Of a stretch of DNA of 64,000 nt, positions 1 to 64,000 are shown one piece after another; positions within the stretch are counted from its first letter, which is position 1, and every line of letters begins with the position of its first letter. The DNA comes from Bdellovibrionales bacterium (GTDB taxonomy: Bacteria; Myxococcota; XYA12-FULL-58-9; SYDY01): assembly GCA_005801425.1 (NCBI GenBank), contig SYDY01000027.1, positions 8,444-72,443 of the forward strand, given 5' to 3'. A program made the translations under genes and the position numbers. The notes under the pieces were generated by a model. The model saw only the letters and a program-made list of their open reading frames with translations, was not told the DNA's origin and did not search any database.

Positions 1-1
1 G

Positions 2-838
2 GCTGATACATCGCGTTTGCAGCAGGTCATGCGCGATGAGGCTCCGAGCATTGTGTTGCATGCGGCTGCACACAAGCATGTTCCGTTGATGGAAGCACAT
101 CCTGGCGAAGCGGTGAAAAACAATCTTTTGGGAACTCACAAATTGCTTTCGTGTTGTGAAGCGATGGGTGTTGAACGGTTTGTTTTGGTGTCCACCGATA
201 AAGCGGTGAATCCATCATCGGTGATGGGTGCAACGAAACGTGGTGCCGAACTTGTGATGCAAGCATTTGCAGGCCGAAGCCATATGAATGTATGCGCTGT
301 GCGTTTTGGCAATGTATTGGGTTCTGCCGGAAGTGTCGTTCCCATTTTCCAAGAACAAATTAAACGCGGTGGACCTGTGACCATCACCGATCCTGAGATG
401 ACACGATATTTCATGACAATCCCCGAAGCGTCACAGTTGATTTTACAAGCAGGTGTGCTGGGCTCGGGCGGCGAAATTTTTATTCTCGATATGGGTGAAC
501 CGGTTCGTATTATGGATCTCGCACGTGATCTCATCGAATTGTCGGGTTTTGTACTTGGGCGCGATATCGACATCAAATTTACGGGCCTACGGCCTGGCGA
601 AAAATTATTTGAAGAGCTTGCTCTTGATCATGAAGATCTTCATGCAACATCGCATCTTAAAATCATGATGGCGCGAAAAACGAAAATCAACGCCGATTTG
701 ATAGATGTTTCATTGGCTGATCTGGCATTTGCGGCATCCACGGGCGATCACGATGAAATTCGTCAAGCACTTGCTCGACTGGTGCCTGAATGCACATGGA
801 GCCGCGCTCGCGCGCGACATGTGATGCCTGCGGCGTAA
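2..838 (+). CDS. Polysaccharide biosynthesis protein, CapD/PglF/WbpM-type UDP-sugar 4,6-dehydratase (C-terminal part; 5' end lies outside the window)
   Basis: ORF 17..838 in a frame open from base 2. Motifs [19 protein letters not shown] and [11 protein letters not shown](A)GSV(V)P are typical of the Polysacc_synt_2 family. Confidence 0.8.
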
Positions 839-880
839 TACGGTGCTGTCGCATATTTTCGCACATTCTTATGGGTCGAA

Positions 881-1804
881 ATGGCTGGTATTGTCACACC
901 TGATATGTCAATCATAGAATTTCATTCAGCGCAGAGCTTGAGACCAACGGTATCACTGCGTGTTGCAGAGCCAATGTTCATTGCACAGTCATTGATGGAT
1001 ATATATCTGCCCTCGGAACTGCAGATAAATCTCAAAAAAATACCCCTTGTGTCTCCTGCAGATCATGGGTCGTTGTGCTGGAAATTTAAGATCAAATGGG
1101 CTGATTGTACCGATGAAAATAACGTGATTGTTTTTTTTAGCGTTAAAAAAGATGAGCAAGGAAATACAGACGCGATCAATTTTAATATCAATTTTTCACA
1201 TGGAAAATATGACCGTGGCAGTGTCATACGCGACATAGAATTTAATCATGACAATGATCTGGTTCGATTTTCTCGCGAACTTACGCTGATCCCTGAGGGC
1301 CAGCGTGGTCATGGATATGGAACGCGCCTCTTGCAGGGTGAAATACAATGGGTGCGAGTTTATAGTAAGAATTTGGATAGTTCTATTACGGGTTTCTCGA
1401 TGCGCATGCCCTCCGTTGATAAACCACCGGGGCAGTTTGCCTGGCGCAAATCATTTGATTTTAAAAATGAATCGTCAAAATGTAATATTCAACGCCATTA
1501 CCATAGATGGCTCACAGAAAATATGCCGGTATGGGAAGACGCTACCAAGTTGTCGGAAGCTTCACTTCGTGAAGCTTTGCCCAAAACGATAGAGCATCCA
1601 TGGACTTTGGATGGATGTGTATTACCCTGTCCATTCGATCAGTATGTGAGCACGTTGGCCCAAGGCGAGGGCTATCCTGGTAGGGACATTTTTGCATGGG
1701 CATTTTGGAATGCTGACGCTCGAAATGCTACTTCTGCTGAATACTTGGATTTGACGTGGTATGGCATTCGCTATGTCAATCAACCGTGGCATGGCCCATT
1801 ATAA
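881..1804 (+). CDS. Uncharacterised protein, paralog 1 of 4, with a central GNAT-like R-x-x-G-x-G motif
   Basis: 307-aa ORF. Shares motifs QRGHGYG...E(I/M)xWV, PPGQF(A/V)WRK, EHPWxLDxCxLP, EGYPGxxxxAWxFWNxD and GIRYVNxxWxGP with the next three ORFs. Begins MAGI like its paralogs. Local GC is ~43%. Confidence 0.6.
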   Translation: MAGIVTPDMSIIEFHSAQSLRPTVSLRVAEPMFIAQSLMDIYLPSELQINLKKIPLVSPADHGSLCWKFKIKWADCTDENNVIVFFSVKKDEQGNTDAINFNINFSHGKYDRGSVIRDIEFNHDNDLVRFSRELTLIPEGQRGHGYGTRLLQGEIQWVRVYSKNLDSSITGFSMRMPSVDKPPGQFAWRKSFDFKNESSKCNIQRHYHRWLTENMPVWEDATKLSEASLREALPKTIEHPWTLDGCVLPCPFDQYVSTLAQGEGYPGRDIFAWAFWNADARNATSAEYLDLTWYGIRYVNQPWHGPL

Positions 1805-1822
1805 AATAATGAGAGAAAGATC

Positions 1823-2710
1823 ATGGCCTCAATACAATTGAATGATTCGCACCATACGAAGCAAATAACGCTACTGCATTATGAAGAACCGGCTTCTTTG
1901 GCCCAGTCTTTGCTCGATATTTATTTGCCTCCGGGAAGCCGTGTGCAGCTTCCACATTTTGGAAGTGAAGGTGAAGAGCTGGATGGTCCAGCTCTTCATA
2001 TGTGGAATGAAAAATTCCAATGGCCGGGGGACAAGGAAAAAACGCGGGTTGATGTTAGCTTGCAAAGCGTCGAGACTGGATCGGCGCGATACCTGATTGT
2101 TGGGATCCAAGCCACGTCGCTTGATGGCGGTCTTTTTGACATTGTTCGGCATCTCGAATGCCGCTTGGATGGTTCACTTGATTTTCGTCGTGAAAGAACA
2201 CTTCTCCCGGAGAGCTTACGTGGCAATGGCTATGGTACGGGATTGATTGAACGGGAAATGACCTGGGTGAGGGAGCGGAGCAGGTATCCAGAAAGTACCA
2301 TTTCTATTCTGGCAACGCGTTTAGGAAATCCACCCGGACAATTTGTGTGGAGAAAATTTTTTGACTTTGCAAACGAGGATACCCAATCGTTTATTTCTGG
2401 AAAATACAGTGCTTGGGTCGACAGCAATGTTGCGAAATGGGCCTATGCAGCCAAGGTACCTGAAGCCGACTTACGCGAAATTCTACCTGCGACCATGGAG
2501 CATCCTTGGTCTTTGGATCAATGTGAGCTTCCACCCCTCTTGATGTCGCATTTCAAAAAGAAGGCAGAAAAGGAAGGCTATCGTGGCAATGCACTTGTTG
2601 CCTGGTATTTTTGGAATAGCGATGGCCTTTCAGGAGGTCATACGGATAGCAAGGGACTGGGCTGGGAAGGGATCCGGGTTGTGAACAAATCATGGCATGG
2701 TCCTCAATAG
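1823..2710 (+). CDS. Uncharacterised protein, paralog 2 of 4 (GNAT-like motif)
   Basis: 295-aa ORF with the same motif set ([46 protein letters not shown]). A GAGAGAAAG purine-rich stretch precedes the ATG. Confidence 0.6.
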   Translation: MASIQLNDSHHTKQITLLHYEEPASLAQSLLDIYLPPGSRVQLPHFGSEGEELDGPALHMWNEKFQWPGDKEKTRVDVSLQSVETGSARYLIVGIQATSLDGGLFDIVRHLECRLDGSLDFRRERTLLPESLRGNGYGTGLIEREMTWVRERSRYPESTISILATRLGNPPGQFVWRKFFDFANEDTQSFISGKYSAWVDSNVAKWAYAAKVPEADLREILPATMEHPWSLDQCELPPLLMSHFKKKAEKEGYRGNALVAWYFWNSDGLSGGHTDSKGLGWEGIRVVNKSWHGPQ

Positions 2711-2725
2711 AATGGATAAAATAAT

Positions 2726-3577
2726 ATGGCAGCAATCGATTTTCATCCTCAACAGGTGCTCAACATCGCGTATGGGCAAAACGTAAATCCAGTGACATTG
2801 GTCCACTCGTTGGTTGATCTCTATGTTCCGGCAGGGCAATCAGTGGCATTGCGTGCCGTGTCGCACCCGCCCCATATCTTGGGCGCCTGGAAATTTAGGA
2901 TGCAATGGCCCCATGACGATGTTGCATATGAATATAGCGCGGACTTGATACAAAATGATTCAACGTTTAATTTTTTTATTGAGGGACACGATTTTGATGT
3001 GATTAGAAAGATTGATTTTTGTTCGGGGGGTGAAATCAATTTTTACCGTGATATTACAGAATATCCTTCCGATCAGCGTGGCCATGGTTATGGTCGCGAA
3101 GCATTGTATCGAGAAATAGACTGGGTGCGTTCGCGAAGTACGCATCCAGACAGTCGGATATCAACCCATGCTGGCAATATAGGTACAAAACCATCGGGAC
3201 AATTTGTTTGGCGCACGATGTTTGAATTTGATGTTAAATCGTGTGCGAGAATTTCTGAGATATACACCGCTTGGAAAGAAACAAATATTAAAGCTTGGGC
3301 TATTGCAACAGGATGCAGTGAAAGCATTTTGCGACAATCTTTGCCTGCGACCATGGTGCAACCATGGTCGTTGGATGATTGTGTCCTGCCCGAAAATTTT
3401 TCGAAATATTTAAAGACACATGCCCAATCGGAAGGCTACCCGGGAAGAGCAACACTTGCTTGGGCGTTTTGGAATAGCGACTTACGCGATCAAGATCCCA
3501 AAGATAAAAAACTATTGAGCTGGGATGGTTGTCGCTATGTGAATCGACCGTGGAACGGTCCTGAATCGAAAGCATGA
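2726..3577 (+). CDS. Uncharacterised protein, paralog 3 of 4 (GNAT-like motif)
   Basis: 283-aa ORF with the same motif set ([43 protein letters not shown]). Confidence 0.6.
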   Translation: MAAIDFHPQQVLNIAYGQNVNPVTLVHSLVDLYVPAGQSVALRAVSHPPHILGAWKFRMQWPHDDVAYEYSADLIQNDSTFNFFIEGHDFDVIRKIDFCSGGEINFYRDITEYPSDQRGHGYGREALYREIDWVRSRSTHPDSRISTHAGNIGTKPSGQFVWRTMFEFDVKSCARISEIYTAWKETNIKAWAIATGCSESILRQSLPATMVQPWSLDDCVLPENFSKYLKTHAQSEGYPGRATLAWAFWNSDLRDQDPKDKKLLSWDGCRYVNRPWNGPESKA

Positions 3578-3623
3578 TTCTCCACTTTTTGTTATAGAAT
3601 GATGGAATATAAAGGATACATTG

Positions 3624-4484
3624 ATGGCAGCGATAGAATTACACCGGCGAAATCCTGTGAATATTATCGCATTGGCAGAATCGAAACCGACAGATTTTGC
3701 ACAATCGTTGCTAGACCTTTATTTGCCTGCAAGAACCCGTGTGGATCTGAGTGCATACGAATCGAAAGAAGCATTAAAGCAAACTCATCTGGGATGTTGG
3801 AATTTTACGTTTCAATGGCGCGATGGATCTCCAAGGCAAATGGGCAGTGTGGAAATCAAGTCGCTTGGAAACAAGATTACTTTTTCTGTTGAAGCCGAGG
3901 GCTTTGACATTCTCCGAGATATTTATCAGCTCTCAGATGGCTCAGTGGAGTTCCATATTGAGATGACGCAATATCCTCAAGAGGAGCGTGGTCAAGGCTA
4001 TGGCCAACAATTGCGGGTCAATGAAATACAATGGGTTTGTTTGCAGAGTAAACATCCCGATAGTGCCATTTACAGCCAATCAGTACGTTTTAAGTATGCA
4101 GAAGCGCCTCCAGGTCAATTTGTATGGCGAAAATCACTGGAGTTTGATGGAGGTGCGAAGCATAGAATCTCGGGATTTTATAAAAAGTGGGTGACAAGAA
4201 ATATGGAACGATGGTCGTATGCGACCCATATTTCAGAGCGTAAAATTCGCAGCATTTTACCCAAAGAAATGCAGCATCCATGGTCACTGGATGGATGTGT
4301 TCTTCCTGGTTCCTTGGGTAGGCATTTAAAGAAGATGGCAGAATTGGAAGGCTATCCTGGCAAAGACGTTCTTGCATGGGCGTTTTGGAACAGTGATGTT
4401 CGCAAAGGTGATCCACTTTGTGGCAAGGTGCTGGGTTGGTCAGGCATTCGATATGTCAATCGACCGTGGAACGGTCCTATTTAG
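3624..4484 (+). CDS. Uncharacterised protein, paralog 4 of 4 (GNAT-like motif)
   Basis: ORF 3621..4484. The ATG at 3624 is preceded by AAAGGA 7 nt upstream. Motifs [32 protein letters not shown] and [12 protein letters not shown]. Begins MAAIELH like paralog 3 (MAAIDFH). Confidence 0.6.
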
Positions 4485-5995
4485 TACCGATATTGATCTG
4501 ACTTGAACGGTCCTGTTGGACTGATACCAATGTAATCGGCTTGGGCTGTGGTCAGTGTTGTGAGATGTGCACCAAAGCGATCGAGATGCAAACGTGCAAC
4601 CATTTCATCCAAGGCTTTTGGCAGTGTGGTGACTGTCTTACCATACTTTTCAGCATTGAGATGCAGATCAAGCTGGGCCAACACCTGATTGGTAAATGAC
4701 GTGGACATCACAAAACTTGGATGTCCTGTGGCACAACCAAGATTCACCAAACGACCTTCAGCCAATAGGATCACGCTGTGGCCGTCAGGAAAGCGCCATT
4801 CGTGCACTTGGGGTTTGATTTCAATTTTTTCAACTTCTTTTCGGCGTCGTAGTGCTTCAAGGCCAGCCATATCGATTTCGTTATCGAAATGTCCGATGTT
4901 GCATACAATCGCACCGTGGCGCATGCGTGCCATGTGATTGGCGGAAATGATATCAAAGTTGCCTGTGGCGGTGACGTAGATATCGAAATTTTGTTCAATG
5001 GCATCGTCGATGGTGATGACATCAAGACCTTGCATGCATGCTTGCAAGGCACAAATAGGGTCGATTTCCGCAATGGCGACACGCGCTGCTTGACCGCGCA
5101 AGGATTGCACGCAGCCTTTGCCCACATCACCGAAGCCTGCGACCAAAATGCGCTTGCCTGCGAGCATGACGTCGGTTGCACGCATGATGGCATCAACCAA
5201 TGAATGCCGGCAGCCATACAAATTATCGAATTTGCTCTTGGTCACCGAGTCGTTGACGTTGATGGCAGGAAAGAGCAACGTTTTGGCTTTTTGACGCTCA
5301 TACAAACGCAACACACCGGTGGTGGTTTCTTCGGACACACCACGAATGCTTTGAGCGTAGGGTTTCCAATAGCCTGGTGCAAGGGATTGCATGTCGCGAA
5401 GCAGTGTAAGGATGATGCCTTCTTCTTCGGAGCTTGCGCCATCGACATTAGGAACGCGTCCATCACGTTCGTGCTCAAAGCCTTGGTGGATCAACAAGGT
5501 GGCATCGCCACCATCGTCTACAAGCAACGTGGGCGATTGATTGCCAGGAAAACGAAGTGCCTGCAAAGTGCACCACCAATACTCGGCAAGTGTTTCACCT
5601 TTCCAAGCAAACACCGCGACACCTTTGGGATTCGTTGCTGTTCCCGTAGGGCCTGCAACCACGGCGGCGGCGGCGTGATCTTGGGTTGAGAAAATATTGC
5701 ATGAGCACCAGCGGACTTCTGCACCCAAATCCACAAGCGTTTCAATTAAAACCGCAGTTTGAATGGTCATGTGCAAAGAACCCATGATGCGTGCGCCACG
5801 CAGGGGATTTTTGCCTTTGTATTGTGCACGCAAAGCCATAAGGCCGGGCATCTCTTCTTCGGCAAGCTCAATTTCCTTGCGACCAAAACGAACGGCTTCA
5901 GGGGTCATGGTCGCAACGCGATACGGTGCATCTTCCATGAGAGATTCTTGGGTATCGAGAAATGTAAATTCTTGGACTTTTTTGGCTGCTAACAT
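4481..5995 (-). CDS. ahcY: Adenosylhomocysteinase (S-adenosyl-L-homocysteine hydrolase)
   Basis: ORF 4481..6133. The internal Met ([10 protein letters not shown]...) aligns with the AhcY N-terminus. An NAD-binding GFGDVGKG motif is present and homology runs along the full length. The upstream 46 codons are probably not translated. Confidence 0.9.
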
Positions 5996-6081
5996 TTTTT
6001 TGTCCTTGGCTGTACCCCCACCGCTCGCTTTGCGAGCAACTCCCCCTCGCTGACGCGAAGTGGAGTGCGTGAGGATGGAAA

Positions 6082-8739
6082 TTAAGCAATACGATCCAAT
6101 GCACGGGTCAGTTGTTGCATACGTTCGACACACGCCGCAATTTGTGCATTTTTTTCTGCAACGATCTCTTCGGGTGCACGGGCCACAAAATCGGCGTTAC
6201 TAAGCTGCTTGTCAATTTTTTCGTGGTCCTTTTGTACTTTGACCAATTCTTTGCGCAACCGATCGGATTCAGCGGCGAAATCCACAAGGCCTTCAAGAGG
6301 GACACGCACTTCCGCGTGAGGAAGCACTTCGGTGGCGGTGCGCTTGGGCAAACTGAGATCGGATGTCAGTGGATTGAGCGATGCTTTGCCCAAGGCTTCA
6401 ATGGCACTCTGATGTATTTTCAAGAGGGAAAATACGGCATCGTTGGTTTGTATGTAGGCGTTTACTTTATCTTTTGGGGATACTGTAAACTCCGCACGAA
6501 TGCGGCGAATAGCCGTAATCACGCTTTTGACGCATTCGATGTTTTCATACTCTTTGGTATTTTGCACAAGGCGCGGTTCAGGATAGCGCGCTTGCATCAC
6601 CGAGCCTTCGGTATTGGGAAGTGTTTGCCAGATCTCCTCGCTTAAAAACGGCATGACCGGATGCATCATGCGAGCAAGAGAATCAAAGATCTCAAGCAAG
6701 GTTTGTTGGACCAGCGATTTGTTGGCGCCGGAGGTTTCGCCATAGAGCGATGTTTTGGCAAGCTCTAAATACCAGTCGCAAAAGTCATCCCAAATGAATG
6801 CATACAGGGCCGAAGCGGCATCGTTAAATCGGTACGTCTCAAATGCGGCGCGCATGGCGACGATGGTGTGATCACGTTTCGATAAGATCCATTCGCGATA
6901 GGCAGCGGTTTCGGCATCCACCACACCATCATTTGCATCGGCGCGCTCTGCGGTGTTTTGCAATGAAAAACGAAATGCCTGCCAGATCTTGTTGCAAAAT
7001 TTGCTGTAACCCTCGGCACGGCTTTCATCCCAGCGTACGTCACGGCCTTGGCCTGCAAAGGCTATCATCGTGAAGCGAAATGCATCGCAACCGTATTTTT
7101 CGATCATCACCAAAGGATCGACCACGTTCCCTTTGGTTTTGGACATTTTTTCGCCCTTGGCATCGCGAATAAGCGCATGAATGTACACATCCGCAAAAGG
7201 CACATGGCCCATGAAGTGGATGCCAAACATCATCATGCGCGCAACCCAGAAAAAGATGATGTCAAAGCCTGTGGTGAGCACCGCGGTGGGGTACCAACGT
7301 TTGAGGTCCGGTGTTTTCGCAGGCCATCCCATGGTTGAAAATGCCCAAAGGGCCGAGCTGAACCAGGTATCGAGAATATCGGGATCGCGTGTGATGTTTG
7401 TGCTGCTGCAACCTGGGCATGCGGTAGGATCTTCGCGGGTAACAATTTCTTGCTGGCAATTCTGACAATACCACGCAGGAATTTGGTGGCCCCACCAAAG
7501 CTGACGCGAGACGCACCAATCTTTGATATTGCGGAGCCACGCATAATACGTATTTTCCCAGTGGGATGGCACAAATTTTGTGGTTCCGTTTTCGACGGCT
7601 GCAAGGGCAGGGCCTGCGAGGGCCCGTGCATTCACGTACCATTGTTTGGAGATCATGGGTTCTGCGATGGTATTGGAACGCTCGGATCGACCCACATTCA
7701 TCATGTGATCTTGGCTGCCACGATCAAGGCCCAATTCTGCGATGGCTTCTTTGACCGCAATGCGTGCTTTTTCTCGCGTAAGGCCTTCAAAGCGGCCTCC
7801 CACGGCATTGACTGTCGCATCGGGGTTGAACATATTGATCAAGGGCAAGTGGTGGCGTTTGGCCACCTCAAAGTCGTTGAAATCATGGGCAGGGGTTAGT
7901 TTGACAGCGCCTGTTCCAAATGCAGGATCGACCAAAATTGCATCGGCGATGATGGGAATTTCACGTCCGTTCAGCGGATGTGTCACCGTTTTTCCGATGA
8001 ATATTTTGTAACGTAAATCATCAGGATGCACAGCAATGCCGGTATCGGCCAGCATGGTTTCGGGTCTGGTGGTTGCAACGACGATTTCTTTGATATCATC
8101 GGTGGGGTTCGTGAGTGGGTATGCAAAGCTCCAGAGCTCACCTTTTACATTTTCTTCGTGCAATACTTCGAGGTCGGACAAGACCGTTTGGGCCACAGGG
8201 TCCCAATTGACAAGGCGTTCTGCGCGGTAGAGCAATCCTTCTTCGTACAAGCGCACAAACACTTCGCGTACTGCGGCCGAAAGACCTTCATCCATGGTGA
8301 AGCGCTGGCGCGACCAATCGCAACTGACACCCAGCGTACGCAACTGACCGATGATGTTGCTTTCGGCTTCGTTTTTAAATGCCCAAGCGCGCTTTAAAAA
8401 TTCTTCTCGGCCCAAATCAAATCGGTTGGTGCCTTCTTCGCGAAATTTTCGTTCAAGGACCCAGTGAACCGCGATGCTGGCATGATCGCATCCGGGGATC
8501 CAAACGACATTTTTACCAATCATACGATGGTAGCGCGCCATGGTATCTTGGAGCGTGTTGTTGAGCGCATGACCCATATGCAAGGAGCCCGTGACGTTGG
8601 GCGGGGGGATCACCATGCTGAACGATTCACCGGGTGCCTCGGGGTTGCCTTTGAAGAAACCTTGTGCTTCCCAGTGGTTGTAATAGCGTTTGCGTGCGGC
8701 CTCGGCGTCGTAATGCTTGGGTGTTTCGGCTGCGCTCAT
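6082..8739 (-). CDS. valS: Valine--tRNA ligase
   Basis: 895-aa ORF with the class I aaRS HMGH motif (SLHMGHALN) and a KMSKT-type motif ([13 protein letters not shown]). The start is probably the Met at 8739 ([11 protein letters not shown]...); the alternative is the ORF's first ATG at 8769. Confidence 0.9.
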
Positions 8740-8909
8740 GGGTGCCATCTCCGTGATCTGGGAAGGCATCGCTTAACGCGCTCCAGAATGGACGTCAACT
8801 CGGTGGCGTGAGAGATTATCTCTCTATCCCCGCGAAGCCCAGACAGCCCTTTGGGCCTAACAGGAAGTAGAGAAACTTGCGACGCAACGATACCACTTAT
8901 TTTTCTTAT

Positions 8910-8985
8910 GTAGGGGCGCTTCGCGAAGCGCCCGTGCGGCCTTTGAATCAACGTTTTATCGGGCGGTTCACGAACCGCCCCTACA
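8910..8985. repeat. Composite palindromic REP/MITE-like element (GTAGGGGCG...CGCCCCTAC), valS-murB intergenic
   Basis: A GTAGGGGCGCTTCGCGAAGCGCCC unit, a ~30 nt spacer, then the inverted unit GGGCGGTTCACGAACCGCCCCTAC. Member of a family seen at eight or more sites in this window. Confidence 0.85.
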
Positions 8986-9133
8986 AGAGAACACCTGCTC
9001 AATTCAAGTTTCTTAGGGAGGCGGGGATCCAGGTGCAGAACATCGGGGTTTCTGAAGGGATTACTAACTTGATGCGAGGCTGGGTCCCCGCCTTCGCGGG
9101 GATGACGTCTTCATTGATTCCGGTATTTTAAAT

Positions 9134-10174
9134 ATGGAAACTTTAGCGAAATACACAACTTTAGGGATCGGCGGGCCTTGTGCGCATATTGCCGTTGCTG
9201 GCGATAGTGAGGCTCTTTGTGCAGCACTTCGAAATGCCCCCGATGCGCTGATTTTGGGTGGCGGAAGCAATGTGGTGATCGCCGATGAAGGCTTTTCTGG
9301 CACGATCATTCGCCTCACCAACAAAACCATTGTTGTGCGCGATGAGGGATCGCATGTGCGTGTGATCGCTGATGCAGGCGTCGTGTGGGATTTTCTTGTG
9401 GCACAAACATGCCAGGCGGGATTGGCGGAGCTTGCATGCCTCTCTGGGATCCCAGGAAGTGTCGGCGCGGCGCCTGTACAAAACATAGGTGCTTATGGCA
9501 GCGAACTCGCCCAAACGCTTGATTGTGTGCATGCGATCTCGCGTGAAACCTTGCAACCCGTGAGGCTGAGCCGTGAAGCATGCGATTTTCATTATCGTCA
9601 TAGCATTTTCAAAGGCAAAGCCCGTGATCGGTTTGTGATCACGGGAATTGAATTGTGCTTAAGCAAAAAAGAACAGCCGCATATCGAACATGGTGAACTT
9701 GCGCAGGAATTGGCGTTGATTAAAGAAAAACCCGATGCAATGCGCATACGTGAAACGGTGATTGCCATTCGTCGGCGCAAATCCATGGTACTTGATGCAA
9801 ACGATGTGAACAGCCGAAGCGTGGGATCGTTTTTCATGAATCCCATCGTAGATAAGGCTACCGCGGATCATGTTGAAGAAATCATGCAGCCTATGGGCGA
9901 GCGTTGTCCTCGATTTGTGCAGGATGATGGCCGTGTGAAACTTTCCGCAGCGCGATTGCTTGAAGCCTCTGGCATCATACGTGGTTTGCAAGAGGGAGGG
10001 GCGCGTATTTCTCAGCATCATGTGCTTGCGATCACCAATATGGGGAATGCCACTGCGCGTGATGTGGTGGCGCTTGCACAGCGTATGCGCAATGCCGTTC
10101 GCGATACGTTGGGTGTGGTGCTTGTGCCCGAGCCTGTGTTTGTGGGCTTTCCTGAAGCCATGCCTCTCTGTTAG
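9134..10174 (+). CDS. murB: UDP-N-acetylenolpyruvoylglucosamine reductase
   Basis: 346-aa ORF. An FAD-binding PCMH-type N-terminus (LGIGGPCAHIAVA...GGGSNVV) and a MurB C-terminal domain. Confidence 0.9.
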   Translation: METLAKYTTLGIGGPCAHIAVAGDSEALCAALRNAPDALILGGGSNVVIADEGFSGTIIRLTNKTIVVRDEGSHVRVIADAGVVWDFLVAQTCQAGLAELACLSGIPGSVGAAPVQNIGAYGSELAQTLDCVHAISRETLQPVRLSREACDFHYRHSIFKGKARDRFVITGIELCLSKKEQPHIEHGELAQELALIKEKPDAMRIRETVIAIRRRKSMVLDANDVNSRSVGSFFMNPIVDKATADHVEEIMQPMGERCPRFVQDDGRVKLSAARLLEASGIIRGLQEGGARISQHHVLAITNMGNATARDVVALAQRMRNAVRDTLGVVLVPEPVFVGFPEAMPLC

Positions 10175-10184
10175 CTATCTGCAT

Positions 10185-11045
10185 ATGATCTCACATCCAG
10201 CCATCGTGACCTGTGCCCTTACCGGTGTTTTAACTGATCCTGCGCAACATGCTGTTCCTGTCACTCCTAAGGAAATGGCCCTCTCTGCCAAAGAAGCCCA
10301 CGACGCGGGTGCCAGTGTGGTGCATGTTCATTTTCGTCAGCAAGCCCAAGGCATGGGACGATTTCCCACGTGGGAGCCGAACGTTTGTGCAGAAATTGTC
10401 GACGCGATCCGAAGTGCATGTCCTGACATCATTATCAATATGAGTACAGGTATTGTGGGTCCGGATATATCACCTGTGGTTGCTGCTTTGCGTGCTGTGA
10501 AACCCGAAATGGCGGCACTTAATGCGGGTTCACTTAATTATTTAAAATTGCGGTCCGGAGGCCAATGGGCGTGGCCACCGATGCTTTTTGATAATCCTGT
10601 GGAGAAAGTTCAGGGTTTTATCAACGCAATGAATGAACTTGGCGTAACACCCGAATGTGAATGCTTTGATACAGGGATTTTGCGCAGTGTCATGATGTTT
10701 CAAGAAGCTGGAATGTTAAAAAAACCTGTCCATGTGTCGTTGGTGATGGGGGTCGCATCGGGAATGCCTGCGAAAGCCTCATGGTTGCCGCTGCTGCTTG
10801 AAGAGATGACACCAGGCACCCATTGGCAGGTGATCGGCATTGGACGCGAAGACGTATGGATTTTGCATCGGGCGGCAGCGCGTTTGGGTGGACATTTACG
10901 AACAGGTCTTGAAGATACGTTTTATTTACCCAGCGGCAGTAAAACCACGAGCAATGGAAAATTGGTTGAAGCATTGGTGAATATCGCGCGTGAAGAAGGA
11001 CGCAAGATCGCAACATGTGCTGAGGCGCGGCAAATGATTGCGTAA
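10185..11045 (+). CDS. kce: 3-keto-5-aminohexanoate cleavage enzyme family protein (BKACE/DUF849)
   Basis: The internal ATG at 10185 (MISHPAIVTCALTGV...) lies 11 nt after the murB stop. BKACE-type N-terminus (I(V/I)TCA(L/I)TG) and length ~286 aa. The upstream part of ORF 9960..11045 overlaps murB and is not coding. Confidence 0.75.
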   Translation: MISHPAIVTCALTGVLTDPAQHAVPVTPKEMALSAKEAHDAGASVVHVHFRQQAQGMGRFPTWEPNVCAEIVDAIRSACPDIIINMSTGIVGPDISPVVAALRAVKPEMAALNAGSLNYLKLRSGGQWAWPPMLFDNPVEKVQGFINAMNELGVTPECECFDTGILRSVMMFQEAGMLKKPVHVSLVMGVASGMPAKASWLPLLLEEMTPGTHWQVIGIGREDVWILHRAAARLGGHLRTGLEDTFYLPSGSKTTSNGKLVEALVNIAREEGRKIATCAEARQMIA

Positions 11046-11157
11046 GGTTATAATTTATTAGTTTGCGTAATATAGTTTATAGTGGCATGTTTTTGAGCGT
11101 GTTTGTTTTTCTATGGTATCGTCAGATCCCTTCCCAAACGATACTAAGGAGAACAAA

Positions 11158-12180
11158 TTGCGCCATACATCGAGGTTTCATGGTTTTTTTTGCTTGTTGT
11201 TGATGGGGTGTGCTGCTGGCAGTTCTGAAAACCAGAGATTAGGGGAAGGTCCCAATTCTCCGGCAGAAACCGGAGATCCACCTGCATGGGGACATAACGA
11301 AGGCGGTATGCCCGCCATGGGCGGTGTGGATGTGGGGCGCACGGGGGATGGAACGCATCTTAGTTATTGGGGATTCTTCTGGAAATCCACGGGGACGCCT
11401 GGTGTAGATCCCTATGCTATTTATGATTTGACAGTCGCAGGGCAAGTGATTGTCAGTTACTACGATGAAAATAACGTAACAGAAGGTGAGCAAGAATGTC
11501 ATTTTGTGGTGAATCACTACGATGAAAATGAAGGAACCAATGCAAACAGTTATTTGATCCTACAAAACGTCGCAGGTGGACCAACACCCTTTGGCTATGC
11601 GGCGGTGTACCGCAATGGACCCAAAGTATATTTGTGCGCTCCTCATGATGGCGCGGGCAATGTGCGTACCTTTGCAACAAAAGCACTTGCCGAGGCGGAT
11701 ATCACGGGAAGAGAGGATGGCATTGCTTCTGCCGATGAAACAAATCTAGGCGGTAACGGCTGCAACACCGATGTGTTTTTTACGGCCACCTCGAGCGATG
11801 GGGAGAGATGGACTTCTGGCGCGCAGGTTTATGGCGGCCTAGCCATCGCGGGTACATGGCAGGACAGTTATCCTGGCAATCTTGATCCTCCCACCACAAC
11901 TATAATTTCGAATACAGTCTGGGATGGTTTCTTCGGTGACAGAAATATCCCATGGTACGACAATACCGCCCAACAGTTGGTTTATATTTGGCCAGGTTCT
12001 CCGGATACGTACTCTGTGGTTGTTTGGACCTATGATGGCGGGCAGCTCTATTACTGTGAAGCGTCCTCTGGGCACGCAAACGCCGAAGCGGCACTCGCTG
12101 CAACATTATCATACGACGACACCGATCCTGGCACAGGGGGTTGTGGTGGCTTTGCCTGGTCTACTCTTAGTCCCCCTTAG
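11158..12180 (+). CDS. Hypothetical lipoprotein, paralog A
   Basis: ORF 11113..12180. An in-frame TTG at 11158 has AAGGAG 6 nt upstream and gives MRHTSRFHGFFCLLLMGC, a lipoprotein signal. The ATG at 11113 is an alternative start. Shares long conserved blocks with the next gene (PAWGH(N/S)EGGMPAMGG(V/A)DVGRTGDG, CHFVVNH, LQNVAGG). Confidence 0.55.
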   Translation: MRHTSRFHGFFCLLLMGCAAGSSENQRLGEGPNSPAETGDPPAWGHNEGGMPAMGGVDVGRTGDGTHLSYWGFFWKSTGTPGVDPYAIYDLTVAGQVIVSYYDENNVTEGEQECHFVVNHYDENEGTNANSYLILQNVAGGPTPFGYAAVYRNGPKVYLCAPHDGAGNVRTFATKALAEADITGREDGIASADETNLGGNGCNTDVFFTATSSDGERWTSGAQVYGGLAIAGTWQDSYPGNLDPPTTTIISNTVWDGFFGDRNIPWYDNTAQQLVYIWPGSPDTYSVVVWTYDGGQLYYCEASSGHANAEAALAATLSYDDTDPGTGGCGGFAWSTLSPP

Positions 12181-12321
12181 TTTTTCCCAAAAGATATAAG
12201 TGCATTTTTGTCCTCGGCTGTCCTGCGTCATGACTGCCGTTTGACAATGCCCGCCAAATTTTCAAAAAATATTTTTTCCTACGGTATCTTAGATCTTGCC
12301 TCACAGAACATTGGAGAAAAT

Positions 12322-13029
12322 GTGATTCACAAAACACGATTACATGGTGTGTGCTGTGTGTTGTTGATGGGATGTGCTGCAGGAAGCGCAGAAAGCCAGA
12401 ACCCAGAACAAAGCCAAAACGTGCCTTCCGAAGAGCCTGCTGCATGGGGACATAGCGAAGGGGGCATGCCTGCCATGGGCGGTGCGGATGTGGGGCGCAC
12501 CGGCGATGGGTCACATCTCAGATATTGGGGGGGATTTTGGAAAACGCCTACGGTGTCGAATGCGTATGATGTTTATGATATGACGATAGCCGGGCAGCTT
12601 ATTGTTACGCATTATGTGGACAACGTGCAACAGGGTGAATCAGAATGTCATTTCGTGGTGAATCACATCGATGAGCAAGCCGAGATTGATAACTACCGGG
12701 ATAGCTACTTGTTTCTGCAAAACGTAGCAGGTGGCGCAACCCCATTTAGCTATGTCGCCTTACACAAGAAAAATACAGGTACTGTTCCACTCCCTGTTTA
12801 TACACTGTTCATGTGCTTTCGTAACAATGCTGACGATACAAGGCATACTTTTTCGTCGCAAGCACTTGCCGAAGCGGATCTTGATTATCCCGAAGGTCCT
12901 GGGCGCCTCAATGCGGATGAAGAGCTCGAGGCTCCCGGCCAACTTGGATGCAATAAAGACATATCATTTACCCCCGCGCCGGCGACCGTCGGACGGGATT
13001 GGCTCACCGCGACAGTGTATACACCTTAA
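12322..13029 (+). CDS. Hypothetical lipoprotein, paralog B
   Basis: ORF 12208..13029. An in-frame GTG at 12322 is preceded by GGAGAAAA and gives VIHKTRLHGVCCVLLMGC (signal plus lipobox). The conserved blocks are shared with paralog A. Confidence 0.55.
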   Translation: MIHKTRLHGVCCVLLMGCAAGSAESQNPEQSQNVPSEEPAAWGHSEGGMPAMGGADVGRTGDGSHLRYWGGFWKTPTVSNAYDVYDMTIAGQLIVTHYVDNVQQGESECHFVVNHIDEQAEIDNYRDSYLFLQNVAGGATPFSYVALHKKNTGTVPLPVYTLFMCFRNNADDTRHTFSSQALAEADLDYPEGPGRLNADEELEAPGQLGCNKDISFTPAPATVGRDWLTATVYTP

Positions 13030-15212
13030 AGCGCCTTCAAAAAAGCGATCAACGCATTTTTGTCTTCGACAGACAGATTGCGGAATTTATTGCGCGAAGC
13101 TTCACCTTCTCCTGCGTGGCCCTCGATGGCTTCTTCCAACGTATCGGCAGCGCCTGAGTGAAGATAGGGTGCTGTTTGAGCGATACCCCACAAAGGCGGA
13201 GTGCGGAATTCATGGATCCCAGCAGGTCCATCTTCAATACCCAATGCATCTTCAGGCAAGATCGCATGCAAGAGCAGATCCGAATAGAGAAGCACTGGCG
13301 TGCCCGATCCATCGAGGCTCGGAATATGGCAGCTATCACAACCGAGTGTTCCAAAAATCTGTTCACCCTTTTGTTCCGTTGCTCCGCGTGGTCCAGGGAG
13401 TGGTGGTCCCAATGCGGCGACGAAAACGAGCAGATTGCGCATATCTGCGTCGGATGAGAATTCGGGATCATCCACCAGATCATCGTCGTGTTCTCGGCCG
13501 AATGTGAGTGGTGCTTGGTGCATGACAGTGATCCCAAGTTCAGCACTTGTTGCATCACGCATAAATTCGGCGAGACTCGGTACCTGTGCTTTCCAACCAA
13601 ATCGCCCAAGTCGGCCGTCCTGAAGAATCGCCGCGCGACCACTGATCCCATCAGCATTTTGATCGGTTGGATCTTCATTGTGTAAAATGGCGTTATCAGG
13701 AATTTTGTCCACAAGCCCAAGGCCCAACAAAGATGGCGTTTGGCGATGTTCAAAAACATTGATTGTAGGATCCGCAAAGACAGCACCGTTGTGGATGGCT
13801 GTGTGTTTGTGCAGAATTGTTCCACCGGCAGGTGTTTGGAATAGTCCATCAGAAAGAATTCCGTGGCGGATAACATTCACATCGTTGGGCCCTGCACCTC
13901 CTATGGCCGGTTGAAAATGACAGGCTCGGCATGAATCCGCATTAAATCGTGGTGAGCCAAGCCCCTGTGAGATCCCAATGTCGGCATCAAACAATCTTCG
14001 GCCCGCGAGGAAGATCTTTTCAATATAAGGGATCAGGGTTTCACTGGGGCCTCCCAAGCTTCCTGCCTCAGGCATGGGCGTATTGGGAGGAAGTAAACCT
14101 TGGCTTTTTGCGTAAGATCCACCCAATGATTTTAAAAACACAAGCAATGCGTTTTGATCGTCAGGACCAGCGGCTTGGAATTTTGTTCGAGAGGCCTCCG
14201 CCTCACCACCGTGCATCACAATAGCTTCTTTAATACTGGAAGCACGGCCATCGTGAAGGTATGGCCCAGTCGCTGCAATGCCCCACAAGGGCTGTGTACG
14301 AAATTCAGAACCACTTGCACGCTGCATCGTGATCCCATCGGCAAGATCGGGTCCCATGTCGTGCAGCAAAAGATCGCTAAAGAGATGAAGTGGCCCACGT
14401 GGAGAGAGAAGAGATGGCGTATGGCATGCGTTACAACCAAAATTGATAAATTGAGATTGTCCTCGTGTGCTTGTAGTGCTTAGGGGATCCAACTGGGGTG
14501 CAGCCAGTTGCGTCGCAAAGCTTACCAGATCCGAGAGGTCGTTGTCTGATAATTCAGGATCGGCAATATCATCTGTGTCTGTCTCGTTTTGCGTGGTGAT
14601 ACCCATGTGGTTCAATAACGAATGACGTACAATGCTTGCGATATCGGCGCTTTGCGCTTTGAGACCGAATCGACCAAGCTTTGATCCTTCATAGTTGGCG
14701 CGGCCACTGATCCCATCGGCATTCAAATCATCGGGATCTTCCCGCTGCATGATTTCGTGATCGGAAATTTCCTGAAGAAGCCCCATACCAAAAAGAGGGA
14801 CCGCATTTCGCTGTGCTGTGGATGCAATGGCGTGGTCGACGGCGGGGCGCGCAGAGATACCGGATCCGTAACCATACGCACGTATGATCACATGATCTGT
14901 AAGAACATAATTGCGATACAGCGAACTTGCGCCGCCGATCACGGGTCGCTCATGGCATGCAGCGCAGGATACAGCATTCAAAGTGGGGCCTACCCCCTCG
15001 GCATGTGTAAAGTGTTTGGCTGCCAATACTTTCCCTCGCTCAAAGGCCTGACGTTCTTCCTGGCTGATGGATGGAATACTCTCGCCAAGAGATGCCATGA
15101 GATCGCTTCCGAGTGGTGTATTCCTTGAATTGTCTCCATCGCGATGCTGGGCGCATCCTAGGGTCCCAGAGAGGATCAGCACGCATGATGCGAAAATAAT
15201 CCTATGGTGCAT
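13026..15212 (-). CDS. Di-haem cytochrome c peroxidase-like oxidoreductase (DUF1111 family), internally duplicated with four CXXCH motifs
   Basis: 728-aa ORF with an N-terminal signal (MHHRIIFASCVLILSGTLGC). Haem motifs CAACH, CNACH, CRACH and CDSCH. The N and C halves are repeated (DPDDLNADGISGRANYEGSKLGRFGLKAQ versus DPTDQNADGISGRAAILQDGRLGRFGWKAQ). Confidence 0.7.
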   Translation of the reverse strand: MHHRIIFASCVLILSGTLGCAQHRDGDNSRNTPLGSDLMASLGESIPSISQEERQAFERGKVLAAKHFTHAEGVGPTLNAVSCAACHERPVIGGASSLYRNYVLTDHVIIRAYGYGSGISARPAVDHAIASTAQRNAVPLFGMGLLQEISDHEIMQREDPDDLNADGISGRANYEGSKLGRFGLKAQSADIASIVRHSLLNHMGITTQNETDTDDIADPELSDNDLSDLVSFATQLAAPQLDPLSTTSTRGQSQFINFGCNACHTPSLLSPRGPLHLFSDLLLHDMGPDLADGITMQRASGSEFRTQPLWGIAATGPYLHDGRASSIKEAIVMHGGEAEASRTKFQAAGPDDQNALLVFLKSLGGSYAKSQGLLPPNTPMPEAGSLGGPSETLIPYIEKIFLAGRRLFDADIGISQGLGSPRFNADSCRACHFQPAIGGAGPNDVNVIRHGILSDGLFQTPAGGTILHKHTAIHNGAVFADPTINVFEHRQTPSLLGLGLVDKIPDNAILHNEDPTDQNADGISGRAAILQDGRLGRFGWKAQVPSLAEFMRDATSAELGITVMHQAPLTFGREHDDDLVDDPEFSSDADMRNLLVFVAALGPPLPGPRGATEQKGEQIFGTLGCDSCHIPSLDGSGTPVLLYSDLLLHAILPEDALGIEDGPAGIHEFRTPPLWGIAQTAPYLHSGAADTLEEAIEGHAGEGEASRNKFRNLSVEDKNALIAFLKAL

Positions 15213-15302
15213 AACCCTCTTGTTTGCTGTATTTTTGAGTATGTTGCCAAGATCTTGCAGAATGGTTCTTAACTATAAATTTCAACGGTTAAGGAGCCTA
15301 TT

Positions 15303-15485
15303 ATGAAGTTATTAATTGATCGAAGTGTTGTCTTTTTTACCGTATTATTCAGCACAGGTGTTGCGCATGCGATGATGCCTGAAATATCGCCTTCGAGCTT
15401 TCTTTCGCTGATATCGATGATTGGTGGCGGATGGGTTTTGTTCCGATATCGCCAGTACAGTTCAGCGCGCAGCAATAAGAGCTAA
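15303..15485 (+). CDS. Small secreted protein consisting only of a signal peptide and a PEP/VPEID-CTERM-like sorting signal (putative exosortase substrate)
   Basis: 60 aa. AAGGAG lies 7 nt upstream of the ATG. The layout is MKLLIDRSVVFFTVLFSTGVAHA signal peptide, then MPEIS, then a TM segment (FLSLISMIGGGWVLF), then RYRQ plus a tail. It sits 4 nt upstream of the exosortase gene. Confidence 0.6.
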   Translation: MKLLIDRSVVFFTVLFSTGVAHAMMPEISPSSFLSLISMIGGGWVLFRYRQYSSARSNKS

Positions 15486-15491
15486 TGCGTG

Positions 15492-16817
15492 ATGCTCGAT
15501 GCCAATGAGATCAGGCAATGGCTTGATTTCAACGTCGGATCTTTTCGGTTATCGCCTGTGTGGGTGCTCGTCTATTGGCCTATTCTTGTTGGCATCGCTG
15601 CTGCGTTTGCGTTGCGTAAAATCAAAAAAAATGAAGTGATTCGGCGTTACGGCATTCTTCTTGTGTTGCCATTGCTTATCAATATCGTGTTGCTGTTCAC
15701 GGGATGGTTTTTTCACGAGCGTATGGGACAACGCATCGATCATGCCTTGGTTCAGCATGCTGTGATTGCACCTGTGTCATGGATTTTTAATACTTTGCTT
15801 CAGATCCCTGTGATCAGAGATCAGCCTCTCCATATCGGTGTTGATTCCTTTTCTGGCTACATCGCGCCAAGTTGCGCAGGAACCCAAGGATTGTTTATTT
15901 TTACGATGCTTGCTGGCGCATGGTATTTTGTTCTTCGTCCGACGACTTTTCGGCATCGATTGATTTATTTGGTGCTTATGTGCGTTGGTCTTTGTTTGGG
16001 TTTTGTCGGCAATTGGCTGCGTCTTGTTGCGTTGCTTTATGTTGGGGCACGTGTTGATCGCGATCTGGCCCTCGCAGGATTTCATGACGCTGCAGGTGGG
16101 ATCATTGTGCTGTTGAATTTTGCATTGTTTGCGTGGGTCACGCATCGTGCATTGAAGGGTGATGATGGCAAAGCATGGTTTGCGGGCAATCCTGTGGTGC
16201 CCTATGTAATGCCTTGGATGGTGTGGATGGCATTGGGGATGCTTTCTGCGCTGGTCACGGTGCAATGGGATTGGTCGTATCCGTTGCGTGCTGTGATTGT
16301 ATTTATCATCCTAGGGGTGCTGGCTGCGCCTTTTCCTCAGACAATGATAAGGGCGGTTCGCGAACCGCCCCTACAGTCTGTTCTTGCAGGTCTATTCATC
16401 GCAGCTGTATGGATTATTTGGGGCCATTACGTGCTCGACCATGACTTTGCAGGTCGCATGCCAACTTCACTACGTTTTTATCACATGTGGATCGTCGGTC
16501 GCATTTTAGGAACCGTACTTCTGATTCCAGTGATTGAAGAACTCGCTTTTCGTGGATTTCTTGCGCGCGCTTTACAAAAGCCCATGTTTCAAGATCTCAC
16601 GCCATCGGATCTTCGTTGGCCGGCCATGCTTATTTCATCGGTGATTTTTGGTGTTTTTCACGACGCGCTTGCGGTCCCAGGCGTGGGTGCCGGATTTATA
16701 TTTGCGTTGCTTTATCGCAAGAGTGGGACGCTTGCATCCCCGATCATTGCGCATGCTGTTGCAAATCTTGGTGTCGCTTTGTACGCGCTAACCACAGGGC
16801 AGTGGCAGCATCTTTAA
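15492..16817 (+). CDS. Exosortase fused to a CPBP (CAAX protease/Abi) intramembrane metalloprotease domain (exosortase E/protease-like)
   Basis: N-terminal polytopic domain with the exosortase Cys motif (IAPSCAGTQG), GNWLRLV (Asn/Arg) and a GFHDAAGG His motif. C-terminal CPBP motifs EELAFRGF, FGVFH and HAVAN. The ORF's GTG at 15489 is an alternative start. Confidence 0.75.
   Translation: MLDANEIRQWLDFNVGSFRLSPVWVLVYWPILVGIAAAFALRKIKKNEVIRRYGILLVLPLLINIVLLFTGWFFHERMGQRIDHALVQHAVIAPVSWIFNTLLQIPVIRDQPLHIGVDSFSGYIAPSCAGTQGLFIFTMLAGAWYFVLRPTTFRHRLIYLVLMCVGLCLGFVGNWLRLVALLYVGARVDRDLALAGFHDAAGGIIVLLNFALFAWVTHRALKGDDGKAWFAGNPVVPYVMPWMVWMALGMLSALVTVQWDWSYPLRAVIVFIILGVLAAPFPQTMIRAVREPPLQSVLAGLFIAAVWIIWGHYVLDHDFAGRMPTSLRFYHMWIVGRILGTVLLIPVIEELAFRGFLARALQKPMFQDLTPSDLRWPAMLISSVIFGVFHDALAVPGVGAGFIFALLYRKSGTLASPIIAHAVANLGVALYALTTGQWQHL
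16351..16374. repeat. Single REP-like unit (GGGCGGTTCGCGAACCGCCCCTAC) inserted in-frame within the exosortase-CPBP coding sequence
   Basis: Exact match to the repeat family unit. It translates as (R)AVREPPLQ(S) at the junction between the exosortase and CPBP domains. Confidence 0.8.
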
Positions 16818-17506
16818 GCTTTATCTTTCCACAAATGCAAACTCACAAACAAAAACAGTTGATGCAGATGGGTGACGGCACTTTGATTCAGATCGTATGA
16901 ATCACGCCCTGACATATTGAAAATAAATGTTTGGTAGGGTGCACGGATGTAACTGTAGTCGAGGCCTACTTTGAGATAGGGCGGAAAATAATATTCGAGT
17001 GCAGTGCCAAGTCGCATACTCTTCCATGTTTTCCACGCCACTTCATTGTAACCCCCGGTGCCAGGATTGTAGCCCTGGTAGCTTAATCCCCAACCTCCGA
17101 AAAAAGAGGGCTCAAGAGGTTTAAGCCATTCGGGCAAACGTTGTTGCCAGTGCCATACGGGGTACACGCGCACGCCGGAATGCCAATGGGCCGACCACTC
17201 ACGATTTTTTTGATCGGTAATGTTGCGTCCGTGGCCCGTTAATGCGGTTTCAATCGCAGCGTAACCTTTGATATTGAAACCAAGATTAAGCAGCGTGCTT
17301 GCCCCTTTGCTTAAGTTGGTGCCAAGCAAATTGGCATCCCCTGGGGGTTGGTTGCTGGCCGAAAAATAACCGGTGTTGACGTTGGTGCCATTGACTGCGG
17401 ATCCGCCGAGGCCAATACCGATATAGCCACCTGGGCGTGCTTCCGCGTTGGACCACACAGTGCAAAGGAACAGCGGCAGAAGAAATCCAACAGAGGTGGT
17501 CTTCAT
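16814..17506 (-). CDS. Outer-membrane beta-barrel protein (OmpA-like/OmpW-like porin family), putative
   Basis: ORF 16814..17524. The internal start MKTTSVGFLLPLFLCTVWSNAEA is a typical Sec signal. Alternating aromatic/Gly-rich strands and a C-terminal aromatic (…YQTF-like) region. Confidence 0.55.
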   Translation of the reverse strand: MKTTSVGFLLPLFLCTVWSNAEARPGGYIGIGLGGSAVNGTNVNTGYFSASNQPPGDANLLGTNLSKGASTLLNLGFNIKGYAAIETALTGHGRNITDQKNREWSAHWHSGVRVYPVWHWQQRLPEWLKPLEPSFFGGWGLSYQGYNPGTGGYNEVAWKTWKSMRLGTALEYYFPPYLKVGLDYSYIRAPYQTFIFNMSGRDSYDLNQSAVTHLHQLFLFVSLHLWKDKA

Positions 17507-17582
17507 GCCTACTTCGTACCACATCTACGAAGAACTCTCAAACGCGGTTGACCCGAAGACAGCCTTCGGGCAACGTCGCTTC

Positions 17583-19100
17583 ATGCGAGGAATACTGAAT
17601 AAGTTGGGTCTCTACGGGACCCAATCGGGTGTGTGGTTTTCTGGTGAGCAAACCGCCAACGGAGGTCTGCTCGAAGTTACAACGCCTGTGGATGATAGCG
17701 TGATTGGCATGGTGCGTATGGCCACGCCGGAAGATTGCGATTGGATTATTGAAAAATCTCACGAAGCATTTTTGACGTGGCGCAATGTGCCCGCACCGAA
17801 GCGTGGCGAGGTGGTACGGCAGATCGGCAATGTTTTGCGTGAGAACAAAGCACTTCTTGGCCGACTTGTTTCGCTTGAGTGCGGAAAAATTTTAGCCGAA
17901 GGCGAAGGCGAAGTTCAGGAGATGATCGATATTGCCGACTTCGCGGTGGGTTTATCGCGTCAACTGTATGGCTTAACGATTGCATCCGAACGTTTTGAAC
18001 ATCGCATGCTTGAACAATGGCATCCGCTGGGTGTTGTGGGTGTTATTTCTGCATTTAATTTCCCTGTCGCGGTATGGGCGTGGAATGCGTTTCTTGCCCT
18101 CGTATGCGGCAATACTGTGGTTTGGAAGCCTTCAGAGAAAACACCGTTGTGTGCGATCGCATTGCAGAAGATGCTTGAGCCCGTGCTTGAAGAAAATGGG
18201 TGTTTAGGGGTGCTTGCAATCGGAGTGGGCGGGGTCGATGTGGGTCATGCGCTTGCATCACACGCGCGTGTGCCGTTGGTCTCCGCGACAGGTTCTACAC
18301 GCATGGGCAAGGCGGTGAATCAAACTGTGGCAGCACGATTGGGACGATCGCTGCTTGAGCTTGGCGGCAACAATGCGCTTGTGGTTGATAGTTCTGCCGA
18401 TTTGGATCTTGCGTTACGTGCTACTGTGTTTGGTGCAGTAGGAACCGCAGGACAACGCTGTACGACCACGCGTCGATTGCTGCTTCATCGTGATATTGCA
18501 CCGCAGTTTGTTAAAAAGTTAATAGAGTCCTATGGCCAGGTTCGCATTGGATCCCCTTTGAAAGCCGAAACTCTCATGGGGCCGTTAATCGATCACCCAA
18601 GTGTTGATGCGATGCAAAAAGCACTTCAAGAAGCACGCGAACAGGGTGCCGAAATATTGTACGGCGGTGATCGACTTTCCGGCGCATCCTATCCCGGAGG
18701 TGGTTATGTGCGTCCAGCGATTGTCAAAGCGCGTGCGGACATGCCCATTGTTCAAGAAGAGACCTTTGCACCTATTTTGTACGTGATCATTGTGGATAGC
18801 ATGGATGAAGCCATTGCCATCCAAAACGATGTGCCTCAGGGACTGTCCAGTGCGATATTTACCGATTCTGTGCGAAGTGCTGAACGGTTTCTTGCTGCGG
18901 ATGGTTCCGATTGCGGCATTGCCAACGTCAACATCGGCACCAGCGGTGCTGAAATTGGTGGTGCATTTGGTGGCGAAAAAGCCACAGGTGGTGGTCGTGA
19001 ATCCGGATCAGACGCTTGGAAAGTTTATATGCGAAGGCAAACACAAACCATCAATCGATCCAATGCATTGCCTCTCGCGCAAGGGATTGTTTTTGAATAA
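17583..19100 (+). CDS. Aldehyde dehydrogenase, ALDH7 (antiquitin/piperideine-6-carboxylate dehydrogenase-like) family
   Basis: ORF 17448..19100. Homology to ALDH7A1 begins near MRGILNKLGL. Motifs EGEGEVQEMIDIADFAVGLSR, catalytic Cys context GQRCTT and ELGGNNA. An alternative earlier start is 17505. Confidence 0.8.
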   Translation: MRGILNKLGLYGTQSGVWFSGEQTANGGLLEVTTPVDDSVIGMVRMATPEDCDWIIEKSHEAFLTWRNVPAPKRGEVVRQIGNVLRENKALLGRLVSLECGKILAEGEGEVQEMIDIADFAVGLSRQLYGLTIASERFEHRMLEQWHPLGVVGVISAFNFPVAVWAWNAFLALVCGNTVVWKPSEKTPLCAIALQKMLEPVLEENGCLGVLAIGVGGVDVGHALASHARVPLVSATGSTRMGKAVNQTVAARLGRSLLELGGNNALVVDSSADLDLALRATVFGAVGTAGQRCTTTRRLLLHRDIAPQFVKKLIESYGQVRIGSPLKAETLMGPLIDHPSVDAMQKALQEAREQGAEILYGGDRLSGASYPGGGYVRPAIVKARADMPIVQEETFAPILYVIIVDSMDEAIAIQNDVPQGLSSAIFTDSVRSAERFLAADGSDCGIANVNIGTSGAEIGGAFGGEKATGGGRESGSDAWKVYMRRQTQTINRSNALPLAQGIVFE

Positions 19101-19183
19101 TGGTAACCGCTCAGGAGATCTGGGCCATCGTATCTAAAATTGTTTCAGCGATCTCTGTTTAAGCATATCGTTAGCGTTGCCTT

Positions 19184-19663
19184 GCCATCCGTGTGCAGGT
19201 CCTCGCACGTCCACAAAAGCCACGTGACGCGCATGACTTTTGACTTGAATGTGTGTTTCTTGAGCGCGTCACAACGCTTTTGTGTCTTGTGCTCCGGTCC
19301 GTTCACACGGCAAGTGGCAAGGCAACGCTGTTTAGGGTTCGATGATTTTTCAGCCATCGCAGAGCCGGAGTTCCCGATTTTGCGGGGATGGCATCTTGAT
19401 ATGATCGGGCTGCATATCTACATATGTGACCAAGAGCGAGATACACGGGGTTCAATTTCAATCATAGAATGTTATCTGTTCTCTTTTGGTATACATGGTT
19501 AGTGTGACATGACAGCAAGCAGTGTCTCGCCACTTGCCGTGTGAACGGACCGGAGCACAAGACACAAAAGCGTTGTGACGCGTTTAAAAAATCCACTTCA
19601 CATCAAAATTTTATGCGCGTCACGTGGCTTTTGTGGACGTGCGAGGACCTGCACACGGATGGC
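19184..19663. repeat. Large imperfect inverted repeat (two perfect arm blocks of 51 and 54 bp separated by a symmetric 30-nt mismatch, with a 210-nt central loop)
   Basis: 19184-19234 is the reverse complement of 19613-19663, and 19265-19318 is the reverse complement of 19529-19582. The 30-nt segments 19235-19264 and 19583-19612 are not complementary. Intergenic between the ALDH gene and the GGDEF gene. Confidence 0.9.
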
Positions 19664-19704
19664 GAGATACTGCAAAAAAATAAGGATTTAAGCTTCGGAA
19701 TTTC

Positions 19705-20649
19705 TTAGCACTGCTCAGAAACCCGGTTTTTACCTGCCAATTTACTTTTTCGCAAAGCAATATCGGCATGCGCGAGAAGGTCGGTGATAGAATGTGTTTC
19801 AGCTGGAACTGGGCACACGCCCAAGCTGATGGTCTGTTGCATGGTGTGCTCTTTGATCTTGATGGGGCGTTCAGCAACGGCCTGTCGAACACGCTCAGCA
19901 AATCGAATGGCTTCATCAGAATGGTCACTGGGCAAAAGGATCAGAAATTCGTCGCCACCAATGCGTCCCACGTGGTCCATCGATCGTGCCGCGCCTCGAA
20001 TACGATGCGATATTTCCTTAAGAAACAGATCGCCGATATCATGGCCGAAGGTATCGTTGATCTTTTTGAAATTATCACAGTCCACAATAACGGCATGCAA
20101 GGGCTGACTGTATCGCGAAGCTCGCTCGAGATCGAGAAGCAAAATATGCTCAAGTCCTCGCCGGTTGAGTATCTCGGTGAGTGGGTCTAAAAATGCCAGG
20201 TGTTCGAGTTTTTCGTTGGCCTTTTCCAGCTGTGATTGAACGCGAAATCTTTCAATCGCATAGCGGATCGAACGGAGCAGTAGATCTCCAGGAATATTCC
20301 CTTTGATGATATAATCCTGAACGCCTTTATGCAAAGCATCCAGGGCGACGGATTCTTCATTGAGACTGGTAAGAATGACGACAGGGATCCGAATAAGTCC
20401 TGATGATTTCCACTCATCGAGCAACGAAAATGCATTGCCATCTGGAAGCTGAAAGTCCAAGAGCACACAATCGAAGGTGTGCCTTTGAAGTGCATCGAGC
20501 GCAGAATAGGTATCACTTACATGCTCAACGTCCACGAGCCGGGAATTTTCCGTTGCATGGAGTGCGCGCATAACGCTCATGCGATCGACTTCATCATCCT
20601 CGATATAGAGGAGTTTGATTCGTTCAGTGGGCCACGTGCAGCTTGTCAT
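19705..20649 (-). CDS. Response regulator receiver-GGDEF diguanylate cyclase
   Basis: REC domain (LLYIEDDEVD...LTSL) followed by GGDEF (RIGGDEFLIL). The ATG overlaps the stop of the upstream receiver gene (TGATG). Confidence 0.85.
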   Translation of the reverse strand: MTSCTWPTERIKLLYIEDDEVDRMSVMRALHATENSRLVDVEHVSDTYSALDALQRHTFDCVLLDFQLPDGNAFSLLDEWKSSGLIRIPVVILTSLNEESVALDALHKGVQDYIIKGNIPGDLLLRSIRYAIERFRVQSQLEKANEKLEHLAFLDPLTEILNRRGLEHILLLDLERASRYSQPLHAVIVDCDNFKKINDTFGHDIGDLFLKEISHRIRGAARSMDHVGRIGGDEFLILLPSDHSDEAIRFAERVRQAVAERPIKIKEHTMQQTISLGVCPVPAETHSITDLLAHADIALRKSKLAGKNRVSEQC

Positions 20650-21071
20650 CAGGGGATCTCCACAACCATCCAATAGGCATCAAGCATTTTGACGAGTCTT
20701 ATAAAGTCGAGGCCAACATTCGATTTGACGATGTAGCCGGCAATACATTTGCGGTACGCTGCGAGCTTATCTTCCTCAGCAGATGATGTTGTAAGTACAA
20801 AAATAGTAGCTCGGCTGTGTTCTGGATCATTGCGGATCTCAGTAAGAAATTCCACACCATTCATGCGTGGCATATTCAGATCAAGAAGAATAATGTAGGG
20901 TTTGGGAACCGCAGGGACGCCTTGGCCACGCAGCATTTCAAGTGCCTCGATGCCATCGTGGGCAACAAGAAGTGGATTTCCTATTTTGCTTTCACGGAAA
21001 GCGCGTTTGATCGCCATGATGTCAACATCATCGTCGTCAATGAGAAGAATATGAACCGGTTGTGTTGTCAT
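20649..21071 (-). CDS. Single-domain CheY-like response regulator receiver
   Basis: 140 aa with the phospho-acceptor context ILLIDDDDVD...LLDLNMP and the conserved Thr/Lys (VLTTS...K). No output domain. Confidence 0.85.
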   Translation of the reverse strand: MTTQPVHILLIDDDDVDIMAIKRAFRESKIGNPLLVAHDGIEALEMLRGQGVPAVPKPYIILLDLNMPRMNGVEFLTEIRNDPEHSRATIFVLTTSSAEEDKLAAYRKCIAGYIVKSNVGLDFIRLVKMLDAYWMVVEIP

Positions 21072-21080
21072 GATACACCT

Positions 21081-22523
21081 TTATTTTTTACCCGTTTTAA
21101 CCCTAGGCATGTTTTTGGGCCAAGTGAAGGAAAATGTTGAACCTCGATCCTTGGATTCAAGTGTGATGGTACCACCAGCCTGCTTTACGAGTTTTTTTAC
21201 GAGGGATAAACCAATGCCACTGCCTTCGACAGAATCGCGAGGCTTAAGTGTTTGAAACATTTGAAATATTTTATCGTGAAATTTGCTAGGGATCCCAGGG
21301 CCATCATCAGCGACGATGAAGTTGAAAAATGCTGTATTTTTTGCATCTTGGGCCGAGATTGTAATGCACCCATTGGTGCGATCATGGTGTTTGATGGCAT
21401 TTCCTATGAGGTTCATGAACACGCGTTTCAGTGACAATGGGGTCGTTGTTAAAATGGGCATGGGGTGCGTGATATTAATTGTAAAACCAGCGGGGATGTT
21501 TAATAGGTCGATGACCTCTTTGATGAGGGCTTTCGTATCGACCAACTCGACATTTTCTAAATCCTTTCCAGCCCGTGCATAGTCTAAAATATCCGTGAGA
21601 AGATGATCCATTCTTTTAACGCGCCCACGCAGGAGCTTCATGTGTTCTTGGCGTTCTCCAACAAGAACGTCTTTAAGATCCTCAATGAGCCATTGCGAAA
21701 GCGAGTCAATGGCACGCAGGGGTGCACGGAGATCATGGGAAGCGGCGTAGGCGAATTGCTGAAGTTCTGAGTTGACGTGTTCTAGCTCACCGTTGATTCG
21801 TGTCAGTGTGTTTTGGAACTCTTTTTGCTCTGTGATGTCGATGCATGAACCGATGAAACCTATCATGGTGCCATCTTCTTGAAAGCGTGGCACACCTTGG
21901 TCGTAAATCCATCGGTATTCGCCATCGGCGCGGCGAAGACGATACTCCATGACAAAAGATTGTCCTTCTACAAAGTGTTCCATATAGGTGTGCATACAAC
22001 GTTGGAAATCTTCAAAGTGCACACCTTCGACCCAACCGACGCCAAGTTCCTGCTCAATCGTTCTTCCTGTGAAGTGCAGCCATCCTTCATTGAAAAAATA
22101 GCATTCGGAATCGACTCCTGCCATCCAGATCATGACAGGCGCGTAATCGGCCATGACCCGAAAGCGTGTTTCGAGTTCTCGAATTTGTTGACCTGTGTGT
22201 GCCTGTTCGGAGATGTGGCGAACAAAGGTGACGGTACCGCGTTGACTGCGGACCATGCGTCCTTCGTACCAGCTTGAGGTATTGGGCGTGGGGAGTTCGT
22301 ATTCGAATGTCTCCACACCGCCTTCTAGAAGCACACGTGCGCTTCGATCCAGGATGAGCTTACTTACGTCTAGGGGAAATACTTCACGTATATGTTTACC
22401 ACGCGTCCATTTTGGCCATTTTTCCATGGGTTTGGGGGGATTGTGAAACGAAAGACATACACCTTTAGGATCAAGTTCGAAGGCCATGTCGGGAAGAAGA
22501 TCTAAAAGTGCAGGGTCGCTCAT
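21081..22523 (-). CDS. Cytoplasmic PAS-domain sensor histidine kinase
   Basis: 480 aa with no TM segments. PAS/PAC region, then HisKA (ASHDLRAPLRAI) and HATPase_c (GSGIGLSLVKKLV). The start ATG overlaps the stop of the monooxygenase beta-subunit gene (ATGA). Confidence 0.85.
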   Translation of the reverse strand: MSDPALLDLLPDMAFELDPKGVCLSFHNPPKPMEKWPKWTRGKHIREVFPLDVSKLILDRSARVLLEGGVETFEYELPTPNTSSWYEGRMVRSQRGTVTFVRHISEQAHTGQQIRELETRFRVMADYAPVMIWMAGVDSECYFFNEGWLHFTGRTIEQELGVGWVEGVHFEDFQRCMHTYMEHFVEGQSFVMEYRLRRADGEYRWIYDQGVPRFQEDGTMIGFIGSCIDITEQKEFQNTLTRINGELEHVNSELQQFAYAASHDLRAPLRAIDSLSQWLIEDLKDVLVGERQEHMKLLRGRVKRMDHLLTDILDYARAGKDLENVELVDTKALIKEVIDLLNIPAGFTINITHPMPILTTTPLSLKRVFMNLIGNAIKHHDRTNGCITISAQDAKNTAFFNFIVADDGPGIPSKFHDKIFQMFQTLKPRDSVEGSGIGLSLVKKLVKQAGGTITLESKDRGSTFSFTWPKNMPRVKTGKK

Positions 22524-23488
22524 GCTGAGATCCCTTCAAGACCGGCTTCACGCCAGAGTTTGTTTTGTAGTTGACGTACCGACGTACGTACGGATGCTCC
22601 TTTCGTTTCAAAAAGAGAAAGAAAAGGTGCAATCGCAGCGTCACAGATCGGCACCCATTTTTCGATCCAGCTCTGCACGAACATGGCATTTTTAGGCGAT
22701 TCGGTGATGCAAAATGTGACGAATGCTTGCATCCATTCGCGATGCCAGCGTGTATCCTCCTCAAGAGAAGCTAGGACTTTTGTGAGGATCTCGTCACCTG
22801 AGCGTTCAGCGAGACATGCCAATTGGGTGAGAAATAGGGCATCGAATGCGGGTTTTAGAACGAGGTTGAGTGCGGTGATTGTTTCACCCCACGCATATGT
22901 GACGAGAAGTTTTTCGATAGCCATCCGCATGGGTTGCCACATGGGATCTTCTTGCCAAAGGGCTTTTCCTGATTGAGCGAACTTGGGATGCGTGATCTGT
23001 ATTTGACGGAGACGATAGGCAAAGCGTTGGGTACGTCGCATTTCGTCGGCCGCTTGGAGTGCACAGGTGACAACCAAGCGACCACTTGGCGCGATGTGCC
23101 CCACGTATGCTGCAATCATTTGCAAGCCGTGGGTTGGATAAAGAATGGGACCCAAGATCCCACTCAGCGTTGCCAGCCACTGGGGTGTTAGGCGTTGATC
23201 GTATCCTGTCTCGTCGACGGATCGCAGAAGGCCATCGACGTAGATCTCCTTCTCATTCTGAAGCATCGTATATTTCGTATACGTGGTTTCACGCGGATCT
23301 CGGAATTGCTCCCAATCGGTTACTTGAAGCGGACAGTTTTTCTGTTGTGTGAGCAACCATTCGCCAGACGGGGTATGAACTTCAAAGCCTCGATTGGTGT
23401 AATAAAGAAGTTTTGATGTGCTGATATCATAATCCGACGGCTTTTTTTTCAAACCTTCAAGATGCCACCACGTACGTTGTGCTGTCAT
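22520..23488 (-). CDS. Soluble diiron monooxygenase hydroxylase beta subunit (TmoE/toluene-4-monooxygenase-like)
   Basis: ORF 22520..23506. The ATG at 23488 overlaps the effector gene stop (TAATG). Length ~322 aa and N-terminus RTWWHLEGLKKKPSDYDI resemble TmoE. Confidence 0.8.
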   Translation of the reverse strand: MTAQRTWWHLEGLKKKPSDYDISTSKLLYYTNRGFEVHTPSGEWLLTQQKNCPLQVTDWEQFRDPRETTYTKYTMLQNEKEIYVDGLLRSVDETGYDQRLTPQWLATLSGILGPILYPTHGLQMIAAYVGHIAPSGRLVVTCALQAADEMRRTQRFAYRLRQIQITHPKFAQSGKALWQEDPMWQPMRMAIEKLLVTYAWGETITALNLVLKPAFDALFLTQLACLAERSGDEILTKVLASLEEDTRWHREWMQAFVTFCITESPKNAMFVQSWIEKWVPICDAAIAPFLSLFETKGASVRTSVRQLQNKLWREAGLEGISA

Positions 23489-23784
23489 TATTTCCCAAAG
23501 GCCCAAATGGCCTCCTCCTCATTGATGGTCAACTTGCCTTTAAACGATGGCATGCAAAGTTCGAGATCACCTGGCAATAGGAATGGACGTCCGAGTGCTT
23601 GTTCGACAGCCGATCGTTTGAGTGTGCATTGCATAGGAACGGACACGCGGAGATAGGAACCTCGATCAAGGACAACGACACCCTTATTCAACTTTCGGAT
23701 TGCTGTGACGATGGCATTTGCAACATCACCGACTTCGAGAACCGGACCTACGCTATTGCTCTGCTCGCTAGGTATTGGCTTCAT
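23488..23784 (-). CDS. Monooxygenase effector/coupling protein (MmoB/DmpM/TmoD family)
   Basis: ORF 23488..23838. The internal start MKPIPSEQSNSVGPVLEVGD aligns with the TmoD N-terminus. ~98 aa. Confidence 0.7.
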   Translation of the reverse strand: MKPIPSEQSNSVGPVLEVGDVANAIVTAIRKLNKGVVVLDRGSYLRVSVPMQCTLKRSAVEQALGRPFLLPGDLELCMPSFKGKLTINEEEAIWAFGK

Positions 23785-24112
23785 GGTGTGTTCCGGGTGG
23801 GTTTGGTGGAATATCAACCAGTATATTGCCATCGACAATTTTTACGTCGAAAGGACGCAAGCAAACCGACCGAGGATTGATCCCTTGGCCTGTGCGCGCA
23901 TCGTAGGAGTAGAAATGTGCACAACATGTGAGTACATCATCTTGTAGCAAGCCTTCGCTGATGGCCACTCCCAAATGGGCACAACGATCTTCGTAGGCAT
24001 AGATGGTTTCATCGATGCGGACGAGTAGGACTTTCGTACCTTCAATTTCACATCCGATCATATCACCTTGCCAGAGTTCATCGACGGGCATTATTTTTTG
24101 GAATGCCATCAA
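23768..24112 (-). CDS. Rieske [2Fe-2S] ferredoxin component (TmoC-like)
   Basis: 114 aa with CxH...(17)...CxxH ligands (RCAHLG ... TCCAHF). Confidence 0.75.
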   Translation of the reverse strand: MMAFQKIMPVDELWQGDMIGCEIEGTKVLLVRIDETIYAYEDRCAHLGVAISEGLLQDDVLTCCAHFYSYDARTGQGINPRSVCLRPFDVKIVDGNILVDIPPNPPGTHHEANT

Positions 24113-24351
24113 ATATTCTCCGCAATCACATCGATTCGATCGAGTGCAGAAAGGCCGACTTCAGCGATGGTGAGTTCAGGATCTAGAAGTTCTCCATGAC
24201 GGTAGACTTGTGCATATGTTTTGGGTTTGACGCGGACCGAGGCGGCTTCTTGTAGACTTGCTGCGAGATCTTTGATCCTGTCTGTGTCATGCACGAGAAC
24301 GACCAGCCCGATGGTATCGCCTTTTAAGAATCCAAAGAGAGGTACAAGCAT
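24109..24351 (-). CDS. Monooxygenase gamma subunit (TmoB-like)
   Basis: ORF 24109..24474. The Met at 24351 (MLVPLFGFLKGDT...) starts 5 nt after the alpha-subunit stop. ~80 aa, the size of TmoB. Confidence 0.65.
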   Translation of the reverse strand: MLVPLFGFLKGDTIGLVVLVHDTDRIKDLAASLQEAASVRVKPKTYAQVYRHGELLDPELTIAEVGLSALDRIDVIAENI

Positions 24352-24355
24352 GGCA

Positions 24356-25843
24356 TTAACCTTTCGATAATTGCATCCAAGGGTATCTGCCTCCCGCAAC
24401 ATCTTTGCCCCATATGCTCGGCGTGAGATCGAAGTATCGTAGGAGTTCAAACAGATTGCCTGGCGCTTCTCCACTGAGGATCCGCATCACAACATCTTTG
24501 TGATGCTCATAACGTTCTGGCTCGCTTTCGAAGATCCAACGGCATGGTTTCGAACAGAAGACATACTTGCGCGCGCCGCGCGTGATCACCTCCGCGGAGT
24601 TACGTTCCGGCGAACCACCACACAAGACGAGCTGACAGAGGTTGCAAAAAGTAACGGGTGTTGCACCATGGGTGTACCACTCGACGCCAGGGCCAGATTT
24701 ACGCCAGCGGTTTGTGATTTGCTCCCAGATGGGATCGAAAAGCGGCCAGGTCTTTGCATATTTTTCCTGAAGCCAGGTTCTTTCTTCTGGACCTGGCAGT
24801 GCGAAGTTGAACCAGGTTGTTGCACGGTATGTGTAAGCACTTGCGTAAACCATGTGATGGTAGGTGTCGATGGCATCCAGGAACTGTTGCCAGTACCATG
24901 GCAATGCGAGCCCCATTTCTTCAAGTGAGCGCTTGAACTGATCGAGCACCCATTCTTGCATGAATTCTTTAAATGATTGTGTCCGATGTTTGAGCGGCGT
25001 CAGGTAATCCATGCTGAAGCCGGTGATGACGGCAAAGAAAAGCCAGTTTCGCCAGAACCATTTGTCGACCAGATATTGGGCACGCTTGGGATCGTGCGCG
25101 ATTATTTTTTGGAGGACGGGATGCCCTATTTGGGCGTGACGTGCTTCATCGGTTTGGATGCTTTTGACCATTTTCTCGAACATGCGATCGCCGGCAGCAT
25201 GTGCCATGGTCGATAGACCAATGAACTGGAGATTGGTGAAGCCGGTTTCAAAAACAAAATTGGTGCCGACAGCGAACTCCATGGGATCTGATGTGATAAG
25301 GAGTTCATCGACGAGATGACGGCCTGCGATGGCAATCCAGTTGTTGGTGTGAAAAAATTTGTGGGTCCAGTCAAATTGAGGATCCCATCGGACCAATTCG
25401 TGCATGATGAGCAGTGGGATCTGGGCGTGACGAAGTTCATCCAATGCGCCGAGGAGTGCTGTTGTGCGCCATGCGCTATCGCGCCCAAAGCGGGCCGCGC
25501 GAAGATTCCCCACAACTGCTGCAAATTCAGCCAATGCAAGTGTTGCCGCGTGGAGCTTTAATCCGTTGATCCAAGAAGGGTCATGTTTCTGAAAGTCCTC
25601 CACCTTGCCGACGGCATCACGCACCGCATGGACGGAAGCTTCTTTGATGGACTGATTTTTTACGTATTCTGTGTAGGATGTACGATAGGGTTCATCCCAA
25701 TCCTTCCATGTTTCGGCTGTGAGCCATGGGGAACCGCTGATTTCTTCGGGAAAGACCTCTCGTTCCTCAACATAAGAGAAGTCCCAATCGAGCTTTCGTG
25801 CTAGATCGAGCCAGTCGTCGCGCTTTAGCATGGCGCTCCCCAT
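24356..25843 (-). CDS. Soluble diiron monooxygenase hydroxylase alpha subunit (toluene-4-monooxygenase TmoA-like, group 2 SDIMO)
   Basis: 495 aa with diiron ligand motifs E...DELRH and E...DEARH (LGALDELRHAQ; SIQTDEARHAQ). Global similarity to the TmoA/TouA layout. Confidence 0.85.
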   Translation of the reverse strand: MGSAMLKRDDWLDLARKLDWDFSYVEEREVFPEEISGSPWLTAETWKDWDEPYRTSYTEYVKNQSIKEASVHAVRDAVGKVEDFQKHDPSWINGLKLHAATLALAEFAAVVGNLRAARFGRDSAWRTTALLGALDELRHAQIPLLIMHELVRWDPQFDWTHKFFHTNNWIAIAGRHLVDELLITSDPMEFAVGTNFVFETGFTNLQFIGLSTMAHAAGDRMFEKMVKSIQTDEARHAQIGHPVLQKIIAHDPKRAQYLVDKWFWRNWLFFAVITGFSMDYLTPLKHRTQSFKEFMQEWVLDQFKRSLEEMGLALPWYWQQFLDAIDTYHHMVYASAYTYRATTWFNFALPGPEERTWLQEKYAKTWPLFDPIWEQITNRWRKSGPGVEWYTHGATPVTFCNLCQLVLCGGSPERNSAEVITRGARKYVFCSKPCRWIFESEPERYEHHKDVVMRILSGEAPGNLFELLRYFDLTPSIWGKDVAGGRYPWMQLSKG

Positions 25844-26029
25844 CGGTTATCCGATTTATCATCATGAGAAATAGGGCATGATGATCTTATAGTGTAGTGC
25901 AATGTATGTAAAGGTTTTGTAGAGGCGATCAGGACCGCCCGGTTTGAACAATATTCTGCACCCTCGAGCTGTATATACTTGCTCCTGTCCTCGCCACGCT
26001 GCATGAATGCAAAATCTTTCGGAGTTTTG

Positions 26030-27220
26030 ATGAGCCAAATACCTTCAATGAACGATCTCGATCTGGATGGCCGCGCAGTTTTTTTGCGGCTCGATCTCAA
26101 TGTCCCCATGAAAGATGGTGTGATCACAAGTGACGCGCGTATTCGTGCATCGCTTCCTACCATTGAAAAGGCCTTGCTGGCAGGCGCACGTGTGGCCATT
26201 GCATCGCACTTTGGACGTCCCAAGGGCGGACCAGATCCCAAGTATTCGCTTGAGCCGGTCGCGGTGCACTTGGCATCGCTTCTCAATGTGGACGTGTTAT
26301 TTGTGGACGATTGCGTGGGTGATGGCGTGAAGGGCGTGATGCAATCGCTTCATACCGGACAAATCGCATTGCTTGAAAATTTGCGCTTCCATCCCGAAGA
26401 AGAGGCCGGAGATATCAATTTTGCCAAACGTTTGGCTGCGCCGTTTTCTGTTTACATCAACGATGCTTTTGGTGCGTCCCACCGCAAACATGCGTCCATC
26501 GTCGGTGTTCCAATGCAGATGCAGGTTGTTGCGGCAGGGCTTCTGATGGAACGCGAAGCGCAGGCTTTGGGCAGGCTTCTTGAAGCCCAAAAAGACCGTT
26601 TTGTGGCCATTGTGGGGGGCGCCAAAGTGAGCGACAAACTTGGCGTGATGCGATCGCTTCTAAATCGTGTGGATACGCTCTGTATAGGTGGCGCCATGGC
26701 CTACACGTTTTTAAAAGCATCGGGTGTGGATGTTGGCATTTCACGTATCGAATCGGATCAATTAAGAGTGGCCTCGGATATTTTGCTGGGTGCCCGTGCA
26801 CGCGGCGTACGCATCATGCTTCCGACCGATCACATTGTGGCCCATACATTTGAAGAAAGCGCCCGCCCACTTACCGTGGAAAACATCAATGTGAATGAAA
26901 TGGGACTTGATATTGGACCTCGGACCGCTGCGGCTTATGCCGAGGTGATCAAAGAAGCCAAAACTATTTTCTGGAATGGGCCCATGGGTGTGTTTGAATG
27001 GCCGTCATTTGCCAAAGGCACACAGGCTATTGCCCAAGCGGTTGCAGGATCGCGTGGCTACAGCGTGGTGGGTGGCGGTGATTCGGTGGCGGCGGTTGAA
27101 GCGAGCGGTGTTGCCAACAAGATCGATCATATTTCTACAGGCGGTGGTGCAAGTCTCGAATTTTTAGAATTGGGTGGCTTGCCTGGCATTGATGCTTTAA
27201 CCAACAAGGTTAGGAAATAA
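26030..27220 (+). CDS. pgk: Phosphoglycerate kinase
   Basis: ORF 25979..27220. The probable start is the Met at 26030 (MSQIPSMNDLDLDGRAVFLRLDLNVP). Typical Pgk motifs are present. Confidence 0.9.
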   Translation: MSQIPSMNDLDLDGRAVFLRLDLNVPMKDGVITSDARIRASLPTIEKALLAGARVAIASHFGRPKGGPDPKYSLEPVAVHLASLLNVDVLFVDDCVGDGVKGVMQSLHTGQIALLENLRFHPEEEAGDINFAKRLAAPFSVYINDAFGASHRKHASIVGVPMQMQVVAAGLLMEREAQALGRLLEAQKDRFVAIVGGAKVSDKLGVMRSLLNRVDTLCIGGAMAYTFLKASGVDVGISRIESDQLRVASDILLGARARGVRIMLPTDHIVAHTFEESARPLTVENINVNEMGLDIGPRTAAAYAEVIKEAKTIFWNGPMGVFEWPSFAKGTQAIAQAVAGSRGYSVVGGGDSVAAVEASGVANKIDHISTGGGASLEFLELGGLPGIDALTNKVRK

Positions 27221-27996
27221 TGCGCCGGATGATGATCGCAGGCAATTGGAAGCTTAACAAAACCATCGGTGAGGCGACGGCATTCGCCGATGTGTTGGCG
27301 AAGCGTCTTGTGTCTCATGATCTTCGCGATGTGGTGATCGCGCCACCCTATACGGCACTTGCGGCTGTGTCGCAGTCATTATCGGGAACGCATATTGCAG
27401 TTTCAGCGCAAGATGTATTTTACGAAACCGAAGGTGCATTCACGGGTGCCATCTCCGCAGCGATGATCAAAGATGCAGGATGTACGTACACGTTGGTGGG
27501 ACATTCGGAGCGTCGGCTTTATTTTGCTGAAACGGTTGAAACGACGGTCAAACGTTTGGTGGCCGCCAAAGCTGTGGGACTCATCCCTATTTTTTGCGTC
27601 GGCGAAACATTGCAAGAGCGTGAATCGGGACGCATGCATGATGTGTTACGATCACAATTGTCGGCGCTTGCGACACTTGACTTTTCTGCAAATGCCGTTG
27701 TTGTGGCCTACGAGCCTGTTTGGGCCATAGGAACTGGGGTCGTTGCGAGTGAATCACAAGCCCAAGAAGCCCATGCTTTTGTGCGTGGGATCCTTGCACC
27801 CATGGGATTATCAGAGACACGTATTTTGTATGGCGGGAGTGTCAAACCTTCCAATGCCGCAGGACTTCTCGCACAGTCTGACATCGATGGGCTTCTTGTG
27901 GGCGGCGCAAGCCTCAACATCACCGATTTTTTAAAGATCATTGCAGCTGGGCAACCCGGCTCCTACGAAGATTGGTTTGATCTCCAATTTCCTTGA
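27220..27996 (+). CDS. tpiA: Triose-phosphate isomerase
   Basis: 258 aa with AGNWKLNK and catalytic His/Glu motifs (VGHSERR ... EPVWAIGTG). The start overlaps the pgk stop. Confidence 0.9.
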   Translation: MRRMMIAGNWKLNKTIGEATAFADVLAKRLVSHDLRDVVIAPPYTALAAVSQSLSGTHIAVSAQDVFYETEGAFTGAISAAMIKDAGCTYTLVGHSERRLYFAETVETTVKRLVAAKAVGLIPIFCVGETLQERESGRMHDVLRSQLSALATLDFSANAVVVAYEPVWAIGTGVVASESQAQEAHAFVRGILAPMGLSETRILYGGSVKPSNAAGLLAQSDIDGLLVGGASLNITDFLKIIAAGQPGSYEDWFDLQFP

Positions 27997-28071
27997 TCGT
28001 AAACGTGGTCACAGAGGTTGTGAGCTTGATCTGAATCGTTTGCACCAAACACTTTCATGGTGCTCTTTTGT

Positions 28072-28136
28072 GTAGGGGCAGACCTCCGTGTCTGCCCTGA
28101 TCACGAACAAGAGCGGACACGGGGGTCTGCCCCTAC
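28072..28136. repeat. Variant composite palindromic element (GTAGGGGCAGACC...GGTCTGCCCCTAC)
   Basis: Shares the terminal GTAGGGGC/GCCCCTAC inverted ends of the repeat family, with a different inner hairpin. It lies in the tpiA-secG intergenic region and could serve as a bidirectional terminator. Confidence 0.7.
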
Positions 28137-28194
28137 ATGAAAGGCCCAATTGAAACGCAGTCCATCAAACAATTCAGATCAACCGGGAGTGGTA

Positions 28195-28671
28195 TTACTC
28201 GGCTTTTTTGGCGCCGTCGGCAGGCATAGGGGCAGGCGCTGCATTCGTTGGAGCCTGTTCGGTTTCTGGTGTCTTCTTGGGTTCATCCGATTCGTCGTTG
28301 GCTTCATCAGATTCATCATTGCCTTCATCGGCGTCGCCCGATTCGTCGGCGGCTTTATCAGCGCCTTCTTCACCCGCCTTGGGTGTGACTTCTTCCACCG
28401 TGGCTTTGGGGGTGTTGTCCTTTTCTTGAAGGACGACCGATTTATTGGCGGTGCTCATGCCTGACAGTACGAGTGAGGTGCAAAAGAAAATTGCAGCAAG
28501 AACGCTGGTCACTTTGACAAGAAAGGGCGCTGCGCCTTGCCCACCAAACACCTGGGCGCTGGCACCGCTTAAGCCTGCACCAAGTCCGCCGCCGCGTCCT
28601 GCCTGGAGCAAAACTACCAGAATGAGAAAAAGACATGTAAGAATATGAACGATGGTGATCAAGGTCTGCAT
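28195..28671 (-). CDS. secG: Preprotein translocase subunit SecG
   Basis: N-terminal TM with LLQAGRGGGLGA and a second TM, then an acidic low-complexity tail. Confidence 0.85.
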   Translation of the reverse strand: MQTLITIVHILTCLFLILVVLLQAGRGGGLGAGLSGASAQVFGGQGAAPFLVKVTSVLAAIFFCTSLVLSGMSTANKSVVLQEKDNTPKATVEEVTPKAGEEGADKAADESGDADEGNDESDEANDESDEPKKTPETEQAPTNAAPAPMPADGAKKAE

Positions 28672-28682
28672 GAAAGGGAGCC

Positions 28683-28768
28683 CCCGCGAGAATTGGTGCG
28701 GCAGGGGAGACTCGAACTCCCACGATATTTCTACCGCCAGCCCCTCAAGCTGGTGCGTCTACCATTCC
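28683..28768 (-). tRNA. tRNA-Leu (anticodon GAG), class II with a long variable arm
   Basis: The reverse complement reads GCGGCAG-TG-GCGG-AATGGTAGA-CGC-A-CCAGC-TTGAGGG-GCTGG-(15-nt variable arm)-GGGAG-TTCGAGT-CTCCC-CTGCCGC-A-CCA. Acceptor, anticodon and T stems are complementary, and the TTCGAGT T-loop and encoded CCA are present. Confidence 0.85.
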
Positions 28769-28893
28769 GCCACTGCCGCGGCTGTGCTTACTGCTGATAC
28801 CAGAGCACACCGCCGAGTACCAACCTGCTTACAGGTTGTCAACGGGGACAAAAGAGTCGTATGCAAGGATTTATTTGATGCACGGAGGAACCC

Positions 28894-29181
28894 ATGGCCA
28901 CGATGATTACGGAAGAATGCATTAATTGCGGCGCTTGTGAGCCGGAATGCCCCAACGAGGCCATCAGCGAAGGTGAGGACATTTTTATTATCGATCCCGA
29001 TCGTTGCACCGAATGTGTCGGTCATTTCGATACCGAGCAATGCGCTGCGGTATGTCCGGTCAATTGCTGTGTCACCGATCCCAACAACGAAGAAGCCGAG
29101 GCCCCTTTGCTCGCCCGCGCCAAGGTGGTTCATCCCTTGAAGATTTTTCCCGCCGATTATCCCTCGCGGTTTCGTCAGTAA
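28894..29181 (+). CDS. 2x[4Fe-4S] ferredoxin (YfhL-like)
   Basis: 95 aa with CINCGACEPECP and CTECVGH...C...CP cluster motifs. Confidence 0.8.
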   Translation: MATMITEECINCGACEPECPNEAISEGEDIFIIDPDRCTECVGHFDTEQCAAVCPVNCCVTDPNNEEAEAPLLARAKVVHPLKIFPADYPSRFRQ

Positions 29182-29954
29182 GGGTCTGCGAAAGTCTTAA
29201 ACGCACGTGCCAGTGATACTTTTCGATCATCTTTGAGAAAACTGTTGATGGTTTTTCCGTCAATGGCTGTCGCCTGATCGGGATTGCGTAAGTTGAACGT
29301 GGCGCGTGCGATCCCTGCCGCAAAAAAGCCAATGCATGTGACGGTTCCGTCGGCATCCACTTTTTCGACGATGGCGACCTGGGCAGGAATATCGGATGCT
29401 TTGCCAGTATTAAGAAAAACAAGGTCGCCGATTTTGGGATGTTCGCGGTGCAATTGTCGATTGCGATCTACCGATCGGTACAACACTTCCATGCCTTTGA
29501 TGTGATCACGTCGATAAACTGCAGGATGGATGATCTCCATATGGGCGCTCCAAAATGCTGCGCGCACCAAGCCGATGGGATCGGATTCAAATTTATAGCC
29601 GCGCACAAGCAGCGGTTGGCCCGATAAGAACTTTTTGGCTGCAGCAACCACGTGACTGCGTTTGCCCTGATTGGTGTCTTCTGACTTGTGATGTAGGGTA
29701 TCCGATGTGGAGAAGCTGATCACTTGAAGCAAGGCAGGCGCCCTTGGGCCTGTTGTGCAGGAAACACAGAAAAATATTATAATGGAATTAAAAAGAGCGG
29801 TTCGCTTTTTACGATCTGTTTTTCTCTTGTAGGGGCGCTTCGCGAAGCGCCCGTGCGGTTTTTGATTCAAAGTTTTATCGGGCGGCTCACGAGCCGCCCC
29901 TACTGGCAAGGCAATTTTGAATGGGGACCTCAATATAACCGCCTCGATGCGCAT
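29175..29954 (-). CDS. Hypothetical exported protein, distantly NlpC/P60-like (no catalytic Cys seen)
   Basis: 259-aa ORF starting at the ATG at 29954. The first ~30 codons read through palindromic element 29829-29903 (…GAAREPP…RFAKRPYKRK), followed by a hydrophobic segment ALFNSIIIFFCVSC. The family assignment is weak. Confidence 0.4.
   Translation of the reverse strand: MRIEAVILRSPFKIALPVGAAREPPDKTLNQKPHGRFAKRPYKRKTDRKKRTALFNSIIIFFCVSCTTGPRAPALLQVISFSTSDTLHHKSEDTNQGKRSHVVAAAKKFLSGQPLLVRGYKFESDPIGLVRAAFWSAHMEIIHPAVYRRDHIKGMEVLYRSVDRNRQLHREHPKIGDLVFLNTGKASDIPAQVAIVEKVDADGTVTCIGFFAAGIARATFNLRNPDQATAIDGKTINSFLKDDRKVSLARAFKTFADPY
29829..29903. repeat. Composite palindromic REP/MITE-like element, near-identical to the 8910-8985 copy
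   Basis: GTAGGGGCGCTTCGCGAAGCGCCC-GTGCGG-TTTTGATTCAA-AGTTTTATCG-GGCGGCTCACGAGCCGCCCCTAC. Located inside the 5' region of ORF 29175..29954. Confidence 0.85.
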
Positions 29955-29996
29955 ACCCTATCCTGATCAAATCGATGGCATGCGGCAAGAAAAATA

Positions 29997-32813
29997 TTAT
30001 TGTCTGCCTGTTTTCATACGAATGATGCCCGCCGCGGGATCAACGACCGGGAGTGCAAACTTGCGCAGGTGTGTTTGAGGTATTTCTGGAAACACAGAGG
30101 CCACAAGCTGTTTGATGTGTGCGGCACTTGTGGCCAATGCACGAGGCATGCATGAAAGCTTCCTAAAATCACTGCCTAAAGCCTGTTCAGGGCTTATTTG
30201 ATGCACCGCAGCAGTCACAGTGCCTGCTGCCAGCGCACGCATCCATAAGGCTGCGCCAACAGTTCTTGCCATGTTCTCGGGGTCTTTCAAGGCTTCGATG
30301 TCCGCTTTTAGCTTGATGAGACCACGACCCTCTACAGGAAGTGCATTGACCGCATCGAGTACAGAATTGACGATCATAGAGATATCACCATCACCCAAAA
30401 CCAGTGCATCCAAGGCTTCTGGTGTTAGCAATTGAGGTGATGTTGTTTTGATAGGGATGTTTTCCCCTATGCGTTCTTCATTGAGAACATCGGATGTTGT
30501 AAAATATTGGTGCACGTTGGTTAAAGCAACTTGAATGACGGCGATTCTTTCGATCAAGTTCCTGGCTGATACAAGTTGGGCTTGATGAACGCCATCCGGC
30601 AAAGGCGCCGTCGTGTTGTAAATAGCGCGTTGTAGGGATTTTACCGGACTTTGGGAGACGAGCAAATCGTCGAACATGGACGCATGGGTGTCGACCAATA
30701 AAGTGACGCATCCTTTTAATTGATCAGCCATCTGTAAAAATTTCTTGGTGATGGCGTACGCTGCTTTTCCATCGGCATTTGACGCTTCAAGGAATGCAGT
30801 CGGATCGTCGGTGCGAAGCGCTGCAAGCAAGCGTTCGCGATAATTATGTTTGATGGCCCATGGGATTTCGCGAATGTATTTTTCCATGGCAGGTGCCATG
30901 GATGGGGGAAAGCATGGATTGCGGATGATGGCGTGCGCAAGTACTTGAAGTGTATCCTCACCAGGAAAAAATCCATAAGGAAGAACTGCTTCGCATGCAT
31001 AACGAAGTGCTTTTTGTTGTTCTGAAGTCAATGGATTTTTAAGTGACTTCATGATCAATGCGGCTTGATTGATCACGTTTTCCAGAAGGGTCTCTCGTTC
31101 GAGATCCCAAAAAGCCCGTTGGGCGTTAATGATCACATGCGCGTCGTAGACGAGTACTTCAGGAAGTGCATCAATCTCACAATTTTTTCGTTCTACGATC
31201 CAGTCAACGATGCCCGCTTCGATAAGTTTTTTAGAACCATGGGCTTCGTGAAGCTCCGAAGCGCTTGTGCCATAGAGATTCGGATTGGATGTGATGGGTT
31301 TGAGCCATTCAAATGTACGTCTAGGATCGAGGCGCTTTATGGCCTTGCGCTCACGCTTAATCGTTATTTGTTGGACATCAAGCCGCTTTGTTTGTGATGT
31401 TACTGCTTCTCCTGCGAAGATAAGCGCTTCGTTCTGATGGCGCGTACGAATGCGATCGACTTCCACACGAATGCTCATGTTTTTGAGATGAACAGCAAGA
31501 AGACGCATTCTTTTGTCAAGGATACGCATGCCCACACAAATAGCGGCTTGAGGTGATAACTGTTTCCACTCTTCTCGATGGGTTCGTTTTTTCCATTCAA
31601 AATGCACCACATCTTCGGAGGATGCCACGCGATTGAGGAGTGTCATGGCAGCTTCAAGCATGGCAATCACGCGCTCAGGTTGAACGATATCATCTTCGTC
31701 ATGAAGCGATGCAATGATCAGTGTTTGTTCTACTTCAGCTTTCCATTTTTTTGCGCCCTCGACATCTCGGCTACTTTCGATGGGGCACAGGCGGAGCAAT
31801 TGTTCTTTGCAACTGGTTAACATGTCCAGTGTTCGCGTGAAATCCAATGACCCCCGATTCAGCATATCGGTTGCGAAATGTTGCCAATACGTATCCGCCG
31901 CCTGTTGTCCTTCGGGGGTTAGCCATGCGGGTGTGACTTCAAAATTAGGGTGGGCTGACACTTGATGTTCAACCCAATGGGCATTGTGTTCGGCCCAGGG
32001 TGGAAGTTGTTCGTACAGGGCATTTTCGAGCAAAACGATGGATTGTGGCCCTTCAGGAGAAGCGAGAAGCTGGCGTCGTATTTTTTCTTGAAGTTGAATC
32101 AAATTTTCGCGGCGTGGCGTTGCATCTTCAGAAAGGTCGTGCGTCAGACCTGACAGCATGCGTGTGACATCGATATATGTTTTGATCAATGCAGGGATGT
32201 GAGGTTCTTTATTTTCTTGAATGATTTTGGCTTGCAGCGGTTCTTGTTTGAAACACGTGAGATATGTATCCCAGCGCGCTTGCCAAGCTTGAGCAAGTAT
32301 GTCGATTTCTGCTTGGGGAAGATTGTGGGCAAGTGCGTCTTGAAAATTTTCAAACGCCTCGAGCATGACACATGCAGAATGTACGGAAGGGTTCTTCAAT
32401 AATTCTGAAGGTCTTTCGGAAGCATGGGATGGAAAGAAACGGCCCGTTCCCACGAGGTAGGCCATATGCAATTCTTGGACTGAAGGATTAAAATTAGGAA
32501 CGACCTGTTGTGCTTTGTGAATGTAGCGTCGACTATGCGCTTGCGTGAGTGGATCTTGCAATTCAAGCGTAAGATCCGAAAATCGTGTTGCGCTTGCTTT
32601 GGCCAGGGAAGGTGCTTGATAGGTAATGTCAGGGGTTAATGTACTTACCGATTGGCTTCGTTTAGGTTTTTTATGGGGATGTTCGTCGTTGGGGTTGAAG
32701 GAATCGTCTTTTGTTTTAAAGTTTCCAACAATCTTCATCCGCATTGCCCTTCTTCGATCCGCATGACGCATCAATTTGAAGTCTTGCACGTGGGCTATCT
32801 TTATCTTCGACAA
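29997..32813 (-). CDS. Large hypothetical protein (938 aa), no recognisable domain
   Basis: Long uninterrupted ORF, predicted mostly alpha-helical. Local GC (~46-48%) is lower than the flanks. No signal peptide was seen. Confidence 0.5.
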   Translation of the reverse strand: MSKIKIAHVQDFKLMRHADRRRAMRMKIVGNFKTKDDSFNPNDEHPHKKPKRSQSVSTLTPDITYQAPSLAKASATRFSDLTLELQDPLTQAHSRRYIHKAQQVVPNFNPSVQELHMAYLVGTGRFFPSHASERPSELLKNPSVHSACVMLEAFENFQDALAHNLPQAEIDILAQAWQARWDTYLTCFKQEPLQAKIIQENKEPHIPALIKTYIDVTRMLSGLTHDLSEDATPRRENLIQLQEKIRRQLLASPEGPQSIVLLENALYEQLPPWAEHNAHWVEHQVSAHPNFEVTPAWLTPEGQQAADTYWQHFATDMLNRGSLDFTRTLDMLTSCKEQLLRLCPIESSRDVEGAKKWKAEVEQTLIIASLHDEDDIVQPERVIAMLEAAMTLLNRVASSEDVVHFEWKKRTHREEWKQLSPQAAICVGMRILDKRMRLLAVHLKNMSIRVEVDRIRTRHQNEALIFAGEAVTSQTKRLDVQQITIKRERKAIKRLDPRRTFEWLKPITSNPNLYGTSASELHEAHGSKKLIEAGIVDWIVERKNCEIDALPEVLVYDAHVIINAQRAFWDLERETLLENVINQAALIMKSLKNPLTSEQQKALRYACEAVLPYGFFPGEDTLQVLAHAIIRNPCFPPSMAPAMEKYIREIPWAIKHNYRERLLAALRTDDPTAFLEASNADGKAAYAITKKFLQMADQLKGCVTLLVDTHASMFDDLLVSQSPVKSLQRAIYNTTAPLPDGVHQAQLVSARNLIERIAVIQVALTNVHQYFTTSDVLNEERIGENIPIKTTSPQLLTPEALDALVLGDGDISMIVNSVLDAVNALPVEGRGLIKLKADIEALKDPENMARTVGAALWMRALAAGTVTAAVHQISPEQALGSDFRKLSCMPRALATSAAHIKQLVASVFPEIPQTHLRKFALPVVDPAAGIIRMKTGRQ

Positions 32814-32833
32814 AATAGTGGAAATAGTTGCGT

Positions 32834-33451
32834 TTAATACGGGTGACCTGTGTCGACGGAATGAAAATGGGTGTGCTCTTGCGCCGTGGGGTCGTCAGGG
32901 CTTGGATGATGGACTGCCACGGGCGTATTTAAGACGCGCAAACGTGGATGTGATCGCATTTGTGTGACAGGACGTGCAGCCACTTGGTAACTGCAATAAG
33001 GCAAAATCTTGGGTGGTTCAAACCACGGCTGAAGAGGGAAATTGCGGCATAAAAATGGACGCCACGTATGAATGCCGCAGCGGTTGTCCGATTTTAAATA
33101 GTTGCATGAAAAGATCACTTCGCCCTGGTTGCCTCGGCCTACCACCTTAAAATTATGAATCGCGCGGTGATAGGCAAGAAAAAGCTCCATGGTGCGGGAT
33201 TTTTGGATCCATTTTGGGGCATGAAAAACGATCTCTTTGCAGCATCGCCCGCATTTGATGCATTCGCCGACCACAGGATAGCGGGGTGGTAAAATGCGCT
33301 GCACGAGTTTGAGCGCACTGACTTCCATGACAGCAAAAGCACGTAAAAAACTATGCAAAATGAATCGACTGATGTTTCCGTGGGTGACAGCTTCCACCAA
33401 TAAGATCAGGATCATCAAACATAGAAGTGTTATTTTGATATGTGTGTTCAT
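32834..33451 (-). CDS. YkgJ/UPF0153 family CxxCxxCC zinc/iron-chelating domain protein with an N-terminal TM anchor
   Basis: Motif ECIKCGRCCK. The start ATG overlaps the stop of the upstream smr-domain gene (ATGA). Confidence 0.6.
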   Translation of the reverse strand: MNTHIKITLLCLMILILLVEAVTHGNISRFILHSFLRAFAVMEVSALKLVQRILPPRYPVVGECIKCGRCCKEIVFHAPKWIQKSRTMELFLAYHRAIHNFKVVGRGNQGEVIFSCNYLKSDNRCGIHTWRPFLCRNFPLQPWFEPPKILPYCSYQVAARPVTQMRSHPRLRVLNTPVAVHHPSPDDPTAQEHTHFHSVDTGHPY

Positions 33452-33999
33452 GGCAGCCTGTCAGATTTTCGCAACAACACGTAAAATGCACCAGGTCCCC
33501 CATCATGACGATTTGCTGTCGTAAAAGCGAGAACCATGTCGCTTAAAGGCGGCTTACTGAGCCATTGGGGAACCGCGTCACGAATGACTGAAATGCCGCC
33601 TGGTGAGCTTTTGCCTCGCCCAGTGATTACCAAAATGCATCGTTCACCTTGTCTGCGCATGCGAACAATAAACGCGTGAAATACAAGTTTGGCTTGTTCA
33701 AGAAGCAATCCGTGTAAATCCATTTGCTGATGATAACGGATATCGCCCCGTGCAAGTGACAACACCAATTGCCGATTTACACCCGGTGCAGCGCCATGCA
33801 GAAAGGGTGTTGCATTGTCTTCGTCAAAGCCGGTTTGAATATCAAAAACGGGCGTGAGTGTTGTTTCTTGTATGGGGGCGCGGCGTGCAATCCGTATTGG
33901 GGTGGAGGGGGGTGATTTTTGTACCCGCCTATCCCGATTGCGCAAAGGCACGACATCGGCAAGCGCGCGCAAAAAATCGTCGTCGTCATCTTGGCCCAT
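33448..33999 (-). CDS. Smr (MutS2-related) domain protein
   Basis: The C-terminal region LHGLLLEQAK...ILVITGRGKSS...ISVIRDAVPQWL matches the Smr domain. Confidence 0.7.
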   Translation of the reverse strand: MGQDDDDDFLRALADVVPLRNRDRRVQKSPPSTPIRIARRAPIQETTLTPVFDIQTGFDEDNATPFLHGAAPGVNRQLVLSLARGDIRYHQQMDLHGLLLEQAKLVFHAFIVRMRRQGERCILVITGRGKSSPGGISVIRDAVPQWLSKPPLSDMVLAFTTANRHDGGPGAFYVLLRKSDRLP

Positions 34000-34011
34000 G
34001 ATGCAATCCTT

Positions 34012-36741
34012 TCAATGCGCTTCTGCCCATGTTCGTCCATGACCAACGTCCACCACGAGGGGGACATGAAGGCGCATGACGTGGCACATGTGATCGCGCA
34101 AAAGCGCTTGAACAGTCTCTGTGTGCTCCACAGGGCATTCGACGACCAACTCATCGTGGACTTGCAAAAGAAGATGGGCATCTAATTTCAAATTCGACAA
34201 GGCTTGATGGACACGGATCATCGCTAATTTGATAAGATCGGCGGCGCTACCTTGCAAGGGCGTATTCATGGCAATGCGTTCGGCCCCGCGTCGTACATTC
34301 ATATTGCGACTGTTTAAATCGGGCAAATAACGGCGTCTACCGCTGATGGTGCTGACAAAACCAGCATGCCGACCCTCTTCAATGGTTTTATCTAGAAAGG
34401 TTCGGATCCCAGGATAACGTGCAAAATAACGTTGGATATATGCAGAAGCTTCAGCCCGTCCAATATGAAGCTGTTTGGCCAAGCCAAATTCACTGAGGCC
34501 ATAGAGAATACCAAAATTAATGGCTTTGGCGCGTCTTCGTGCTTCTGCATCGGGTGGTGCGCCGCCTGTGAGAATTTCTTGCGCGGTTCGGCGGTGAATA
34601 TCTTCGCCATTAATAAACGCATCGCGAAAACTTTGATCATCACAAAGATGCGCAAGAATGCGCAATTCAATTTGTGAATAATCGGCAGAAACCAATACAT
34701 AACCTTCATCCGCGACAAACGCTTTTCGGATGCGTAAACCATCTTCCGTGCGAATGGGGATATTTTGCAAATTGGGATCGGAGCTTGAAAGTCTGCCAGT
34801 GGCAGTGCCGGTCTGGCGGTAGCTTGTGTGTACACGACCTGTACGTGGATTAAGCATTTTAGGAAGTGAGTCGACGTAGGTGGAGCATAATTTGGCCAGC
34901 ATACGATGTTCGATGATCCATCCTGCCAAGGGATAGGTTTCGGCAAGTTGTTCGAGCACTTCTTGATCGGTGCTAAAGCCTGTTTTTGTCTTTTTGAGGG
35001 CTGGATAGCCAAGCTCAACAAATAAAAGTTCGGCAAGTTGTTTGGGGCTTGCAAGATTGATTTCGTGACCCACTTCACGCACGATCCGTTGCTCAACTTC
35101 TGTCATTCTTCCACTAAATTCCACGGACAATGCTGCAAGTGCATCGAGATCAACCCGGATCCCCTTGGTTTCCATGGCGGCCAATACAGGAATAAGCGGA
35201 AGCTCTATATTGCGATACACATCGTCCAACGGTGTGCCCTGCAGTTTGGCAGAAAAATGCTGGCAGAGTTGCAGCGCAATATCGGCATCTTCTGCCGCGT
35301 AGGCTGTGGCTTCATCGACGGGAACCTGATCAAAGCCCACTTTGCCCTCGGGTCGTGTTGTCACATCTTCATAGGTGATCGTTTTGTAGCCAAGTGCTTG
35401 GTGTGCGAGGCTGTCCATGCTGAAGGATGCACGTGTGGGATCGAGCACGTAGGCAGCAAGCATCGAATCATCACGAATGCCTGCCAGTTGTATGCCGTGA
35501 TTGAGAAGCACCATCATGTCGTATTTCAGATTTTGTCCCAGCTTGCCGATCTTCGGATTTTCAAAAATCGGTTTCATCGCATGTAAAACATCTTCGTTGC
35601 TCAGATGCAGTGGCACTTTCTCGTCGTGATGCCCGGTTGGAATATAGCATGCATCATCGCTTGTCGTTGCCAATGAAAATCCGACAATATGTGCCTCGGT
35701 GGTATCAAGCGAAGTTGTTTCGAGATCGACACTCACAAAACCAACTTTTTGTATGCGTGCGATGATTGTGTTGAGATCGTTGATCGTAAGTATCGTTTTA
35801 TAATTGCGCTCAGGAATTGGCAAAGTCGTTTGGGTTTGGAATAAATCCTGTTGATTGGGAGGCGCTGGTTTAACAGGGTTCGAACGATGAAGATCACGGA
35901 GCAGCGATGAAGCTTCGATGCGTTCTAGAAAGGGTGCGAGGCGTGCTTCTTCTGGATGGCTGTAGCGCAGGGCATCAAGATCAAGCGCCACGGGGACGTG
36001 GCTATCCAAAGTGACCAGTCGCATGGACAATCGTGCACTTTCGATATGATCAATTACCGATTGTTCGGCTGCTTTGCGTTTTTGCACGCTTTGAAGTCCG
36101 CGGTAAACCGCTTCAATATCGCCATACGTATTGATTAATTTGGCAGCCGTTTTCACACCCACTTTGGGCACGCCCGGAATATTGTCGCTGGTGTCACCGG
36201 CCATGGCTTGAACTTGCGTGACGAGATTTGGGGGAACACCAAATTTTTCAATCACATCGGCATCGCTCATGTCTTTGTCTTTCATGGGATCAAAGAGCGC
36301 GATGCCTTCTTGCATCAATTGCATGAGATCTTTATCGGAACTTACAACCACAACCTGGTGTCCAGCCGCATGGGCTTTTTGTGCCAGAGTCGCAATGATA
36401 TCATCGGCTTCGTAGCCAGGGTTATACAGTACCGGAATGCCCATGGCCTCAACCAATTCACGGATCAATGCAAATTGGGGAACAAGATCTTCAGGCGGTT
36501 CTTCGCGATTGGCTTTGTATTCGGCATAAATGTTTTTTCTAAAATTTTCTCGTGAATCAAATGCAATGCCCAAATAATGGGGTGATCTGTCTTTGATCAA
36601 TTTGAGCAACATGCGCGCGGTGCCTATGACCGCGTTGGTGGGGGTACCATCGCGTGTGGATAACGGGCGTATGGCATAATAGGCACGAAAAATGAAACCG
36701 CTACCATCAACAAGGTACACTTTTTCTTCAGACAAACTCAT
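34012..36741 (-). CDS. polA: DNA polymerase I
   Basis: 909 aa with 5'-3' exonuclease, 3'-5' exonuclease and polymerase domains (…RRRAKAINFGILYGLS…, …LLQVHDELVVE…). Confidence 0.95.
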   Translation of the reverse strand: MSLSEEKVYLVDGSGFIFRAYYAIRPLSTRDGTPTNAVIGTARMLLKLIKDRSPHYLGIAFDSRENFRKNIYAEYKANREEPPEDLVPQFALIRELVEAMGIPVLYNPGYEADDIIATLAQKAHAAGHQVVVVSSDKDLMQLMQEGIALFDPMKDKDMSDADVIEKFGVPPNLVTQVQAMAGDTSDNIPGVPKVGVKTAAKLINTYGDIEAVYRGLQSVQKRKAAEQSVIDHIESARLSMRLVTLDSHVPVALDLDALRYSHPEEARLAPFLERIEASSLLRDLHRSNPVKPAPPNQQDLFQTQTTLPIPERNYKTILTINDLNTIIARIQKVGFVSVDLETTSLDTTEAHIVGFSLATTSDDACYIPTGHHDEKVPLHLSNEDVLHAMKPIFENPKIGKLGQNLKYDMMVLLNHGIQLAGIRDDSMLAAYVLDPTRASFSMDSLAHQALGYKTITYEDVTTRPEGKVGFDQVPVDEATAYAAEDADIALQLCQHFSAKLQGTPLDDVYRNIELPLIPVLAAMETKGIRVDLDALAALSVEFSGRMTEVEQRIVREVGHEINLASPKQLAELLFVELGYPALKKTKTGFSTDQEVLEQLAETYPLAGWIIEHRMLAKLCSTYVDSLPKMLNPRTGRVHTSYRQTGTATGRLSSSDPNLQNIPIRTEDGLRIRKAFVADEGYVLVSADYSQIELRILAHLCDDQSFRDAFINGEDIHRRTAQEILTGGAPPDAEARRRAKAINFGILYGLSEFGLAKQLHIGRAEASAYIQRYFARYPGIRTFLDKTIEEGRHAGFVSTISGRRRYLPDLNSRNMNVRRGAERIAMNTPLQGSAADLIKLAMIRVHQALSNLKLDAHLLLQVHDELVVECPVEHTETVQALLRDHMCHVMRLHVPLVVDVGHGRTWAEAH

Positions 36742-37961
36742 GGTTTTGGAATCGTTTCATCGTAAATTTTTAGACCGCGAATGGCCGTTGAATAGTAGGC
36801 GATCACAAGACGACCTTGGCTGTCTGCAGCCATGGCAAGATATTTCCCCACGGGGCCTTCGGTGTCGATGACGGTATGCGTCCATACGCCGCTCGCATAG
36901 CGCAAAAGATCAAACGTTTCGTGGTCGGGCCGCCTCGGGGTGATATGCTCAAAGGCAATGGCCAAATCACCGTTGGGCAATTGCGCTTGTGCCATATTGC
37001 CGACGCCCTTAAACACGCGCTGATCATGCCATGTTCCGGTGCTGTCTTGTTCTGCAACACGGATATTGATGGGGAGACCGGCTGTGTACGTCACACGCGG
37101 CAATTGACCGACCCAGCTTAATTGACTGTGCCAACCATGGGAATGATCTTCTCCGATGCGTTCTTGTTTGAGTGCATTGAGTGGGCCATGGGCCACGTAA
37201 AGTTCGGTGTCTCGGGCATTCCAATCCACAAAAGAGATCCACCATTGATCGCCCTGTTGCTGTACATCGATGCGGGCAGAATATCCGCCGGTGGCGTCAA
37301 ATAGGATGGTTTTTACCCACTCGCCATCTTTGGGCCCGCGTGTGGCATGGACCAATTTTCCACCGGCTGTGTAATAAAAAACATGCGGACTATTTTGTGC
37401 GTCAAATCGCAATTCCGCACCCATGCCGACTTCATGGCCCCATGCAATCTCTTCGGTTTTCCAAGGTGCAGCTTCGTTGTCGCGCGTTGCGATGCGTAAC
37501 TTTTTCTGATCTTGATCGTGAAATGCGATGGCAAGGTGATTATTTTTGTCGGAAGCGATTGACGTGTATTTGCCTATATTGCCTTGGGTGATGACGTCTT
37601 CAACAACCCATGAATCGCCATGTTTTGTGGCGTATTTAAGATCGCCTTGGTGGGCATCGCAAAAGCTGACGTGGGGTCGGTCTTTGGCATCAAAGATAAC
37701 GCTTGGCCACCATCCTGTGTCGCCTTCTTCACCGCCACTTGCAAGGACGCCTAAACTTGCATGCGGTGGATTTTGTTCTTCGACAACAACGATGTTTTTT
37801 GTGCATGCGGTGAGGATAAGCAAAATCACTGCAAGGCATTTATAGGTAGGGGTGGTTCGTGAACCGCCCTTAACAAAATCGTCATTCTCATGAATACGGG
37901 GTTCTGTGAAGAAGGGCGGTTTGCGAACCGCCCCTACAACGCTGCAATTCTTTCTCTTCAC
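36738..37961 (-). CDS. Hypothetical lipoprotein with beta-propeller-like repeats
   Basis: The ATG at 37961 overlaps the holA stop (ATGA). The N-terminus reads through repeat element 37846-37937 (…VGAVRKPP…GGSRTTPTY), then KCLAVILLILTAC (lipobox LTAC). The mature part contains repeated W/D-rich blades. Confidence 0.55.
   Translation of the reverse strand: MKRKNCSVVGAVRKPPFFTEPRIHENDDFVKGGSRTTPTYKCLAVILLILTACTKNIVVVEEQNPPHASLGVLASGGEEGDTGWWPSVIFDAKDRPHVSFCDAHQGDLKYATKHGDSWVVEDVITQGNIGKYTSIASDKNNHLAIAFHDQDQKKLRIATRDNEAAPWKTEEIAWGHEVGMGAELRFDAQNSPHVFYYTAGGKLVHATRGPKDGEWVKTILFDATGGYSARIDVQQQGDQWWISFVDWNARDTELYVAHGPLNALKQERIGEDHSHGWHSQLSWVGQLPRVTYTAGLPINIRVAEQDSTGTWHDQRVFKGVGNMAQAQLPNGDLAIAFEHITPRRPDHETFDLLRYASGVWTHTVIDTEGPVGKYLAMAADSQGRLVIAYYSTAIRGLKIYDETIPKP
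37846..37937. repeat. Composite palindromic REP/MITE-like element embedded in the 5' end of a lipoprotein gene
   Basis: GTAGGGGTGGTTCGTGAACCGCCC, a 44-nt spacer, then GGGCGGTTTGCGAACCGCCCCTAC. Confidence 0.85.
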
Positions 37962-38968
37962 GTATGTTCTCCTGCAATCGCATCAATAAATTGCTCAAGT
38001 GCCGTGGCGGGCGGTATGGCGCTGCCTTTGAGCGCGCTGTCGGTATCCATGGCCTGCTGTAACGCGATCATGAGTTGATGGGTGGTATGGTGTTTGGCTT
38101 GCGCGGCAAAGCTGTCGTTCAGAAAAGGCGGTACGCCTGCATCGCGGAGCGCCTGGGCGCGGGAAATCCCAGAATCCAAAGTTGATCGAAACAACAACAG
38201 CATGCGCAATTGCCTGGTGATCATGGCGAGAATTTGCAGGGGCGCATCACCGCGGCGCATGGCATAGCGCAGGGCCATGCGTGCTTTGTCTTTGTCTTTG
38301 TTGCCGATGGCATCGGTGAGTGCAAAGATCGATTGAATATCACCGAGATCGCATGTTTCGCGAATCGCTTCGACGTCCACCGATTTTTTGGGGTCACCAT
38401 GATAACAAAATGCGCGATCCAAGGCCATATCGATGCTTGCGGTTTCGGCCTGGATGTTCATGGCCAATAGGGCAATGGCATCGTGATCTATGGTGATCCC
38501 GAGGCGATCAGCACGGCGTTTGATAAATGCGGGAAGCTGTGCACGACCCGGCGGTTCGAGAAGGAAGCATGCAGGGAGTGATGCGAGTTGTTTTCCTAAG
38601 AGTGTACGTAAATCGGGTTTTTGTCCCGAGAGGCAGAGGGTCGTGGTTGAGGCCGGTGCTTGCACATATTTAAGCAGCACATCGTTGGCGGCTTTTGGAA
38701 GCTCATGCAGATCCATCACATGCACAAAACGTCGGGATGCCATCATCGGCAAGGTATGAACAGCGGCTGAAAAACGGTCGGCGTCAAATTCGCGTCCGTT
38801 AAATATATCGTGATTGAAATCCCAGGCTTGGTTTGTGCAAAGCGTTTGAACGAAATGTATTGCTTCCTCATTCAACGCGCGATCGGATCCAAAGACACCA
38901 AAGATCGCGGGTGGACCCTGTTTTGCGAGTATGTTCTGGTAAGCATCAAAATCGTGTCGTAAAGGCAT
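37958..38968 (-). CDS. holA: DNA polymerase III subunit delta
   Basis: ORF 37958..39025. The HolA-like N-terminus begins at the Met at 38968 (MPLRHDFDAYQNILAKQGPPAIFGVFGSD). The size is typical of HolA. Confidence 0.75.
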   Translation of the reverse strand: MPLRHDFDAYQNILAKQGPPAIFGVFGSDRALNEEAIHFVQTLCTNQAWDFNHDIFNGREFDADRFSAAVHTLPMMASRRFVHVMDLHELPKAANDVLLKYVQAPASTTTLCLSGQKPDLRTLLGKQLASLPACFLLEPPGRAQLPAFIKRRADRLGITIDHDAIALLAMNIQAETASIDMALDRAFCYHGDPKKSVDVEAIRETCDLGDIQSIFALTDAIGNKDKDKARMALRYAMRRGDAPLQILAMITRQLRMLLLFRSTLDSGISRAQALRDAGVPPFLNDSFAAQAKHHTTHQLMIALQQAMDTDSALKGSAIPPATALEQFIDAIAGEHT

Positions 38969-39093
38969 TGCGTTGGGATTAAACCGGCAACCCCCTGGCT
39001 TGCAAGGCACCTGGTCTTGCATCACCTTGCATCCGTACCCGGCCGGATGATAGATGTCACGGGGTTTAGTGGGGACTTCGTAAGCAAACGTAA

Positions 39094-40143
<1,050 letters not shown>

Positions 40144-40147
40144 GATC

Positions 40148-41104
40148 ATGACCCGATCAAAACCAAGGCAATCTGCGAAGGGGCGAGGTTCCTGGGGTTC
40201 GAGCTTAGGGCACCACGGCGGCCTGATGGTCGTATGCGTGCTCGTTGCCATCTCCACGATCATCTACTTTTCACAACGACATGACAGTGTTCGTGTCTCA
40301 TCGTGGTTTGATGAAACCATTGTCACACTGACAGCACCGTTTTCCTGGATAGGTTCATTCACTGCCCAGGGCGTGGGAGGTGTGTGGTCATCGTATGTGA
40401 TGCTTGTGAACACCGAGGCCGATAACAAACGCCTGCTCGCCGAAAACGATGTGCTCAAGCGTGAGCTTGTGCAGCGTGAAGAGATACAACTTGAAAATGC
40501 ACGGCTCAATGCTTTGCTCGGTTTACAACATAAGCTCCCCAATACCCAAATGATCGTCGCCCATGTGATTGCGAGTTCTCCATCGACGCTCTATCGCTCC
40601 ATTCGTATCGATCGCGGTACCAGCGATGGGATCCGTTTGGGGGCCGCGGTATTATCTCACGAGGGTGTGGTGGGCCGCATTGGTGCGGTAACGCGTCATT
40701 TTAGCGATGTGATCCTTGTGGTCGATCCCAACAGTTCAATTGATGTTTTGGTGCAGCGTACGCGCGCTTGGGCACGGATCCGAGGCAGTGGAACACGCAT
40801 GGATCCAGGCATTCGTGTGGAATATTTACGACGTACCGATGACGTCGCACCAGGCGATCAGTTTATCACCAGCGGGCGTGGATCTGTATTTCCCAAAGGG
40901 ATCCCCGTTGGGCAGGTGCGTGAAGTGGAACATGGTGCATTTGGATTGTATCAATACGCCGATGTGACACCCGTCGCTGATTTTTCACGTTTGGAAACGG
41001 TGATGGTGGTGACGTCAACATCGGATCTGGGTGTGGATGATGTTATGATTGAAACCGAAGCAATATGGCCTGACGCTTCAACTGATCCTGGGTCAGCACA
41101 GTGA
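40148..41104 (+). CDS. mreC: Rod shape-determining protein MreC
   Basis: Follows mreB directly. N-terminal TM, a coiled-coil region and the MreC beta domain. Confidence 0.85.
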   Translation: MTRSKPRQSAKGRGSWGSSLGHHGGLMVVCVLVAISTIIYFSQRHDSVRVSSWFDETIVTLTAPFSWIGSFTAQGVGGVWSSYVMLVNTEADNKRLLAENDVLKRELVQREEIQLENARLNALLGLQHKLPNTQMIVAHVIASSPSTLYRSIRIDRGTSDGIRLGAAVLSHEGVVGRIGAVTRHFSDVILVVDPNSSIDVLVQRTRAWARIRGSGTRMDPGIRVEYLRRTDDVAPGDQFITSGRGSVFPKGIPVGQVREVEHGAFGLYQYADVTPVADFSRLETVMVVTSTSDLGVDDVMIETEAIWPDASTDPGSAQ

Positions 41105-41619
41105 GCGGCATTGCTTGGGCATTGGGTGGCACGCTGTGGTTTTTGATGACCACAACCTGCGCTGCCTGGTGGCAGCGGGTGGCAGCATGGCCTATGCCCG
41201 TTGTGATTCTCGTTGTGTTTTTGTCGAGTCGTTGGTCGGCGCCCGCAGTCGTTATTCTTGCCATGTGGCTCGGCTATTTGATGGGCCTCCAAGATGGCAT
41301 GCCTGTTGGGCATGAAGTGTTGGCCGCCGTGCTGATGGCCTTGACGATGTTTGTGGTGACGGGGCGTATGATCCCCCAAGGCGCGTTTTCGTTTGCGGCT
41401 TTATGTCTCTTTGCGACCGTGGTCCACGAACTGATGTTGTGGATGTTGCGTTTACCGCAGAGCACCGTGTCGTTTGCCGATTTGATGCCGATCCTTGGGT
41501 GGCGTGCTGGGGTAACAGGTTGCACGGGACTTGTTTTGTATCCTGTTTTTATTCGTATATCACCAAGCAGCGGTTTTGATATGTCGCTTCCGCGTGCACG
41601 GGTGATGGGGGTGCGTTAG
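41101..41619 (+). CDS. mreD: Rod shape-determining protein MreD
   Basis: 172-aa polytopic membrane protein overlapping the mreC stop, in the conserved mreBCD position. Confidence 0.7.
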   Translation: MSGIAWALGGTLWFLMTTTCAAWWQRVAAWPMPVVILVVFLSSRWSAPAVVILAMWLGYLMGLQDGMPVGHEVLAAVLMALTMFVVTGRMIPQGAFSFAALCLFATVVHELMLWMLRLPQSTVSFADLMPILGWRAGVTGCTGLVLYPVFIRISPSSGFDMSLPRARVMGVR

Positions 41620-41623
41620 ATTC

Positions 41624-43615
41624 ATGTTTCGGCAGACACCAGCGCAGTGGACCGTGCGCGGTATGCGACAACGGCTTGGCATTGCAGGTGCTTTTATTGG
41701 GATTTGTTTTTTAATCCTGATCGGGCGCTTGTATTTGTTACAAATCGTTCGTGGCGACGAATTGACCAACCAAGGGCAACGCAACTTTGTACAGCGCGCG
41801 CGTATTCAACATGATCGTGGGATTGTGTATGATCGCAACGGCCATATTTTAGCCGACAATCGCCCATCGCTTGATGTGCAAGTGACCAGTGCATTTTTAG
41901 GCCGTGGTCGCGAAGGTGAAGCCACGTTGCAACGTCTTGCACAGCTTCTCGATCTTGAAGAGAATGTTTATAAAACTGCCGTAAAAACCCACCGTCAAAA
42001 TAAAGGGCTTGAGCTGTTTCGCTCGTTTATTGTCGCGCGCGATTTAAGCCCCGACCAAATTGATGCCATCGAAACACAACGCGCTTTGTTTCAATTGGAT
42101 GGCGTTGAAGTGGTGGTGGGCCGTAGGCGTTTTTATCCTTATGGTAAAGTTGCGGCCCATGTTTTGGGCTTTGTAAATGAAATCGATCCGCAAGCACTGG
42201 CGCAAGAGCGTGCACGGGGCAATCCGCAGCGATACATGGCGGGTGATGCGACAGGACGTTTTGGGATTGAACGATCGTTTGAGTCGTATTTGCGCGGACA
42301 GGATGGTGTTGAAAAAGTTGTTGTAGACGCCAAAGGACGGCGCCAAGAAGAGTCTTTGGTTGCAGCGCTCTTAGGCGAAAAACGACGCATTGTGCCCGTA
42401 CCTGGTGATAATTTATATCTTACGATCGACATTGAATTGCAAAAGGCCGCAGAAGCCGCTTTCTTTGGGCGTTCAGGCAGTGCCATCGCCATGGATCCCA
42501 ACACGGGTGAAGTGCTCGCCATGCTGTCGTTTCCTGCCTTTGATCCCAATTTGGTGGGTGAAAAAGTAGATGTCGATGTCAAGCGTGCGCTTGATAATGA
42601 TCCTCTCAAGCCATGGATCAACCGCACCATCGCAGGCCAATATGTGCCGGGCTCTACATTTAAAGTTGTTGGCGCTCTGGCGGGATTGAACTCTCATGTT
42701 GTGAGTGCGCACGACAATATCGATTGTCGTGGTACATTTCACATGGGTCGTCACGTGTGGCGTTGCCACAAAGATGAAGGCCATGGTCATGTCGATCTTA
42801 CGCGCTCACTTCAGGTGTCGTGCGACGTGTTTTATTACACGGTTGCGTCGCGGATGGGGATTGAGCCCCTGGCGGCCATGGGACGCATGTTGGGGCTTGG
42901 GCATCGTACGGGCATTGAGCTTGTGGGCGAAAAATCGGGTGTAGTCCCTGATGAAGCGTACCATGATAAGTACGACCGTTTAAGCGGTGGTTATCAACGC
43001 GGCATGGTGATCAATGATGTGATCGGTCAAGGCGCTGTGCTGGTGACGCCGATCCAACTGGCGCGCGCCTATGCCGCCATTGCCAATGGTGGACGTGTTC
43101 TTAAACCGCAAATTGTACACCATGTTGAAACGGCTGATTTTCGTTTGACACGGCGTGGGTTGTGGGAATCGGGCGGCGCCATCGGCGAAGATGTCATCGG
43201 TACACCGGCTTCCACCGTACGGGTTTTCGAGCCTGAGCTTGTCAATCAGATGAGTGTTCCTGCCAGCGAATTGCGTGCAGTGCTTGATGGCTTGGAAGCC
43301 GTGATGCAACCAGGCGGTACAGGCTACAGCAATCGATCAAAACTTGTGACGATGGGTGGTAAAACAGGAACGGCACAGGTGGTGCAGCTTGGAAAAAAAC
43401 GACTCGATGTTGAAGACATGGATTATTTCACCCGCGATCATGCGTGGTTTGTGGGATATGCGCCGACTGAACATCCAGAAATTGTGGTGACCGTGCTCAA
43501 TGAACACTCAGGCCATGGCGGTAGTCAATCGGCGCCCATTGCAACGGCAATTATTGATGCATTTTTTACGTTGAAGGCCGCACGCCTTGCGGCTGCCGCA
43601 GGAGATGAACCGTGA
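41624..43615 (+). CDS. mrdA: Penicillin-binding protein 2 (peptidoglycan D,D-transpeptidase)
   Basis: SxxK (GSTFKVV), SxN (SCD) and KTG (KTGTAQ) motifs, with an N-terminal TM anchor. Confidence 0.9.
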   Translation: MFRQTPAQWTVRGMRQRLGIAGAFIGICFLILIGRLYLLQIVRGDELTNQGQRNFVQRARIQHDRGIVYDRNGHILADNRPSLDVQVTSAFLGRGREGEATLQRLAQLLDLEENVYKTAVKTHRQNKGLELFRSFIVARDLSPDQIDAIETQRALFQLDGVEVVVGRRRFYPYGKVAAHVLGFVNEIDPQALAQERARGNPQRYMAGDATGRFGIERSFESYLRGQDGVEKVVVDAKGRRQEESLVAALLGEKRRIVPVPGDNLYLTIDIELQKAAEAAFFGRSGSAIAMDPNTGEVLAMLSFPAFDPNLVGEKVDVDVKRALDNDPLKPWINRTIAGQYVPGSTFKVVGALAGLNSHVVSAHDNIDCRGTFHMGRHVWRCHKDEGHGHVDLTRSLQVSCDVFYYTVASRMGIEPLAAMGRMLGLGHRTGIELVGEKSGVVPDEAYHDKYDRLSGGYQRGMVINDVIGQGAVLVTPIQLARAYAAIANGGRVLKPQIVHHVETADFRLTRRGLWESGGAIGEDVIGTPASTVRVFEPELVNQMSVPASELRAVLDGLEAVMQPGGTGYSNRSKLVTMGGKTGTAQVVQLGKKRLDVEDMDYFTRDHAWFVGYAPTEHPEIVVTVLNEHSGHGGSQSAPIATAIIDAFFTLKAARLAAAAGDEP

Positions 43616-45246
43616 AACGTTCGTGGTTTGGGCTCGCGGAAATTCATTGGGGTCTTATTGCCGTCACGTGCTGTATCATCGCTTTGGGTGTGTACAACTT
43701 GCATTCGGCTGCGGCTGCACATGCGCCTGATTTGTATATGACCCAATTGAGTTGGGCGGGTGCCGGTGCGCTTGGTGTGATTGTGTTGATGATGGTGGAT
43801 TACCGTTTTTCAGGGACGGTGGCCTACATCTTTTATGCCATTGCTTGTGTGTTGCTGGCCATGGTGTTGGTTCATGGTCGCATTGTGAGTGGATCACAAC
43901 GTTGGCTTGCCATTGGGCCGATCTTGTTTCAGCCCAGTGAAATTGCAAAACTTGCAACTCTATGTTGTGTGGCACGCTATTTTTCCCATCGCATACAACC
44001 CGAAGGTTACACGTTGGGATGGATTGTGCGTCCATTAAACATCTCTCGCCCGCTCGCTGGGATTGCGGCGTTGGCGATGGCCTGGAATAATCCATGGCTT
44101 GCCGATCCTGTTCAGAAACTCGCGCTTCGCGTGCAAGAAGGTATTGATCCAGCAGCCGTTACAGTGCCCACGGAAGAGCTGTGGTGGTTTCGTGGTGTGT
44201 GGGTTTTTTTAATCGCGCTTTGTTCAACGCTCGCGGTGCTCGCCATTCTTCGCATTAAAAAAAATCGTGAGTTGCTAGACCCATGGCCGCCTGGCCGTGC
44301 GCGTTTGTGGTTGATTTTAACAGGTGTCCTGACCGCCGCGTTGGTTGGGTGTTTGGCCTATCAATGGCAAACACCGTTTATTCGCGATCCTGTTGGTACG
44401 CTCTTGCAGTGGCTCATTCAGATTGTCGTTGTGTCTGAAGAGCCTTCTCCCTACGCATGGCTTGGGCTTGCACTGCGATTGGGATTTTCGCTTGTCTTGA
44501 TTCTTTACTTGTTTTTGGCTGTGCACACGTCGATACGTTTTAAAGGTTCACGTATCGATTTGTTGGTCGCTCCCCTGGATATTTTGGCGCTGCCCACGGC
44601 CCTGGTGCTCGTTCAGCCTGATTTGGGCACAGCAGGGATCATCGGTCTGATTGGGTTTAGCATTGTTTTGATTGCAGGGATCAGGGCACGTTCTTTAATT
44701 TCTCTTGGAATTGCTTCTGCATTTCTTGCGTATATCGGCTGGTTTGGTGTGCTTAAAGAATATCAAAAGCAGCGTATTCTTACGTTTATTGCCCCCGAAG
44801 AAGACACCATGGGTTCAGGTTGGAATGCCATTCAATCGATGATTGCTGTTGGATCGGGACGATGGCTTGGCAAAGGCCACATGGAAGGCACGCAAACCCA
44901 GCTTTCATTTTTGCCGGAGCAACATACCGATTTTGCGTTCAGTGTATGGTCTGAAGAACAGGGTTTTGTGGGCTGTGTGCTTGTCCTTTGTTTGTATCTT
45001 GTTTTTTTGGGGATGGCCTTATCGATTGCGAGCAGTGCCCGTGATCATTACGGTACGTTGCTTGCCACAGGTGTTGCAGCCATGATCGCGTGGCAAGTCT
45101 TGATCAACGTCGGGATGGTGATCGGTGCGTTCCCTGTGGTTGGGATCACGCTGCCTATGTTTTCTTACGGCGGTTCAAGCATGCTTACTATTTTGGCAGG
45201 TATCGGCTTGCTTCTTAGTATCCACGGGCGGCGAAAAGCGGCGTAA
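43612..45246 (+). CDS. mrdB: SEDS-family peptidoglycan glycosyltransferase RodA (FtsW/RodA/SpoVE), with a ~150-aa insertion
   Basis: Start overlaps the mrdA stop. C-terminal SEDS motifs are present (…PMFSYGGSSML…). At 544 aa it is longer than the typical ~370 aa because of an internal inserted segment. Confidence 0.85.
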   Translation: MKRSWFGLAEIHWGLIAVTCCIIALGVYNLHSAAAAHAPDLYMTQLSWAGAGALGVIVLMMVDYRFSGTVAYIFYAIACVLLAMVLVHGRIVSGSQRWLAIGPILFQPSEIAKLATLCCVARYFSHRIQPEGYTLGWIVRPLNISRPLAGIAALAMAWNNPWLADPVQKLALRVQEGIDPAAVTVPTEELWWFRGVWVFLIALCSTLAVLAILRIKKNRELLDPWPPGRARLWLILTGVLTAALVGCLAYQWQTPFIRDPVGTLLQWLIQIVVVSEEPSPYAWLGLALRLGFSLVLILYLFLAVHTSIRFKGSRIDLLVAPLDILALPTALVLVQPDLGTAGIIGLIGFSIVLIAGIRARSLISLGIASAFLAYIGWFGVLKEYQKQRILTFIAPEEDTMGSGWNAIQSMIAVGSGRWLGKGHMEGTQTQLSFLPEQHTDFAFSVWSEEQGFVGCVLVLCLYLVFLGMALSIASSARDHYGTLLATGVAAMIAWQVLINVGMVIGAFPVVGITLPMFSYGGSSMLTILAGIGLLLSIHGRRKAA

Positions 45247-45268
45247 AACACGTGGGTAGGATTGTTTT

Positions 45269-45359
45269 GTAGGGGCGGTTCGCGAACCGCCCTGTTGTTC
45301 TCAATACATTGTTCGCGCCAATACGTTTGCCTAACGGGCCGTTCACGAACGGCCCCTAC
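45269..45359. repeat. Composite palindromic REP/MITE-like element
   Basis: GTAGGGGCGGTTCGCGAACCGCCC, a 43-nt spacer, then GGGCCGTTCACGAACGGCCCCTAC. It lies between rodA and a truncated nucleotidyltransferase ORF. Confidence 0.85.
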
Positions 45360-45390
45360 AGGATTTTGATATGATGCGTTTTTTTCGCGC

Positions 45391-45606
45391 GTGAAAGGAA
45401 CATCACGTCCCAACTCTGATTTGGATATGGTGGTCTTTTCTGGGCCTCAGCAGAAGACTCAAGTGTCCAACCTGAAAGAGGCATTCGAAGAAAGCAATCT
45501 GCCTTTTAGAGTGGACGTATTTGTGTGGGATGAAATCCCACACAGCTTTCAAGAGAATATTGCTCTGGAACACAAAGTATTGCAGCAGGATATTTCCAAA
45601 AAATAG
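45391..45606 (+). pseudogene. Truncated minimal nucleotidyltransferase (Pol-beta/MNT-like) remnant
   Basis: 71-aa ORF starting at a GTG. It contains (K)GTSRPNSDLDMVVF, which resembles the G[ST]x(9-13)DxD nucleotidyltransferase motif, but lacks the usual N-terminal ~25 residues. The repeat element sits immediately upstream in the same frame. Confidence 0.4.
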
Positions 45607-45633
45607 AGTTCATTCTCTAGTACAATCTATCCT

Positions 45634-48075
45634 ATGGGCGCATTCTTTCGTTTCGCTTTTTTATTGCTCGTTGGGTGTAGTGCTTGCACGAAAGCAGCAG
45701 CTCCGCGTGCTCCTTCTGAGTGTGACATTAGCGAAGTGCTTGTCGGTGATTTATGTCGTAAAGCTTGCAGCACAAACGGCGATTGCGACGGCACTGTATG
45801 CAAAGACTATCAGGGTTTAAATGCATGTAGCGACGATGTTGCGTGCTTAGATACACAAGCATTCGATGGCGCAAAGTGTCGCGATCTCTGCAATGACGAC
45901 AGCACATGCGATGGCAACATGTGCAAAGTGGTGGATCAATCTTCCGTGAAAGTATGCAGCGATGACATGGCCGAAATTGGTGGTGTTGGCTGTGGTTATG
46001 TTGACAATGATGCTGATGGATATGGTGACAGTTGCGATGCATGTCCAGGTGAAATTAGAATTTGGGGTATCGGAAATACGCGAACAGGATGTGCGGATTC
46101 TGATTTAGATTGCATATGCAATGATGAAGACAGTTGTGTGGATGGGGTCACTGATGGTGACCAGGATGGCACACCCGATGCCTGCGATATTTGCCCCAGC
46201 GACAATACCGCATATGCAGGGCATTACAATTCGGCATGTCTGATTGACAGTATGCAGTATTGCCTGCGTACTGGATTGGTTGATGTACCTCAGGAATTAA
46301 GTCAGCCGACCACATGTCTTCCTTCCCCAGAAGATTCCATGAAGTCACAAACCATTGCGGGTTCGCAATATCATGCCGACAGTGATTGTGATGGGGTGGA
46401 TGGTGTTAAGTCACAATCCCTTTTTGTGCGGTGTGATGCTGACGCAATAGTTGCTGATGGAACTTTAGATAAGCCATTCCAAACCATATCAAAGGCCCTT
46501 GCGTGCATTGTGAATTCTTCTTTAAGCGGATGCAGTAATGTTGCTAATGTTATTGGGGTTATCAGCACATTCAATGCGACGCACGATCCAGATATTAAAA
46601 TCAATGTGATGGTGAGTGCAGAAAATGTGAATGGGGATCCTTGCACGTATGCAGAATCTCTCGATGTGAGCAATGCGGTTGTCAATGTTTTTGGTGCCTA
46701 TCGTCAGGATTTCCATGTGCGTTTGCCAGGAAGTCCAAGTGTTGTAGCGCCCACAACAACAGGCCCAGCACTTTTTGGAAATGGCCAATATACCGATGTT
46801 CTTTTTGATGGATTCAAGTTTGTTGCTCAAGTGGGCAATGTTTCCGCTCCAACATCTGTGGGTATTGTTATAGGCAACGCGAGAGCCTTCAAACTAAAAA
46901 GTAGCGAGGTTCAGTCGGGGAAAGGATATGATAATGCCACACTTTCCGCACCAGTTGCGCCGTCACCATCAACCGTAAAAGGATGTAATGGCGGAATAGC
47001 CACGTGCCAGGGGCAACAAAACGATAACGATGCAACATACACCAGCGCAGGTGGGCAGAATCTGAACACCGGTAGTTGTCGCCATGATTCAGGTATTAAT
47101 GGAGGTGAGGGCAAGGCCACCCGCCCAAGCGGTGGCTGTAGCGGCGGTTCATCCAAGCAGAATTTCGCTGCAGGTAATACTTCACAAGTATCATTGGAGA
47201 TTGCGGGTCAACCGGGCACTGGTGGAACCGCTGCTAACCAAGGTTGTACCAGCGACAGTGGTAATTGTTGTGGTTGTGCGAGGCTATATTCTGGAGGTGG
47301 TGGTGGTAGCGGGAGTACTCCTGCAGGTTCCAGCATCAACCTAAGTACATATTGGAATTTCCTGTCACAGATATCATTGGCAACACCCAGTGCTCTCAAG
47401 GCAGTCAATGGCGCCAATGGCCTCAATGGTCTCCATGGTGGGTCAGGCGGTGGTGGCGCAGGGGGTGGTCTGTGGCAATGTGAAAACGACGATAATTATG
47501 TCGCCGTGGGTGGATCTGCAGGAGGCGCGGGTGGAACTGGCGGTACAGGCGGTATCGGTGGTATCGGAGGTGGCCATAGCATTGCGTTATGGATCCATCA
47601 GAGCAGCAGTAGCAATGCTGTCGAATTGAGCTGTAATCGCTTAAACGTGCAATCAGGTGGCATTGGGCAAAGTGGTGGTTCTGGTGGCTTGGGCGCTGCG
47701 GGTGGTTCGGGTGGTGAGACTAAATACTGTGATATTGATGAGACGGATATTACCTCTGGTGCTGGGGGAAATGGTGGCCAAGGGGGGCGAGGTGCACCAG
47801 GTCAAGGAGGCAGCGGTGGTGCATCGGTGCCGATTTTATTCACCACGGATGGCGTAAACAGTGCAGGACCCTACTGTATCGAACCAAATATCTATTGCAT
47901 GATTTCAACACAAACCCCAGCGATGGGTGGTGCTGGTGGTGCGGGCTACACGACATCAACATCAACGACGTTGTTGGATCCAACCAAAAATGGATTGAAG
48001 GGCTTAGATGGAGTGATAAACAAAGAATGCGCATGCAATGTGAGTTCTTCGCCGGTGAGCTGCAGCTGCAATTGA
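45634..48075 (+). CDS. Large Cys-rich lipoprotein with thrombospondin-type-3-like Ca-binding repeats, a beta-helix-like core and a Gly-rich C-terminal region
   Basis: Signal plus lipobox (LLVGCSAC). Repeats of the form DNDADGYGDSCDACP and DGDQDGTPDACDICPSD. A long GGxGGxGG Gly-rich tract and a Cys-rich C-terminus (KECACN…CSCN). Confidence 0.6.
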   Translation: MGAFFRFAFLLLVGCSACTKAAAPRAPSECDISEVLVGDLCRKACSTNGDCDGTVCKDYQGLNACSDDVACLDTQAFDGAKCRDLCNDDSTCDGNMCKVVDQSSVKVCSDDMAEIGGVGCGYVDNDADGYGDSCDACPGEIRIWGIGNTRTGCADSDLDCICNDEDSCVDGVTDGDQDGTPDACDICPSDNTAYAGHYNSACLIDSMQYCLRTGLVDVPQELSQPTTCLPSPEDSMKSQTIAGSQYHADSDCDGVDGVKSQSLFVRCDADAIVADGTLDKPFQTISKALACIVNSSLSGCSNVANVIGVISTFNATHDPDIKINVMVSAENVNGDPCTYAESLDVSNAVVNVFGAYRQDFHVRLPGSPSVVAPTTTGPALFGNGQYTDVLFDGFKFVAQVGNVSAPTSVGIVIGNARAFKLKSSEVQSGKGYDNATLSAPVAPSPSTVKGCNGGIATCQGQQNDNDATYTSAGGQNLNTGSCRHDSGINGGEGKATRPSGGCSGGSSKQNFAAGNTSQVSLEIAGQPGTGGTAANQGCTSDSGNCCGCARLYSGGGGGSGSTPAGSSINLSTYWNFLSQISLATPSALKAVNGANGLNGLHGGSGGGGAGGGLWQCENDDNYVAVGGSAGGAGGTGGTGGIGGIGGGHSIALWIHQSSSSNAVELSCNRLNVQSGGIGQSGGSGGLGAAGGSGGETKYCDIDETDITSGAGGNGGQGGRGAPGQGGSGGASVPILFTTDGVNSAGPYCIEPNIYCMISTQTPAMGGAGGAGYTTSTSTTLLDPTKNGLKGLDGVINKECACNVSSSPVSCSCN

Positions 48076-48159
48076 CCCAAGCATTGCCATAGGAAATACA
48101 CACGATCCTAAAGCGTTTTTTTTCGCGATGTGTGGGACCATGTCGTGCCGATGCCGTGA

Positions 48160-48609
48160 TGTGGACAAAAAGGTGGCTCTGGAGGTGGGGGTGGTGAGGG
48201 TAAATATTCGGCTGTTGCGAATACCTGGGATTGGTACCCAGAGACCTCATATTGCCCGGCTGACGGCGTTTACATTCTTGGTGGCTTTGGGGGTAATGGT
48301 TTCAGCGGCTTTGATGGTACGCCCGGACAAGGTGGCAGTGGCGGTGCATCGTTGCCGCTCTTGATTGTTACGCCCACCCCGTTTTCTTCACATTATTGTA
48401 GTTCTCTTAACAACTGCACGAACGTTGCACAAACCGGATTGCCTGGTGCGGGCGGTGATGCCCTTTCGGGAGAGCATGGACCCAGGGGACCCAATGGCAA
48501 TCCCGGCTTAACGGGGGTTCTGGCAAAAGAATGCATTTGCAATGACCCCGGATCGGGCAATGTGTGCTGCAACTGCGATGTTGATTCGAGAAATTCTTGT
48601 GCTCAGTAA
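48160..48609 (+). pseudogene. Partial tandem duplicate of the C-terminal module of the preceding lipoprotein gene (no obvious start codon)
   Basis: The frame is open from the stop at 48157-48159. It translates as GQKGGSGGGGG…GFDGTPGQGGSGGASLPLLIVTPTP…KECICNDPGSGNVCCNCDVDSRNSCAQ, which parallels …GQGGSGGASVPILFTTDG…KECACNVSSSPVSCSCN of the upstream gene. ORF 48352..48609 is the tail of this frame. Confidence 0.4.
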
Positions 48610-48712
48610 GGCACATGGCCCTGCTGTAATTGGCCGAAGCGAACACCGAGGCCATGTCTTTGAGCTGCAGGGGGGCGGTTTCAGTAGCAATTATTATATG
48701 ACATGGTACAAT

Positions 48713-48742
48713 AAAACCGCCGTTTGTATTATTCGGTTTTCG
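48713..48742 (+). terminator. Putative rho-independent terminator
   Basis: AAAACCG stem, 14-nt loop, CGGTTTT stem, then a T-rich stretch. Located downstream of the lipoprotein/duplicate region. Confidence 0.35.
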
Positions 48743-48797
48743 ACTATTTCTGGAGGCTATCATTTCCATATTTAATGTCTCTCCAGAAATCCAGTAC

Positions 48798-49922
48798 ATG
48801 CTTTTGATCTTTGGTCTCTTTATTGTACCACGTGCACTGCAACGATACCGGTTACCCAGTGCGATTACATGTCTAGGCTTCGGTGCGCTCTTGAGCATGG
48901 GATTTGGCCTTTTTGATGGCGACCCAACAATTAAATTTTTGGCAACACTGGGCATTGTTACCATGTTCCTCTTTGCAGGGCTCGAAGTGGATTTTCACGA
49001 ACTTCGAAAAGGAAAAAAAACACTCATTGAACATCTCATCATCCAATTTGTAATGCTCATCATTGGAACCGTAGTCATTCATCAAATTACTCTTCTTGAG
49101 AGACGTCCTTCATTGCTATTTGCCTTGGCACTTTTAACACCATCCACAGGCTTCATTCTCGATTCATTAAATGATTTCAAATTAAGCGACGAAGAAAAAT
49201 TTGGGGTAAAGTCAAAAGCTATCGCGACCGAACTGATGGCATTGGGTGTTTTATTCATTACAACTCAAAGCACAGCCATAACCACGTTGGCATTTTCAAC
49301 ACTTGTGCTTGTCTTATTGGTCGTTGTGATCCCTCATGTTTTTCATATCTTCGCATGTGTGATAGCCCCCTTTGCGCCAAAAACGGAGTTTTCATTTCTC
49401 ATTATCATGGCGCTGCTATGTGCATATATTACGCGAGAACTTGGCGTTTATTATCTCGTGGGTGCATTCATCGTTGGCCTCACAGCCGTACGACTTCAAC
49501 ATGAGCTTCCTGAATTAAGCTCGACAAGTCTCATGCAAAGCGTTGGATTGTTTTCCTCATTTTTTATCCCATTCTATTTTTTCAAATCAGGCCTTCATCT
49601 AAGAAGTGAATACTTTACCTGGAGCTCAATCAAAGTTGCTATTATCGCTTTTGTCTTTGTGACTCCCATTAAAATTGGATCAGTCGCTATTTATCGCCGC
49701 TACAGACTCCTCAACTCTTGGGGTACGGGACTGCGCATCGGAAGCGCAATGACACCAACACTCGTTTTTACAATTGTCATTGCAGACATACTGCAAGAAC
49801 GGTTTAATCTTTCACCTGAACTTTTCGGTGGTCTCATTTTGTTTGCCTTAAGCAACACGGTTCTATCCGGAGTGATGACACGATTCATCATATCGTATGA
49901 AAAGTCGATGGATTTGTATTAA
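48798..49922 (+). CDS. Cation:proton antiporter family membrane protein (CPA/KefB-like transporter domain)
   Basis: 374-aa polytopic membrane protein. Local GC (~43%) is clearly below the neighbouring genes. Confidence 0.65.
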   Translation: MLLIFGLFIVPRALQRYRLPSAITCLGFGALLSMGFGLFDGDPTIKFLATLGIVTMFLFAGLEVDFHELRKGKKTLIEHLIIQFVMLIIGTVVIHQITLLERRPSLLFALALLTPSTGFILDSLNDFKLSDEEKFGVKSKAIATELMALGVLFITTQSTAITTLAFSTLVLVLLVVVIPHVFHIFACVIAPFAPKTEFSFLIIMALLCAYITRELGVYYLVGAFIVGLTAVRLQHELPELSSTSLMQSVGLFSSFFIPFYFFKSGLHLRSEYFTWSSIKVAIIAFVFVTPIKIGSVAIYRRYRLLNSWGTGLRIGSAMTPTLVFTIVIADILQERFNLSPELFGGLILFALSNTVLSGVMTRFIISYEKSMDLY

Positions 49923-50102
49923 CGCCGAGGAACCACGCCGGGTATTGCAATGTGCATTTTCGCATATCAGCTTGTCACTTCAGCGGAGATTGACCGAAAG
50001 TCTTGCGGGAAGATTTGAGCTTTTGCGTGTGCCGCATATTCTTTTGGCGTTTGCGGGTGGTACTGTGCTCGGGTGAGATTTGTGCACAAATTTTATTACC
50101 GC

Positions 50103-50432
50103 TCACACTACATGTTTCTTAATCATCTCTTCAATCTTGGCTTGATTGGCGAGTCCTACCGATTGTTCCACCGGTTTTCCGTTGCTGAACAAAATCATGG
50201 TGGGAATGGCCTGCACGGAATATTTGCTCGGCGTGTTGGGGTTTTCGTCGATGTTCATTTTGGCGATGGTCGCTTGGCCTGAAAAATTCTCTGCAACTTT
50301 TTCAAGCACGGGTGCGAGCGCACGACATGGTCCACACCAAGCGGCCCAAAAATCCACCAAGACAGGATGCTTGGCATTGAGTACTTGGGTTTGAAACTCA
50401 TCATCGGTAACGTTGATAATATTCTGGCTCAT
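50103..50432 (-). CDS. trxA: Thioredoxin
   Basis: 109 aa with the WCGPC active site. Confidence 0.9.
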   Translation of the reverse strand: MSQNIINVTDDEFQTQVLNAKHPVLVDFWAAWCGPCRALAPVLEKVAENFSGQATIAKMNIDENPNTPSKYSVQAIPTMILFSNGKPVEQSVGLANQAKIEEMIKKHVV

Positions 50433-50480
50433 GATTGCGTATTCCTTTGGGTTGTTAAAGTTCGTACATTCTATGCGGTT

Positions 50481-51209
50481 TTAAGGTAAATCCGCAATCT
50501 TTGATGGTGTTAAATCCCAGGTCATTTGAGTGGTTCCAAGTGCGCTTGCGATGCGCATAACAAACTTGGTGGTATGGGGCTCTATGACCAATTTGTCTGT
50601 GGGGTCAATCAGAGGAAAGCGGACCAAATACGCTCGGTCAAAATCCCCGAGATAGCCATAAACGGCTTTTAAATTGGCATCGATTTTGACCCGTGAAATT
50701 TGGGCGGCCTGAACGGTAATATTCTGATCCGGATTGGTGAGCGTGATGCGCCAAATGGAGTCTGCGCGATCAAGGTCGTTCCATTTGAGATCGGGTGTAT
50801 AGGCTTTGAGTAAAAACGTATGGAACGTTTCGGCGTCGCTTGAAAGATCAACCAATTCGCGGCGTGTAACCTCGCCCCCATGACCGTAGATATCGGGGAA
50901 TTTTAAACCGAATGCACGCCTAAATTGCGGGGCATGAAATGTTGATGATGCAAACAATACATTGTCGAGAACATTGTAGAGTTTGGCATGTCGTGTCCAT
51001 TGGGCGAACGTACGATCGTAATCACGATCGTCAACTTCGCTGATAGAACCGAACAGTGTAGGCGGTGGGATAGGTTTGCATGCCGAAAGGAGCGCGAGCA
51101 AGATGAAGGCAAGGGCGGTTCGCGAACCGCCCCTACAAAAAAACAGTGTGGGGGTCGTTCGTGAACGACCCTTATTTAATAAAATCAGATTTCTTAAAGA
51201 GACTCGCAT
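50481..51209 (-). CDS. Hypothetical lipoprotein
   Basis: ORF 50481..51350 overlaps pyrE upstream. The first ATG at 51209 gives MRVSLRNLILLNKGRSRTTPTLFFCRGGSRTALAFILLALLSAC (lipobox LSAC). This N-terminus is encoded by repeat units 51113-51170. Start uncertain. Confidence 0.45.
   Translation of the reverse strand: MRVSLRNLILLNKGRSRTTPTLFFCRGGSRTALAFILLALLSACKPIPPPTLFGSISEVDDRDYDRTFAQWTRHAKLYNVLDNVLFASSTFHAPQFRRAFGLKFPDIYGHGGEVTRRELVDLSSDAETFHTFLLKAYTPDLKWNDLDRADSIWRITLTNPDQNITVQAAQISRVKIDANLKAVYGYLGDFDRAYLVRFPLIDPTDKLVIEPHTTKFVMRIASALGTTQMTWDLTPSKIADLP
51113..51170. repeat. Two adjacent REP-like units (GGGCGGTTCGCGAACCGCCCCTAC, a short A-rich spacer, then GTGGGGGTCGTTCGTGAACGACCC)
   Basis: The units are arranged opposite to the composite elements elsewhere (inverted unit first). 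Located at the pyrE 3' end and the lipoprotein 5' end. Confidence 0.8.
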
Positions 51210-51750
51210 AGGGGAGACCCGTCGCACGAATGTTGTTGGCACCGTTGTCCTCTTCCCTGTCCACCAAAGCAAGTACTGCAATGGGCAGCAAGCCTTCCTC
51301 ACGCACGCGTTCGATAGCCCGCAAGGTGGAACCGCCGGTGGTGACCACATCTTCGATCACCAGGACTGGATCGCCAATTTTTAGCGCTTTTAGACCTTCG
51401 ATCCAGCGACCAGTTCCATGGCCTTTGGGCTCTTTGCGCACGATAAATGCGTGGGCTGGGGCGCCCTTTTGTTGGCTGATCACGGCTGCGGCCGCAGCCA
51501 TGGGATCGGCGCCGAGCGTAATGCCGCCAACGCCTACGATGGTTGCGCCTTCATGACGCAGTGTTTGAATGTGTTCAAAAATCAATTCACCGATCAGCAG
51601 ACATCCTTCGGCTTGAAGTGCCGTTTGTTTGCAATCGACATAAAAATCGCTGGTTTTGCCAGATGCCAAGGTAAAAGTTCCGGTACGCACCGAATATTCT
51701 TGGAGCAATTGGCGGAGTCTGTTGATTTTATCGGTATTGAAATTTGTCAT
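51172..51750 (-). CDS. pyrE: Orotate phosphoribosyltransferase
   Basis: 192 aa with the PRPP-binding motif (VLVIEDVVTTGGS). Confidence 0.9.
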   Translation of the reverse strand: MTNFNTDKINRLRQLLQEYSVRTGTFTLASGKTSDFYVDCKQTALQAEGCLLIGELIFEHIQTLRHEGATIVGVGGITLGADPMAAAAAVISQQKGAPAHAFIVRKEPKGHGTGRWIEGLKALKIGDPVLVIEDVVTTGGSTLRAIERVREEGLLPIAVLALVDREEDNGANNIRATGLPYASLFKKSDFIK

Positions 51751-51774
51751 GGACGGACACTGTAGCGGAGTTAT

Positions 51775-52353
51775 TTAACCGCGTCGACGTCGGCCGACCG
51801 CTTTTTTTGTGGGTTCGGCGACAGCAGCTGCAGCGGCCGTCGCTTTGGCCTTGGCGGCGTCTTTGATGTTTACAGGCGTACGTTTCACCACTGTTTCCAC
51901 GGGTGTTGGGCGTCGTTCAGGCAATCGACTGCCAAGACGTGGCAACGCGGCTCTGGCCAATGCGGTGGTTGAAGCATCCAGTGTTTCAACTTTTTTGTGG
52001 GAGGGGATACTTACATGGGCCACTTTGGCATCGCTCATGTCTATTTCGCCGCGCACGCGTGCACCTGGCTGGATGACGAGGCGTTCCGTTTTGATATTGC
52101 CAACAACGCGGCCCGTAGAGCCGATTTCGACCCGTTCGGCCGATTCAATATTGCCGACCAAGATCCCATGGACCACAATTTCGGATGCATCGATATCGGC
52201 TTTTACGATGCCATGTTCCTCAATGGTCACGGTTCCGCCGACTTGGATGGCTCCCTCAACACGGCCCCGAATAATGAGATCATCATCCTCGCCGACAATA
52301 TTGCCTGTGATGATGATAGATGCACCAATGACAGTGGTTTGTGCGTCAGACAT
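51775..52353 (-). CDS. Bactofilin (DUF583) family cytoskeletal protein with a basic Ala/Pro-rich C-terminal tail
   Basis: Beta-helical repeats I.G.V.G... (IITGNIVGEDDDLIIRGRVEGAIQVGGTVTI…). Confidence 0.7.
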   Translation of the reverse strand: MSDAQTTVIGASIIITGNIVGEDDDLIIRGRVEGAIQVGGTVTIEEHGIVKADIDASEIVVHGILVGNIESAERVEIGSTGRVVGNIKTERLVIQPGARVRGEIDMSDAKVAHVSIPSHKKVETLDASTTALARAALPRLGSRLPERRPTPVETVVKRTPVNIKDAAKAKATAAAAAVAEPTKKAVGRRRRG

Positions 52354-52364
52354 GGTTCGTGTCC

Positions 52365-52694
52365 TTAGTTAGAGCCCATTTCAACGTTGCCTGCGAAATA
52401 TGCACCGTCGGCGATTAAGATCCGTTTTGCTTTGGCATTGCCGATCATCCGGCACGTGCTTTCCATCTGGATACGATCGACCGCGATGATATTTCCGGTG
52501 ACCTGCCCCGCGACATGGACCTCGGGCGCTTCAATGGTGGCATCGACTTGGCCACTTTCGGCGATATCGATACGGCCCGCCATGGCTATTTTGCCTTTAA
52601 CGCGTCCTTCGACCACAATGCCGGCGCTGCCGACGATCTCGCCTTCAATCACAATATGTTCCGCAATAATTGTATCGTTTTCGGTGTGATGCAT
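52365..52694 (-). CDS. Bactofilin family protein
   Basis: ORF 52365..52769. The ATG at 52694 (MHHTENDTIIAEHIVIEGEIVG…) has AGGAGA 6 nt upstream. Confidence 0.7.
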   Translation of the reverse strand: MHHTENDTIIAEHIVIEGEIVGSAGIVVEGRVKGKIAMAGRIDIAESGQVDATIEAPEVHVAGQVTGNIIAVDRIQMESTCRMIGNAKAKRILIADGAYFAGNVEMGSN

Positions 52695-52707
52695 GTGTTC
52701 TCCTGGT

Positions 52708-53049
52708 TCATAGGCCTTCAGGCAGTTCGACATCCATGAGAAGTCGTCCCGAAAAGAGGGCGCCGTCACGGATCTCTATTTCTTGGGCAGTGATATCGCC
52801 GCGTACGGAAGCACCGGCAGCGATGGTGAGCAAATCGATGATATCCAGCGTGCCTTCAACATCGCCACCGTTGACGGTGAGGTCTTGGGCTTTGATATCG
52901 GCACCCACACGGCCTGCATCGATCACAACGCTACCGTCGGTGAGATTGATCTCACCGTCGATCTGTCCTCCGCGAACCTCAAGCGTTCCGCTTCCCGATA
53001 CACGACCTCGAATGTGGACTTGTTCCCCGATGACACAAGGGTTCGACAT
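52708..53049 (-). CDS. Bactofilin family protein
   Basis: ORF 52708..53067. The probable start is MSNPCVIGEQVHIRGRVSG. Bactofilin-type repeats. Confidence 0.65.
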   Translation of the reverse strand: MSNPCVIGEQVHIRGRVSGSGTLEVRGGQIDGEINLTDGSVVIDAGRVGADIKAQDLTVNGGDVEGTLDIIDLLTIAAGASVRGDITAQEIEIRDGALFSGRLLMDVELPEGL

Positions 53050-53138
53050 GGCGCTAGACTCCTGCATATGTATTCAAACAGTGGTTAATCGACCACCTAC
53101 ATGGAGTCAAGTTTGTCGGAAGAGGTGGTGGGGGTTAC

Positions 53139-54032
53139 TTAGGGGGCGATTGCTTTTAGCTCTGAGAGCAACCGATCATCAATCTGATTAATTTGAGCGA
53201 CACGCGCATCTCTTAAAAGCTCTAGTTTGAAATGCAGCCTAGAGTCTGCAGCCCATGATTTTGCAATATCGATAAGAAGTCCTCGATGTTCAGCCGAGTC
53301 TTTGGCATTGCTCTTTTTTGAGATCGCAAGATCAAGTGTTTGATCAAACATGTCTCTCAGTTTTTCAAATTTTGTGGCTGGGTCCGTAGGAGGCGCCACA
53401 GGTTCTGCTTGCTGGATCCATGAAGCGGGGACTTCGTTTCCACGGGGTTGTGTTTTCGATGGAACGGGTGCCTCTTGCGATTTTTCGTGATGCGTTGTGA
53501 ATCCCGCTTCTAATTCTGCTTCCTGCGCTTTGACCCAACCGCTCAGCGCATCGCGCTGGCTTGTATGATAAGAAAGCAGCGATCGGACATCCGCGGGCCT
53601 GTAGAGCCCTGCCATGTTGACAAGTTCTTTTTTCCCGAAGAATCCGTCTTTGACGAACCTTTGCTGTCCGCCTTCGCCGAGTGCAGCCGATAAAAGCGTG
53701 ATCGCATTTTGATGTGCATCTAAGATCTTGGCGGCATAGTAGTAGTCGCCTTTGCGCGCATCTTCATCGGCTTTCGATTGTTTTTTTTCTTTGCTCCCAA
53801 TTCTCGCAACGACCTCTTTGTAGTCCTTTTCGAGCTGCTTTCCTGCTGTTTGAACAATGGGGATCGTCCAATTGGGATGGGTTGTATGGAAATGGTCGAG
53901 AGAAAAATCAGGAGGCATTGGCTGGCTGCCTTGTGCAGAGCTGCCCTGGGGCTGGCCCTCCATGTATATTTGCTGGGCTGTGCGCGGTGGAGCAGATGAG
54001 GTGTCTGTTACTTTGGGAAACTGTGAAGCCAT
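53139..54032 (-). CDS. Hypothetical protein (Pro/Gln-rich N-terminus), immediately upstream of the bactofilin genes
   Basis: 297-aa ORF on the same strand, with a small gap to the bactofilin cluster. No recognised domain. Confidence 0.4.
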   Translation of the reverse strand: MASQFPKVTDTSSAPPRTAQQIYMEGQPQGSSAQGSQPMPPDFSLDHFHTTHPNWTIPIVQTAGKQLEKDYKEVVARIGSKEKKQSKADEDARKGDYYYAAKILDAHQNAITLLSAALGEGGQQRFVKDGFFGKKELVNMAGLYRPADVRSLLSYHTSQRDALSGWVKAQEAELEAGFTTHHEKSQEAPVPSKTQPRGNEVPASWIQQAEPVAPPTDPATKFEKLRDMFDQTLDLAISKKSNAKDSAEHRGLLIDIAKSWAADSRLHFKLELLRDARVAQINQIDDRLLSELKAIAP

Positions 54033-54098
54033 AAGATGCAGCCTCTGTTGTGGTTATCTTATGAGTGTAACCCAGCTTTCTATTTTTTCATGTGTTTT

Positions 54099-55379
54099 TT
54101 AAGTTTCAAGCGCTTTAGCAAACGCTTGAATGGCTTCATCCAAAATCGCATCGATATGGGCGTTGGACACAAATCCCACTTCAAAGGCGCTTGGGGCGAT
54201 CATCACACCATGCTTGAGCAATCCTAAAAACAGTGGAGTGAAAGCATGGGCATCGGCTTGTTTGATTTCTGTGTAATTGGCAGGTGCGTGGGTCGCATTG
54301 TTTTTAGGCCAAAGGTGAAAAATTGACGCGCATTGGGAGATCCACCAGGTGCGGCCATGTTGGGCAAGGACAGCACGAAGTTTGTTGCAGAAACGTGCAG
54401 TGCGGGCTTCAAGCGTGGGATAAAAATCTGGGGTTTCGAGTGTTTCCAACATGGCGAGTCCTGCAGCCATGGCCAATGAATTTCCCGACAACGTTCCAGC
54501 TTGGTACACAGGGCCGATGGGCGCGATCATGTTCATGATGTCGCGACGTCCACCATAAGCTCCTACAGGCAGTCCACCTCCGATGATTTTTCCGAAGGTG
54601 GTGAGATCTGGTCGAACATCAAACATGGCTTGTGCACCACCGAGTCCCACGCGAAAGCCTGTGATCACTTCGTCAAACACAAGAAGCGCGCCGTGTTGAT
54701 CGCATAGTTTCCGCAGGGTTTGTAAAAAGCCATCGGCGGGCAAAACCATACCCATATTGCATGCGATGGGTTCAACGAATACTGCCGCGATATTGGCGCC
54801 ATGGACGCGCATGACATCGGTAAATGCTTCTATGTTATTATATGGGACGGTGATGGTATCGCGGGCGACCCCTTCAGGCACCCCTGCGCAACCAGGAATA
54901 CCCAGTGTGGCCACGCCGGATCCTGCTTCCGACAAAAACGCGTCGCCGTGGCCATGATAACAGCCTGCAAACTTCACCATCAGTGTGCGACCCGTAAATC
55001 CACGTGCGACGCGCAAAGCACTCATGGTGGCTTCTGTGCCCGAATTGACGAATCTCATCATTTCAACGGAGGGAACATGGCTTGAAACTTTTTCAGCCAT
55101 GCGCACTTCGAGTTCGGTGGCGGCACCAAAGCAGGTGCCCTGTGCTGCTGTTTCAGCAATGACGCGCGTAATATTCTCGGGACTGTGCCCTAAAATATGA
55201 GGGCCGTAAGAACACACAAAATCGATATAGCGTCGGCCTTGGCGATCAAGCACGTAAGCGCCGTGCCCACTTTGGATAAACACCGGATCGCCACCTACGG
55301 ATCCATAGGCGCGCACCGGCGAATTAACACCGCCAGGCAAAAGATTTTGGGCTTGTAAAAAGAGATCTCGGTCAGACAT
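54099..55379 (-). CDS. hemL: Glutamate-1-semialdehyde 2,1-aminomutase
   Basis: PLP aminotransferase class III. The start is probably MSDRDLFLQAQNLLPGGVNSPVRA. Confidence 0.9.
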   Translation of the reverse strand: MSDRDLFLQAQNLLPGGVNSPVRAYGSVGGDPVFIQSGHGAYVLDRQGRRYIDFVCSYGPHILGHSPENITRVIAETAAQGTCFGAATELEVRMAEKVSSHVPSVEMMRFVNSGTEATMSALRVARGFTGRTLMVKFAGCYHGHGDAFLSEAGSGVATLGIPGCAGVPEGVARDTITVPYNNIEAFTDVMRVHGANIAAVFVEPIACNMGMVLPADGFLQTLRKLCDQHGALLVFDEVITGFRVGLGGAQAMFDVRPDLTTFGKIIGGGLPVGAYGGRRDIMNMIAPIGPVYQAGTLSGNSLAMAAGLAMLETLETPDFYPTLEARTARFCNKLRAVLAQHGRTWWISQCASIFHLWPKNNATHAPANYTEIKQADAHAFTPLFLGLLKHGVMIAPSAFEVGFVSNAHIDAILDEAIQAFAKALET

Positions 55380-55411
55380 GGATGTATTTTGCATTGTACA
55401 ACCTTGCTCAA

Positions 55412-55435
55412 GGGCGGTTCGCGAACCGCCCCTAC
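55412..55435. repeat. Single REP-like unit (GGGCGGTTCGCGAACCGCCCCTAC), followed by a GC-rich hairpin
   Basis: Exact family unit upstream of hemL. The adjacent sequence CGCCCCCGCCTTCGCGAGGG resembles the CCCCGCCTTCGCGGGG hairpin at 9084-9100. Confidence 0.8.
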
Positions 55436-55498
55436 AAAAAAGGGAGGTCGTCGCCCCCGCCTTCGCGAGGGCAGGCTGTGCGACGGGTGGGGGTACAT

Positions 55499-56056
55499 TT
55501 ATCCGCGTTTGTTTTTTGCGATCTGGCTTTGCAGACCTTCGACGTAGGTACGTGTCACCGGTTCTTGGGTGCGCGTTAAAACATCTTTAAGGCGCTCTTC
55601 AAGAAGAATGGTGGGGACCACGCGTCCTTGCATCAGAAGCGATGAGATCTGGCCGATGGCCTCGCGTATCACGGGTTCAGACGAGTGACGTAAAAGCTTG
55701 TAGAGAACATCAAGATCATCGGGGATCTGATGATGTTCTAAAAACGTATTGGCCGCTTCGATAATTTCGCTGTCTTCACGGGCGATGCGCAATCGTTCAA
55801 GCCGCAAGCGATATTTGGAAGGTGTACGTCCCGATTTACGTGGATTGGCAAACACCTGTCGCTCAGGCGCGTTGCTGCTGCGACTCACCTCGGTGGTAGG
55901 CGTTCCGCCAAACATGGCTTCCAGTTTGCGACGTGCTTCTGCACTTGAATCTTCGCGCTGGGTGACCGTGTGGGTTTTCGATCCGCTCCATGGGCTACGT
56001 GATGCCATGTGCGGGTGGTCTTTATGGTTACTGTTCAAAACTACATCTCCACTCAA
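55499..56056 (-). CDS. Hypothetical protein
   Basis: 185-aa ORF whose stop overlaps the trmB start region. No recognised domain. Confidence 0.4.
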   Translation of the reverse strand: MSGDVVLNSNHKDHPHMASRSPWSGSKTHTVTQREDSSAEARRKLEAMFGGTPTTEVSRSSNAPERQVFANPRKSGRTPSKYRLRLERLRIAREDSEIIEAANTFLEHHQIPDDLDVLYKLLRHSSEPVIREAIGQISSLLMQGRVVPTILLEERLKDVLTRTQEPVTRTYVEGLQSQIAKNKRG

Positions 56057-56754
56057 TTGAATACATTATGGAAGGTGGGTTGCTCTGGCAAGAGGGTTTC
56101 GCATTGCGGTTCCATCTTTTGCGCAACCACACGATAGCGCATGCGGCAAATAGCATCGCCGCGTGCAACATGGGTTCGTTCTCGTTCGGTTAAGATCCCC
56201 GTGGTACTTTCTGGTGCAAAGTTTCCGGCACCATCGATGTTTTCAAATCCAGCGAAGTTGTCAAGAACATCGCGCATTTCATGACCGATGGGTTGATAGT
56301 CGGTCATGGCATGCACTTGGGCATCGGCACGTAATTTGGAAAGCAGGGGTTCAAGAAACTCGGGGCGGATCACGCGTCGTTTGTGATGCCGCTTTTTGAA
56401 CCATGGATCGGGGAAATTAACACTGACAAAGATGAGGCTGTCAGCAGGAAACAGTTCAGCAAGGTGCAAATTGGCGTTTGCGAGCATACCATGCACGTTG
56501 CTGATGTTTTCAGCCTGTGCCCGCTGGTTGAGATGGTCAACATATTGCTGCCGGATTTCAAGGCCAACCACGTTCCACTCAGGATGTTCTTGGCCCAATG
56601 CCATAGGGAAATCGCCACAGCCGAAGCCTATATCGAGGGCGAAAGGTGCTGCGCGTGGGAATATGTCGGCCCAGACGACAGGTTCATCGGGGCCACGGAT
56701 CGAAAATGGGTTTGCGTGCATCCGAAGGCGGTGTCGGCCTAAAATGATCATCAT
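56053..56754 (-). CDS. trmB: tRNA (guanine-N7)-methyltransferase
   Basis: SAM-MTase motifs (LDIGFGCGDF; FPDPWFKKRHHKRR). The start overlaps the epmA stop (ATGA). Confidence 0.8.
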   Translation of the reverse strand: MMIILGRHRLRMHANPFSIRGPDEPVVWADIFPRAAPFALDIGFGCGDFPMALGQEHPEWNVVGLEIRQQYVDHLNQRAQAENISNVHGMLANANLHLAELFPADSLIFVSVNFPDPWFKKRHHKRRVIRPEFLEPLLSKLRADAQVHAMTDYQPIGHEMRDVLDNFAGFENIDGAGNFAPESTTGILTERERTHVARGDAICRMRYRVVAQKMEPQCETLLPEQPTFHNVFN

Positions 56755-57749
56755 TGCATCCAGGGGAGAGTCGTCACGTCGTCAATGTTTGAGGCACCAC
56801 CCAGCGCCATCAAGAGACGATCGAAGCCAAGGGCCATTCCGGCCGCTTCTCCCATCTCCTCTAACGCAAGGAGGAAGTGCTCGTCCAGGGGATACGTTCG
56901 CATACCTTGCACTTCACGTGCTTGAAGGTCGATTTCGAAGCGTTGCCGTTGTTCCTGGCTATCTGAAAGCTCACCAAAGCCGTTGGCCAGCTCCATGCCG
57001 TTGCAGTAGAGCTCCATGCGCTCAGCCGTACCCGGTGTACTTGGGGAGAGGCGTGCGAGGCTTGCAAGCGGGGCGGGGTAATGGGTCAGAAACAGGGGTT
57101 CGGGGGATGCCAAAAGCTGGGGCTCAACCCGCGTGAGAAACACCCGATGAAAGAGGTCGTTCCAGCTATCATCGGCCTGGGTGTGAATGCCCAAGGCATG
57201 CACCTGGGTGCGCAAGCTGTCATCGGTTAAATGATCAAGAATTGAAAAGCCGGCATGGGTGCGAAATGCGGTATCGACGTCGATGCGTCGAAAATGTGTG
57301 GGAAGTTTGTGTTGCGTGCCGTTGTGCACGAATACCGATTTACCGAAAAGTGCATGGGCCACGCGGTGAAGCAATGCTTCGCAATCCTCAAAAAGAACAT
57401 CCCACGTTTCATTTTGGCGATACCATTCGAGCATGCAAAATTCGGGACGATGCTGAGGACTTACGTCACCATCTCTAAAAGCAGATCCTATTTGGTAAAT
57501 GCGCGGCATACCCGCTGCCACCACACGCTTCATGGCAAGTTCAGGCGAAGGCCTTAAAAAATAATCCAAAGCCGATCCATCAACGTTTTTAAAACATACG
57601 GATGGCGCTTCAATCGTCGGTTCGGGTGCGGGTGCACGGATAGCAATGGGCGTATCCACTTCGACAAAGCCTTGTTCGTCAAAATAGGATCGTATGGCGT
57701 TTCGTGCTTTTGCGCGCACATGGATACGGTTAAATGGACTGTGATTCAT
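56751..57749 (-). CDS. epmA: Elongation factor P--(R)-beta-lysine ligase (PoxA/GenX, truncated LysRS paralog)
   Basis: Class II aaRS catalytic core without an anticodon-binding domain. ~330 aa with LysRS-like motifs (…ELANGFGEL…, …GFDRLLM…). Confidence 0.8.
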   Translation of the reverse strand: MNHSPFNRIHVRAKARNAIRSYFDEQGFVEVDTPIAIRAPAPEPTIEAPSVCFKNVDGSALDYFLRPSPELAMKRVVAAGMPRIYQIGSAFRDGDVSPQHRPEFCMLEWYRQNETWDVLFEDCEALLHRVAHALFGKSVFVHNGTQHKLPTHFRRIDVDTAFRTHAGFSILDHLTDDSLRTQVHALGIHTQADDSWNDLFHRVFLTRVEPQLLASPEPLFLTHYPAPLASLARLSPSTPGTAERMELYCNGMELANGFGELSDSQEQRQRFEIDLQAREVQGMRTYPLDEHFLLALEEMGEAAGMALGFDRLLMALGGASNIDDVTTLPWMQ

Positions 57750-57924
57750 GGGTGTCTCATTAATCTTGATATCTTCTTGATATGATTTCGATGCAGCTTA
57801 AGATGATGCTGACCTCTTTTATGCTAAAAGGTGTCAGTATGGATTCTGTTTCCGTTCTTATCCTCATTAGCTTTTCTCTTCTTTCCTGGGGATTTATTCG
57901 CCTCTGCGAAAAGGTGTAGCCACC

Positions 57925-58017
57925 ATGGATATGCTCTCTCTGATCGGCGGCATTTTAGCCGTTCTTTTGCTGGGTTACCTCGGCTTCGCACTTCTTTTTC
58001 CGGAAAAACTGTCATGA
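57925..58017 (+). CDS. kdpF: K+-transporting ATPase subunit F
   Basis: 30-aa single-TM peptide [30 protein letters not shown]. Its stop overlaps the kdpA ATG (ATGA). Confidence 0.6.
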   Translation: MDMLSLIGGILAVLLLGYLGFALLFPEKLS

Positions 58018-59732
58018 CAGCCAACGCACTTCTTCAGATGGTCGCATATTTTGTATTTCTTGTCGCGCTTGCGGTGCCCCTTGGGGGATACATGGCCCGT
58101 GTTTATACCCATGAAGCAGGTGTTGCACAACGCGGGTTGGGTGCTGTGGAGCGATGTTTGTATCGCTTGTGTGGCATCCGTGCCGATGAAGAAATGACAT
58201 GGAAGCGCTATGCTTTTTCGGTTTTGCTCTTTAATGCCGTGGGCATTCTCGCAGTGTACGGACTCCAACGGCTCCAACATTTTTTGCCGCTCAATCCAGT
58301 GGGGCTTGGTGCTGTATCCCCTGAAGTCTCTTTTAATACAGCGGTAAGCTTTGCCTCCAACACCAATTGGCAAGCCTACGCAGGAGAAACAACGCTCAGT
58401 TATTTGACGCAGATGATTGGGCTTACCGTCCAGAACTTTGTTTCGGCGGCAACCGGCATGGCGGTGCTTGTCGCGTTGATCCGGGGATGGACGAGGCGCA
58501 CAACCGAAGGTCTCGGAAGTTTTTGGGTCGATTTAACCCGAAGCACGCTTTACATCCTGCTACCGCTGTCGCTCGTTTTAGCGATTGCTCTTGTATCCCA
58601 GGGTGTTGTGCAAACATTGGATCCGCAGGCGACGGTATCGCTTCTGGATCCATGGGCCACCGATGCGGGCGAGATAATCACCGAACAAACCATTGCGCGC
58701 GGTCCTGCGGCATCGCAAGTTGCGATCAAACAATTGGGCACCAATGGTGGTGGCTTTTATAATGTTAATTCAGCCCATCCACTTGAAAATCCAACGCCAC
58801 TCTCAAATTTTCTTCAACTGCTGTCGATTCTTCTGATCCCTGCGGCGTTGTGCTTCACGTTTGGAACGCTTGTTAAAGATAAGCGCCAAGGCTGGGCCAT
58901 TTTTGCGGCGATGATGCTTATTTTTGTGCCGATGACTGTTCTAACGGTTGTTGCGGAGCAATCAGGAACACCGCTTCTTTCATCCCTGGGACTCCATGAG
59001 AACATGGAAGGGAAAGAAGTACGATTTGGCATTGTGAACAGCGCCTTGTGGGCAACAGCAACCACCGCAGCATCCAATGGTTCGGTCAATGCCATGCACG
59101 ACAGTTTTACACCGCTTGGCGGGATGATCCCCATGGTGCTGATGCAGTTGGGTGAAATTGTTTTTGGTGGCGTAGGTTCAGGACTCTACGGCATGTTGAT
59201 CTACGCGATCATGGCGGTGTTTATCGCGGGCCTGATGGTGGGTCGAACGCCCGAATATCTGGGTAAAAAAATTGAAGCATTTGAAATGAAAATGGCATCG
59301 CTTGTCATTTTGCTTCCAGCTTCTGCAGTATTGCTTGGGACGGCCATTGCATGTGTGTTGCCTGCGGGAACAGCACCCCTCGGGAATCCTGGTATCCATG
59401 GCTTTAGTGAAATTTTGTATGCATTTTCTTCGGGAGCCAACAACAATGGATCAGCATTTGGTGGTCTTACTGTCAATGGAACTTTCTACAGCATTGGCAT
59501 AGGACTTTGCATGCTCGTTGGACGGTACTGGGTGATTATTCCGGTGCTTGCTATCGCGGGATCATTGGCAAAGAAAAAGACAATTCCTATATCCGTGGGC
59601 ACACTGCCTACGCACACACCTTTGTTTGTCCTTTTGTTGGTCGCAACGATTATTCTTGTGGGTGCATTAACGTTTATACCGGCCCTGGCGTTAGGCCCGG
59701 TGGTTGAGCATCTAACACTCTCAAATCGATGA
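58014..59732 (+). CDS. kdpA: Potassium-transporting ATPase subunit A
   Basis: ORF 57831..59732. The KdpA-like N-terminus begins at the Met at 58014 ([30 protein letters not shown]). Confidence 0.9.
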
Positions 59733-59743
59733 AAGGTGCTCCA

Positions 59744-61864
59744 ATGGGTACTTCGACAAAAAATAGACAGCCTGTAGAACTTCTTACAACAAAAGCTGTT
59801 GTGCGTGCAGTGACTGATGCTTTCAAAAAACTTAACCCAAGGCACATGGCCAAAAATCCGGTCATGTTTGTGGTGGAGGTGGGTAGCGCATTCACAAGCT
59901 TTTTATATATTCACGCGATAATTACAGGCAGGGCCGATGCACCTCCGGGCTTTATTCTCGCGGTCTCTTTGTGTCTGTGGTTCACGGTGTTGTTCGCCAA
60001 TTTTGCAGAAGCCGTGGCGGAAGGTCGTGGTCGCGCGCAAACGGAGACGCTGCGTAAAGCACGAAAAGATATCATCGCAAAACGATTGAAAAGTCCCTGT
60101 CCGGATATCAAACGCGTTGCAGAACATTACGCTGCCTATACAGAGATATTCGAAAAAGTTGCATCATCCATCCTTCATGCAGGTGATCGTGTTCTTGTAT
60201 TGGCCGGCGATATTATTCCTGCCGATGGTGAAATAGAGGAAGGTGTCGCATCCGTGGATGAGAGTGCGATCACAGGTGAAAGTGCACCGGTGATCCGTGA
60301 AAGCGGTGGGGATCGAAGTGCGGTGACCGGTGGAACCCGTGTGCTCTCCGATTGGCTTCTCGTGCGTATTGCAACCAATCCAGGTGAGACGTTTCTTGAT
60401 CGCATGATTGCTATGGTAGAAGGCGCGAAACGTCAAAAAACGCCCAATGAGATTGCACTCGATATTCTTCTTGCAGGACTTACCATTGTCTTTTTGCTCG
60501 CAACAGCGACGGTGCTTCCATATACGCTATACGCTGTTGCAAGTTCTGGTCATGGTGTGCCGGTTCCATTGACCGTGCTCGTGGCGCTTCTTGTGTGTCT
60601 TATTCCAACGACCATTGGTGGTCTTCTCTCTGCAATTGGTATCGCGGGCATTAATCGGATGATGCAGGCCAATGTACTCGCAACATCGGGTCGTGCAGTA
60701 GAGGCTGCGGGTGATGTGGATGTCCTTCTTCTCGATAAAACAGGCACCATCACCCTAGGTAACAGACAAGCGACCGCATTTTTCCCGGCACCCGGTGTGT
60801 CGGAAGCAGAGCTGGCCGATGCTGCACAGCTGTCGTCGTTGGCCGATGAAACACCCGAAGGTCGCAGTATTGTTTTGTTGGCGAAGTCAAAACACGATCT
60901 TGCTGATCGTGATATTCAATCATTGGGTGCAGTATTTGTTCCTTTCACTGCACAAACGCGGATGAGCGGCGTCGACTTCGAAGGTCGATGTATCCGAAAA
61001 GGTGCGACCGATGCCATCGCAAAATTTGTGGAAGCGAAAGGTGGAACACTGTCATTGACCGTGCGATCGGTGGTGGAGGATATCGCGAAAAAAGGTGCGA
61101 CGCCGCTCGTCGTTGCGGATGGTGCACGGGTCATCGGTGTCGTGCAGCTCAAGGATATTGTCAAAACGGGGATCCGAGAGCGCTTTGCAGAGATGCGCCG
61201 AATTGGGATCCGCACCGTGATGATCACGGGCGAGAATCCACTGACGGCTGCAGCGATTGCTGCAGAAGCGGGTGTGGATGATTTTCTTGCCGAAGCGACA
61301 CCCGAAGCAAAGCTTGTGATGATCCGAGACTATCAACAAAAAGGACATCTTGTCGCCATGACCGGCGATGGCACCAACGATGCACCCGCACTTGCACAAG
61401 CCGATGTAGCGGTTGCGATGAATACGGGTACACAAGCGGCAAAAGAAGCGGCCAATATGGTCGATCTGGATTCCAATCCGACGAAGCTTCTTTCCATTGT
61501 TGAAATAGGCAAACAAATGTTGATGACGCGCGGTGCGTTGACAACATTTAGCATTGCCAATGATATCGCAAAATATTTTGCGATTATTCCTGCGGCTTTT
61601 GTCGTGACGTATCCTGAACTTGCCGATTTGAATGTGATGCAATTGCATTCTCCTACAACGGCGGTATTGTCGGCTGTTATTTTTAATGCATTGATCATCA
61701 TGGCGTTGATCCCACTGGCGCTGCGTGGGATCCCATACCGTGCGGCGCCGGCCTCAGCACTTTTACAACACAATATTCTTGTTTATGGGCTTGGAGGCCT
61801 TGTGCTTCCATTTCCATGTATCAAATTGATCGATCTCGTGCTTACAGCCATAGGAGTTAATTAG
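59744..61864 (+). CDS. kdpB: Potassium-transporting ATPase subunit B (P-type ATPase)
   Basis: DKTGT phosphorylation motif (LLDKTGTIT) and [10 protein letters not shown]. An alternative start is 59729. Confidence 0.9.
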
Positions 61865-61865
61865 C

Positions 61866-62441
61866 ATGCGCACACTTATTAGGCCTGCGTTATCTCTTTT
61901 TGTGTTGCTTACGGTGATGACAGGTTTCATCTACCCTCTTGTCGTGACAGGCATTGCCCAGGCGGTATTTTCCCATGAGGCAAACGGTAGTTTGATAGGT
62001 GATGGGACTGTTGGATCTGAACTGATTGGGCAACCTTTTGATGATCCCAAGTATTTTTGGGGCCGTCCTTCTGCGACGAGTCCTGTGCCATACAATGCAG
62101 GTGCTTCTTCGGGTTCTAATCTTGGGCCGTCAAATCCAGCTTTGGCGGAAGCGTTGCGTGCGCGTGTGGAGGCGATCCGTTCGGTGCACGGCGAGTCATT
62201 GCACAATATTCCTGTTGATCTTGTGACTGCATCAGGAAGCGGCCTTGATCCCCATGTGTCTCCAGTAGGTGCATTGTACCAGATTGATCGCATTGCCAAT
62301 AACCGACATCTACCGAGAACGCGTGTACGCGAACTTGTGGAAAGTCATATCGAAGGGCGCACTTTTGGATTTTTAGGTGAGCCTCGTGTCAACATTCTTC
62401 GATTGAATTTTGCACTGGATGGCTTGGAACCAAACGAATGA
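61866..62441 (+). CDS. kdpC: Potassium-transporting ATPase subunit C
   Basis: 191 aa with an N-terminal TM, in the conserved kdpABC position. Confidence 0.85.
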   Translation: MRTLIRPALSLFVLLTVMTGFIYPLVVTGIAQAVFSHEANGSLIGDGTVGSELIGQPFDDPKYFWGRPSATSPVPYNAGASSGSNLGPSNPALAEALRARVEAIRSVHGESLHNIPVDLVTASGSGLDPHVSPVGALYQIDRIANNRHLPRTRVRELVESHIEGRTFGFLGEPRVNILRLNFALDGLEPNE

Positions 62442-64000
62442 CTGAATTGAGCAGACCCGATCCTGATGCTTTGCTTCGACGTATGAAAGAAGAAGAGGCA
62501 CGCGCAAAACGGGGCAAACTCCGAATTTTTTTCGGTTTTGCACCCGGGGTTGGAAAAACGTATCGCATGTTGCAGGTGGCCCGTGATTGGGTTGTCGATC
62601 ATAAAGGCGATCTTGTGGTGGGTATTGTGGAAACCCATCAACGTTCTGAAACCGCTGCATTGATGCAGGGACTCGAACTTCTTCCACGGCGTAAAATCGA
62701 GTATCGTGGCCGGATCCTTGAAGAGTTCGATCTTGATGCGGCGATTGTGCGCAAACCCAAAATCGTTCTCGTTGACGAATTGGCTCACAGCAATGCGCCA
62801 GGTTCTCGTCATGCCAAAAGATGGCAGGATGTGATCGAATTGCTTGATGAGGGCATCGACGTTCTCACCACGATGAATGTTCAGCACGTCGAAAGTCTCA
62901 ACGACGTGATTTCTCAGATCACCCGTATCCAAGTGCGTGAAACAGTCCCTGATTCGGTTCTTGACGATGCCGACTCGATTGAGCTTGTGGATATTGCGCC
63001 TGAGGAACTTCTTCAGCGTTTGAAAGAAGGCAAAGTTTACCTTCCTGAGCAGGCTCTAAGAGCCGCCGAGCATTTTTTTCAGCGTGGTAATTTACTCGCA
63101 TTGCGTGAGCTCGCCCTGCGGCGAACAGCGCAACATGTTGACGAGGATGTACAGAAATACCGTGAACAGCACGGTGTGGATGTGACGTGGGCTGCGGGCG
63201 AACGCATTTTGGTGTGCGTGGGCCCTGCGCCCAGTTCAGGACGCTTGATCCGCGCTGCAGCGCGCATGGCAGCGGGTTTGCGATGTCCTTGGGTTGCGGC
63301 TTACGCCGATTCGACGGCTCTCGCGAATATGACTGAAGAAGATCGTGCATGTCTTGAGGTTCACCTTCGCGTTGCGGAGTCATTGGGTGGTACGGTCACA
63401 CGGCTTTCAGGGGCTCGTATCTCAGAGGCACTTCTGACGTATGCCCGGAGGCACAATGTCACACGCATTGTGATAGGAAAACCGACCCATTCACGTTTTC
63501 GCGATCGCGTGAAGGGCTCTCTCCTGGATGAGGTGGTTCGAGGCAGTGGCGATATTGATGTGCATGTCATCAATGGCGACATGATTGCAGATACAGCACC
63601 ACGCCATCGGAAAGAAACGAAAGATCGGCCTGTTGCATGGCACTATCTTGTATCGGTTTTGTTGGTGGGAGCGACCCTTGGCGTGGCACTGATCCTCCGT
63701 CGCTTTCTCAGCTTGCCCGATCCTGAAATGTTATTTTTACTTGCGGTGATGCTCGCGGCGGTCCTTTTGGGTCGCGGGCCTTCTCTTTTGTCTGCAGGGC
63801 TTGGTGTTGCTTGCTACGATTTCTTTTTCGTTCTTCCATTTCATACGTTTGCTGTCTCCGATCGAAGATATATTCTTACCTTTGCGATGATGTTTGGTGT
63901 TGGTTTTGTATTAAGTGAGCTTGCTGGTCGTCTCAAACGGCAAGAAAAAGATGCATTGTCTCGCGAAGAGCGAACAGCTGTTTTGTATGCATTGAGTCGC
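62438..64000 (+). CDS. kdpD: Sensor histidine kinase KdpD (N-terminal part; 3' end outside the window)
   Basis: KdpD N-terminal domain with a Walker A motif (FFGFAPGVGKTY), a USP-like domain and the beginning of the membrane region. The ATG overlaps the kdpC stop. Confidence 0.85.
   Translation, partial: MTELSRPDPDALLRRMKEEEARAKRGKLRIFFGFAPGVGKTYRMLQVARDWVVDHKGDLVVGIVETHQRSETAALMQGLELLPRRKIEYRGRILEEFDLDAAIVRKPKIVLVDELAHSNAPGSRHAKRWQDVIELLDEGIDVLTTMNVQHVESLNDVISQITRIQVRETVPDSVLDDADSIELVDIAPEELLQRLKEGKVYLPEQALRAAEHFFQRGNLLALRELALRRTAQHVDEDVQKYREQHGVDVTWAAGERILVCVGPAPSSGRLIRAAARMAAGLRCPWVAAYADSTALANMTEEDRACLEVHLRVAESLGGTVTRLSGARISEALLTYARRHNVTRIVIGKPTHSRFRDRVKGSLLDEVVRGSGDIDVHVINGDMIADTAPRHRKETKDRPVAWHYLVSVLLVGATLGVALILRRFLSLPDPEMLFLLAVMLAAVLLGRGPSLLSAGLGVACYDFFFVLPFHTFAVSDRRYILTFAMMFGVGFVLSELAGRLKRQEKDALSREERTAVLYALSR

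Follow-up and report, generated by a model that had tools for sequence, protein, structure and literature searches.

Proteins of the GNAT superfamily (CL0257; PF00583, PF13508) have an R-x-x-G-x-G/A loop, known as motif A, which follows a Pro-ending hydrophobic strand and precedes an amphipathic helix, and further on an alpha4/beta6 region with the pattern 'Y-e-k-l-G-F'. The alpha4 position often holds a catalytic Tyr, and a single-domain GNAT has a length of about 150-180 aa. In the GNAT sugar-nucleotide N-acetyltransferases WecD/RffC and PseH, GNAT-like sequence is combined with extra non-GNAT sequence, and the gene lies next to a sugar-nucleotide 4,6-dehydratase gene. The four tandem proteins described here (283-307 aa) share both of these features with WecD/RffC and PseH, and resemble GNATs in having a motif A-like loop in the same setting, a beta5-like strand, and then G-x-(F/Y)-x-W-(A)R-x-(G)F at the place of the alpha4/beta6 pattern; as a family they are statistically nearer to GNATs than to control proteins. 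Unlike GNATs, however, they fall below all curated thresholds, contain extra strands and indels in the N-terminal half, have an invariant Trp where the alpha4 Tyr often sits, and end in a further domain of about 110 aa with the motifs (E/Q)HPWSLDxCxLP, [17 protein letters not shown] and GIRYVNxPWxGP. Unlike WecD/RffC and PseH, the array lacks a partner aminotransferase gene and genes for glycan assembly in its vicinity, shows no sequence match to these enzymes outside motif A, and contains four paralogs instead of one enzyme.

The array lies in a 64,000-nucleotide stretch of contig SYDY01000027.1, the whole of which is referred to as the window. Table 1 shows the features of the locus. The four consecutive same-strand ORFs described in the earlier note concur with the public gene calls on the contig, and their position between a capsule-type dehydratase gene and ahcY was borne out, as the upstream product matched Polysacc_synt_2 (382 bits) and CoA_binding_3, and an AdoHcyase gene converges on the array from downstream. 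From the dehydratase gene to paralog 4, the intergenic gaps are 42, 18, 15 and 46 nt, and the gap between the dehydratase gene and paralog 1 has only a weak terminator-like hairpin (830-849). Because the gaps are short, one transcript is suggested, and co-transcription with the dehydratase gene, on the same strand 42 nt before paralog 1, would be possible. Paralog 4 is preceded by an AAGGA Shine-Dalgarno-like sequence and ends in TAG (4482-4484), which overlaps TAA (4481-4483), the stop codon of the convergent ahcY. No fifth copy was found when the six reading frames of the window were scanned with an HMM. A variant of paralog 4 with two amino acids changed (P0005) is present on another public contig.

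Table 1. Features of the tandem array and its flanks (positions in the window)
Feature	Position	Strand	Length	Source or remark
CapD/PglF/WbpM-type UDP-sugar 4,6-dehydratase gene, 3' part	17..838	+	639 aa (full length)	
Paralog 1 (P0001)	881..1804	+	307 aa	ORF list and public gene calls
Motif A of paralog 1, RGHGYG	1304-1321	+		
GQFAWR of paralog 1	1430-1447	+		
Trp-rich C-terminal domain of paralog 1	~1460 to 1801	+		
Paralog 2 (P0002)	1823..2710	+	295 aa	ORF list and public gene calls
Motif A of paralog 2, RGNGYG	2219-2236	+		
Paralog 3 (P0003)	2726..3577	+	283 aa	ORF list and public gene calls
Motif A of paralog 3, RGHGYG	3077-3094	+		
Paralog 4 (P0004)	3624..4484	+	286 aa from ATG 3624	Longest ORF start 3621
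Motif A of paralog 4, RGQGYG	3987-4004	+		
ahcY (S-adenosylhomocysteine hydrolase)	4481..5995	-		Convergent; downstream boundary of the array

The four copies are strongly diverged tandem paralogs, with pairwise identities of 37-43% (35-45% had been claimed) and BLASTP E-values of 1e-62 to 1e-79. Their alignment has 71 invariant columns, 11 of which are Trp, and at the DNA level repeat families are spaced by 906, 858 and 916 nt. All motifs listed in the earlier note were found, with small departures in copy 2 (EGYRG, AWYFWN and IRVVNKSW), copy 3 (HSLVDLYVP, PSGQFVWRT and VQPWSLD) and copy 4 (ERGQGYG). Each longest ORF does begin with MA(G/S/A)I, but by homology the start Met of copies 2-4 corresponds to M9 (MSII) of copy 1, so that the true start of paralog 1 may be M9 (ATG at 905). 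Of the 59 invariant columns whose amino acid has degenerate codons, 46 show at least two codons across the four copies. Since synonymous codons differ at most invariant residues, the copies are real genes under selection at the protein level. Variability is concentrated in alignment columns 61-120, and the copies differ most, indels included, in the N-terminal beta-sheet half. The four proteins, which have no hydrophobic segment and a Trp content of 3.6-3.9%, are soluble and probably cytoplasmic.

Searches of about 15 billion proteins returned only three distant relatives (P0006, P0007 and P0008). When 1.84 billion cluster representatives were searched by profile, these three and the four copies were recovered and nothing else, and k-mer-indexed searches gave self matches and P0007 only. 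P0006 is a fifth, more distant and dispersed paralog on another contig of the same genome, with a native GC content of 51.9%. P0008 originates from Lake Mendota, and two of the relatives have amidotransferase-type neighbours. The genome_contigs, metagenome_contigs and viral_contigs sets were scanned without yielding a further family member, no relative was found in plasmids, phages or viral contigs, and the 185,579 GTDB species genomes contained no homolog; one family alignment was too divergent for pattern scanning. That the architecture belongs to no named family, as the earlier note had supposed, was confirmed at significance in Pfam, NCBIfam, PADLOC, PHROGs and PDB sequences. The four paralogs had no match at E <= 1 in Pfam and NCBIfam; the four proteins, the three relatives and the family consensus gave nothing significant in Pfam, NCBIfam, PADLOC or PHROGs; and PDB sequence searches with full, core and C-terminal profiles or with single cores gave weak matches only (E >= 0.25). 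The C-terminal domain motifs had no PDB sequence match, and the full-length proteins and the family consensus matched nothing credible in Pfam. A weak PDB match of an SDGSxEF stretch was to hippocalcin, an EF-hand protein, and was dismissed as spurious. The family is real, new and very rare, and is probably lineage-restricted.

The resemblance of RG(H/N/Q)GYG to a GNAT motif held in a controlled profile test, in which the loop behaves as motif A. We compared the family core profile by hhalign with 80 annotated proteins, including six E. coli GNATs chosen beforehand as well as Rossmann and P-loop proteins that also have Gly-rich loops. MnaT, RimI, PhnO, SpeG, RffC and RimL occupied ranks 1, 2, 3, 5, 7 and 8 (Mann-Whitney p = 5e-5), while the Rossmann and P-loop controls did not score. 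Each of the six GNATs was aligned through its own motif A, and for PhnO the aligned region reached alpha4/beta6. For MnaT, hhalign gave P = 4.3e-5 and a probability of 69% over 31 columns. The ranking was reproduced with disjoint sub-profiles of the four window copies (p = 0.004) and of the three distant relatives (p = 9e-5), and the RimI ORF ranked second of 1,526 six-frame ORFs. In a PDB profile search, four of the five independent hits at E < 1.3 were GNAT acetyltransferases aligned at motif A. Sub-threshold Pfam matches were to Acetyltransf_1, Acetyltransf_7 and Acetyltransf_CG (E 0.011-0.14), and the sub-threshold match of the P0007 core extended to the end of the Acetyltransf_1 model. 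The pattern R-x-x-G-x-G/A is kept in six of the seven family members, including P0006 (RGSGIG) and P0007 (RGCGWA), while P0008 deviates (RGEALS), with A and S replacing both glycines. MnaT/phosphinothricin-acetyltransferase-type GNATs are the best-scoring subgroup, and one of their structures (PDB 1yr0) is among the top PDB hits. However, the alignment to this subgroup spans only motif A and alpha3, and no subgroup model in NCBIfam or Pfam matched; inferring an acceptor from the MnaT likeness is not justified.

The sequence similarity to GNATs is essentially limited to about 30-55 residues around motif A, and no curated GNAT HMM reached its gathering score. The best scores, 16.5 bits for Acetyltransf_7 (cut-off 27) and 15.9 bits for Acetyltransf_1 (cut-off 20.7), came from the cores of the relatives. 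The GNAT signal was visible only with hhalign and not with hmmsearch: a core HMM searched against about 2,500 ORFs from the fetched loci returned noise and missed RimI at that sensitivity. A GNAT profile derived from RimI, built on enterobacterial orthologs at least 80% identical, gave no gain over one sequence alone, with hhalign probabilities of 3-7% and an alignment confined to motif A. Both AlphaFold models were poor, with pLDDT of 48 and 52. Since no curated threshold is reached and the models are poor, the GNAT fold is only putative. The invariant Trp at alpha4 is in register in P0007 and P0008, and since it replaces the usual Tyr, activity is not assured.

It is probable that the four proteins belong to a lineage-restricted family with a GNAT-derived acyl-CoA N-acyltransferase core and an added C-terminal domain, and that they are old tandem paralogs whose acceptor specificity has diverged. 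In this proposal, which is built from sequence comparisons, the middle of the protein (residues ~60-195 in paralog 1) would derive from a GNAT acyl-CoA N-acyltransferase core, in which strand beta4 would lead into the R-G-x-G-Y-G pyrophosphate-binding loop and helix alpha3 (E-I-x-W-V-R), followed by strand beta5 (HPDSxI...) and an alpha4/beta6-like G-Q-F-V-W-R-K-x-F-D-F. This core appears to be fused to the C-terminal domain (about 110 aa), which is Trp-rich, mostly helical and specific to the family. The motif A loop is predicted to bind acetyl- or another acyl-CoA, from which the acyl group would be passed to an amine acceptor. Tandem duplication probably produced the four copies long ago in this lineage. 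Because the N-terminal half is the most variable, acceptor specificity has probably diverged between the copies, with the CoA-binding core and the C-terminal domain conserved. More tentatively, and with some doubt, the family may represent new enzymes in which an ancient GNAT CoA core, rebuilt with Trp for the catalytic Tyr, is joined to a new Trp-rich acceptor-binding domain, such that five copies in one deep-branching uncultured lineage would carry out related but distinct N-acylations beyond the substrates of known GNATs. Possible substrates would then be amino sugars from the CapD-like enzyme, or glutamine- or glutamate-like amines, the latter hinted at by the amidotransferase-type neighbours of the two relatives.

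A specific version of the GNAT-derived proposal is that the four enzymes acylate a 4-amino-4,6-dideoxy-hexose downstream of the CapD/PglF-type UDP-GlcNAc 4,6-dehydratase, like PseH and WecD/RffC, with the copies adding different acyl groups or using different sugars so that a surface glycan is diversified. The strand and spacing of the array relative to the dehydratase gene, with only the weak hairpin between them, are consistent with this, a dehydratase beside a GNAT has a precedent in the rffG-rffH-rffC-wecE order of the E. coli ECA cluster, and RffC ranked 4th to 7th of the 80 proteins against the family profile. However, the 10 kb to each side of the array contain no gene for an aminotransferase, glycosyltransferase or flippase, the neighbours being protein kinase, TilS-like, photolyase, ahcY, valS and murB genes; none of P0006, P0007 and P0008 adjoins a sugar gene, CapD adjacency included, and the NCBIfam models for PseH- and WecD-type enzymes did not match. 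The link between the array and the upstream CapD-like dehydratase is positional only, and we regard the amino-sugar role as distinctly unlikely. It is also unlikely, though the lack of a GNAT HMM at threshold and the Trp for Tyr replacement would favor it, that the central domain is instead a ligand-binding helix-grip (SRPBCC/START-like) or other fold with a convergent RGxGYG, so that the array would encode non-catalytic proteins with a role in binding, immunity or regulation. Diverged paralogs in tandem are typical of immunity genes, but PADLOC gave no match and no toxin gene is nearby. Models with pLDDT of about 50 in the central region give structural matches little weight, the SRPBCC Pfam models did not match, and the ranking in the profile test was specific to GNATs over other Gly-rich loop proteins.

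The low GC content had been read as a sign of acquisition followed by serial duplication. The dip is real, as the array has 44.9% GC against 50.0% for the window and is its lowest-GC 3.6-kb stretch (others, 47.0-53.7%), but it is modest, at 5 points instead of about 10, with flanking genes at 49-52% instead of about 55%. It is due in part to amino-acid composition, which is reflected in a low GC1 (0.50-0.57, against 0.55-0.66 in other genes), while GC3 (0.39-0.44) overlaps that of other window genes. The tetranucleotide signature of the array is mildly atypical, correlating at 0.77 with the remainder of the window where equal-sized stretches reach 0.86-0.92, although repetition of the motif-coding sequence in itself skews k-mer counts. 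Neither an integrase or transposase nor a flanking direct repeat or adjacent tRNA is present, and the plasmid, phage, viral and species-genome searches above gave no relative, so acquisition is unsupported. The presence of P0006 elsewhere in the genome with native GC argues that the family is resident in the lineage, and copies only 37-43% identical point to duplications so old that any foreign composition would be expected to have ameliorated. A recent insertion is also opposed by how closely the stop codons of paralog 4 and ahcY overlap. It is very unlikely that the array was horizontally acquired as a low-GC island, such as a cassette for an effector or for resistance, and then amplified. 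Around valS in the 80 nearest genomes, no ahcY, capD or murB neighbours were found, so these genomes offered no empty site for comparison.

Arrays of orphan paralogs are frequent in metagenomic data, and the wider significance of this one is limited pending a substrate, with no bearing on a long-standing open question. In practical terms, the family is of use for structural work and substrate screens, and it offers a test of remote-homology detection in a case that defeats both HMM libraries and AlphaFold. The array is a clean case of lineage-specific family growth by tandem duplication in a bacterium without a close sequenced relative. If the proposed GNAT origin is true, the family would be a very rare branch of the superfamily, with about seven sequences in about 15 billion proteins, set apart by its new C-terminal domain and by the unusual composition of its active site.

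Four ORFs make up the array (table), and they match the public gene calls on the identical contig (ENA ERZ27257035 k141_910289, 253 kb; Logan SRR8894381). An HMM scan of all six frames found exactly four family copies in the window. Copy 1 begins 42 nt after the capD-like gene, and the copies are separated by 18, 15, and 46 nt. Because the stop codon of paralog 4 (TAG, 4482-4484) overlaps that of the convergent ahcY (TAA, minus strand, 4481-4483), there is no intergenic room for a terminator. Paralog 1 has two candidate starts resembling the family N-terminus, MAGI at 881 and MSII at 905, and Met-9 of this copy aligns with the start Met of copies 2-4.

Features of the array, its surroundings and its distant relatives (E-values: four-copy profile, HMMER)
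Feature	Coordinates	Strand	Description	Match
Upstream capD-like gene			CapD/PglF/WbpM-type dehydratase, 639 aa	Polysacc_synt_2, 382 bits
Paralog 1	881-1804	+	307 aa ORF	
Paralog 2	1823-2710	+	295 aa ORF	
Paralog 3	2726-3577	+	283 aa ORF	
Paralog 4	3624-4484	+	286 aa ORF	
Downstream genes			ahcY, valS	
Exosortase-like gene	15489-16817		441 aa	Exosortase EpsH domain, Rce1-like (CAAX protease) domain
Monooxygenase cluster and the genes after it	19705-25843	minus	Multicomponent toluene/phenol monooxygenase	Phenol_Hydrox alpha and beta, TmoB, Rieske, MmoB
Large ORF	29997-32813		938 aa	No Pfam match at E <= 1e-5
Large ORF	36738-37961		407 aa	No Pfam match at E <= 1e-5
Large ORF	45634-48075		813 aa	No Pfam match at E <= 1e-5
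P0006	L004:10001-10780		259 aa	E 2.4e-10
Gene downstream of P0006	L004:10749-11672	same as P0006	Stand-alone class-II glutamine amidotransferase domain protein	GATase_4/GATase_6
P0007	L003:102-1817		571 aa	E 3e-5
P0008			197 aa	E 3e-4

The earlier note had described four tandem, diverged paralogs of a family without a name, and both descriptions were borne out. The four proteins are 37-43% identical over their whole length in pairwise alignments (BLASTP E-values 1e-62 to 1e-79), and the four-copy alignment has 71 invariant columns, 11 of which are Trp. All the motifs listed in that note were found in the four copies with small deviations. No model in Pfam, NCBIfam, PADLOC, or PHROGs matches the family. 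DNA repeat families in the array are spaced 906, 858, and 916 nt apart. Since 46 of the 59 invariant columns with a degenerate-codon amino acid use at least two codons across the four copies, these residues have been kept by protein-level selection; recent duplication or gene conversion does not account for them. The proteins contain 3.6-3.9% Trp and have no hydrophobic segment fit for a signal peptide or a membrane span.

When the four-copy profile was run with HMMER on 1.84 billion representatives of clusters comprising about 15 billion proteins, only three proteins besides the four copies were recovered (P0006, P0007, and P0008). Scans of plasmids, phages, viral contigs, JGI metagenome contigs, and 185,579 species genomes gave no further members. 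The three datasets that contain P0006 are those that contain the window, and its contig has a GC content equal to that of the window and a tetranucleotide correlation of 0.95 with it (at most 0.74 for 80 unrelated genomes); thus, P0006 belongs to the same organism and is a fifth paralog, dispersed from the other four. Its gene overlaps the downstream amidotransferase gene by 32 nt. P0007 lies on a 2.5-kb metagenome contig and has the family core at about residues 130-400; ~120 aa of Ser/Thr-rich N-terminal sequence precede it and ~170 aa of helical C-terminal extension follow, so the family module is also found in a larger architecture. P0008, from a Lake Mendota co-assembly (PMC11374980), is encoded ~400 nt downstream of a DUF364 and GATase/Peptidase_C26 gene. 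Among sequenced organisms, the source organism itself has no close relative: the identity of its ValRS to those of GTDB species representatives does not exceed 47%, and the best matches include Myxococcota MAGs.

The earlier suggestion that the proteins are GNAT-like did not reach curated thresholds. The best Pfam scores, 16.5 bits for Acetyltransf_7 (cut-off 27) and 15.9 for Acetyltransf_1 (cut-off 20.7), came from cores of the relatives or from family consensus sequences, and the sub-threshold matches fall on three GNAT families. Of the five independent matches with E <1.3 in a profile search of PDB, four were GNAT acetyltransferases aligned on the RGxGxG loop. Because these weak signals agree in direction, we ran a controlled test with five annotated E. 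coli K-12 regions, in which six GNATs picked beforehand (RimI, RimL, MnaT, SpeG, PhnO, and RffC/WecD) and 74 neighbouring proteins, including Rossmann and P-loop proteins with Gly-rich loops, were each scored by hhalign against the family core profile A4. Among the 80 proteins, the six GNATs took ranks 1, 2, 3, 5, 7, and 8 (p = 5e-5, one-sided Mann-Whitney test), and every one aligned at its own motif A. MnaT reached P = 4.3e-5 (probability 69%), and the PhnO alignment continued past beta5 to alpha4/beta6. The profile of the four window copies alone ranked the GNATs 1, 3, 4, 16, 22, and 24 (p = 0.004), and that of the three distant relatives alone 1, 2, 3, 4, 8, and 9 (p = 9e-5). When 1,526 six-frame ORFs were scored as a null set, the RimI ORF came second and no ORF had a P below 0.0026. 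Six of the seven family members keep motif A (R-x-x-G-x-G/A) intact. The central region thus very probably descends from the acyl-CoA-binding core of GNATs.

The GNAT superfamily is thus the closest known kind; its highest scores, confined to motif A and alpha3, belong to MnaT/PAT-type enzymes. Unlike GNATs, the family falls below all curated thresholds, has an elaborated N-terminal sheet, and adds a new Trp-rich C-terminal domain. This domain (~110 aa) had no match among PDB sequences and nothing credible in Pfam scans of the full-length proteins and the family consensus. Two AlphaFold2 models (pLDDT 48 and 52) were too low for use; pLDDT reached 70-90 in the C-terminal helices alone (copy 3, residues ~170-255). 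The Tyr of the GNAT pattern Y-e-k-l-G-F is commonly catalytic. At its place in alpha4 the family carries an invariant Trp, in the register given by P0007 and P0008 (G-A-Y-x-W-A-R-x-G-F-D-F).

Local GC had been taken as a sign of acquisition. The dip is real, with 44.9% in the island, 50.0% in the window, and 47.0-53.7% in all 560 other 3.6-kb windows; since the flanking genes have 49-52% GC, it amounts to 5 points, not roughly 10 as first described. GC1 is 0.50-0.57 in the array genes against 0.55-0.66, so amino-acid composition contributes to the dip, and GC3 (0.39-0.44) overlaps the range of other window genes. The tetranucleotide correlation of the island is mildly atypical (0.77 against 0.86-0.92 for other stretches), a deviation inflated by the fourfold-repeated motif-coding sequence. 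Mobility genes, flanking repeats, and an adjacent tRNA are all absent. Acquisition is unsupported because the duplications are old, P0006, a more distant paralog, lies elsewhere in the genome with native composition (51.9% GC), and there is no donor or mobile context.

Elsewhere in the window, after the monooxygenase cluster come genes for a PAS-HisKA sensor kinase, a response regulator, and a response-regulator-GGDEF protein. The 813-aa ORF is unusual in its GC by codon position (GC2 0.55, GC3 0.40). Several eukaryote-like domains are encoded on the contigs of the organism, including a Pkinase beside the capD-like gene and, on the P0006 contig, MORN, collagen, PHAX_RNA-bd, a weak bZIP match, and rhomboid.

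The motif matching the CoA-pyrophosphate loop is intact, and the helix after it is conserved. Conservation across the copies extends over the core and the C-terminal domain, and variability and indels cluster in alignment columns 61-120, the N-terminal sheet region. The proteins would be acyl-CoA-dependent N-acyltransferases, the paralogs may have diverged in acceptor specificity, and the array and the CapD-like gene may share a transcript. The one pointer to an amino-sugar role is the dehydratase gene that the array adjoins; no aminotransferase or glycan gene lies near the array, and P0006, P0007, and P0008 have other neighbours. MnaT/PAT enzymes acetylate glutamate analogues, and their top scores, together with the two glutamine-amide-handling neighbours of relatives, may hint at glutamine- or glutamate-like acceptors or may equally be coincidence. 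The array is a real and very rare set of paralogs, very probably GNAT-derived, that encode putative N-acyltransferases, and as such is of moderate interest as a target for structural and biochemical work.

What the first reader, a model, noticed from the sequence alone, without database searches (positions are those of the whole stretch)
8910..8985. Family of GTAGGGGCGGTTCGCGAACCGCCC palindromic elements dispersed through the window
The 24-nt unit is itself a palindrome core (GGGCGGTTCG|CGAACCGCCC) with a GTAG/CTAC cap. It occurs as composite hairpin elements, made of a unit, a 25-45 nt spacer and the inverted unit with termini GTAGGGGCG…CGCCCCTAC, at 8910-8985, 29829-29903, 37846-37937 and 45269-45359. 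A variant lies at 28072-28136. Single or tail-to-tail units lie at 16351-16374, 51113-51170 and 55412-55435. That is eight sites in 64 kb, a high density. They sit at gene boundaries (valS/murB, tpiA/secG, rodA/MNT remnant, hemL upstream) and also inside coding sequences. The elements look like REP/BIME or MITE repeats and could serve as a species signature.
Basis: seen in the sequence. Interest (0 to 1): 0.6.

Follow-up and report, generated by a model that had tools for sequence, protein, structure and literature searches.

The report
GTAG-tagged REP/REPIN repeat family
The repeats are real and are textbook bacterial REP/REPIN elements: short GTAG-capped DNA hairpins thought to be copied by a domesticated RAYT transposase. 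The same hairpin occurs in bacteria of many phyla, so it belongs to a known kind and is not a signature of this species.

Summary
The window has 12 canonical units of GTAGGGGCGGTTCGCGAACCGCCC and 2 units of a sister family, at 8 sites, against 0 expected by chance. All 8 stem pairs are paired in every unit, and 4 of the 8 show compensatory changes. Five sites are inverted dimers with the GTAG ends outward (REPIN-like), one is a dimer with the heads inward, and two are single units.

The REP/BIME reading is right. GTAG foot, 8-bp stem starting with three G-C pairs and dimer layout match the GTAG-tagged REP superfamily, and specifically the "long" REPs tied to TnpA_REP subclass 2.4 (RAYT group 4; Quentin 2018).

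The "species signature" idea is wrong. The exact motif occurs in more than 118 loci, from Chloroflexota and Acidobacteriota to Cyanobacteria and Bacteroidota. In RAYT-like genes of other genomes the REP lies in frame inside the gene, encoding RGGSRTAPT. Of 167 retrieved homologues, 155 carry a REP-derived peptide, and compensatory variants keep the palindrome. This feature is already published.

No RAYT gene lies in the window or in about 15 kb of extra flank, so local mobilisation is inferred, not shown. One unit is truly in frame inside an exosortase/CPBP-protease gene.

Verdict: a new member of a known kind, of modest interest.

The parts
8910..8984 (.). REPIN-like inverted dimer with GTAG ends outward. 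Unit 8910-8933 (+) is GTAGGGGCGCTTCGCGAAGCGCCC, a compensatory G-C to C-G stem variant. Unit 8961-8984 (-) follows a 27-nt spacer. It lies between the divergent valS (6082-8769, -) and murB (9134-10174, +).
   Evidence: DNA fold -24.4 kcal/mol, z -5.5; shares about 85 nt at 90.6% identity with the 29829 copy
16351..16374 (-). Single unit with an exact match. It is in frame inside the exosortase E / CPBP-protease fusion gene 15489-16817 (+). It encodes RAVREPPL (aa 288-295) between the exosortase and protease domains.
   Evidence: (TIGR04162, 148 bits, one alignment spanning aa 84-440)
28072..28136 (.). Inverted dimer of a sister REP family. It has the same GTAG+GGGC foot but a different stem (GTAGGGGCAGAC-CTCCGT-GTCTGCCC); the second unit is degenerate. 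It lies between the convergent tpiA (27220-27996, +) and secG (28195-28671, -).
   Evidence: (-26.8 kcal/mol, z -8.3); the same stem type sits next to a canonical REP in L094
29829..29903 (.). REPIN-like inverted dimer of 75 nt, with units 29829-29852 (+) and 29880-29903 (-). It is a copy of the 8910 element, with the same spacer. It lies between two co-directional - strand genes and inside the called 5' end of ORF 29175-29954, a predicted lipoprotein.
   Evidence: a Logan contig of the same organism ends inside it, at window position 29856
37846..37937 (.). REPIN-like inverted dimer with units 37846-37869 (+, carrying a G-T pair) and 37914-37937 (-), and a 44-nt spacer. It lies just after the holA stop (37958) and inside the called 5' end of ORF 36738-37961.
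   Evidence: (-29.3 kcal/mol, z -8.5)
45269..45359 (.). REPIN-like inverted dimer with units 45269-45292 (+, exact) and 45336-45359 (-, the GGGCCG...CGGCCC compensatory variant), and a 43-nt spacer. It lies 23 nt after the rodA stop (45246) and 32 nt before a 5'-truncated nucleotidyltransferase ORF (45391-45606).
51113..51171 (.). Dimer with heads inward. Unit 51113-51136 (-, exact) is followed by 11 nt, then a GTGG-headed degenerate unit at 51148-51171 (+), GTGGGGGTCGTTCGTGAACGACCC. It directly abuts the stop codon of the phosphoribosyltransferase gene 51172-51750 (-).
55412..55435 (-). Single unit with an exact match, between co-directional - strand genes and 18 nt upstream of the hemL start (55394).
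   Evidence: a Logan contig of the same organism starts exactly at this unit
25919..25944 (+). Possible decayed unit (TTTTGTAGAGGCGATCAGGACCGCCC) in the divergent intergenic region upstream of pgk. It is marginal.
   Evidence: (12.6 bits, E=0.16)

Best explanation
These are GTAG-tagged repetitive extragenic palindromes (REPs), mostly arranged as inverted doublets (REPINs).

**Unit.** Each unit is a GTAG tetranucleotide directly followed by an 8-bp stem that starts with three G-C pairs, and a 4-nt loop.

**Proposed mechanism.** This is inferred from biochemistry on other RAYT groups. On transiently single-stranded DNA the unit folds into a hairpin. A Y1/HUH REP-associated tyrosine transposase (TnpA_REP, or RAYT) recognises the hairpin. 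It uses GTAG as a guide to cleave at a nearby CT or CA dinucleotide and rejoin. This copies REP doublets to new sites without target-site duplications.

**Cognate enzyme class.** The likely partner is TnpA_REP subclass 2.4 (RAYT group 4). [quoted passage not shown] They are scattered patchily over many phyla, which explains why an identical REP is found in unrelated bacteria.

**Local effects.** These are secondary and depend on position. Elements sit as 3' hairpins after rodA, tpiA/secG and the PRTase gene. One unit is an in-frame 8-residue cassette in an exosortase/CPBP protease. Two doublets may be read through at the 5' ends of two predicted lipoprotein genes.

**Shown:** the repeat family, the hairpin covariation, the dimer architecture, the cross-phylum distribution, and the REP embedded in RAYT-like genes elsewhere.

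**Inferred:** that a RAYT exists in this genome and still moves these copies.
For: - **Repeat family.** 14 strand-matches against 0 expected. The covariance-model census gives 12 canonical plus 2 variant units.
- **Hairpin.** 100% of cells are paired and 4 of 8 pairs have compensatory changes. The GTAG or GTGG head is invariant at G, T and G.
- **Dimers.** The long hairpins fold with z-scores of -3.6 to -8.5. Two dimers (8910 and 29829) share the spacer and about 10 nt of left flank, 90.6% identity over 85 nt, so the doublet was copied as a unit.
- **No consistent target-site duplication**.
- **Other genomes.** The same 24-mer lies in more than 118 loci of many phyla, 44 of them 'double-foot' palindromes.
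- **RAYT-like genes.** In L017, L067 and L080 the REP lies in frame inside a RAYT-like gene. L013, L082 and L087 hold RAYT-like fragments near a REP. The gene scores 69 bits on NCBIfam REP_Tyr_transpos and sits at about threshold on Pfam Y1_Tnp.
- **Homologues.** Of 167 retrieved, 155 carry a REP-derived peptide at the same loop. Some carry it in another reading frame or as partial tandem duplications.
- **DNA check.** Compensatory variants keep the palindrome: GGGCGC...GCGCCC in L126, which is the same variant as window units 8910 and 29829, and GGGCGGG...CCCGCCC in L128.
- **Literature.** Subclass 2.4 is defined by exactly these traits (PMC6006769). The GTAG superfamily and REPs inside genes are described in PMC3733652. 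RAYT cleavage at CT or CA, guided by GTAG, is shown in PMC8266576.
- **Copy number hint.** Contigs of the same organism from another run break at two REP sites, as expected for a multi-copy repeat.
Against: - No Y1/RAYT gene is in the 64-kb window (tblastn), nor in about 9 kb upstream and about 6 kb downstream.
- Genome-wide copy number is not measured.
- The two assemblies of this organism show no REP polymorphism. No close relative exists for an empty-site test, since the next-best PolA is only 58% identical. Mobility is therefore not demonstrated.
- RAYT subclass 2.4 has no biochemical data; the published assays cover groups 2 and 3 only.
- The window has no double-foot unit.
- In three RAYT loci examined, no flanking REPs lie within 4 kb of the gene. 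How the internal REP relates to dispersed copies is unclear.
Confidence: 0.8

Rival explanations
1. Relic population. The REPs were seeded by a RAYT that has since been lost from this genome. They now persist only as neutral or host-exploited hairpins, for example for mRNA 3' stabilisation or protein binding. Compensatory changes would come from selection on the hairpin or from gene conversion, not from ongoing transposition.
For: No RAYT was found in the window or its flanks. There is no REP polymorphism between the two assemblies. There are degenerate units at 51148 and 28111-28136, and a possible relic at 25919. REPtrons are reported to be lost in some lineages (PMC3733652).
Against: Only about 80 kb of a genome of several Mb was inspected, and RAYTs are typically single-copy. 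Four units are identical to the consensus and two doublets are 90.6% identical, which suggests fairly recent copying.
Confidence: 0.15
2. Host regulatory hairpins. The elements would be intrinsic terminators or attenuators that arose in place and only look like a repeat family.
For: Several elements lie just after stop codons (rodA, the PRTase gene, tpiA/secG). The consensus scan flags three units as terminator-like.
Against: The tails are poor in T, and the total of terminator-like sites is within or near shuffle expectation. One element lies between divergent promoters, one inside a gene and one 18 nt before a start codon. Near-identical 24-mers here and in many phyla cannot arise independently.
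Confidence: 0.02
3. Classical MITEs or fragments of an insertion sequence: either terminal inverted repeats of a DDE-type IS, or the subterminal hairpins of an IS200/IS605 (TnpA/TnpB) element.
For: The inverted-repeat architecture of 65-92 nt resembles MITEs. IS200/IS605 ends also carry hairpins with a 5' guide tetranucleotide.
Against: There is no consistent target-site duplication. The two arms are each self-palindromic REPs rather than simple terminal repeats. No transposase ORF adjoins any copy. Clustering the neighbours of 118 loci found no recurrent neighbour except the RAYT-like gene. The associated protein matches RAYT motifs (WQ, YIxxNP), not IS200 TnpA.
Confidence: 0.03

Closest known systems
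REPs cognate to TnpA_REP subclass 2.4 (RAYT group 4), Quentin et al. 2018, PMC6006769
   Same: These are long canonical REPs with a 5' GT[AG]G foot and three consecutive G-C pairs at the base of the stem. Double-foot GTAG...CTAC forms occur in other genomes. The REP is inserted in frame in the tnpA_REP gene between HuH and Y. The protein motifs are NHxH, WQ and YIxxNP, at about 170-230 aa. The distribution across phyla is patchy.
   Different: No tnpA_REP gene was found in the window. The window has single-foot units and doublets only. The host is an uncultured lineage related to Myxococcota, whereas the phyla highlighted for this subclass are Cyanobacteria and Bacteroidetes. The HuH hydrophobic residue is mostly L, against the published NH[IFV]H.
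GTAG-tagged REP superfamily (Di Nocera et al. 2013, PMC3733652; Nunvar et al. 2010, PMC2817692)
   Same: A GTAG tag sits at one end of a 6-13 bp stem with a short loop. Subfamilies differ by complementary stem changes. Dimers occur with GTAG outside or inside. Copies lie mostly between unidirectional or convergent genes, with occasional in-frame copies inside genes.
   Different: I could not place this consensus in a specific numbered family (GTAG-1 to -24), because the figure with the consensus sequences is not held in the library.
REPINs of Pseudomonas fluorescens and E. coli (Bertels & Rainey 2011, PMC3116915)
   Same: Two inverted REPs are separated by a short spacer and form a long hairpin. 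The doublet is duplicated as a unit (8910 and 29829).
   Different: Those REPINs belong to RAYT groups 2 and 3 and are described as vertically inherited within a lineage. This REP sequence is shared across phyla. The cognate RAYT here is not identified.
IS200/IS605 subterminal hairpins with guide tetranucleotides (IS608, ISDra2)
   Same: A hairpin preceded by a 4-nt guide is recognised as single-stranded DNA by a Y1 HUH enzyme, and no target duplication is produced.
   Different: These copies are not the ends of an element that carries tnpA or tnpB. They are solitary or doublet copies only.

Membership tests
GTAG-tagged REP | GT[AG]G tetranucleotide directly at the 5' foot of the stem-loop | tested here: met
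   GTAG in 11 of 12 canonical units and GTGG in one; G, T and the last G are invariant
GTAG-tagged REP | Short (20-40 nt) palindromic stem-loop kept by complementary changes | tested here: met
   8-bp stem and 4-nt loop; 100% of cells paired; 4 of 8 pairs changed on both sides; 0 of 500 shuffles reach the score
GTAG-tagged REP | Many dispersed copies per genome | tested here: inconclusive
   14 units at 8 sites in 64 kb, and contig breaks at REPs in another assembly. The whole genome was not available. No new full copy was found in about 15 kb of extra flank, apart from one half-unit near a contig end.
REPIN | Two REPs in inverted orientation with a short spacer, folding as one long hairpin | tested here: met
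   Five sites with GTAG outward and spacers of 13-44 nt; fold z-scores of -3.6 to -8.5
REPIN | The doublet, not the single REP, is the replicating unit | tested here: inconclusive
   One pair of doublets shares spacer and flank (90.6% over 85 nt). The other doublets have unrelated spacers.
REPIN | A cognate RAYT gene in the same genome, usually flanked by the REPs | not testable with these tools
   No RAYT in the window or flanks. The rest of the genome cannot be reached.
REP of TnpA_REP subclass 2.4 | Long REP whose stem starts with three consecutive G-C pairs | tested here: met
   GGG...CCC is invariant in all 12 units
REP of TnpA_REP subclass 2.4 | Double-foot variants (GT[AG]G ... C[TC]AC) | tested here: inconclusive
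   None in the window; the single units end in TT, not CTAC. There are 44 double-foot sites among the 118 loci from other genomes.
REP of TnpA_REP subclass 2.4 | [quoted passage not shown] | tested here: met
   Seen in other genomes: L017, L067, L080, L126, L127 and L128, and in 155 of 167 homologues. Not testable for this genome.
REP of TnpA_REP subclass 2.4 | Protein motifs NH[IFV]H, WQ and YIxNNP, about 194 aa | tested here: met
   The homologues have PNH[LIFVM]H, WQRNYYEH and YIxxNP at 162-257 aa. They score 69 bits on NCBIfam REP_Tyr_transpos, below its 80-bit cut-off.
Classical MITE (DDE-type) | Terminal inverted repeats flanked by a fixed-length target-site duplication | tested here: not met
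   There is no consistent direct repeat at the eight sites. Only 45269 has a nearby AGGATT on both sides.
Intrinsic terminator | G+C-rich hairpin followed directly by a T-run | tested here: not met
   Three units are flagged, but with weak tails. Site counts are not clearly above shuffles.
Rfam RNA families | Match to a curated covariance model | tested here: not met
   Only one tRNA in the window reaches a gathering score

The most novel reading that the evidence does not exclude
The subclass 2.4 RAYT gene may carry its own substrate hairpin in frame as a heritable 'seed'. Transfer of this one gene into a new host would then be enough to found a new REP/REPIN population. That would explain why an identical 24-28 nt REP is found in more than a dozen phyla, including this Myxococcota-like MAG.

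Under this reading, the loop between HuH and alpha-C is a self-targeted hotspot where REPs are repeatedly inserted, duplicated and replaced. The evidence for this is that REPs appear there in different reading frames and as partial tandem copies.

The same stop-poor hairpin would also be tolerated as an in-frame peptide cassette in host proteins (RGGSRTAPT, VGAVREPPL or GRFANRPY). Candidates here are the exosortase/CPBP loop and the n-regions of two lipoprotein signal peptides.
Probability: 0.3. Interest if true: 0.55.

Novelty: new member of a known kind. Interest (0 to 1): 0.3.

Why it matters
**For this genome.** The elements are ordinary repeat landmarks. They explain assembly breaks. They should be masked when calling gene starts, because two called ORFs run through them. 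They mark one real in-frame insertion in an exosortase/protease.

**More broadly.** The data show concretely that one REP sequence is shared, letter for letter, by bacteria of many phyla. Inside the RAYT gene the REP is kept palindromic by compensatory changes. This fits the published picture of subclass 2.4 as a horizontally moving RAYT, not the vertically inherited REPIN-RAYT model.

It also means this motif cannot be used as a taxonomic signature.

Tried and rejected
- **Rfam scan of the window.** Only a tRNA was found.
- **tblastn of two RAYT-like proteins against the window.** The only hits were the 8-10 residue REP-coded stretches.
- **Walking out of the window.** I used the first and last genes to reach about 9 kb and about 6 kb of extra sequence. 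There was no RAYT. The only new item was a half-unit near a contig end.
- **Clustering of ORFs within 300 nt of the motif in 118 loci.** No recurrent neighbour appeared except the RAYT-like gene at a handful of loci. This leaves no sign of a linked cargo or a TnpB.
- **Metagenome scan for the REPIN-specific spacer of 8910/29829.** 0 hits.
- **Plasmid and phage collections.** The REP was absent apart from one 92% partial hit. Only distant RAYT-like genes (31-38% identity) were found, on five non-mobilizable plasmids. No transfer vehicle was identified.
- **Empty-site comparison.** It was not possible. The nearest PolA is 58% identical, and the two assemblies of the organism differ at 11 positions, none of them in a REP.
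- **Alignment of the exosortase/CPBP protein with 19 homologues (25-30% identity).** The REP-coded residues lie in a length-variable loop, and the window protein is about 4 residues longer than most. A clean insertion cannot be shown.
- **Target-site duplication search.** Negative.
- **Terminator scan.** Not convincing.
- **Strand bias of single units against GC skew.** All three single units have the head on the - strand and the skew is positive throughout. With n=3 I drew no conclusion.

Full report

Yes. The 24-mer GTAGGGGCGGTTCGCGAACCGCCC matches 14 times on the two strands at up to 3 mismatches. None is expected from 100 dinucleotide-preserving shuffles. Every GTAGGGG or CCCCTAC heptamer in the window belongs to one of the reported elements.

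I aligned the 12 canonical units and built a covariance model from them. Run over the whole window with filters off, the model recovers exactly those 12 units (40-51 bits). It also finds their palindromic opposite-strand shadows and the two units of the variant dimer at 28072-28136. The only other candidate is a marginal, decayed-looking copy at 25919-25944 (E=0.16).

Two refinements apply:
- The second unit at 51148-51171 carries a GTGG head. It faces the first unit head to head across 11 nt.
- The variant at 28072-28136 has the same GTAG+GGGC foot but a different stem, GGGCAGAC/GTCTGCCC.

**2. Anatomy**

A unit is GTAG followed directly by an 8-bp stem (GGGCGGTT/AACCGCCC) and a 4-nt loop.
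- All 96 stem cells across the 12 units form standard pairs.
- Four of the eight pairs show changes on both sides, for example GGGCGC...GCGCCC, GGGCCG...CGGCCC and GGCTC...GAGCC.
- No shuffle out of 500 reaches the observed covariation score, and sliding the partner by 1 to 3 columns destroys the pairing.

Five sites are inverted dimers with the GTAG ends outward and spacers of 13 to 44 nt. As single-stranded DNA they fold into one long hairpin, or two adjacent ones, at -21 to -29 kcal/mol with z-scores of -3.6 to -8.5.

The dimers at 8910 and 29829 share their spacer and about 10 nt of left flank, 90.6% identity over 85 nt. That doublet was therefore duplicated as a unit. The other dimers have unrelated spacers.

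There is no consistent target-site duplication.

**3. Context**

The window comes from an uncultured organism. The same sequence is on ENA contig ERZ27257035:k141_910289 (253 kb) and on Logan contigs from SRR8894381. Its PolA is only 58% identical to the nearest other proteins, which come from Myxococcota and 'Deltaproteobacteria' MAGs.

| Site | Gene context |
|---|---|
| 8910 | between divergent valS and murB |
| 28072 | between convergent tpiA and secG |
| 45269 | 23 nt after the rodA stop, next to a 5'-truncated nucleotidyltransferase ORF (Pfam Polbeta/NTP_transf_2 from profile position about 24) |
| 51113 | abutting the stop codon of a phosphoribosyltransferase gene |
| 55412 | 18 nt upstream of the hemL start |

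*Inside coding sequences.* This claim is firm for one site only. Unit 16351-16374 is in frame inside ORF 15489-16817. That ORF matches exosortase E/protease TIGR04162 in a single alignment spanning residues 84-440, with Pfam exosortase and Rce1-like domains on either side. The unit encodes RAVREPPL at residues 288-295. In an alignment with 19 homologues of 25-30% identity, this stretch falls in a length-variable loop and the window protein is about 4 residues longer than most. No close homologue exists to prove an insertion.

*The two dimers at gene starts.* The dimers at 29829 and 37846 lie in the called 5' ends of two ORFs whose downstream sequence looks like a lipoprotein signal peptide. 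For 29175-29954 there is no in-frame ATG, GTG or TTG between the dimer and the hydrophobic core. Translation would therefore have to start inside or upstream of the dimer. This is suggestive but rests on ORF logic only. The REP has no stop codon in two of its three frames, so ORFs easily run through it by chance.

*Terminators.* A consensus terminator scan flags three units, but with poor T-tails and without clear enrichment. Rfam finds nothing but a tRNA.

**4. Related sequences elsewhere: the main surprise**

I scanned one genome per species of GTDB for GTAGGGGCSSTTCRYGAASSGCCC. By my own estimate fewer than one chance hit is expected, since the pattern covers 64 sequences of length 24 in about 1.2e12 positions.

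The hosts include Dehalococcoidia and other Chloroflexota, Acidobacteriota, Omnitrophota, Nitrospinota, Planctomycetota, Cyanobacteriota, Desulfobacterota, Myxococcota, Binatia, KSB1, Calditrichota, Kiritimatiellota, Bacillota (Oscillospiraceae, Clostridia), Bacteroidota (Parabacteroides), Actinomycetota (Rubrobacter), and Alpha- and Gammaproteobacteria including Thiothrix. The motif is therefore not a species signature.

In those loci I counted 44 perfect 28-nt 'double-foot' palindromes (GTAG...CTAC) and 88 single-foot units.

Clustering all ORFs within 300 nt of the motif gave only one recurrent neighbour, a roughly 180-aa protein. In L017, L067 and L080 the REP lies inside that gene, in frame, encoding RGGSRTAPT. 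It sits between PNHLHGII (the HuH motif) and LGRLIGAFKTVSTK. L013, L082 and L087 hold fragments of such a gene near a REP. The protein matches NCBIfam 'REP-associated tyrosine transposase' at 69 bits, below that model's 80-bit cut-off, and sits at about threshold on Pfam Y1_Tnp.

Homologue searches support the link:
- A search with this protein saturated at about 8000 hits. All 120 best hits (51-99% identity, from many phyla) carry RGGSRTAPT or a variant at the same place.
- To remove the word-index bias I repeated the search with the insert deleted. Of the 47 new top hits, 38 still carry a REP-derived peptide. Two have it in another reading frame (VGAIRESPL, VGAVREPPP) and many carry partial tandem copies. 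Overall, 155 of 167 proteins carry one.

At the DNA level the variants are compensatory. L126 has GTAGGGGCGCTTCGCGAAGCGCCCCTAC, the same stem variant as window units 8910 and 29829. L128 has GTAGGGGCGGGTCGCGACCCGCCCCTAC. The palindrome, not the peptide, is what is conserved.

**5. Comparison with what is known**

All of this is already described.
- Di Nocera et al. 2013 (PMC3733652) defined the GTAG-tagged REP superfamily. It has stems of 6-13 bp, complementary stem variants, dimers with GTAG outside or inside, families shared by distant species, and occasional REPs inside genes.
- Quentin et al. 2018 (PMC6006769) defined TnpA_REP subclass 2.4, which is Bertels' RAYT group 4. The traits match point by point:
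  - motifs NH[IFV]H, WQ and YIxNNP, with a median length of 194 aa;
  - 'long' REPs whose stem base is three G-C pairs;
  - 'double foot' REPs;
  - as a unique feature, REPs inserted in frame within the tnpA_REP gene between HuH and Y;
  - a patchy taxonomic distribution attributed to horizontal transfer.

  The proteins found here have PNH[LIFVM]H, WQRNYYEH and YIxxNP at 162-257 aa.
- Mechanistic knowledge comes from groups 2 and 3 only. Purified RAYTs bind the single-stranded REP, cleave at CT or CA next to it, and use GTAG as a guide sequence (PMC8266576).

No paper in the searchable library contains the sequence strings themselves.

**6. What is not shown**

- No RAYT gene lies in the window or in the roughly 15 kb of additional flank I could reach.
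- The rest of the genome is out of reach with these tools, so genome-wide copy number and the presence of a cognate RAYT are untested.
- Indirect support for a high copy number is that a short-read contig of the same organism ends inside the 29829 dimer and another starts exactly at the 55412 unit.
- Mobility is not demonstrated. The two assemblies differ at 11 positions, none in a REP, and no close relative is available for empty-site analysis.
- The REP is absent from the plasmid and phage collections. Only distant RAYT-like genes occur on a few large plasmids.
- A metagenome scan for the 8910-type spacer found nothing.

**7. Verdict**

The finding is a real and correctly delimited REP/REPIN family. 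It is best assigned to the REPs associated with TnpA_REP subclass 2.4.
- The MITE label is only loosely right.
- The 'species signature' idea is wrong.
- 'Inside coding sequences' holds firmly for one unit.

It is a new member of a known kind, in a lineage where such elements had not been noted. Interest is modest.

The most novel reading still open is that the RAYT gene's internal REP acts as a portable seed that founds REP populations after single-gene transfer. I give that about 0.3.

Noticed in passing
window 19181-19318 and 19523-19663: A second, unrelated repeat. Two roughly 140-nt arms in inverted orientation (about 91% identical) flank about 200 nt. Each arm contains its own palindrome (CACAAAAGCCACGTGACGCGC ... 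GCGCGTCACAACGCTTTTGTG). It lies between an aldehyde dehydrogenase gene and a GGDEF response-regulator gene. It could be a MITE or a regulatory region.
   Followed up: partly
L002 (ends at window 29856); L124 (starts at window 55412); L123 18122: Short-read contigs of the same organism from another run end or start exactly at REP units. The ENA contig ends about 140 nt after a half-unit (GTAGGGGCGGTTCGTGTGTACG...). The REPs act as assembly breakpoints.
   Followed up: partly
window 29175-29954 (-) and 36738-37961 (-): Two ORFs called by the public gene caller run through REPIN dimers at their 5' ends and continue into lipoprotein-like signal peptides (…FFCVSC, …LLILTAC). In the first ORF no canonical start codon lies between the dimer and the signal peptide. 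Part of the REPIN (GRFAKRPY) may therefore be translated.
   Followed up: partly
window 45391-45606 (+): A 71-aa ORF matches nucleotidyltransferase domains (Polbeta / NTP_transf_2) only from profile position about 24 onward. It is a 5'-truncated MNT-like gene starting 32 nt after the 45269 REPIN.
   Followed up: yes
window 21081-25843 (-): An operon for a soluble di-iron (phenol/toluene-type) monooxygenase (Phenol_Hydrox x2, MmoB_DmpM, Rieske, TmoB). Beside it is a PAS histidine kinase and two response regulators.
   Followed up: no
P0084, P0016, P0394, P0416 (RAYT homologues from other genomes): Some RAYT genes show tandem partial duplications bounded by the internal REP. P0084 repeats IIMPNHMHGIICINDVGRGGS. 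P0394 has three GGGSRTAPTVIGATGGGGGV repeats. The hairpin seems to drive local rearrangement inside the gene.
   Followed up: partly
L024 2980-5592; L006, L117 and others: In other phyla the same REP or REPIN is also read through in frame inside large unrelated ORFs. An example is VGAVREPPVSVNDS...GGSRTAPT in an 871-aa protein of L024.
   Followed up: no
window 51775-53100 (-): Three tandem bactofilin paralogues lie just upstream of the PRTase gene that ends at the 51113 REP pair.
   Followed up: no

Follow-up and report, generated by a model that had tools for sequence, protein, structure and literature searches.

The locus described here raises the question of what purpose is served by a protein of 60 amino acids that appears to consist of little more than a signal peptide and a sorting signal, and whose gene directly precedes that of an enzyme joining an exosortase to a CPBP protease. 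The earlier note on the window (the whole 64,000-nucleotide stretch of DNA that was analysed) had read the pair as a minimal exosortase system. Our analysis indicates that the two genes within positions 15291-16817 very probably make up a self-contained cassette, a divergent short-form representative of the VPEID-CTERM / exosortase E-protease systems. The features of the locus are summarized in Table 1.

Table 1. Features of the cassette and its surroundings (window coordinates)
Feature	Position	Strand	Basis or remark
Di-haem oxidoreductase gene	13026-15212	-	divergently transcribed from the cassette
Intergenic region	15213..15290	+	between the di-haem oxidoreductase gene and the 60-aa ORF; gene layout
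Shine-Dalgarno sequence AAGGAG	15291..15296	+	6-nt spacer to the ATG of the 60-aa ORF; read from the sequence
Gene for the putative 60-aa precursor, divergent VPEID-CTERM type, without passenger domain	15303..15485	+	ATG start; pattern, HMM, matrix
Predicted Sec signal peptide, aa 1-23	15303..15371	+	sequence inspection, -3/-1 rule, hydropathy
Signature motif M25-P-E-I-S29 (MPEIS), counterpart of the family VPEID	15375..15389	+	matrix, family motif spectrum
Hydrophobic TM segment P30-F47, 18 residues, PSSFLSLISMIGGGWVLF	15390..15443	+	hydropathy
Basic cluster R48-Y-R50 and 10-residue C-terminal extension QYSSARSNKS	15444..15482	+	alignment to the family tail
Junction TAA-TGC-GTG	15483..15491	+	stop of the 60-aa ORF, one codon, enzyme start; single frame
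Gene for the 442-aa short-form exosortase E/CPBP-protease fusion	15489..16817	+	GTG at 15489, ATG at 15492
Exosortase domain, about aa 1-225	15489..16163	+	TIGR04178, PF09721
92-nt patch around the catalytic Cys, to which all 10 differences from the sibling assembly L001 are confined	15847..15938	+	comparison with L001
Catalytic codons C129, R178, H199	15873-15875, 16020-16022, 16083-16085	+	alignment
CPBP (Rce1-like, glutamic-type) intramembrane protease domain, aa 254-440	16248..16808	+	
CPBP motifs EELAFRG (E350/E351), FGVFH (H391), HAVAN (H422, N426)	E350/E351 at 16536-16541	+	

Both open reading frames (ORFs) lie on the plus strand where the earlier note had placed them, and the 60-aa ORF is annotated as a gene in the NCBI, ENA and Logan records. 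The strong ribosome binding site claimed for it is present, but the gap to the enzyme gene, given previously as four nucleotides, measures 3 nt from stop to GTG. The two ORFs share a reading frame, with the TAA and one further codon between them, and this junction is probably a site of translational coupling; the shared frame also made it necessary to test whether the small ORF is a severed N-terminus of the enzyme (see below). The cassette is flanked by a divergent gene on one side and a convergent gene on the other. By these orientations, and by the lack of any widely recurring neighbour family across homologous loci, it is a self-contained two-gene module. Because a scan of the upstream intergenic region for the sigma-70 consensus gave no match, the promoter is only presumed to lie there; a promoter and terminator scan yielded nothing useful near the cassette. 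The composition is unremarkable (GC 0.49 for xrtE, 0.50 for the window) and gives no sign of horizontal transfer of xrtE, which was considered.

The enzyme joins, in one chain, an N-terminal exosortase domain to a CPBP/CAAX-protease-like domain at the C-terminus. It exceeds the cutoffs of TIGR04178 (42.2 bits, cutoff 23), PF09721 (33.0, cutoff 25.7), PF02517 (65.9, cutoff 22.4) and the exosortase-associated equivalog TIGR03008 (114, cutoff 81.05). On TIGR04162, "exosortase E/protease, VPEID-CTERM system", it obtains 148.1 bits over profile positions 167-514 of 516, which is 1.9 bits under the cutoff of 150; nine of ten homologues used for calibration score above this cutoff (164-227 bits) and one below it (143.6). 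All of the motifs quoted in the earlier note can be identified: IAPSCAGTQG (C129), GNWLRLV (N175, R178) and GFHD (H199) in the exosortase domain, and, within a CPBP fold, the EExxxR, FxxxH and HxxxN motifs as EELAFRGF (E350, E351, R355), FGVFH (H391) and HAVAN (H422, N426). The exosortase catalytic residues C129, R178 and H199 are retained under alignment, and like E350, E351, R355, H391, H422 and N426 they fall on columns that are invariant across 18 family members. The sequence thus supports the assignment of the enzyme to exosortase-CPBP fusions of the exosortase E/protease type, as had been proposed. Its AF2 model is helical throughout, and about 12 of the helices are membrane helices. Rule-based positive-inside tallies of 16:8 and 14:10 were obtained for two topology models, both of which place C129 and H199 outside and the EE motif inside.

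The enzyme is also divergent. In a set of 1.84 billion representatives, its nearest relative shares 33% identity with it, and it is about 100 N-terminal residues short of canonical XrtE, the missing part corresponding to profile positions 1-166 with about three TM helices and the LLxxE...D signature. A profile of the N-terminal region gives it 4.0 bits, compared with 17-150 for members of the family. At most 130 residues are available before the catalytic Cys, versus at least 199 in all 78 parsed genome loci.

The 60-aa protein reads MKLLIDRSVVFFTVLFSTGVAHA followed by MMPEISPSSFLSLISMIGGGWVLFRYRQYSSARSNKS, the predicted cleavage point (AHA/M) lying between the two. Its predicted signal peptide comprises an n-region with K2 and R7, the h-region SVVFFTVLFSTGV and the c-region AHA, cleavage being predicted at the A23/M24 bond. 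By hand count, 3 residues separate the signal-peptide hydrophobic core from the motif, which fits the form x-P-E-[ILMV]-[DSNG] and abuts the TM helix; RYR follows, completing a tripartite tail. The reading as a signal peptide that leads directly into a sorting signal with no passenger is supported by the sequence and by a strict signal/motif/TM/basic pattern, to which only the 60-aa ORF conforms among 1,511 six-frame segments; no further candidate cargo with this pattern was found in the 64-kb window. An HMM derived from the family ranks the 60-mer at the top of the 1,511 segments (8.0 bits, E 0.23). An ungapped family matrix places it first among 59,321 window positions with 11.2 bits (the runner-up has 5.2), a score that none of 100,000 shuffles reached, against 28.8-73 bits for true members in a leave-one-out calculation. 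The first 8 positions of the matrix contribute +17.0 bits and the other 20, covering the TM segment and basic cluster, -5.8 bits. The tail aligns gap-free with the family consensus, R48 and R50 falling on the family's R24 and R26, and its TM sequence is atypical in lacking the family consensus ...SAVSALALLSGGLLVIRGRRRR. TIGR04161 (cutoff 33 bits) does not match the 60-mer even at E <= 10, and PF27847 is absent from its precomputed annotation, whereas a 54-mer from one homologous locus (L002) does carry PF27847. A search of 5.8 billion proteins returned the 60-mer itself as the sole match.

Homologous loci were obtained by an alignment-based genome search, a single-sequence locus search having returned nothing. 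Small neighbours with xPE[ILMV][DSNG]-TM-basic tails are found in 70 of the 82 loci. They number 94, have a median length of 58 aa, and in all but three cases (91/94) share the strand of the enzyme, with an upstream position in 47 loci and a downstream one in 16. Their motifs include VPEMS (8), APEIS (2), MPEVN (1) and VPEVS (1), and the TM sequence of the family tail is unusually well conserved, with the consensus VPEIDPGSAVSALALLSGGLLVIRGRRRRK. C-terminal extensions like that of the 60-mer also occur on the tails of L088, L081 and L019. Several loci (L049, L062) contain 2-4 tandem copies of the neighbour. In some members a passenger is present, ranging from 16 to over 60 residues, but 61 of the 91 same-strand neighbours have none, taking at most 8 residues between signal-peptide hydrophobic core and motif as passenger-free. 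The 60-aa ORF matches these neighbours in position, strand, size and architecture, and this synteny strongly backs the suggestion that it encodes the cognate substrate. Neighbourhood clustering over the 82 loci yielded for the most part shadows of the enzyme gene, antisense or in alternate frames; the sole genuine recurrent neighbour is a fatty-acid hydroxylase, which occurs in 14 loci and is absent at the window locus. A partner without cargo is the norm for the exosortase E family. For this reason the window cassette is a divergent outlier within a described system and not a new kind of system. The novelty that the earlier note implied for the minimal design is lost accordingly, and the enzyme fusion is not new either, four EpsH-CAAX fusion proteins having been listed in 2006 (Haft et al. 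2006, PMC1569441).

The family also shows how little the silence of TIGR04161 means. This model has low power here: all 11 clear positional analogues of the 60-mer likewise fall short of 33 bits (the best reach 32.3 and 24.8), and in one test set it gives no match at all for four of ten analogues. Together with the narrow miss of the window enzyme by TIGR04162, this shows that the curated models are narrow.

The short N-terminus might be taken as unique to the window, but an exhaustive search gave a second true short form, the unannotated 440-aa XrtE/CPBP protein P0188 of locus L088 (Logan SRR15198260 contig 141578). Residues 90-439 of P0188 are collinear to within one residue with residues 91-442 of the window enzyme, at 30% identity; the first 90 residues of the two are without detectable similarity. 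Its junction, TAA-TCC-ATG, has the same stop, single codon and start in the same frame. The upstream gene, which is cut by the contig end, is unmistakably that of a substrate and terminates in ...GSAPELSSDAAGGALLLLAATLLLIDSRKRSRHLRKEDRNNNSSSD; its product has an APELS tail and a linker rich in Thr and Gly. As in the window 60-mer, the motif ends in Ser and a C-terminal extension follows the basic cluster; the L088 substrate differs in having a Thr/Gly-rich low-complexity passenger. A possible third short form, P0210, belongs to a glycosyltransferase neighbourhood in which no gene for a tail protein is obvious. P0181 was rejected as a short form, its start having been mis-called within a 504-aa ORF.

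From the sequences of the two proteins, a route for the small product can be proposed. The Sec system would export it, and signal peptidase I would cleave past AHA and leave a single-span peptide of about 37 residues. This peptide would present MMPEIS at the outer face of the inner membrane, followed by the TM helix, with RYR and the short tail in the cytoplasm. The Cys129/Arg178/His199 triad of the co-translated enzyme is also predicted at the outer face, where the exosortase domain may recognise the motif plus helix within the membrane and cut at or near PEIS through a Cys129 acyl-enzyme. The Glu-Glu/His/His-Asn site of the fused CPBP domain is predicted at the inner face. Judging from predicted topology alone, this domain could process or clear the leftover helix and basic stub, or could cut a second time. 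Since there is no passenger, what comes out would not be a displayed protein domain. It would be a processed peptide or stub of very small size, for which a lipid or a polymer might serve as transfer acceptor; the same would hold for most family members. Nor, with no passenger, does the classical logic of anchoring a protein explain why the system exists.

The lack of a passenger could also be explained if the small protein were a true partner of the enzyme that is not consumed, that is, a regulatory, inhibitory, priming or structural subunit which, for example, fills the substrate groove or replaces the missing N-terminal helices, the cargo being encoded elsewhere. Such a role would suit the absence of the canonical N-terminal helices from the enzyme, the tight coupling of the genes and a family-tail TM sequence that is conserved beyond the needs of a generic anchor. 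We nevertheless consider it unlikely, as the tail of the 60-mer has the exact tripartite form of cleaved sorting signals and no other candidate cargo exists in the 64-kb window. Some family members do carry passengers, the Thr/Gly-rich linker at L088 is typical of sorted proteins, and the tandem copies at L049 and L062 are better suited to substrates than to a stoichiometric subunit. It is very unlikely that the 60-aa ORF is a chance or unexpressed frame and that the enzyme has its substrates elsewhere or none at all. The missing TIGR04161 and PF27847 matches, the lack of any homologue and the weakness of the HMM and matrix scores in absolute terms would be expected of such a frame, but a canonical Shine-Dalgarno sequence at a 6-nt spacing would not, and neither would a unique pattern match at the exact syntenic position or a matrix score that tops every other position in the window and every shuffle. 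Moreover, TIGR04161 also fails the unambiguous analogues, and the enzyme is equally orphan-like.

Least credible is the possibility that the 60-aa ORF represents the severed N-terminus of an enzyme of about 504 aa, interrupted by a nonsense mutation or a sequencing error or completed by programmed read-through. The two ORFs are in one frame with a single TAA and one codon between them, their combined length (60 + 2 + 442 = 504 aa) is near the family range of 504-560, the 60-mer has two hydrophobic segments, and the enzyme lacks about 100 N-terminal residues. However, read-through gains nothing on TIGR04162 (147.4 versus 148.1 bits), and leave-one-out N-terminal profiles, which give members 17-150 bits, give -0.6 to the 60-mer and 2.6 to the read-through product. 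Measured against its canonical homologues, the enzyme lacks three helices and not two, so that a two-helix fusion would invert the orientation of the enzyme; this argument is suggestive only, because the two tallies (16:8 and 14:10) leave the side of the enzyme's N-terminus unsettled. The TAA is kept in both sibling assemblies, which counts for little because they are near-identical. The decisive observation is that L088 has the same junction behind an APELS-tailed gene that is unmistakably a substrate gene, and the severed N-terminus was rejected on these grounds.

The VPEID-CTERM/exosortase E (XrtE) pair, represented by TIGR04161, TIGR04162 and PF27847, was reportedly named as a dedicated single-target system by Haft, Payne and Selengut in 2012; our literature search found no mention of VPEID-CTERM. 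The window cassette resembles it in the fusion of an N-terminal exosortase to a C-terminal CPBP domain with all catalytic residues kept, in the adjoining same-strand small gene with signal peptide and xPE[ILMV][DSNG]-TM-basic tail, in the usual absence of a passenger and in the absence of conserved accessory genes nearby. It differs in the sub-cutoff TIGR04162 score and truncated N-terminus of the enzyme, and in a tail with MPEIS, an atypical TM segment, a 10-residue extension and no match to TIGR04161 or PF27847. In addition, its host appears to be a deep-branching Myxococcota-like bacterium and not an alphaproteobacterium. The PEP-CTERM/exosortase A (EpsH, XrtA) systems with stand-alone TIGR03008 proteins belong to the same superfamily and share the Cys/Arg/His logic and the tripartite signal, and the window CPBP domain passes the TIGR03008 equivalog cutoff. 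However, those systems sit in EPS loci with PrsK/PrsR regulation and serve, in each genome, numerous substrates that bear true passenger domains, whereas the window encodes a single cargo-less substrate beside the enzyme and lacks EPS genes, and its enzyme obtains 35.9 bits on TIGR02602 against a cutoff of 105.55.

Myxosortases (the CPBP-family proteins MrtC, MrtX, MrtJ and MrtP) serve MYXO-CTERM and JDVT-CTERM signals (Haft 2023 preprint, 10.1101/2023.06.07.544157; PMC11980579). They too combine a CPBP protease with a C-terminal tripartite signal, sometimes in adjacent enzyme-target gene pairs, and the window host is Myxococcota-like. In contrast to the window cassette, myxosortases have no exosortase domain, and an invariant Cys is required in their signals, whereas the 60-mer is free of Cys. 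The window enzyme stays far below the cutoffs of the corresponding models (MrtP 42.5 versus 250, Mrt_core 40.4 versus 100, MrtJ 38.9 versus 75).

A further parallel is one of function only. In Staphylococcus aureus, AgrD, a ribosomal precursor of about 46 aa, is cut twice: AgrB, a polytopic membrane cysteine peptidase, takes off its C-terminal tail and MroQ, of the CPBP family, its N-terminal leader (Zhao et al., bioRxiv 10.1101/2021.12.29.473670). In the window, one fusion protein unites a membrane cysteine enzyme with a CPBP protease, and its gene lies beside that of a 60-aa precursor. The differences are considerable: AgrB has no homology to exosortases, neither a Sec signal nor a TM-basic tail is present in AgrD, the 60-mer lacks the thiolactone-forming Cys, no receptor kinase gene is adjacent, and the MroQ model matches the window enzyme weakly (E 3.8e-4, 19.9 bits versus a cutoff of 270). 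By analogy, exosortase E-CPBP fusions with cargo-less precursors might be two-protease machines for peptide maturation, with a logic like that of AgrB and MroQ acting on AgrD, and not for anchoring, an idea that we regard as unlikely. The outer-face cysteine domain would then remove, and perhaps transfer, the C-terminal helix at xPEIx, and the inner-face CPBP domain or signal peptidase would trim the opposite end. The product would be a very short, possibly acceptor-linked peptide acting as a signal or as a lipid or polymer cap. Were this so, the short-form xPE[IL]S subtype, which neither curated model captures, would represent a branch of these machines that has gone unrecognised in Myxococcota-like bacteria.

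As a divergent member of the VPEID-CTERM / exosortase E-protease system, the window locus can be annotated as an exosortase E/protease with a dedicated VPEID-CTERM-like target, and otherwise little changes. The short-form subtype to which it belongs with L088, with its xPE[IL]S tails and C-terminal extensions, is currently unannotated. Since the sorted protein of most members carries no cargo, the surface-anchoring logic of sortases cannot be the purpose of the family. A compact cassette without accessory genes such as this one is a convenient minimal system for the study of exosortase chemistry, namely where cleavage occurs, what the acceptor is and what the fused CPBP domain contributes.

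The 60-aa and 442-aa ORFs claimed in the earlier note are both present on the plus strand, flanked by a divergent gene on one side and a convergent gene on the other (Table). In the product of the small ORF, MKLLIDRSVVFFTVLFSTGVAHA followed by MMPEISPSSFLSLISMIGGGWVLFRYRQYSSARSNKS, the N-terminus reads as a classical n-h-c signal peptide with A-H-A at positions -3/-1; MPEIS comes next, then a hydrophobic stretch, then R-Y-R and a tail of 10 residues. The genes are separated by 3 nt rather than the reported 4 nt and share one frame, with only TAA and one codon between them, features that the first reading had missed.

Table. Coordinates of the cassette and of other features in the window
Feature	Position	Strand	Remarks
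Divergent upstream neighbour, 728 aa	13026-15212	-	Two DHOR-type (PF06537) di-haem oxidoreductase regions and cytochrome c motifs
AAGGAG	15291-15296	+	6-nt spacer to ATG of 60-aa ORF
60-aa ORF	15303-15485	+	ATG start
Junction TAA-TGC-GTG	15483-15491	+	Stop of 60-mer gene, one codon, enzyme start
442-aa ORF	15489-16817	+	GTG at 15489, ATG at 15492
Substitution patch	15847-15938		92 nt, around Cys129
Convergent ORF, 236 aa	16814-17524	-	Overlaps enzyme stop codon by 4 nt
Inverted repeat	19181-19329 / 19518-19666		149-nt arms, 87% complementary, 188 nt apart

Every enzyme motif quoted in the earlier note was found in the 442-aa ORF. Its top NCBIfam match is TIGR04162 ("exosortase E/protease, VPEID-CTERM system") at 148.1 bits, short of the 150-bit cutoff, and it aligns only to positions 167-514 of this 516-position profile. 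Its scores exceed the cutoffs of TIGR03008 (CAAX-protease-related protein of PEP-CTERM systems; 114 vs. 81.05) and of the exosortase/archaeosortase signature TIGR04178 (42.2 vs. 23), and both PF09721 and PF02517 are above threshold in Pfam. The exosortase triad (C129, R178 and H199) and the CPBP site (E350, E351, R355, H391, H422 and N426) lie on invariant columns of an alignment with 17 homologues, so the enzyme does not lack the catalytic residues. According to positive-inside tallies over the helices of its structure model, both favoured topologies (16:8 and 14:10) would have C129 and H199 on the outer side of the membrane and the Glu-Glu motif on the inner side. In the TIGRFAMs search proposed for both ORFs, the 60-mer has no match to the curated tail model TIGR04161 at E <= 10.

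Haft, Payne and Selengut (J Bacteriol 2012, 194:36) reportedly named a "dedicated (single-target) VPEID-CTERM/exosortase E system"; VPEID-CTERM is not mentioned in the literature searched, to which this naming paper does not belong. In L002, the homologue context looked at first, the gene immediately upstream encodes 54 aa and has a precomputed PF27847 "VPEID-CTERM" assignment; its product (MNQMMMKVAGLALLGIGMSGACLA followed by VVPEIDPASGGSALALLAGAMLMIRGRRRR) passes at once from signal peptide to sorting signal. Eighty genomic loci of homologues were fetched and scanned by script for xPE[ILMVF][DSNGE] with a hydrophobic segment and a basic cluster at the C-terminus (counts are given over 82 loci). 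The scan found 94 tail candidates in 70 of the 82 loci, 91 of them on the enzyme's strand, with a median length of 58 aa and motif variants including APEIS, MPEVN and VPEMS. Tail genes lie upstream of the enzyme in 47 loci and downstream in 16, some in 2-4 tandem copies, and in 61 of 91 candidates at most 8 residues separate the signal-peptide hydrophobic core from the motif. The cargo-less design, to which the earlier note drew attention, is therefore the norm in the exosortase E family. Probably many small genes with canonical xPEIx tails are unannotated in public genomes. In Marinicaulis MAGs the enzyme gene is preceded by 3-4 small genes in tandem, all with VPEMS/VPEMD tails (L049 1283-2063; L062 1219-2063; L022 432-2156), so the description "dedicated single-target" fails in places. 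Conserved accessory genes are absent, and no neighbour family recurs widely across the 82 loci. The best, a fatty-acid hydroxylase (PF04116, 103 bits; L051 4321-5292, minus strand, and 13 other loci, 14/82 in all), is the only real recurrent XrtE/protease neighbour. It does not occur in the window, and in one clade it could point to a connection with lipids.

The 60-mer belongs with these family tails by architecture and position, and weakly so by sequence models. A strict architecture pattern, run over the window's 1,511 six-frame segments, matches this ORF alone. It also heads the ranking of an HMM built on 89 distinct family tails (8.0 bits, E 0.23), and an ungapped motif-anchored matrix places it first of 59,321 positions (next best 5.2 bits), with a score reached by none of 100,000 shuffles. 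Its alignment to the consensus VPEIDPGSAVSALALLSGGLLVIRGRRRRK is gap-free and agrees at P, E, I, P, S, S, G, G, R and R. On the matrix, leave-one-out scores of true members range from 28.8 to 73 bits, against 11.2 for the 60-mer, whose signal comes almost wholly from the motif (+17.0; TM part -5.8). TIGR04161 is too narrow to decide on the 60-mer, since none of 11 unambiguous positional analogues (e.g., L008, L028, L045, L031 and L037, within L007-L086) reaches its 33-bit cutoff; in one test set 4 of 10 analogues give no match at all (E <= 10).

Among 5.8 billion proteins the 60-mer has no relatives except itself, matching the isolation of the enzyme, whose nearest relatives are about 33-35% identical, leaving aside the 99% identical copy P0001. 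For the enzyme, this result came both from a word-indexed search of those 5.8 billion proteins and from HMMER run exhaustively on 1.84 billion representatives. For the window's ValRS gene, identity to any other sequence does not exceed 64%, and the nearest matches with a named source come from Myxococcota or "Deltaproteobacteria" MAGs. ENA ERZ27257035 k141_910289 (253 kb) carries the window's variant; the sibling variant is on ERZ27257033 k141_712193 (350 kb). Across 13,326 bp the window and L001, from the sibling assembly, are identical apart from 10 substitutions, all within the patch around Cys129. Four changes are non-synonymous (S120F, T132V, M140I and G143V), five codons change synonymously and the catalytic residues are unaffected. 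The patch resembles a short tract of recombination or gene conversion, or else micro-diversity between strains that is concentrated on the active-site helix.

The shared frame raises the possibility that the "substrate" is the N-terminus of the enzyme, severed by an in-frame stop. Such a split gene was worth testing because 60 + 2 + 442 = 504, and canonical family enzymes are 504-560 aa long; the window enzyme is about 100 N-terminal residues shorter than these, and at most 130 residues can precede its catalytic Cys, compared with at least 199 in all 78 parsed loci. Four results argue against it. The read-through translation gains nothing on TIGR04162 (147.4). An N-terminal-module profile of the homologues, which recognises every member at 17-150 bits (leave-one-out), gives the 60-mer -0.6 and the read-through 2.6; the enzyme's own first 100 residues score 4.0. 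The exhaustive search also yielded P0188 (440 aa), likewise a true short form and collinear with the window enzyme to within one residue (91-442 vs. 90-439) at 30% identity. At its locus, L088, the junction TAA-TCC-ATG (200-208) has the same frame and geometry as that of the window, and the upstream gene, ending in ...GTTTGTTTGTTTGGSTASSSGSAPELSSDAAGGALLLLAATLLLIDSRKRSRHLRKEDRNNNSSSD (a Thr/Gly-rich linker, an APELS-TM-basic tail and an extension), plainly reads as a substrate rather than as helices of an enzyme.

Enzymes with the short N-terminus thus form a subtype that recurs, each tightly coupled to a substrate gene of its own. In both known examples Ser occupies motif position 5 and the substrate ends in a C-terminal extension, and their stop, one codon and start arrangement suggests termination-reinitiation coupling conserved across enzymes about 30% identical. 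P0181 (428 aa, L090 2273-3787) was rejected as a short form, being apparently a mis-called start of a 504-aa ORF that has the canonical LLxxE...D N-terminus and begins 10 nt past the stop of a 54-aa LPEID-tailed neighbour. In P0210 (447 aa, L089 2501-3844), which is also short and XrtE/CPBP-like, about 130 residues precede the Cys. Two glycosyltransferase genes lie upstream of it, the stretch of L089 examined showed no small ORF with a PE tail, and it may belong to an EPS-linked subtype.

Elsewhere in the window, the two DHOR-type regions and cytochrome c motifs of the 728-aa protein suggest an internal duplication; no link between its gene and the cassette is evident. The convergent ORF (214 aa in public gene calls) has no Pfam match; its N-terminal sequence is signal-like, and it is rich in Gly and aromatic residues, which might suit an outer-membrane beta-barrel. 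The inverted repeat is intergenic, between aldehyde dehydrogenase and GGDEF response-regulator genes. One arm also holds a 27-nt internal palindrome pair, the arms occur only as these two copies within the window, and the whole may be MITE-like or may form a structure with a regulatory role.

Domain composition, catalytic residues, synteny, tail architecture and the coupling junction are directly seen. The earlier interpretation of an exosortase/sorting-signal pair is essentially right, and the system belongs to an already described kind. We infer a probable processing route. The 60-mer would be exported by Sec and cut by signal peptidase after AHA, leaving a single-span peptide of about 37 residues with MMPEIS outside and RYR inside. 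The outer-face Cys129 centre would then recognise the motif-plus-helix in the membrane and cleave it, after which the inner-face CPBP centre would remove the stub or make a second cut. A passenger of no more than a few residues rules out a displayed protein as the product, which may be a short peptide or a stub and is perhaps handed on to an acceptor. The closest citable functional analogy, a likeness of logic and not homology, is Staphylococcus aureus AgrD, which AgrB, a membrane cysteine peptidase, and MroQ, a CPBP protease, mature in two steps (bioRxiv 10.1101/2021.12.29.473670). By this analogy the cassette could carry out AgrD-like two-protease peptide maturation, a reading we consider improbable. 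The novelty is modest: the cassette is a deep-branching member of short form, its enzyme falling just short of the curated models and its substrate missing them altogether. The wider interest lies in how an exosortase acts on a cargo-less substrate, a question that concerns the whole family.

Follow-up and report, generated by a model that had tools for sequence, protein, structure and literature searches.

A perfect REP unit lies in frame within a gene that codes for an exosortase joined to a CPBP/Rce1-like glutamic intramembrane protease, and the best reading of this arrangement is that the unit probably inserted into an already fused gene and was tolerated in a loop of the protein. This reading was favoured because the homologues lack the encoded peptide, a coil is predicted at this place, the catalytic residues are kept and in-frame copies of the same element occur in unrelated genes.

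The REP unit and its reading frame

Positions 16351-16374 of the window (the whole 64-kb stretch of DNA that was analysed) corresponded exactly to GGGCGGTTCGCGAACCGCCCCTAC. They fall within a 442-aa ORF on the plus strand (15489..16817) whose frame is unbroken, codons 288-296 being R-A-V-R-E-P-P-L-Q, followed by S297. The perfect, in-frame copy reported by the first-pass annotation was therefore confirmed, since its sequence is exact, RAVREPPLQ is translated and the ORF is open. The unit can be delimited in two ways:

16351..16374, minus strand: REP unit; the minus strand reads 5'-GTAG followed by GGGCGGTTCGCGAACCGCCC, with 10-bp perfect palindrome arms; plus-strand translation (R)AVREPPL(Q)
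16349..16375, minus strand: extended 27-nt unit (AA + 24-mer + A), shared without change by the three singlets of the window

The stem is a 20-nt perfect palindrome, for which an RNA fold of the hairpin alone gave -14.2 kcal/mol, and the unpaired GTAG occupies positions 16371-16374 on the minus strand. Only one of the unit's six possible reading frames contains a stop codon. When 24 nt were excised in silico the frame remained open (...PQTMIKSVLAG...) and the DNA would read ...CAGACAATGATAAAGTCTGTT...; excision of 27 nt likewise left an open frame (...PQTMMSVLAG...), with DNA that would read ...CAGACAATGATGTCTGTT...

The REP family in the window

A search of both strands of the window allowing up to three mismatches yielded 14 matches that make up 11 units, whereas 100 shuffles gave an expectation of 0.00. 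These units are arranged as four head-to-head (HH) dimers with their GTAG ends outward, the gap between the units of a dimer being 27-44 nt, and as three singlets. GTAG was present at one end of the 20-nt palindrome in all 11 units, and the singlets at 16351, 51113 and 55412 share an identical 27-mer, AAGGGCGGTTCGCGAACCGCCCCTACA. The members of the family other than the 16351 copy are the following:

8910..8984, unstranded: REP dimer (HH) between the ValRS and MurB genes
29829..29903, unstranded: REP dimer (HH) overlapping the 5' end of the minus-strand ORF 29175..29954
37846..37937, unstranded: REP dimer (HH) overlapping the 5' end of the minus-strand ORF 36738..37961
45269..45359, unstranded: REP dimer (HH), intergenic
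51109..51136, minus strand: REP singlet with the identical 27-mer, overlapping the 5' end of the minus-strand ORF 50481..51350
55408..55435, minus strand: REP singlet with the identical 27-mer, intergenic

The GTAG head, the perfect palindrome and the HH dimers match the anatomy described by Di Nocera 2013 (PMC3733652), and the units of the window are GTAG-tagged REPs. Among all the REP sites of the window, only the 16351 copy is located deep within a conserved protein body. A tblastn search of the 64-kb window did not find a RayT / Y1 transposase gene. A role as intrinsic terminators was considered and rejected, since on the hairpin strand it is A-runs and not T-runs that come after the singlets.

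As a separate observation, the three REP sites that overlap the 5' ends of minus-strand ORFs do so in frame and just upstream of lipoprotein-like signal sequences, and no convincing start codon was seen downstream of the REP in these three ORFs.

Position of the unit in the protein

The host gene and the loop into which the unit falls were delimited as follows:

15489..16817, plus strand: host gene, exosortase (aa ~62-219) and CPBP/Rce1-like glutamic intramembrane protease (aa ~254-440), according to NCBIfam, Pfam and alignment
16320..16370, plus strand: predicted non-helical loop, codons 278-294, according to the AlphaFold2 model and the profile alignment

The likely start of the gene is the ATG at 15492. 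The best NCBIfam match of the protein was TIGR04162 (exosortase E/protease, VPEID-CTERM system), which covered aa 84-440 with an E value of 4e-43, and TIGR03008 (CAAX prenyl protease-related protein) matched aa 254-440 with 114 bits. Pfam placed PF09721 (Exosortase_EpsH) at 62-218 and PF02517 (Rce1-like) at 334-427. In the first-pass annotation the unit had been assigned to the linker at the junction of the two domains. It does lie between the Pfam cores and in a loop, but the exosortase matches extend no further than aa 218-219, and homology to stand-alone CPBP proteins, as defined by TIGR03008, already begins at aa 254. Judging from the profile match and the structural model, the unit belongs to the CPBP module and sits in a loop that joins two predicted helices, about 35 residues past the start of TIGR03008.

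In the AlphaFold2 model, residues 264-277 and 295-315 form helices (TM helices) separated by a coil at 278-294, the pLDDT falling to 65 in the block 281-290. The REP codes for the C-terminal half of this loop and for the first two residues of the next helix. By the positive-inside rule the loop would be cytoplasmic, its counterparts in the homologues carrying four to five basic residues.

Comparison with a profile made from 22 homologues showed that only v-r-e-p corresponded to insert states, the loop being four residues longer, not eight. The stretch APFPQTMIRA aligned to the conserved basic loop of the family, 'frreyrrldwrv', and the R..YR..dWR motif is absent from the host protein; the TIGR03008 match showed no net lengthening either, with 187 residues against 191 profile positions. 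As to the insertion of 8-10 residues that had been proposed earlier, the homologues do not have these residues, but the loop exceeds the family profile by four residues only. A canonical loop simply lengthened by 24 or 27 nt does not agree with the alignment, because there are only four extra residues and the basic motif is missing. The alignment suggests that either this lineage already had a short loop before the insertion or it lost ancestral codons at about the same time.

R288 and R291, both encoded by the REP, are the sole basic residues of the loop 278-294 of a protein without the family's basic motif, which would suit an exaptation of the unit. The two arginines could act as a positive-inside topology signal in place of R..YR..dWR, or the mRNA hairpin (-14 kcal/mol) could modulate how the message is translated or degraded between its two halves. 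The perfect agreement of this copy with the consensus also favours a role of this kind, but a recent insertion explains perfect identity equally well, as the three singlets are identical, and conservation is not measurable from two near-identical alleles. We regard an exaptation as rather unlikely.

Integrity of the host protein and the upstream gene

The exosortase catalytic residues C129, R178 and H199 are kept in the host protein, as are the EExxxR, FxxxH and HxxxN motifs of the CPBP module (E350-E351-R355, F387-H391 and H422-N426); all of them were invariant in an alignment of 24 sequences that included 22 distant homologues. In fact, every one of the 30 invariant columns of this alignment, both catalytic sets included, was preserved. 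The AlphaFold2 model, obtained from the alignment, had a mean pLDDT of 74.8, with residues 1-80 poorly modelled. With all its catalytic residues kept, the host protein probably still works.

Directly upstream there is a short ORF:

15303..15485, plus strand: 60-aa ORF, called as a gene in public assemblies

Its product contains a signal peptide (..GVAHA), an MPEIS motif, a hydrophobic segment and a basic tail, a C-terminal pattern that occurs in no other ORF of the window. It had no NCBIfam match at E<=0.1. According to these sequence features it is a candidate minimal VPEID-CTERM-type substrate of the exosortase.

The host gene occurs as two alleles (99%), and all 10 differences between them are packed into 92 nt. 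A diversity-generating retroelement was rejected as the origin of this variable patch, as the changes were nine transitions and one transversion that involved all four bases and were not adenine-specific.

The clustering of these 10 differences could also be taken as a sign that the gene is decaying, the REP being one lesion in a pseudogene, and the same could be said of the N-terminus, about 100 aa shorter than that of the homologues and modelled with low confidence, of the TIGR04162 score of 148.1 bits, just under the curated cutoff of 150, and of the loss of the conserved loop motif. However, the 442-codon ORF is intact, 30 of 30 invariant columns with both catalytic sets are kept and a matching candidate substrate gene lies directly upstream, and decay of the gene appears improbable.

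Homologues, the age of the fusion and the search for an empty site

Protein searches recovered one allele with 99% identity, bearing the identical unit, and 42 distant homologues from several phyla with no more than 35% identity. The RAVREPPLQ peptide was present in none of the 42. An alignment of homologues had been proposed in the first-pass annotation, for which linker residues shared with homologues would have spoken against an insertion, and it showed that these residues are not common to them.

The same homologues bear on the second alternative of that annotation, in which the insertion of the REP made the fusion by joining separate exosortase and CPBP protease genes. The location of the unit between the Pfam-defined domain cores (218 and 334) is in agreement with such an origin; against it, 42 of the 42 distant homologues are already fused exosortase and CPBP proteins without the peptide, TIGR04162 is itself a curated fusion family, and, with TIGR03008 starting at aa 254, the unit falls some 35 residues into the part that is homologous to stand-alone CPBP proteins. 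Because the fused distant homologues lack the peptide and TIGR04162 was matched along aa 84-440, the fusion is far older than the unit, and its creation by the REP is rejected.

Although short-read assemblers can be confused by short palindromic repeats, an artefact of mis-assembly or a chimera, a possibility raised in the first-pass annotation, can be dismissed almost with certainty. At least four contigs, 20-350 kb long, contain the same in-frame unit with identical junctions; they come from no fewer than two ENA assemblies (ERZ27257033 and ERZ27257035), and the unit is present in NCBI as well. It occurs in two alleles, with the frame kept and the flanks aligning to homologues on both sides.

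A protein search of a database and protein-pattern scans of a genome collection and a metagenome collection found no orthologue with an identity between 35 and 99%. The nearest ValRS, labelled as coming from a Myxococcota MAG, was 64% identical, and the three nearest ValRS genes (60-64%) had neither synteny with the window nor an exosortase gene or a REP copy beside them. By these sequence comparisons the organism belongs to a deep lineage. No close orthologue that could display an empty site was found in these public data. A tolerated insertion into a pre-existing fusion gene, the first alternative of the first-pass annotation, is supported as the best and probable reading.

Proposed course of events

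Under the preferred reading, a tolerated insertion, a GTAG-tagged REP family would have multiplied in this genome, giving the 11 units found in 64 kb as singlets and HH dimers. By analogy with the studied REP/RAYT pairs, a HUH/Y1 transposase (RayT/TnpA-REP) would cut and rejoin the units as folded single-stranded DNA hairpins, and we infer that the copy of the exosortase gene arrived by RayT-mediated insertion. This copy would have entered the already fused exosortase/CPBP gene where the DNA codes for a short loop that connects two transmembrane helices in the protease module. There the ORF could stay open because the length of the unit is divisible by three and all but one of its six frames are free of stops. 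The unit would now be translated as RAVREPPLQ, contributing the C-terminal half of the loop and its only two arginines.

In-frame copies in other genes

Among the 144 REP copies in the loci analysed, 30 sit in reading frames that stay open for 60 or more codons to either side. A cyanobacterial Hydantoinase_B gene gave one continuous Pfam match across the in-frame unit (E 6e-204), with a net insertion of exactly eight residues in comparison with PDB 7hk5, and in a DUF7948 protein the domain match spans a REP dimer. These observations prove that the hydantoinase B and DUF7948 copies lie inside real genes. The exosortase copy is of practical use in annotation, where peptides such as AVREPPL, GGSRTAPT and GRFANRPY in predicted proteins flag REP copies and not native sequence.

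The same palindrome across phyla and inside RayT genes

The first-pass annotation had described the unit as one of the genome's own, but the 24-mer is not specific to this genome: species-representative genomes of many phyla contained it exactly, in at least 119 stretches. Among the matches listed were Chloroflexota, Acidobacteriota, Nitrospinota, Cyanobacteriota, Myxococcota, Desulfobacterota, Planctomycetota and Bacteroidota, with the isolates Thiothrix fructosivorans, Desulfacinum infernum and Parabacteroides, and many of the listed stretches contained the full 28-nt palindrome GTAG...CTAC.

At several loci the palindrome lies inside ORFs of about 190 aa that match Pfam Y1_Tnp. Their best NCBIfam match was NF047646 (REP-associated tyrosine transposase), with E values from 1e-16 to 1e-19, matches that fall short of the curated cutoff of this family; a comparison of RayT with solved structures gave no match at E<=1. 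In these RayT-like ORFs the translation of the palindrome is always (R)GGSRTAPT, and its place in the alignment is constant, directly behind the HUH motif; one paralogue has there, again in frame, an HH dimer of GTAG palindromes whose stems differ. A protein search returned at least 7,956 proteins of this clade at E<=1e-10, named RayT by their sources. G-x-S-R-x-A-P-T was present in 108 of the best 120; the query itself contained the motif, which favours matches that bear it.

The variable residues of the motif in these best 120 proteins formed a palindrome-compatible pair in 109 of 111 instances (G/T, D/I, G/P, G/S, G/A, A/S or A/C), Asp being paired with Ile in all eight instances that had it. 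The DNA of three variant RayT genes contained perfect 28-nt palindromes with compensatory double changes, GTAGGGGCGGGTCGCGACCCGCCCCTAC, GTAGGGGCGATTCGCGAATCGCCCCTAC and GTAGGGGCGCTTCGCGAAGCGCCCCTAC, and the compensatory substitution pairs observed in the RayT-internal palindrome were GT/AC, GG/CC, AT/AT and CT/AG. No further GTAG hairpins were found within 10-20 kb of these three loci, indicating that, unlike in the window, the REP has not proliferated around them.

It is possible, and we propose it tentatively, that the palindrome of the exosortase gene is a dispersed copy of a structured element located in frame inside a large, cross-phylum RayT clade, so that the transposase would carry its own substrate as a 'seed' or autoregulatory hairpin. 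If this were true, a substrate carried by RayT would explain the identical 24-mer in many phyla, and translation inside RayT would have shaped an element compatible with coding, with five of six frames open and loop-friendly peptides rich in Gly, Ser, Arg and Pro. That copies of the family survive in frame within host genes would then be predictable and no accident, as exemplified by the exosortase gene, hydantoinase B, the DUF7948 protein and possibly the leaders of the three lipoprotein-like genes of the window. Should the REP be obligatory in the RayT gene, it would offer a testable handle on the matching of REPs to transposases and on the seeding of new genomes.

A limited literature search that included Nunvar 2010, Bertels 2017 and Quentin 2018, figures being outside its scope, found no description of a REP inside RayT. 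Neither the exact 20-mer nor GGSRTAPT, AVREPPL or GRFANRPY was found in the literature search or in the supplements of PMC3733652, figures again excepted, so that their absence carries little weight. The RayT-internal palindrome is a lead worth following and could matter more than the exosortase copy.

Comparison with known systems

The GTAG REPs defined by Di Nocera, De Gregorio & Rocco (2013, BMC Genomics 14:522, PMC3733652) consist of a GC-rich palindrome with an unpaired GTAG at one end, and occur as singlets and as HH dimers 20-100 bp apart, mostly extragenic. The units described here have in common with them the GTAG end, the short palindrome, the presence of both singlets and HH dimers, the mostly extragenic location and the in-frame copy. 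The exact stem of the window was not found in the text or the supplements of PMC3733652 that were searched. According to the same authors, some GTAG and CGTC REPs are translated in frame in genes for known proteins, and intragenic REPs were proposed to be neutral since they are in 'flexible linkers or loops'.

The likeness extends to the REPIN/RAYT systems (TnpA-REP; Nunvar 2010, PMC2817692; Bertels & Rainey 2011, PMC3116915), with which the family shares dispersed GTAG hairpins and inverted doublets, and a HUH/Y1 transposase clade named RayT carries the palindrome of the window. According to Corneloup 2021 (PMC8266576), RAYTs act in vitro on the single-stranded REPs cognate to them, and this processing requires GTAG as well as the hairpin. 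In contrast to the described REPtrons, in which REPs flank the RAYT gene, the coding sequence of RayT itself contains the palindrome here, always at one site behind the HUH motif, and whereas REP families are usually lineage-specific, the 24-mer of the window is identical across phyla.

In-frame palindromic repeats in proteins that are probably functional are also a feature of the Rickettsia palindromic elements (RPE; Ogata et al. 2000, as cited in PMC3733652 and PMC3184786), and Delihas (2011) reviewed in-frame insertions of RPE, BRE, BOX and RUP elements. The RPE-1 units are up to ~146 bp according to a table in PMC3184786 and are Rickettsia-specific, whereas the unit of the window has 24-28 nt and the nearest matches to the ValRS of the window are labelled Myxococcota (64% identity). 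Membership in RPE-1 was rejected on account of this length (24-28 nt against ~100-150 bp) and of the non-Rickettsia lineage, the likeness being one of behaviour only. The short intragenic RPE-4 and RPE-6 of rickettsiae were assigned in PMC3733652 to the CGTC super-family, not to GTAG.

With the TIGR04162 exosortase E/proteases the host protein shares the two-domain architecture and the catalytic residues; it differs from them in its score (148.1 against the cutoff of 150), in an N-terminus about 100 aa shorter and in the replacement of R..YR..dWR by REP residues. In-frame intragenic GTAG REPs are already known and the exosortase copy is one more example. It departs from those of PMC3733652, mostly in DNA replication and repair genes, in that its host is a polytopic membrane enzyme and in that the unit does not just add residues but substitutes for a conserved loop motif; only these two features, the polytopic membrane host and the REP residues standing in for a conserved loop, are unusual in the exosortase case.

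REP units within genes and ORFs

In two unrelated genes outside the window, the in-frame presence of the REP unit was proven. One encodes a cyanobacterial hydantoinase B/oxoprolinase (L008 4240-5862, minus strand), which had a net gain of 8 residues relative to PDB 7hk5, and the other a DUF7948/SBBP/Por-secretion-tail protein (L015 2980-5592, plus strand), where a REP dimer was located within the DUF7948 domain.

A GTAG palindrome was also found in-frame inside the genes of the REP-associated tyrosine transposases (RayT) themselves, at a constant position 3' of the HUH motif and translated as (R)GGSRTAPT. The clade bearing this internal palindrome is very large (at least 7,956 proteins), and the following genes, from loci fetched for comparison, carried it:

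RayT genes with an internal palindrome
L058 1835-2419 and 106-753, both minus strand
L119 2346-2936, minus strand
L047 187-765, plus strand
L012 1-282, plus strand
L124, L125 and L126, each 10001 to about 10576

Where the peptide varied (GDSRIAPT, GGSRPAPT and GASRSAPT), the DNA remained a perfect palindrome and the double changes were compensatory; in one paralogue an in-frame dimer of unlike stems occupied the same site as the single palindrome. No mention of the RayT-internal GTAG palindrome was found in the literature searched. The RayT gene of L125, a JGI metagenome contig, lay within a type I restriction-modification operon (3864-13719) composed of HsdM, DUF1016, HsdS, a reverse-transcriptase RVT_1 gene, a 54-aa ORF, RayT and HsdR.

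Within the window, three minus-strand ORFs had in-frame REP units at their 5' ends, immediately 5' of lipobox-like signal sequences (..IIIFFCVSC, ..AVILLILTAC and ..ILLALLSAC):

REP units at the 5' ends of window ORFs
29829-29903, minus-strand ORF
37846-37937, minus-strand ORF
51109-51136, minus-strand ORF; a degenerate unit lies beside it, around 51147-51173

No good start codon was found between the REP unit and the lipobox in any of the three. The ORFs may have non-canonical starts; alternatively, translation may run through the REP units, whose Arg-rich peptides would then form the n-regions of the signal peptides.

Other palindromes and repeats

A lone GTAG hairpin at window 28072-28097 (GTAGGGGCAGACCTCCGTGTCTGCCC) had a stem unlike that of the REP family, indicating a second GTAG-REP family in this genome. 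Several distinct GTAG-type palindromes were packed in a dense array in a Dehalococcoidia locus (L057 4255-5000), producing long spurious ORFs on both strands, with in-frame readings GNHEGCPY, GQPRGLPLR and VGATLVVAL as well as VGAVREPPL and GGSRTAPT. An inverted repeat without relation to the REP family (window 19181-19318 and 19523-19663; arms of about 140 nt, ~91% identity) occupied the intergenic region between an aldehyde dehydrogenase gene and a GGDEF response-regulator gene.

The exosortase/CPBP locus

Across 21,326 aligned nt, ENA contig L001 was 99.953% identical to the window, and all 10 differences were confined to 92 nt of the exosortase domain (window 15847-15938), around the catalytic Cys129. 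Four codons were altered (S120F, T132V, M140I and G143V) and five of the changes were synonymous, the changes having no adenine specificity. The cluster resembles what a short tract of recombination or gene conversion would leave, or else micro-heterogeneity among strains.

Directly 5' of the exosortase/CPBP gene we found one further ORF:

15303-15485, plus strand, 60-aa ORF

It had no match in an NCBIfam search. In its product a signal peptide with an AHA end is followed by MPEIS, then by a hydrophobic stretch, and the tail is basic; it is a possible minimal substrate of the VPEID-CTERM type, barely more than a sorting signal.
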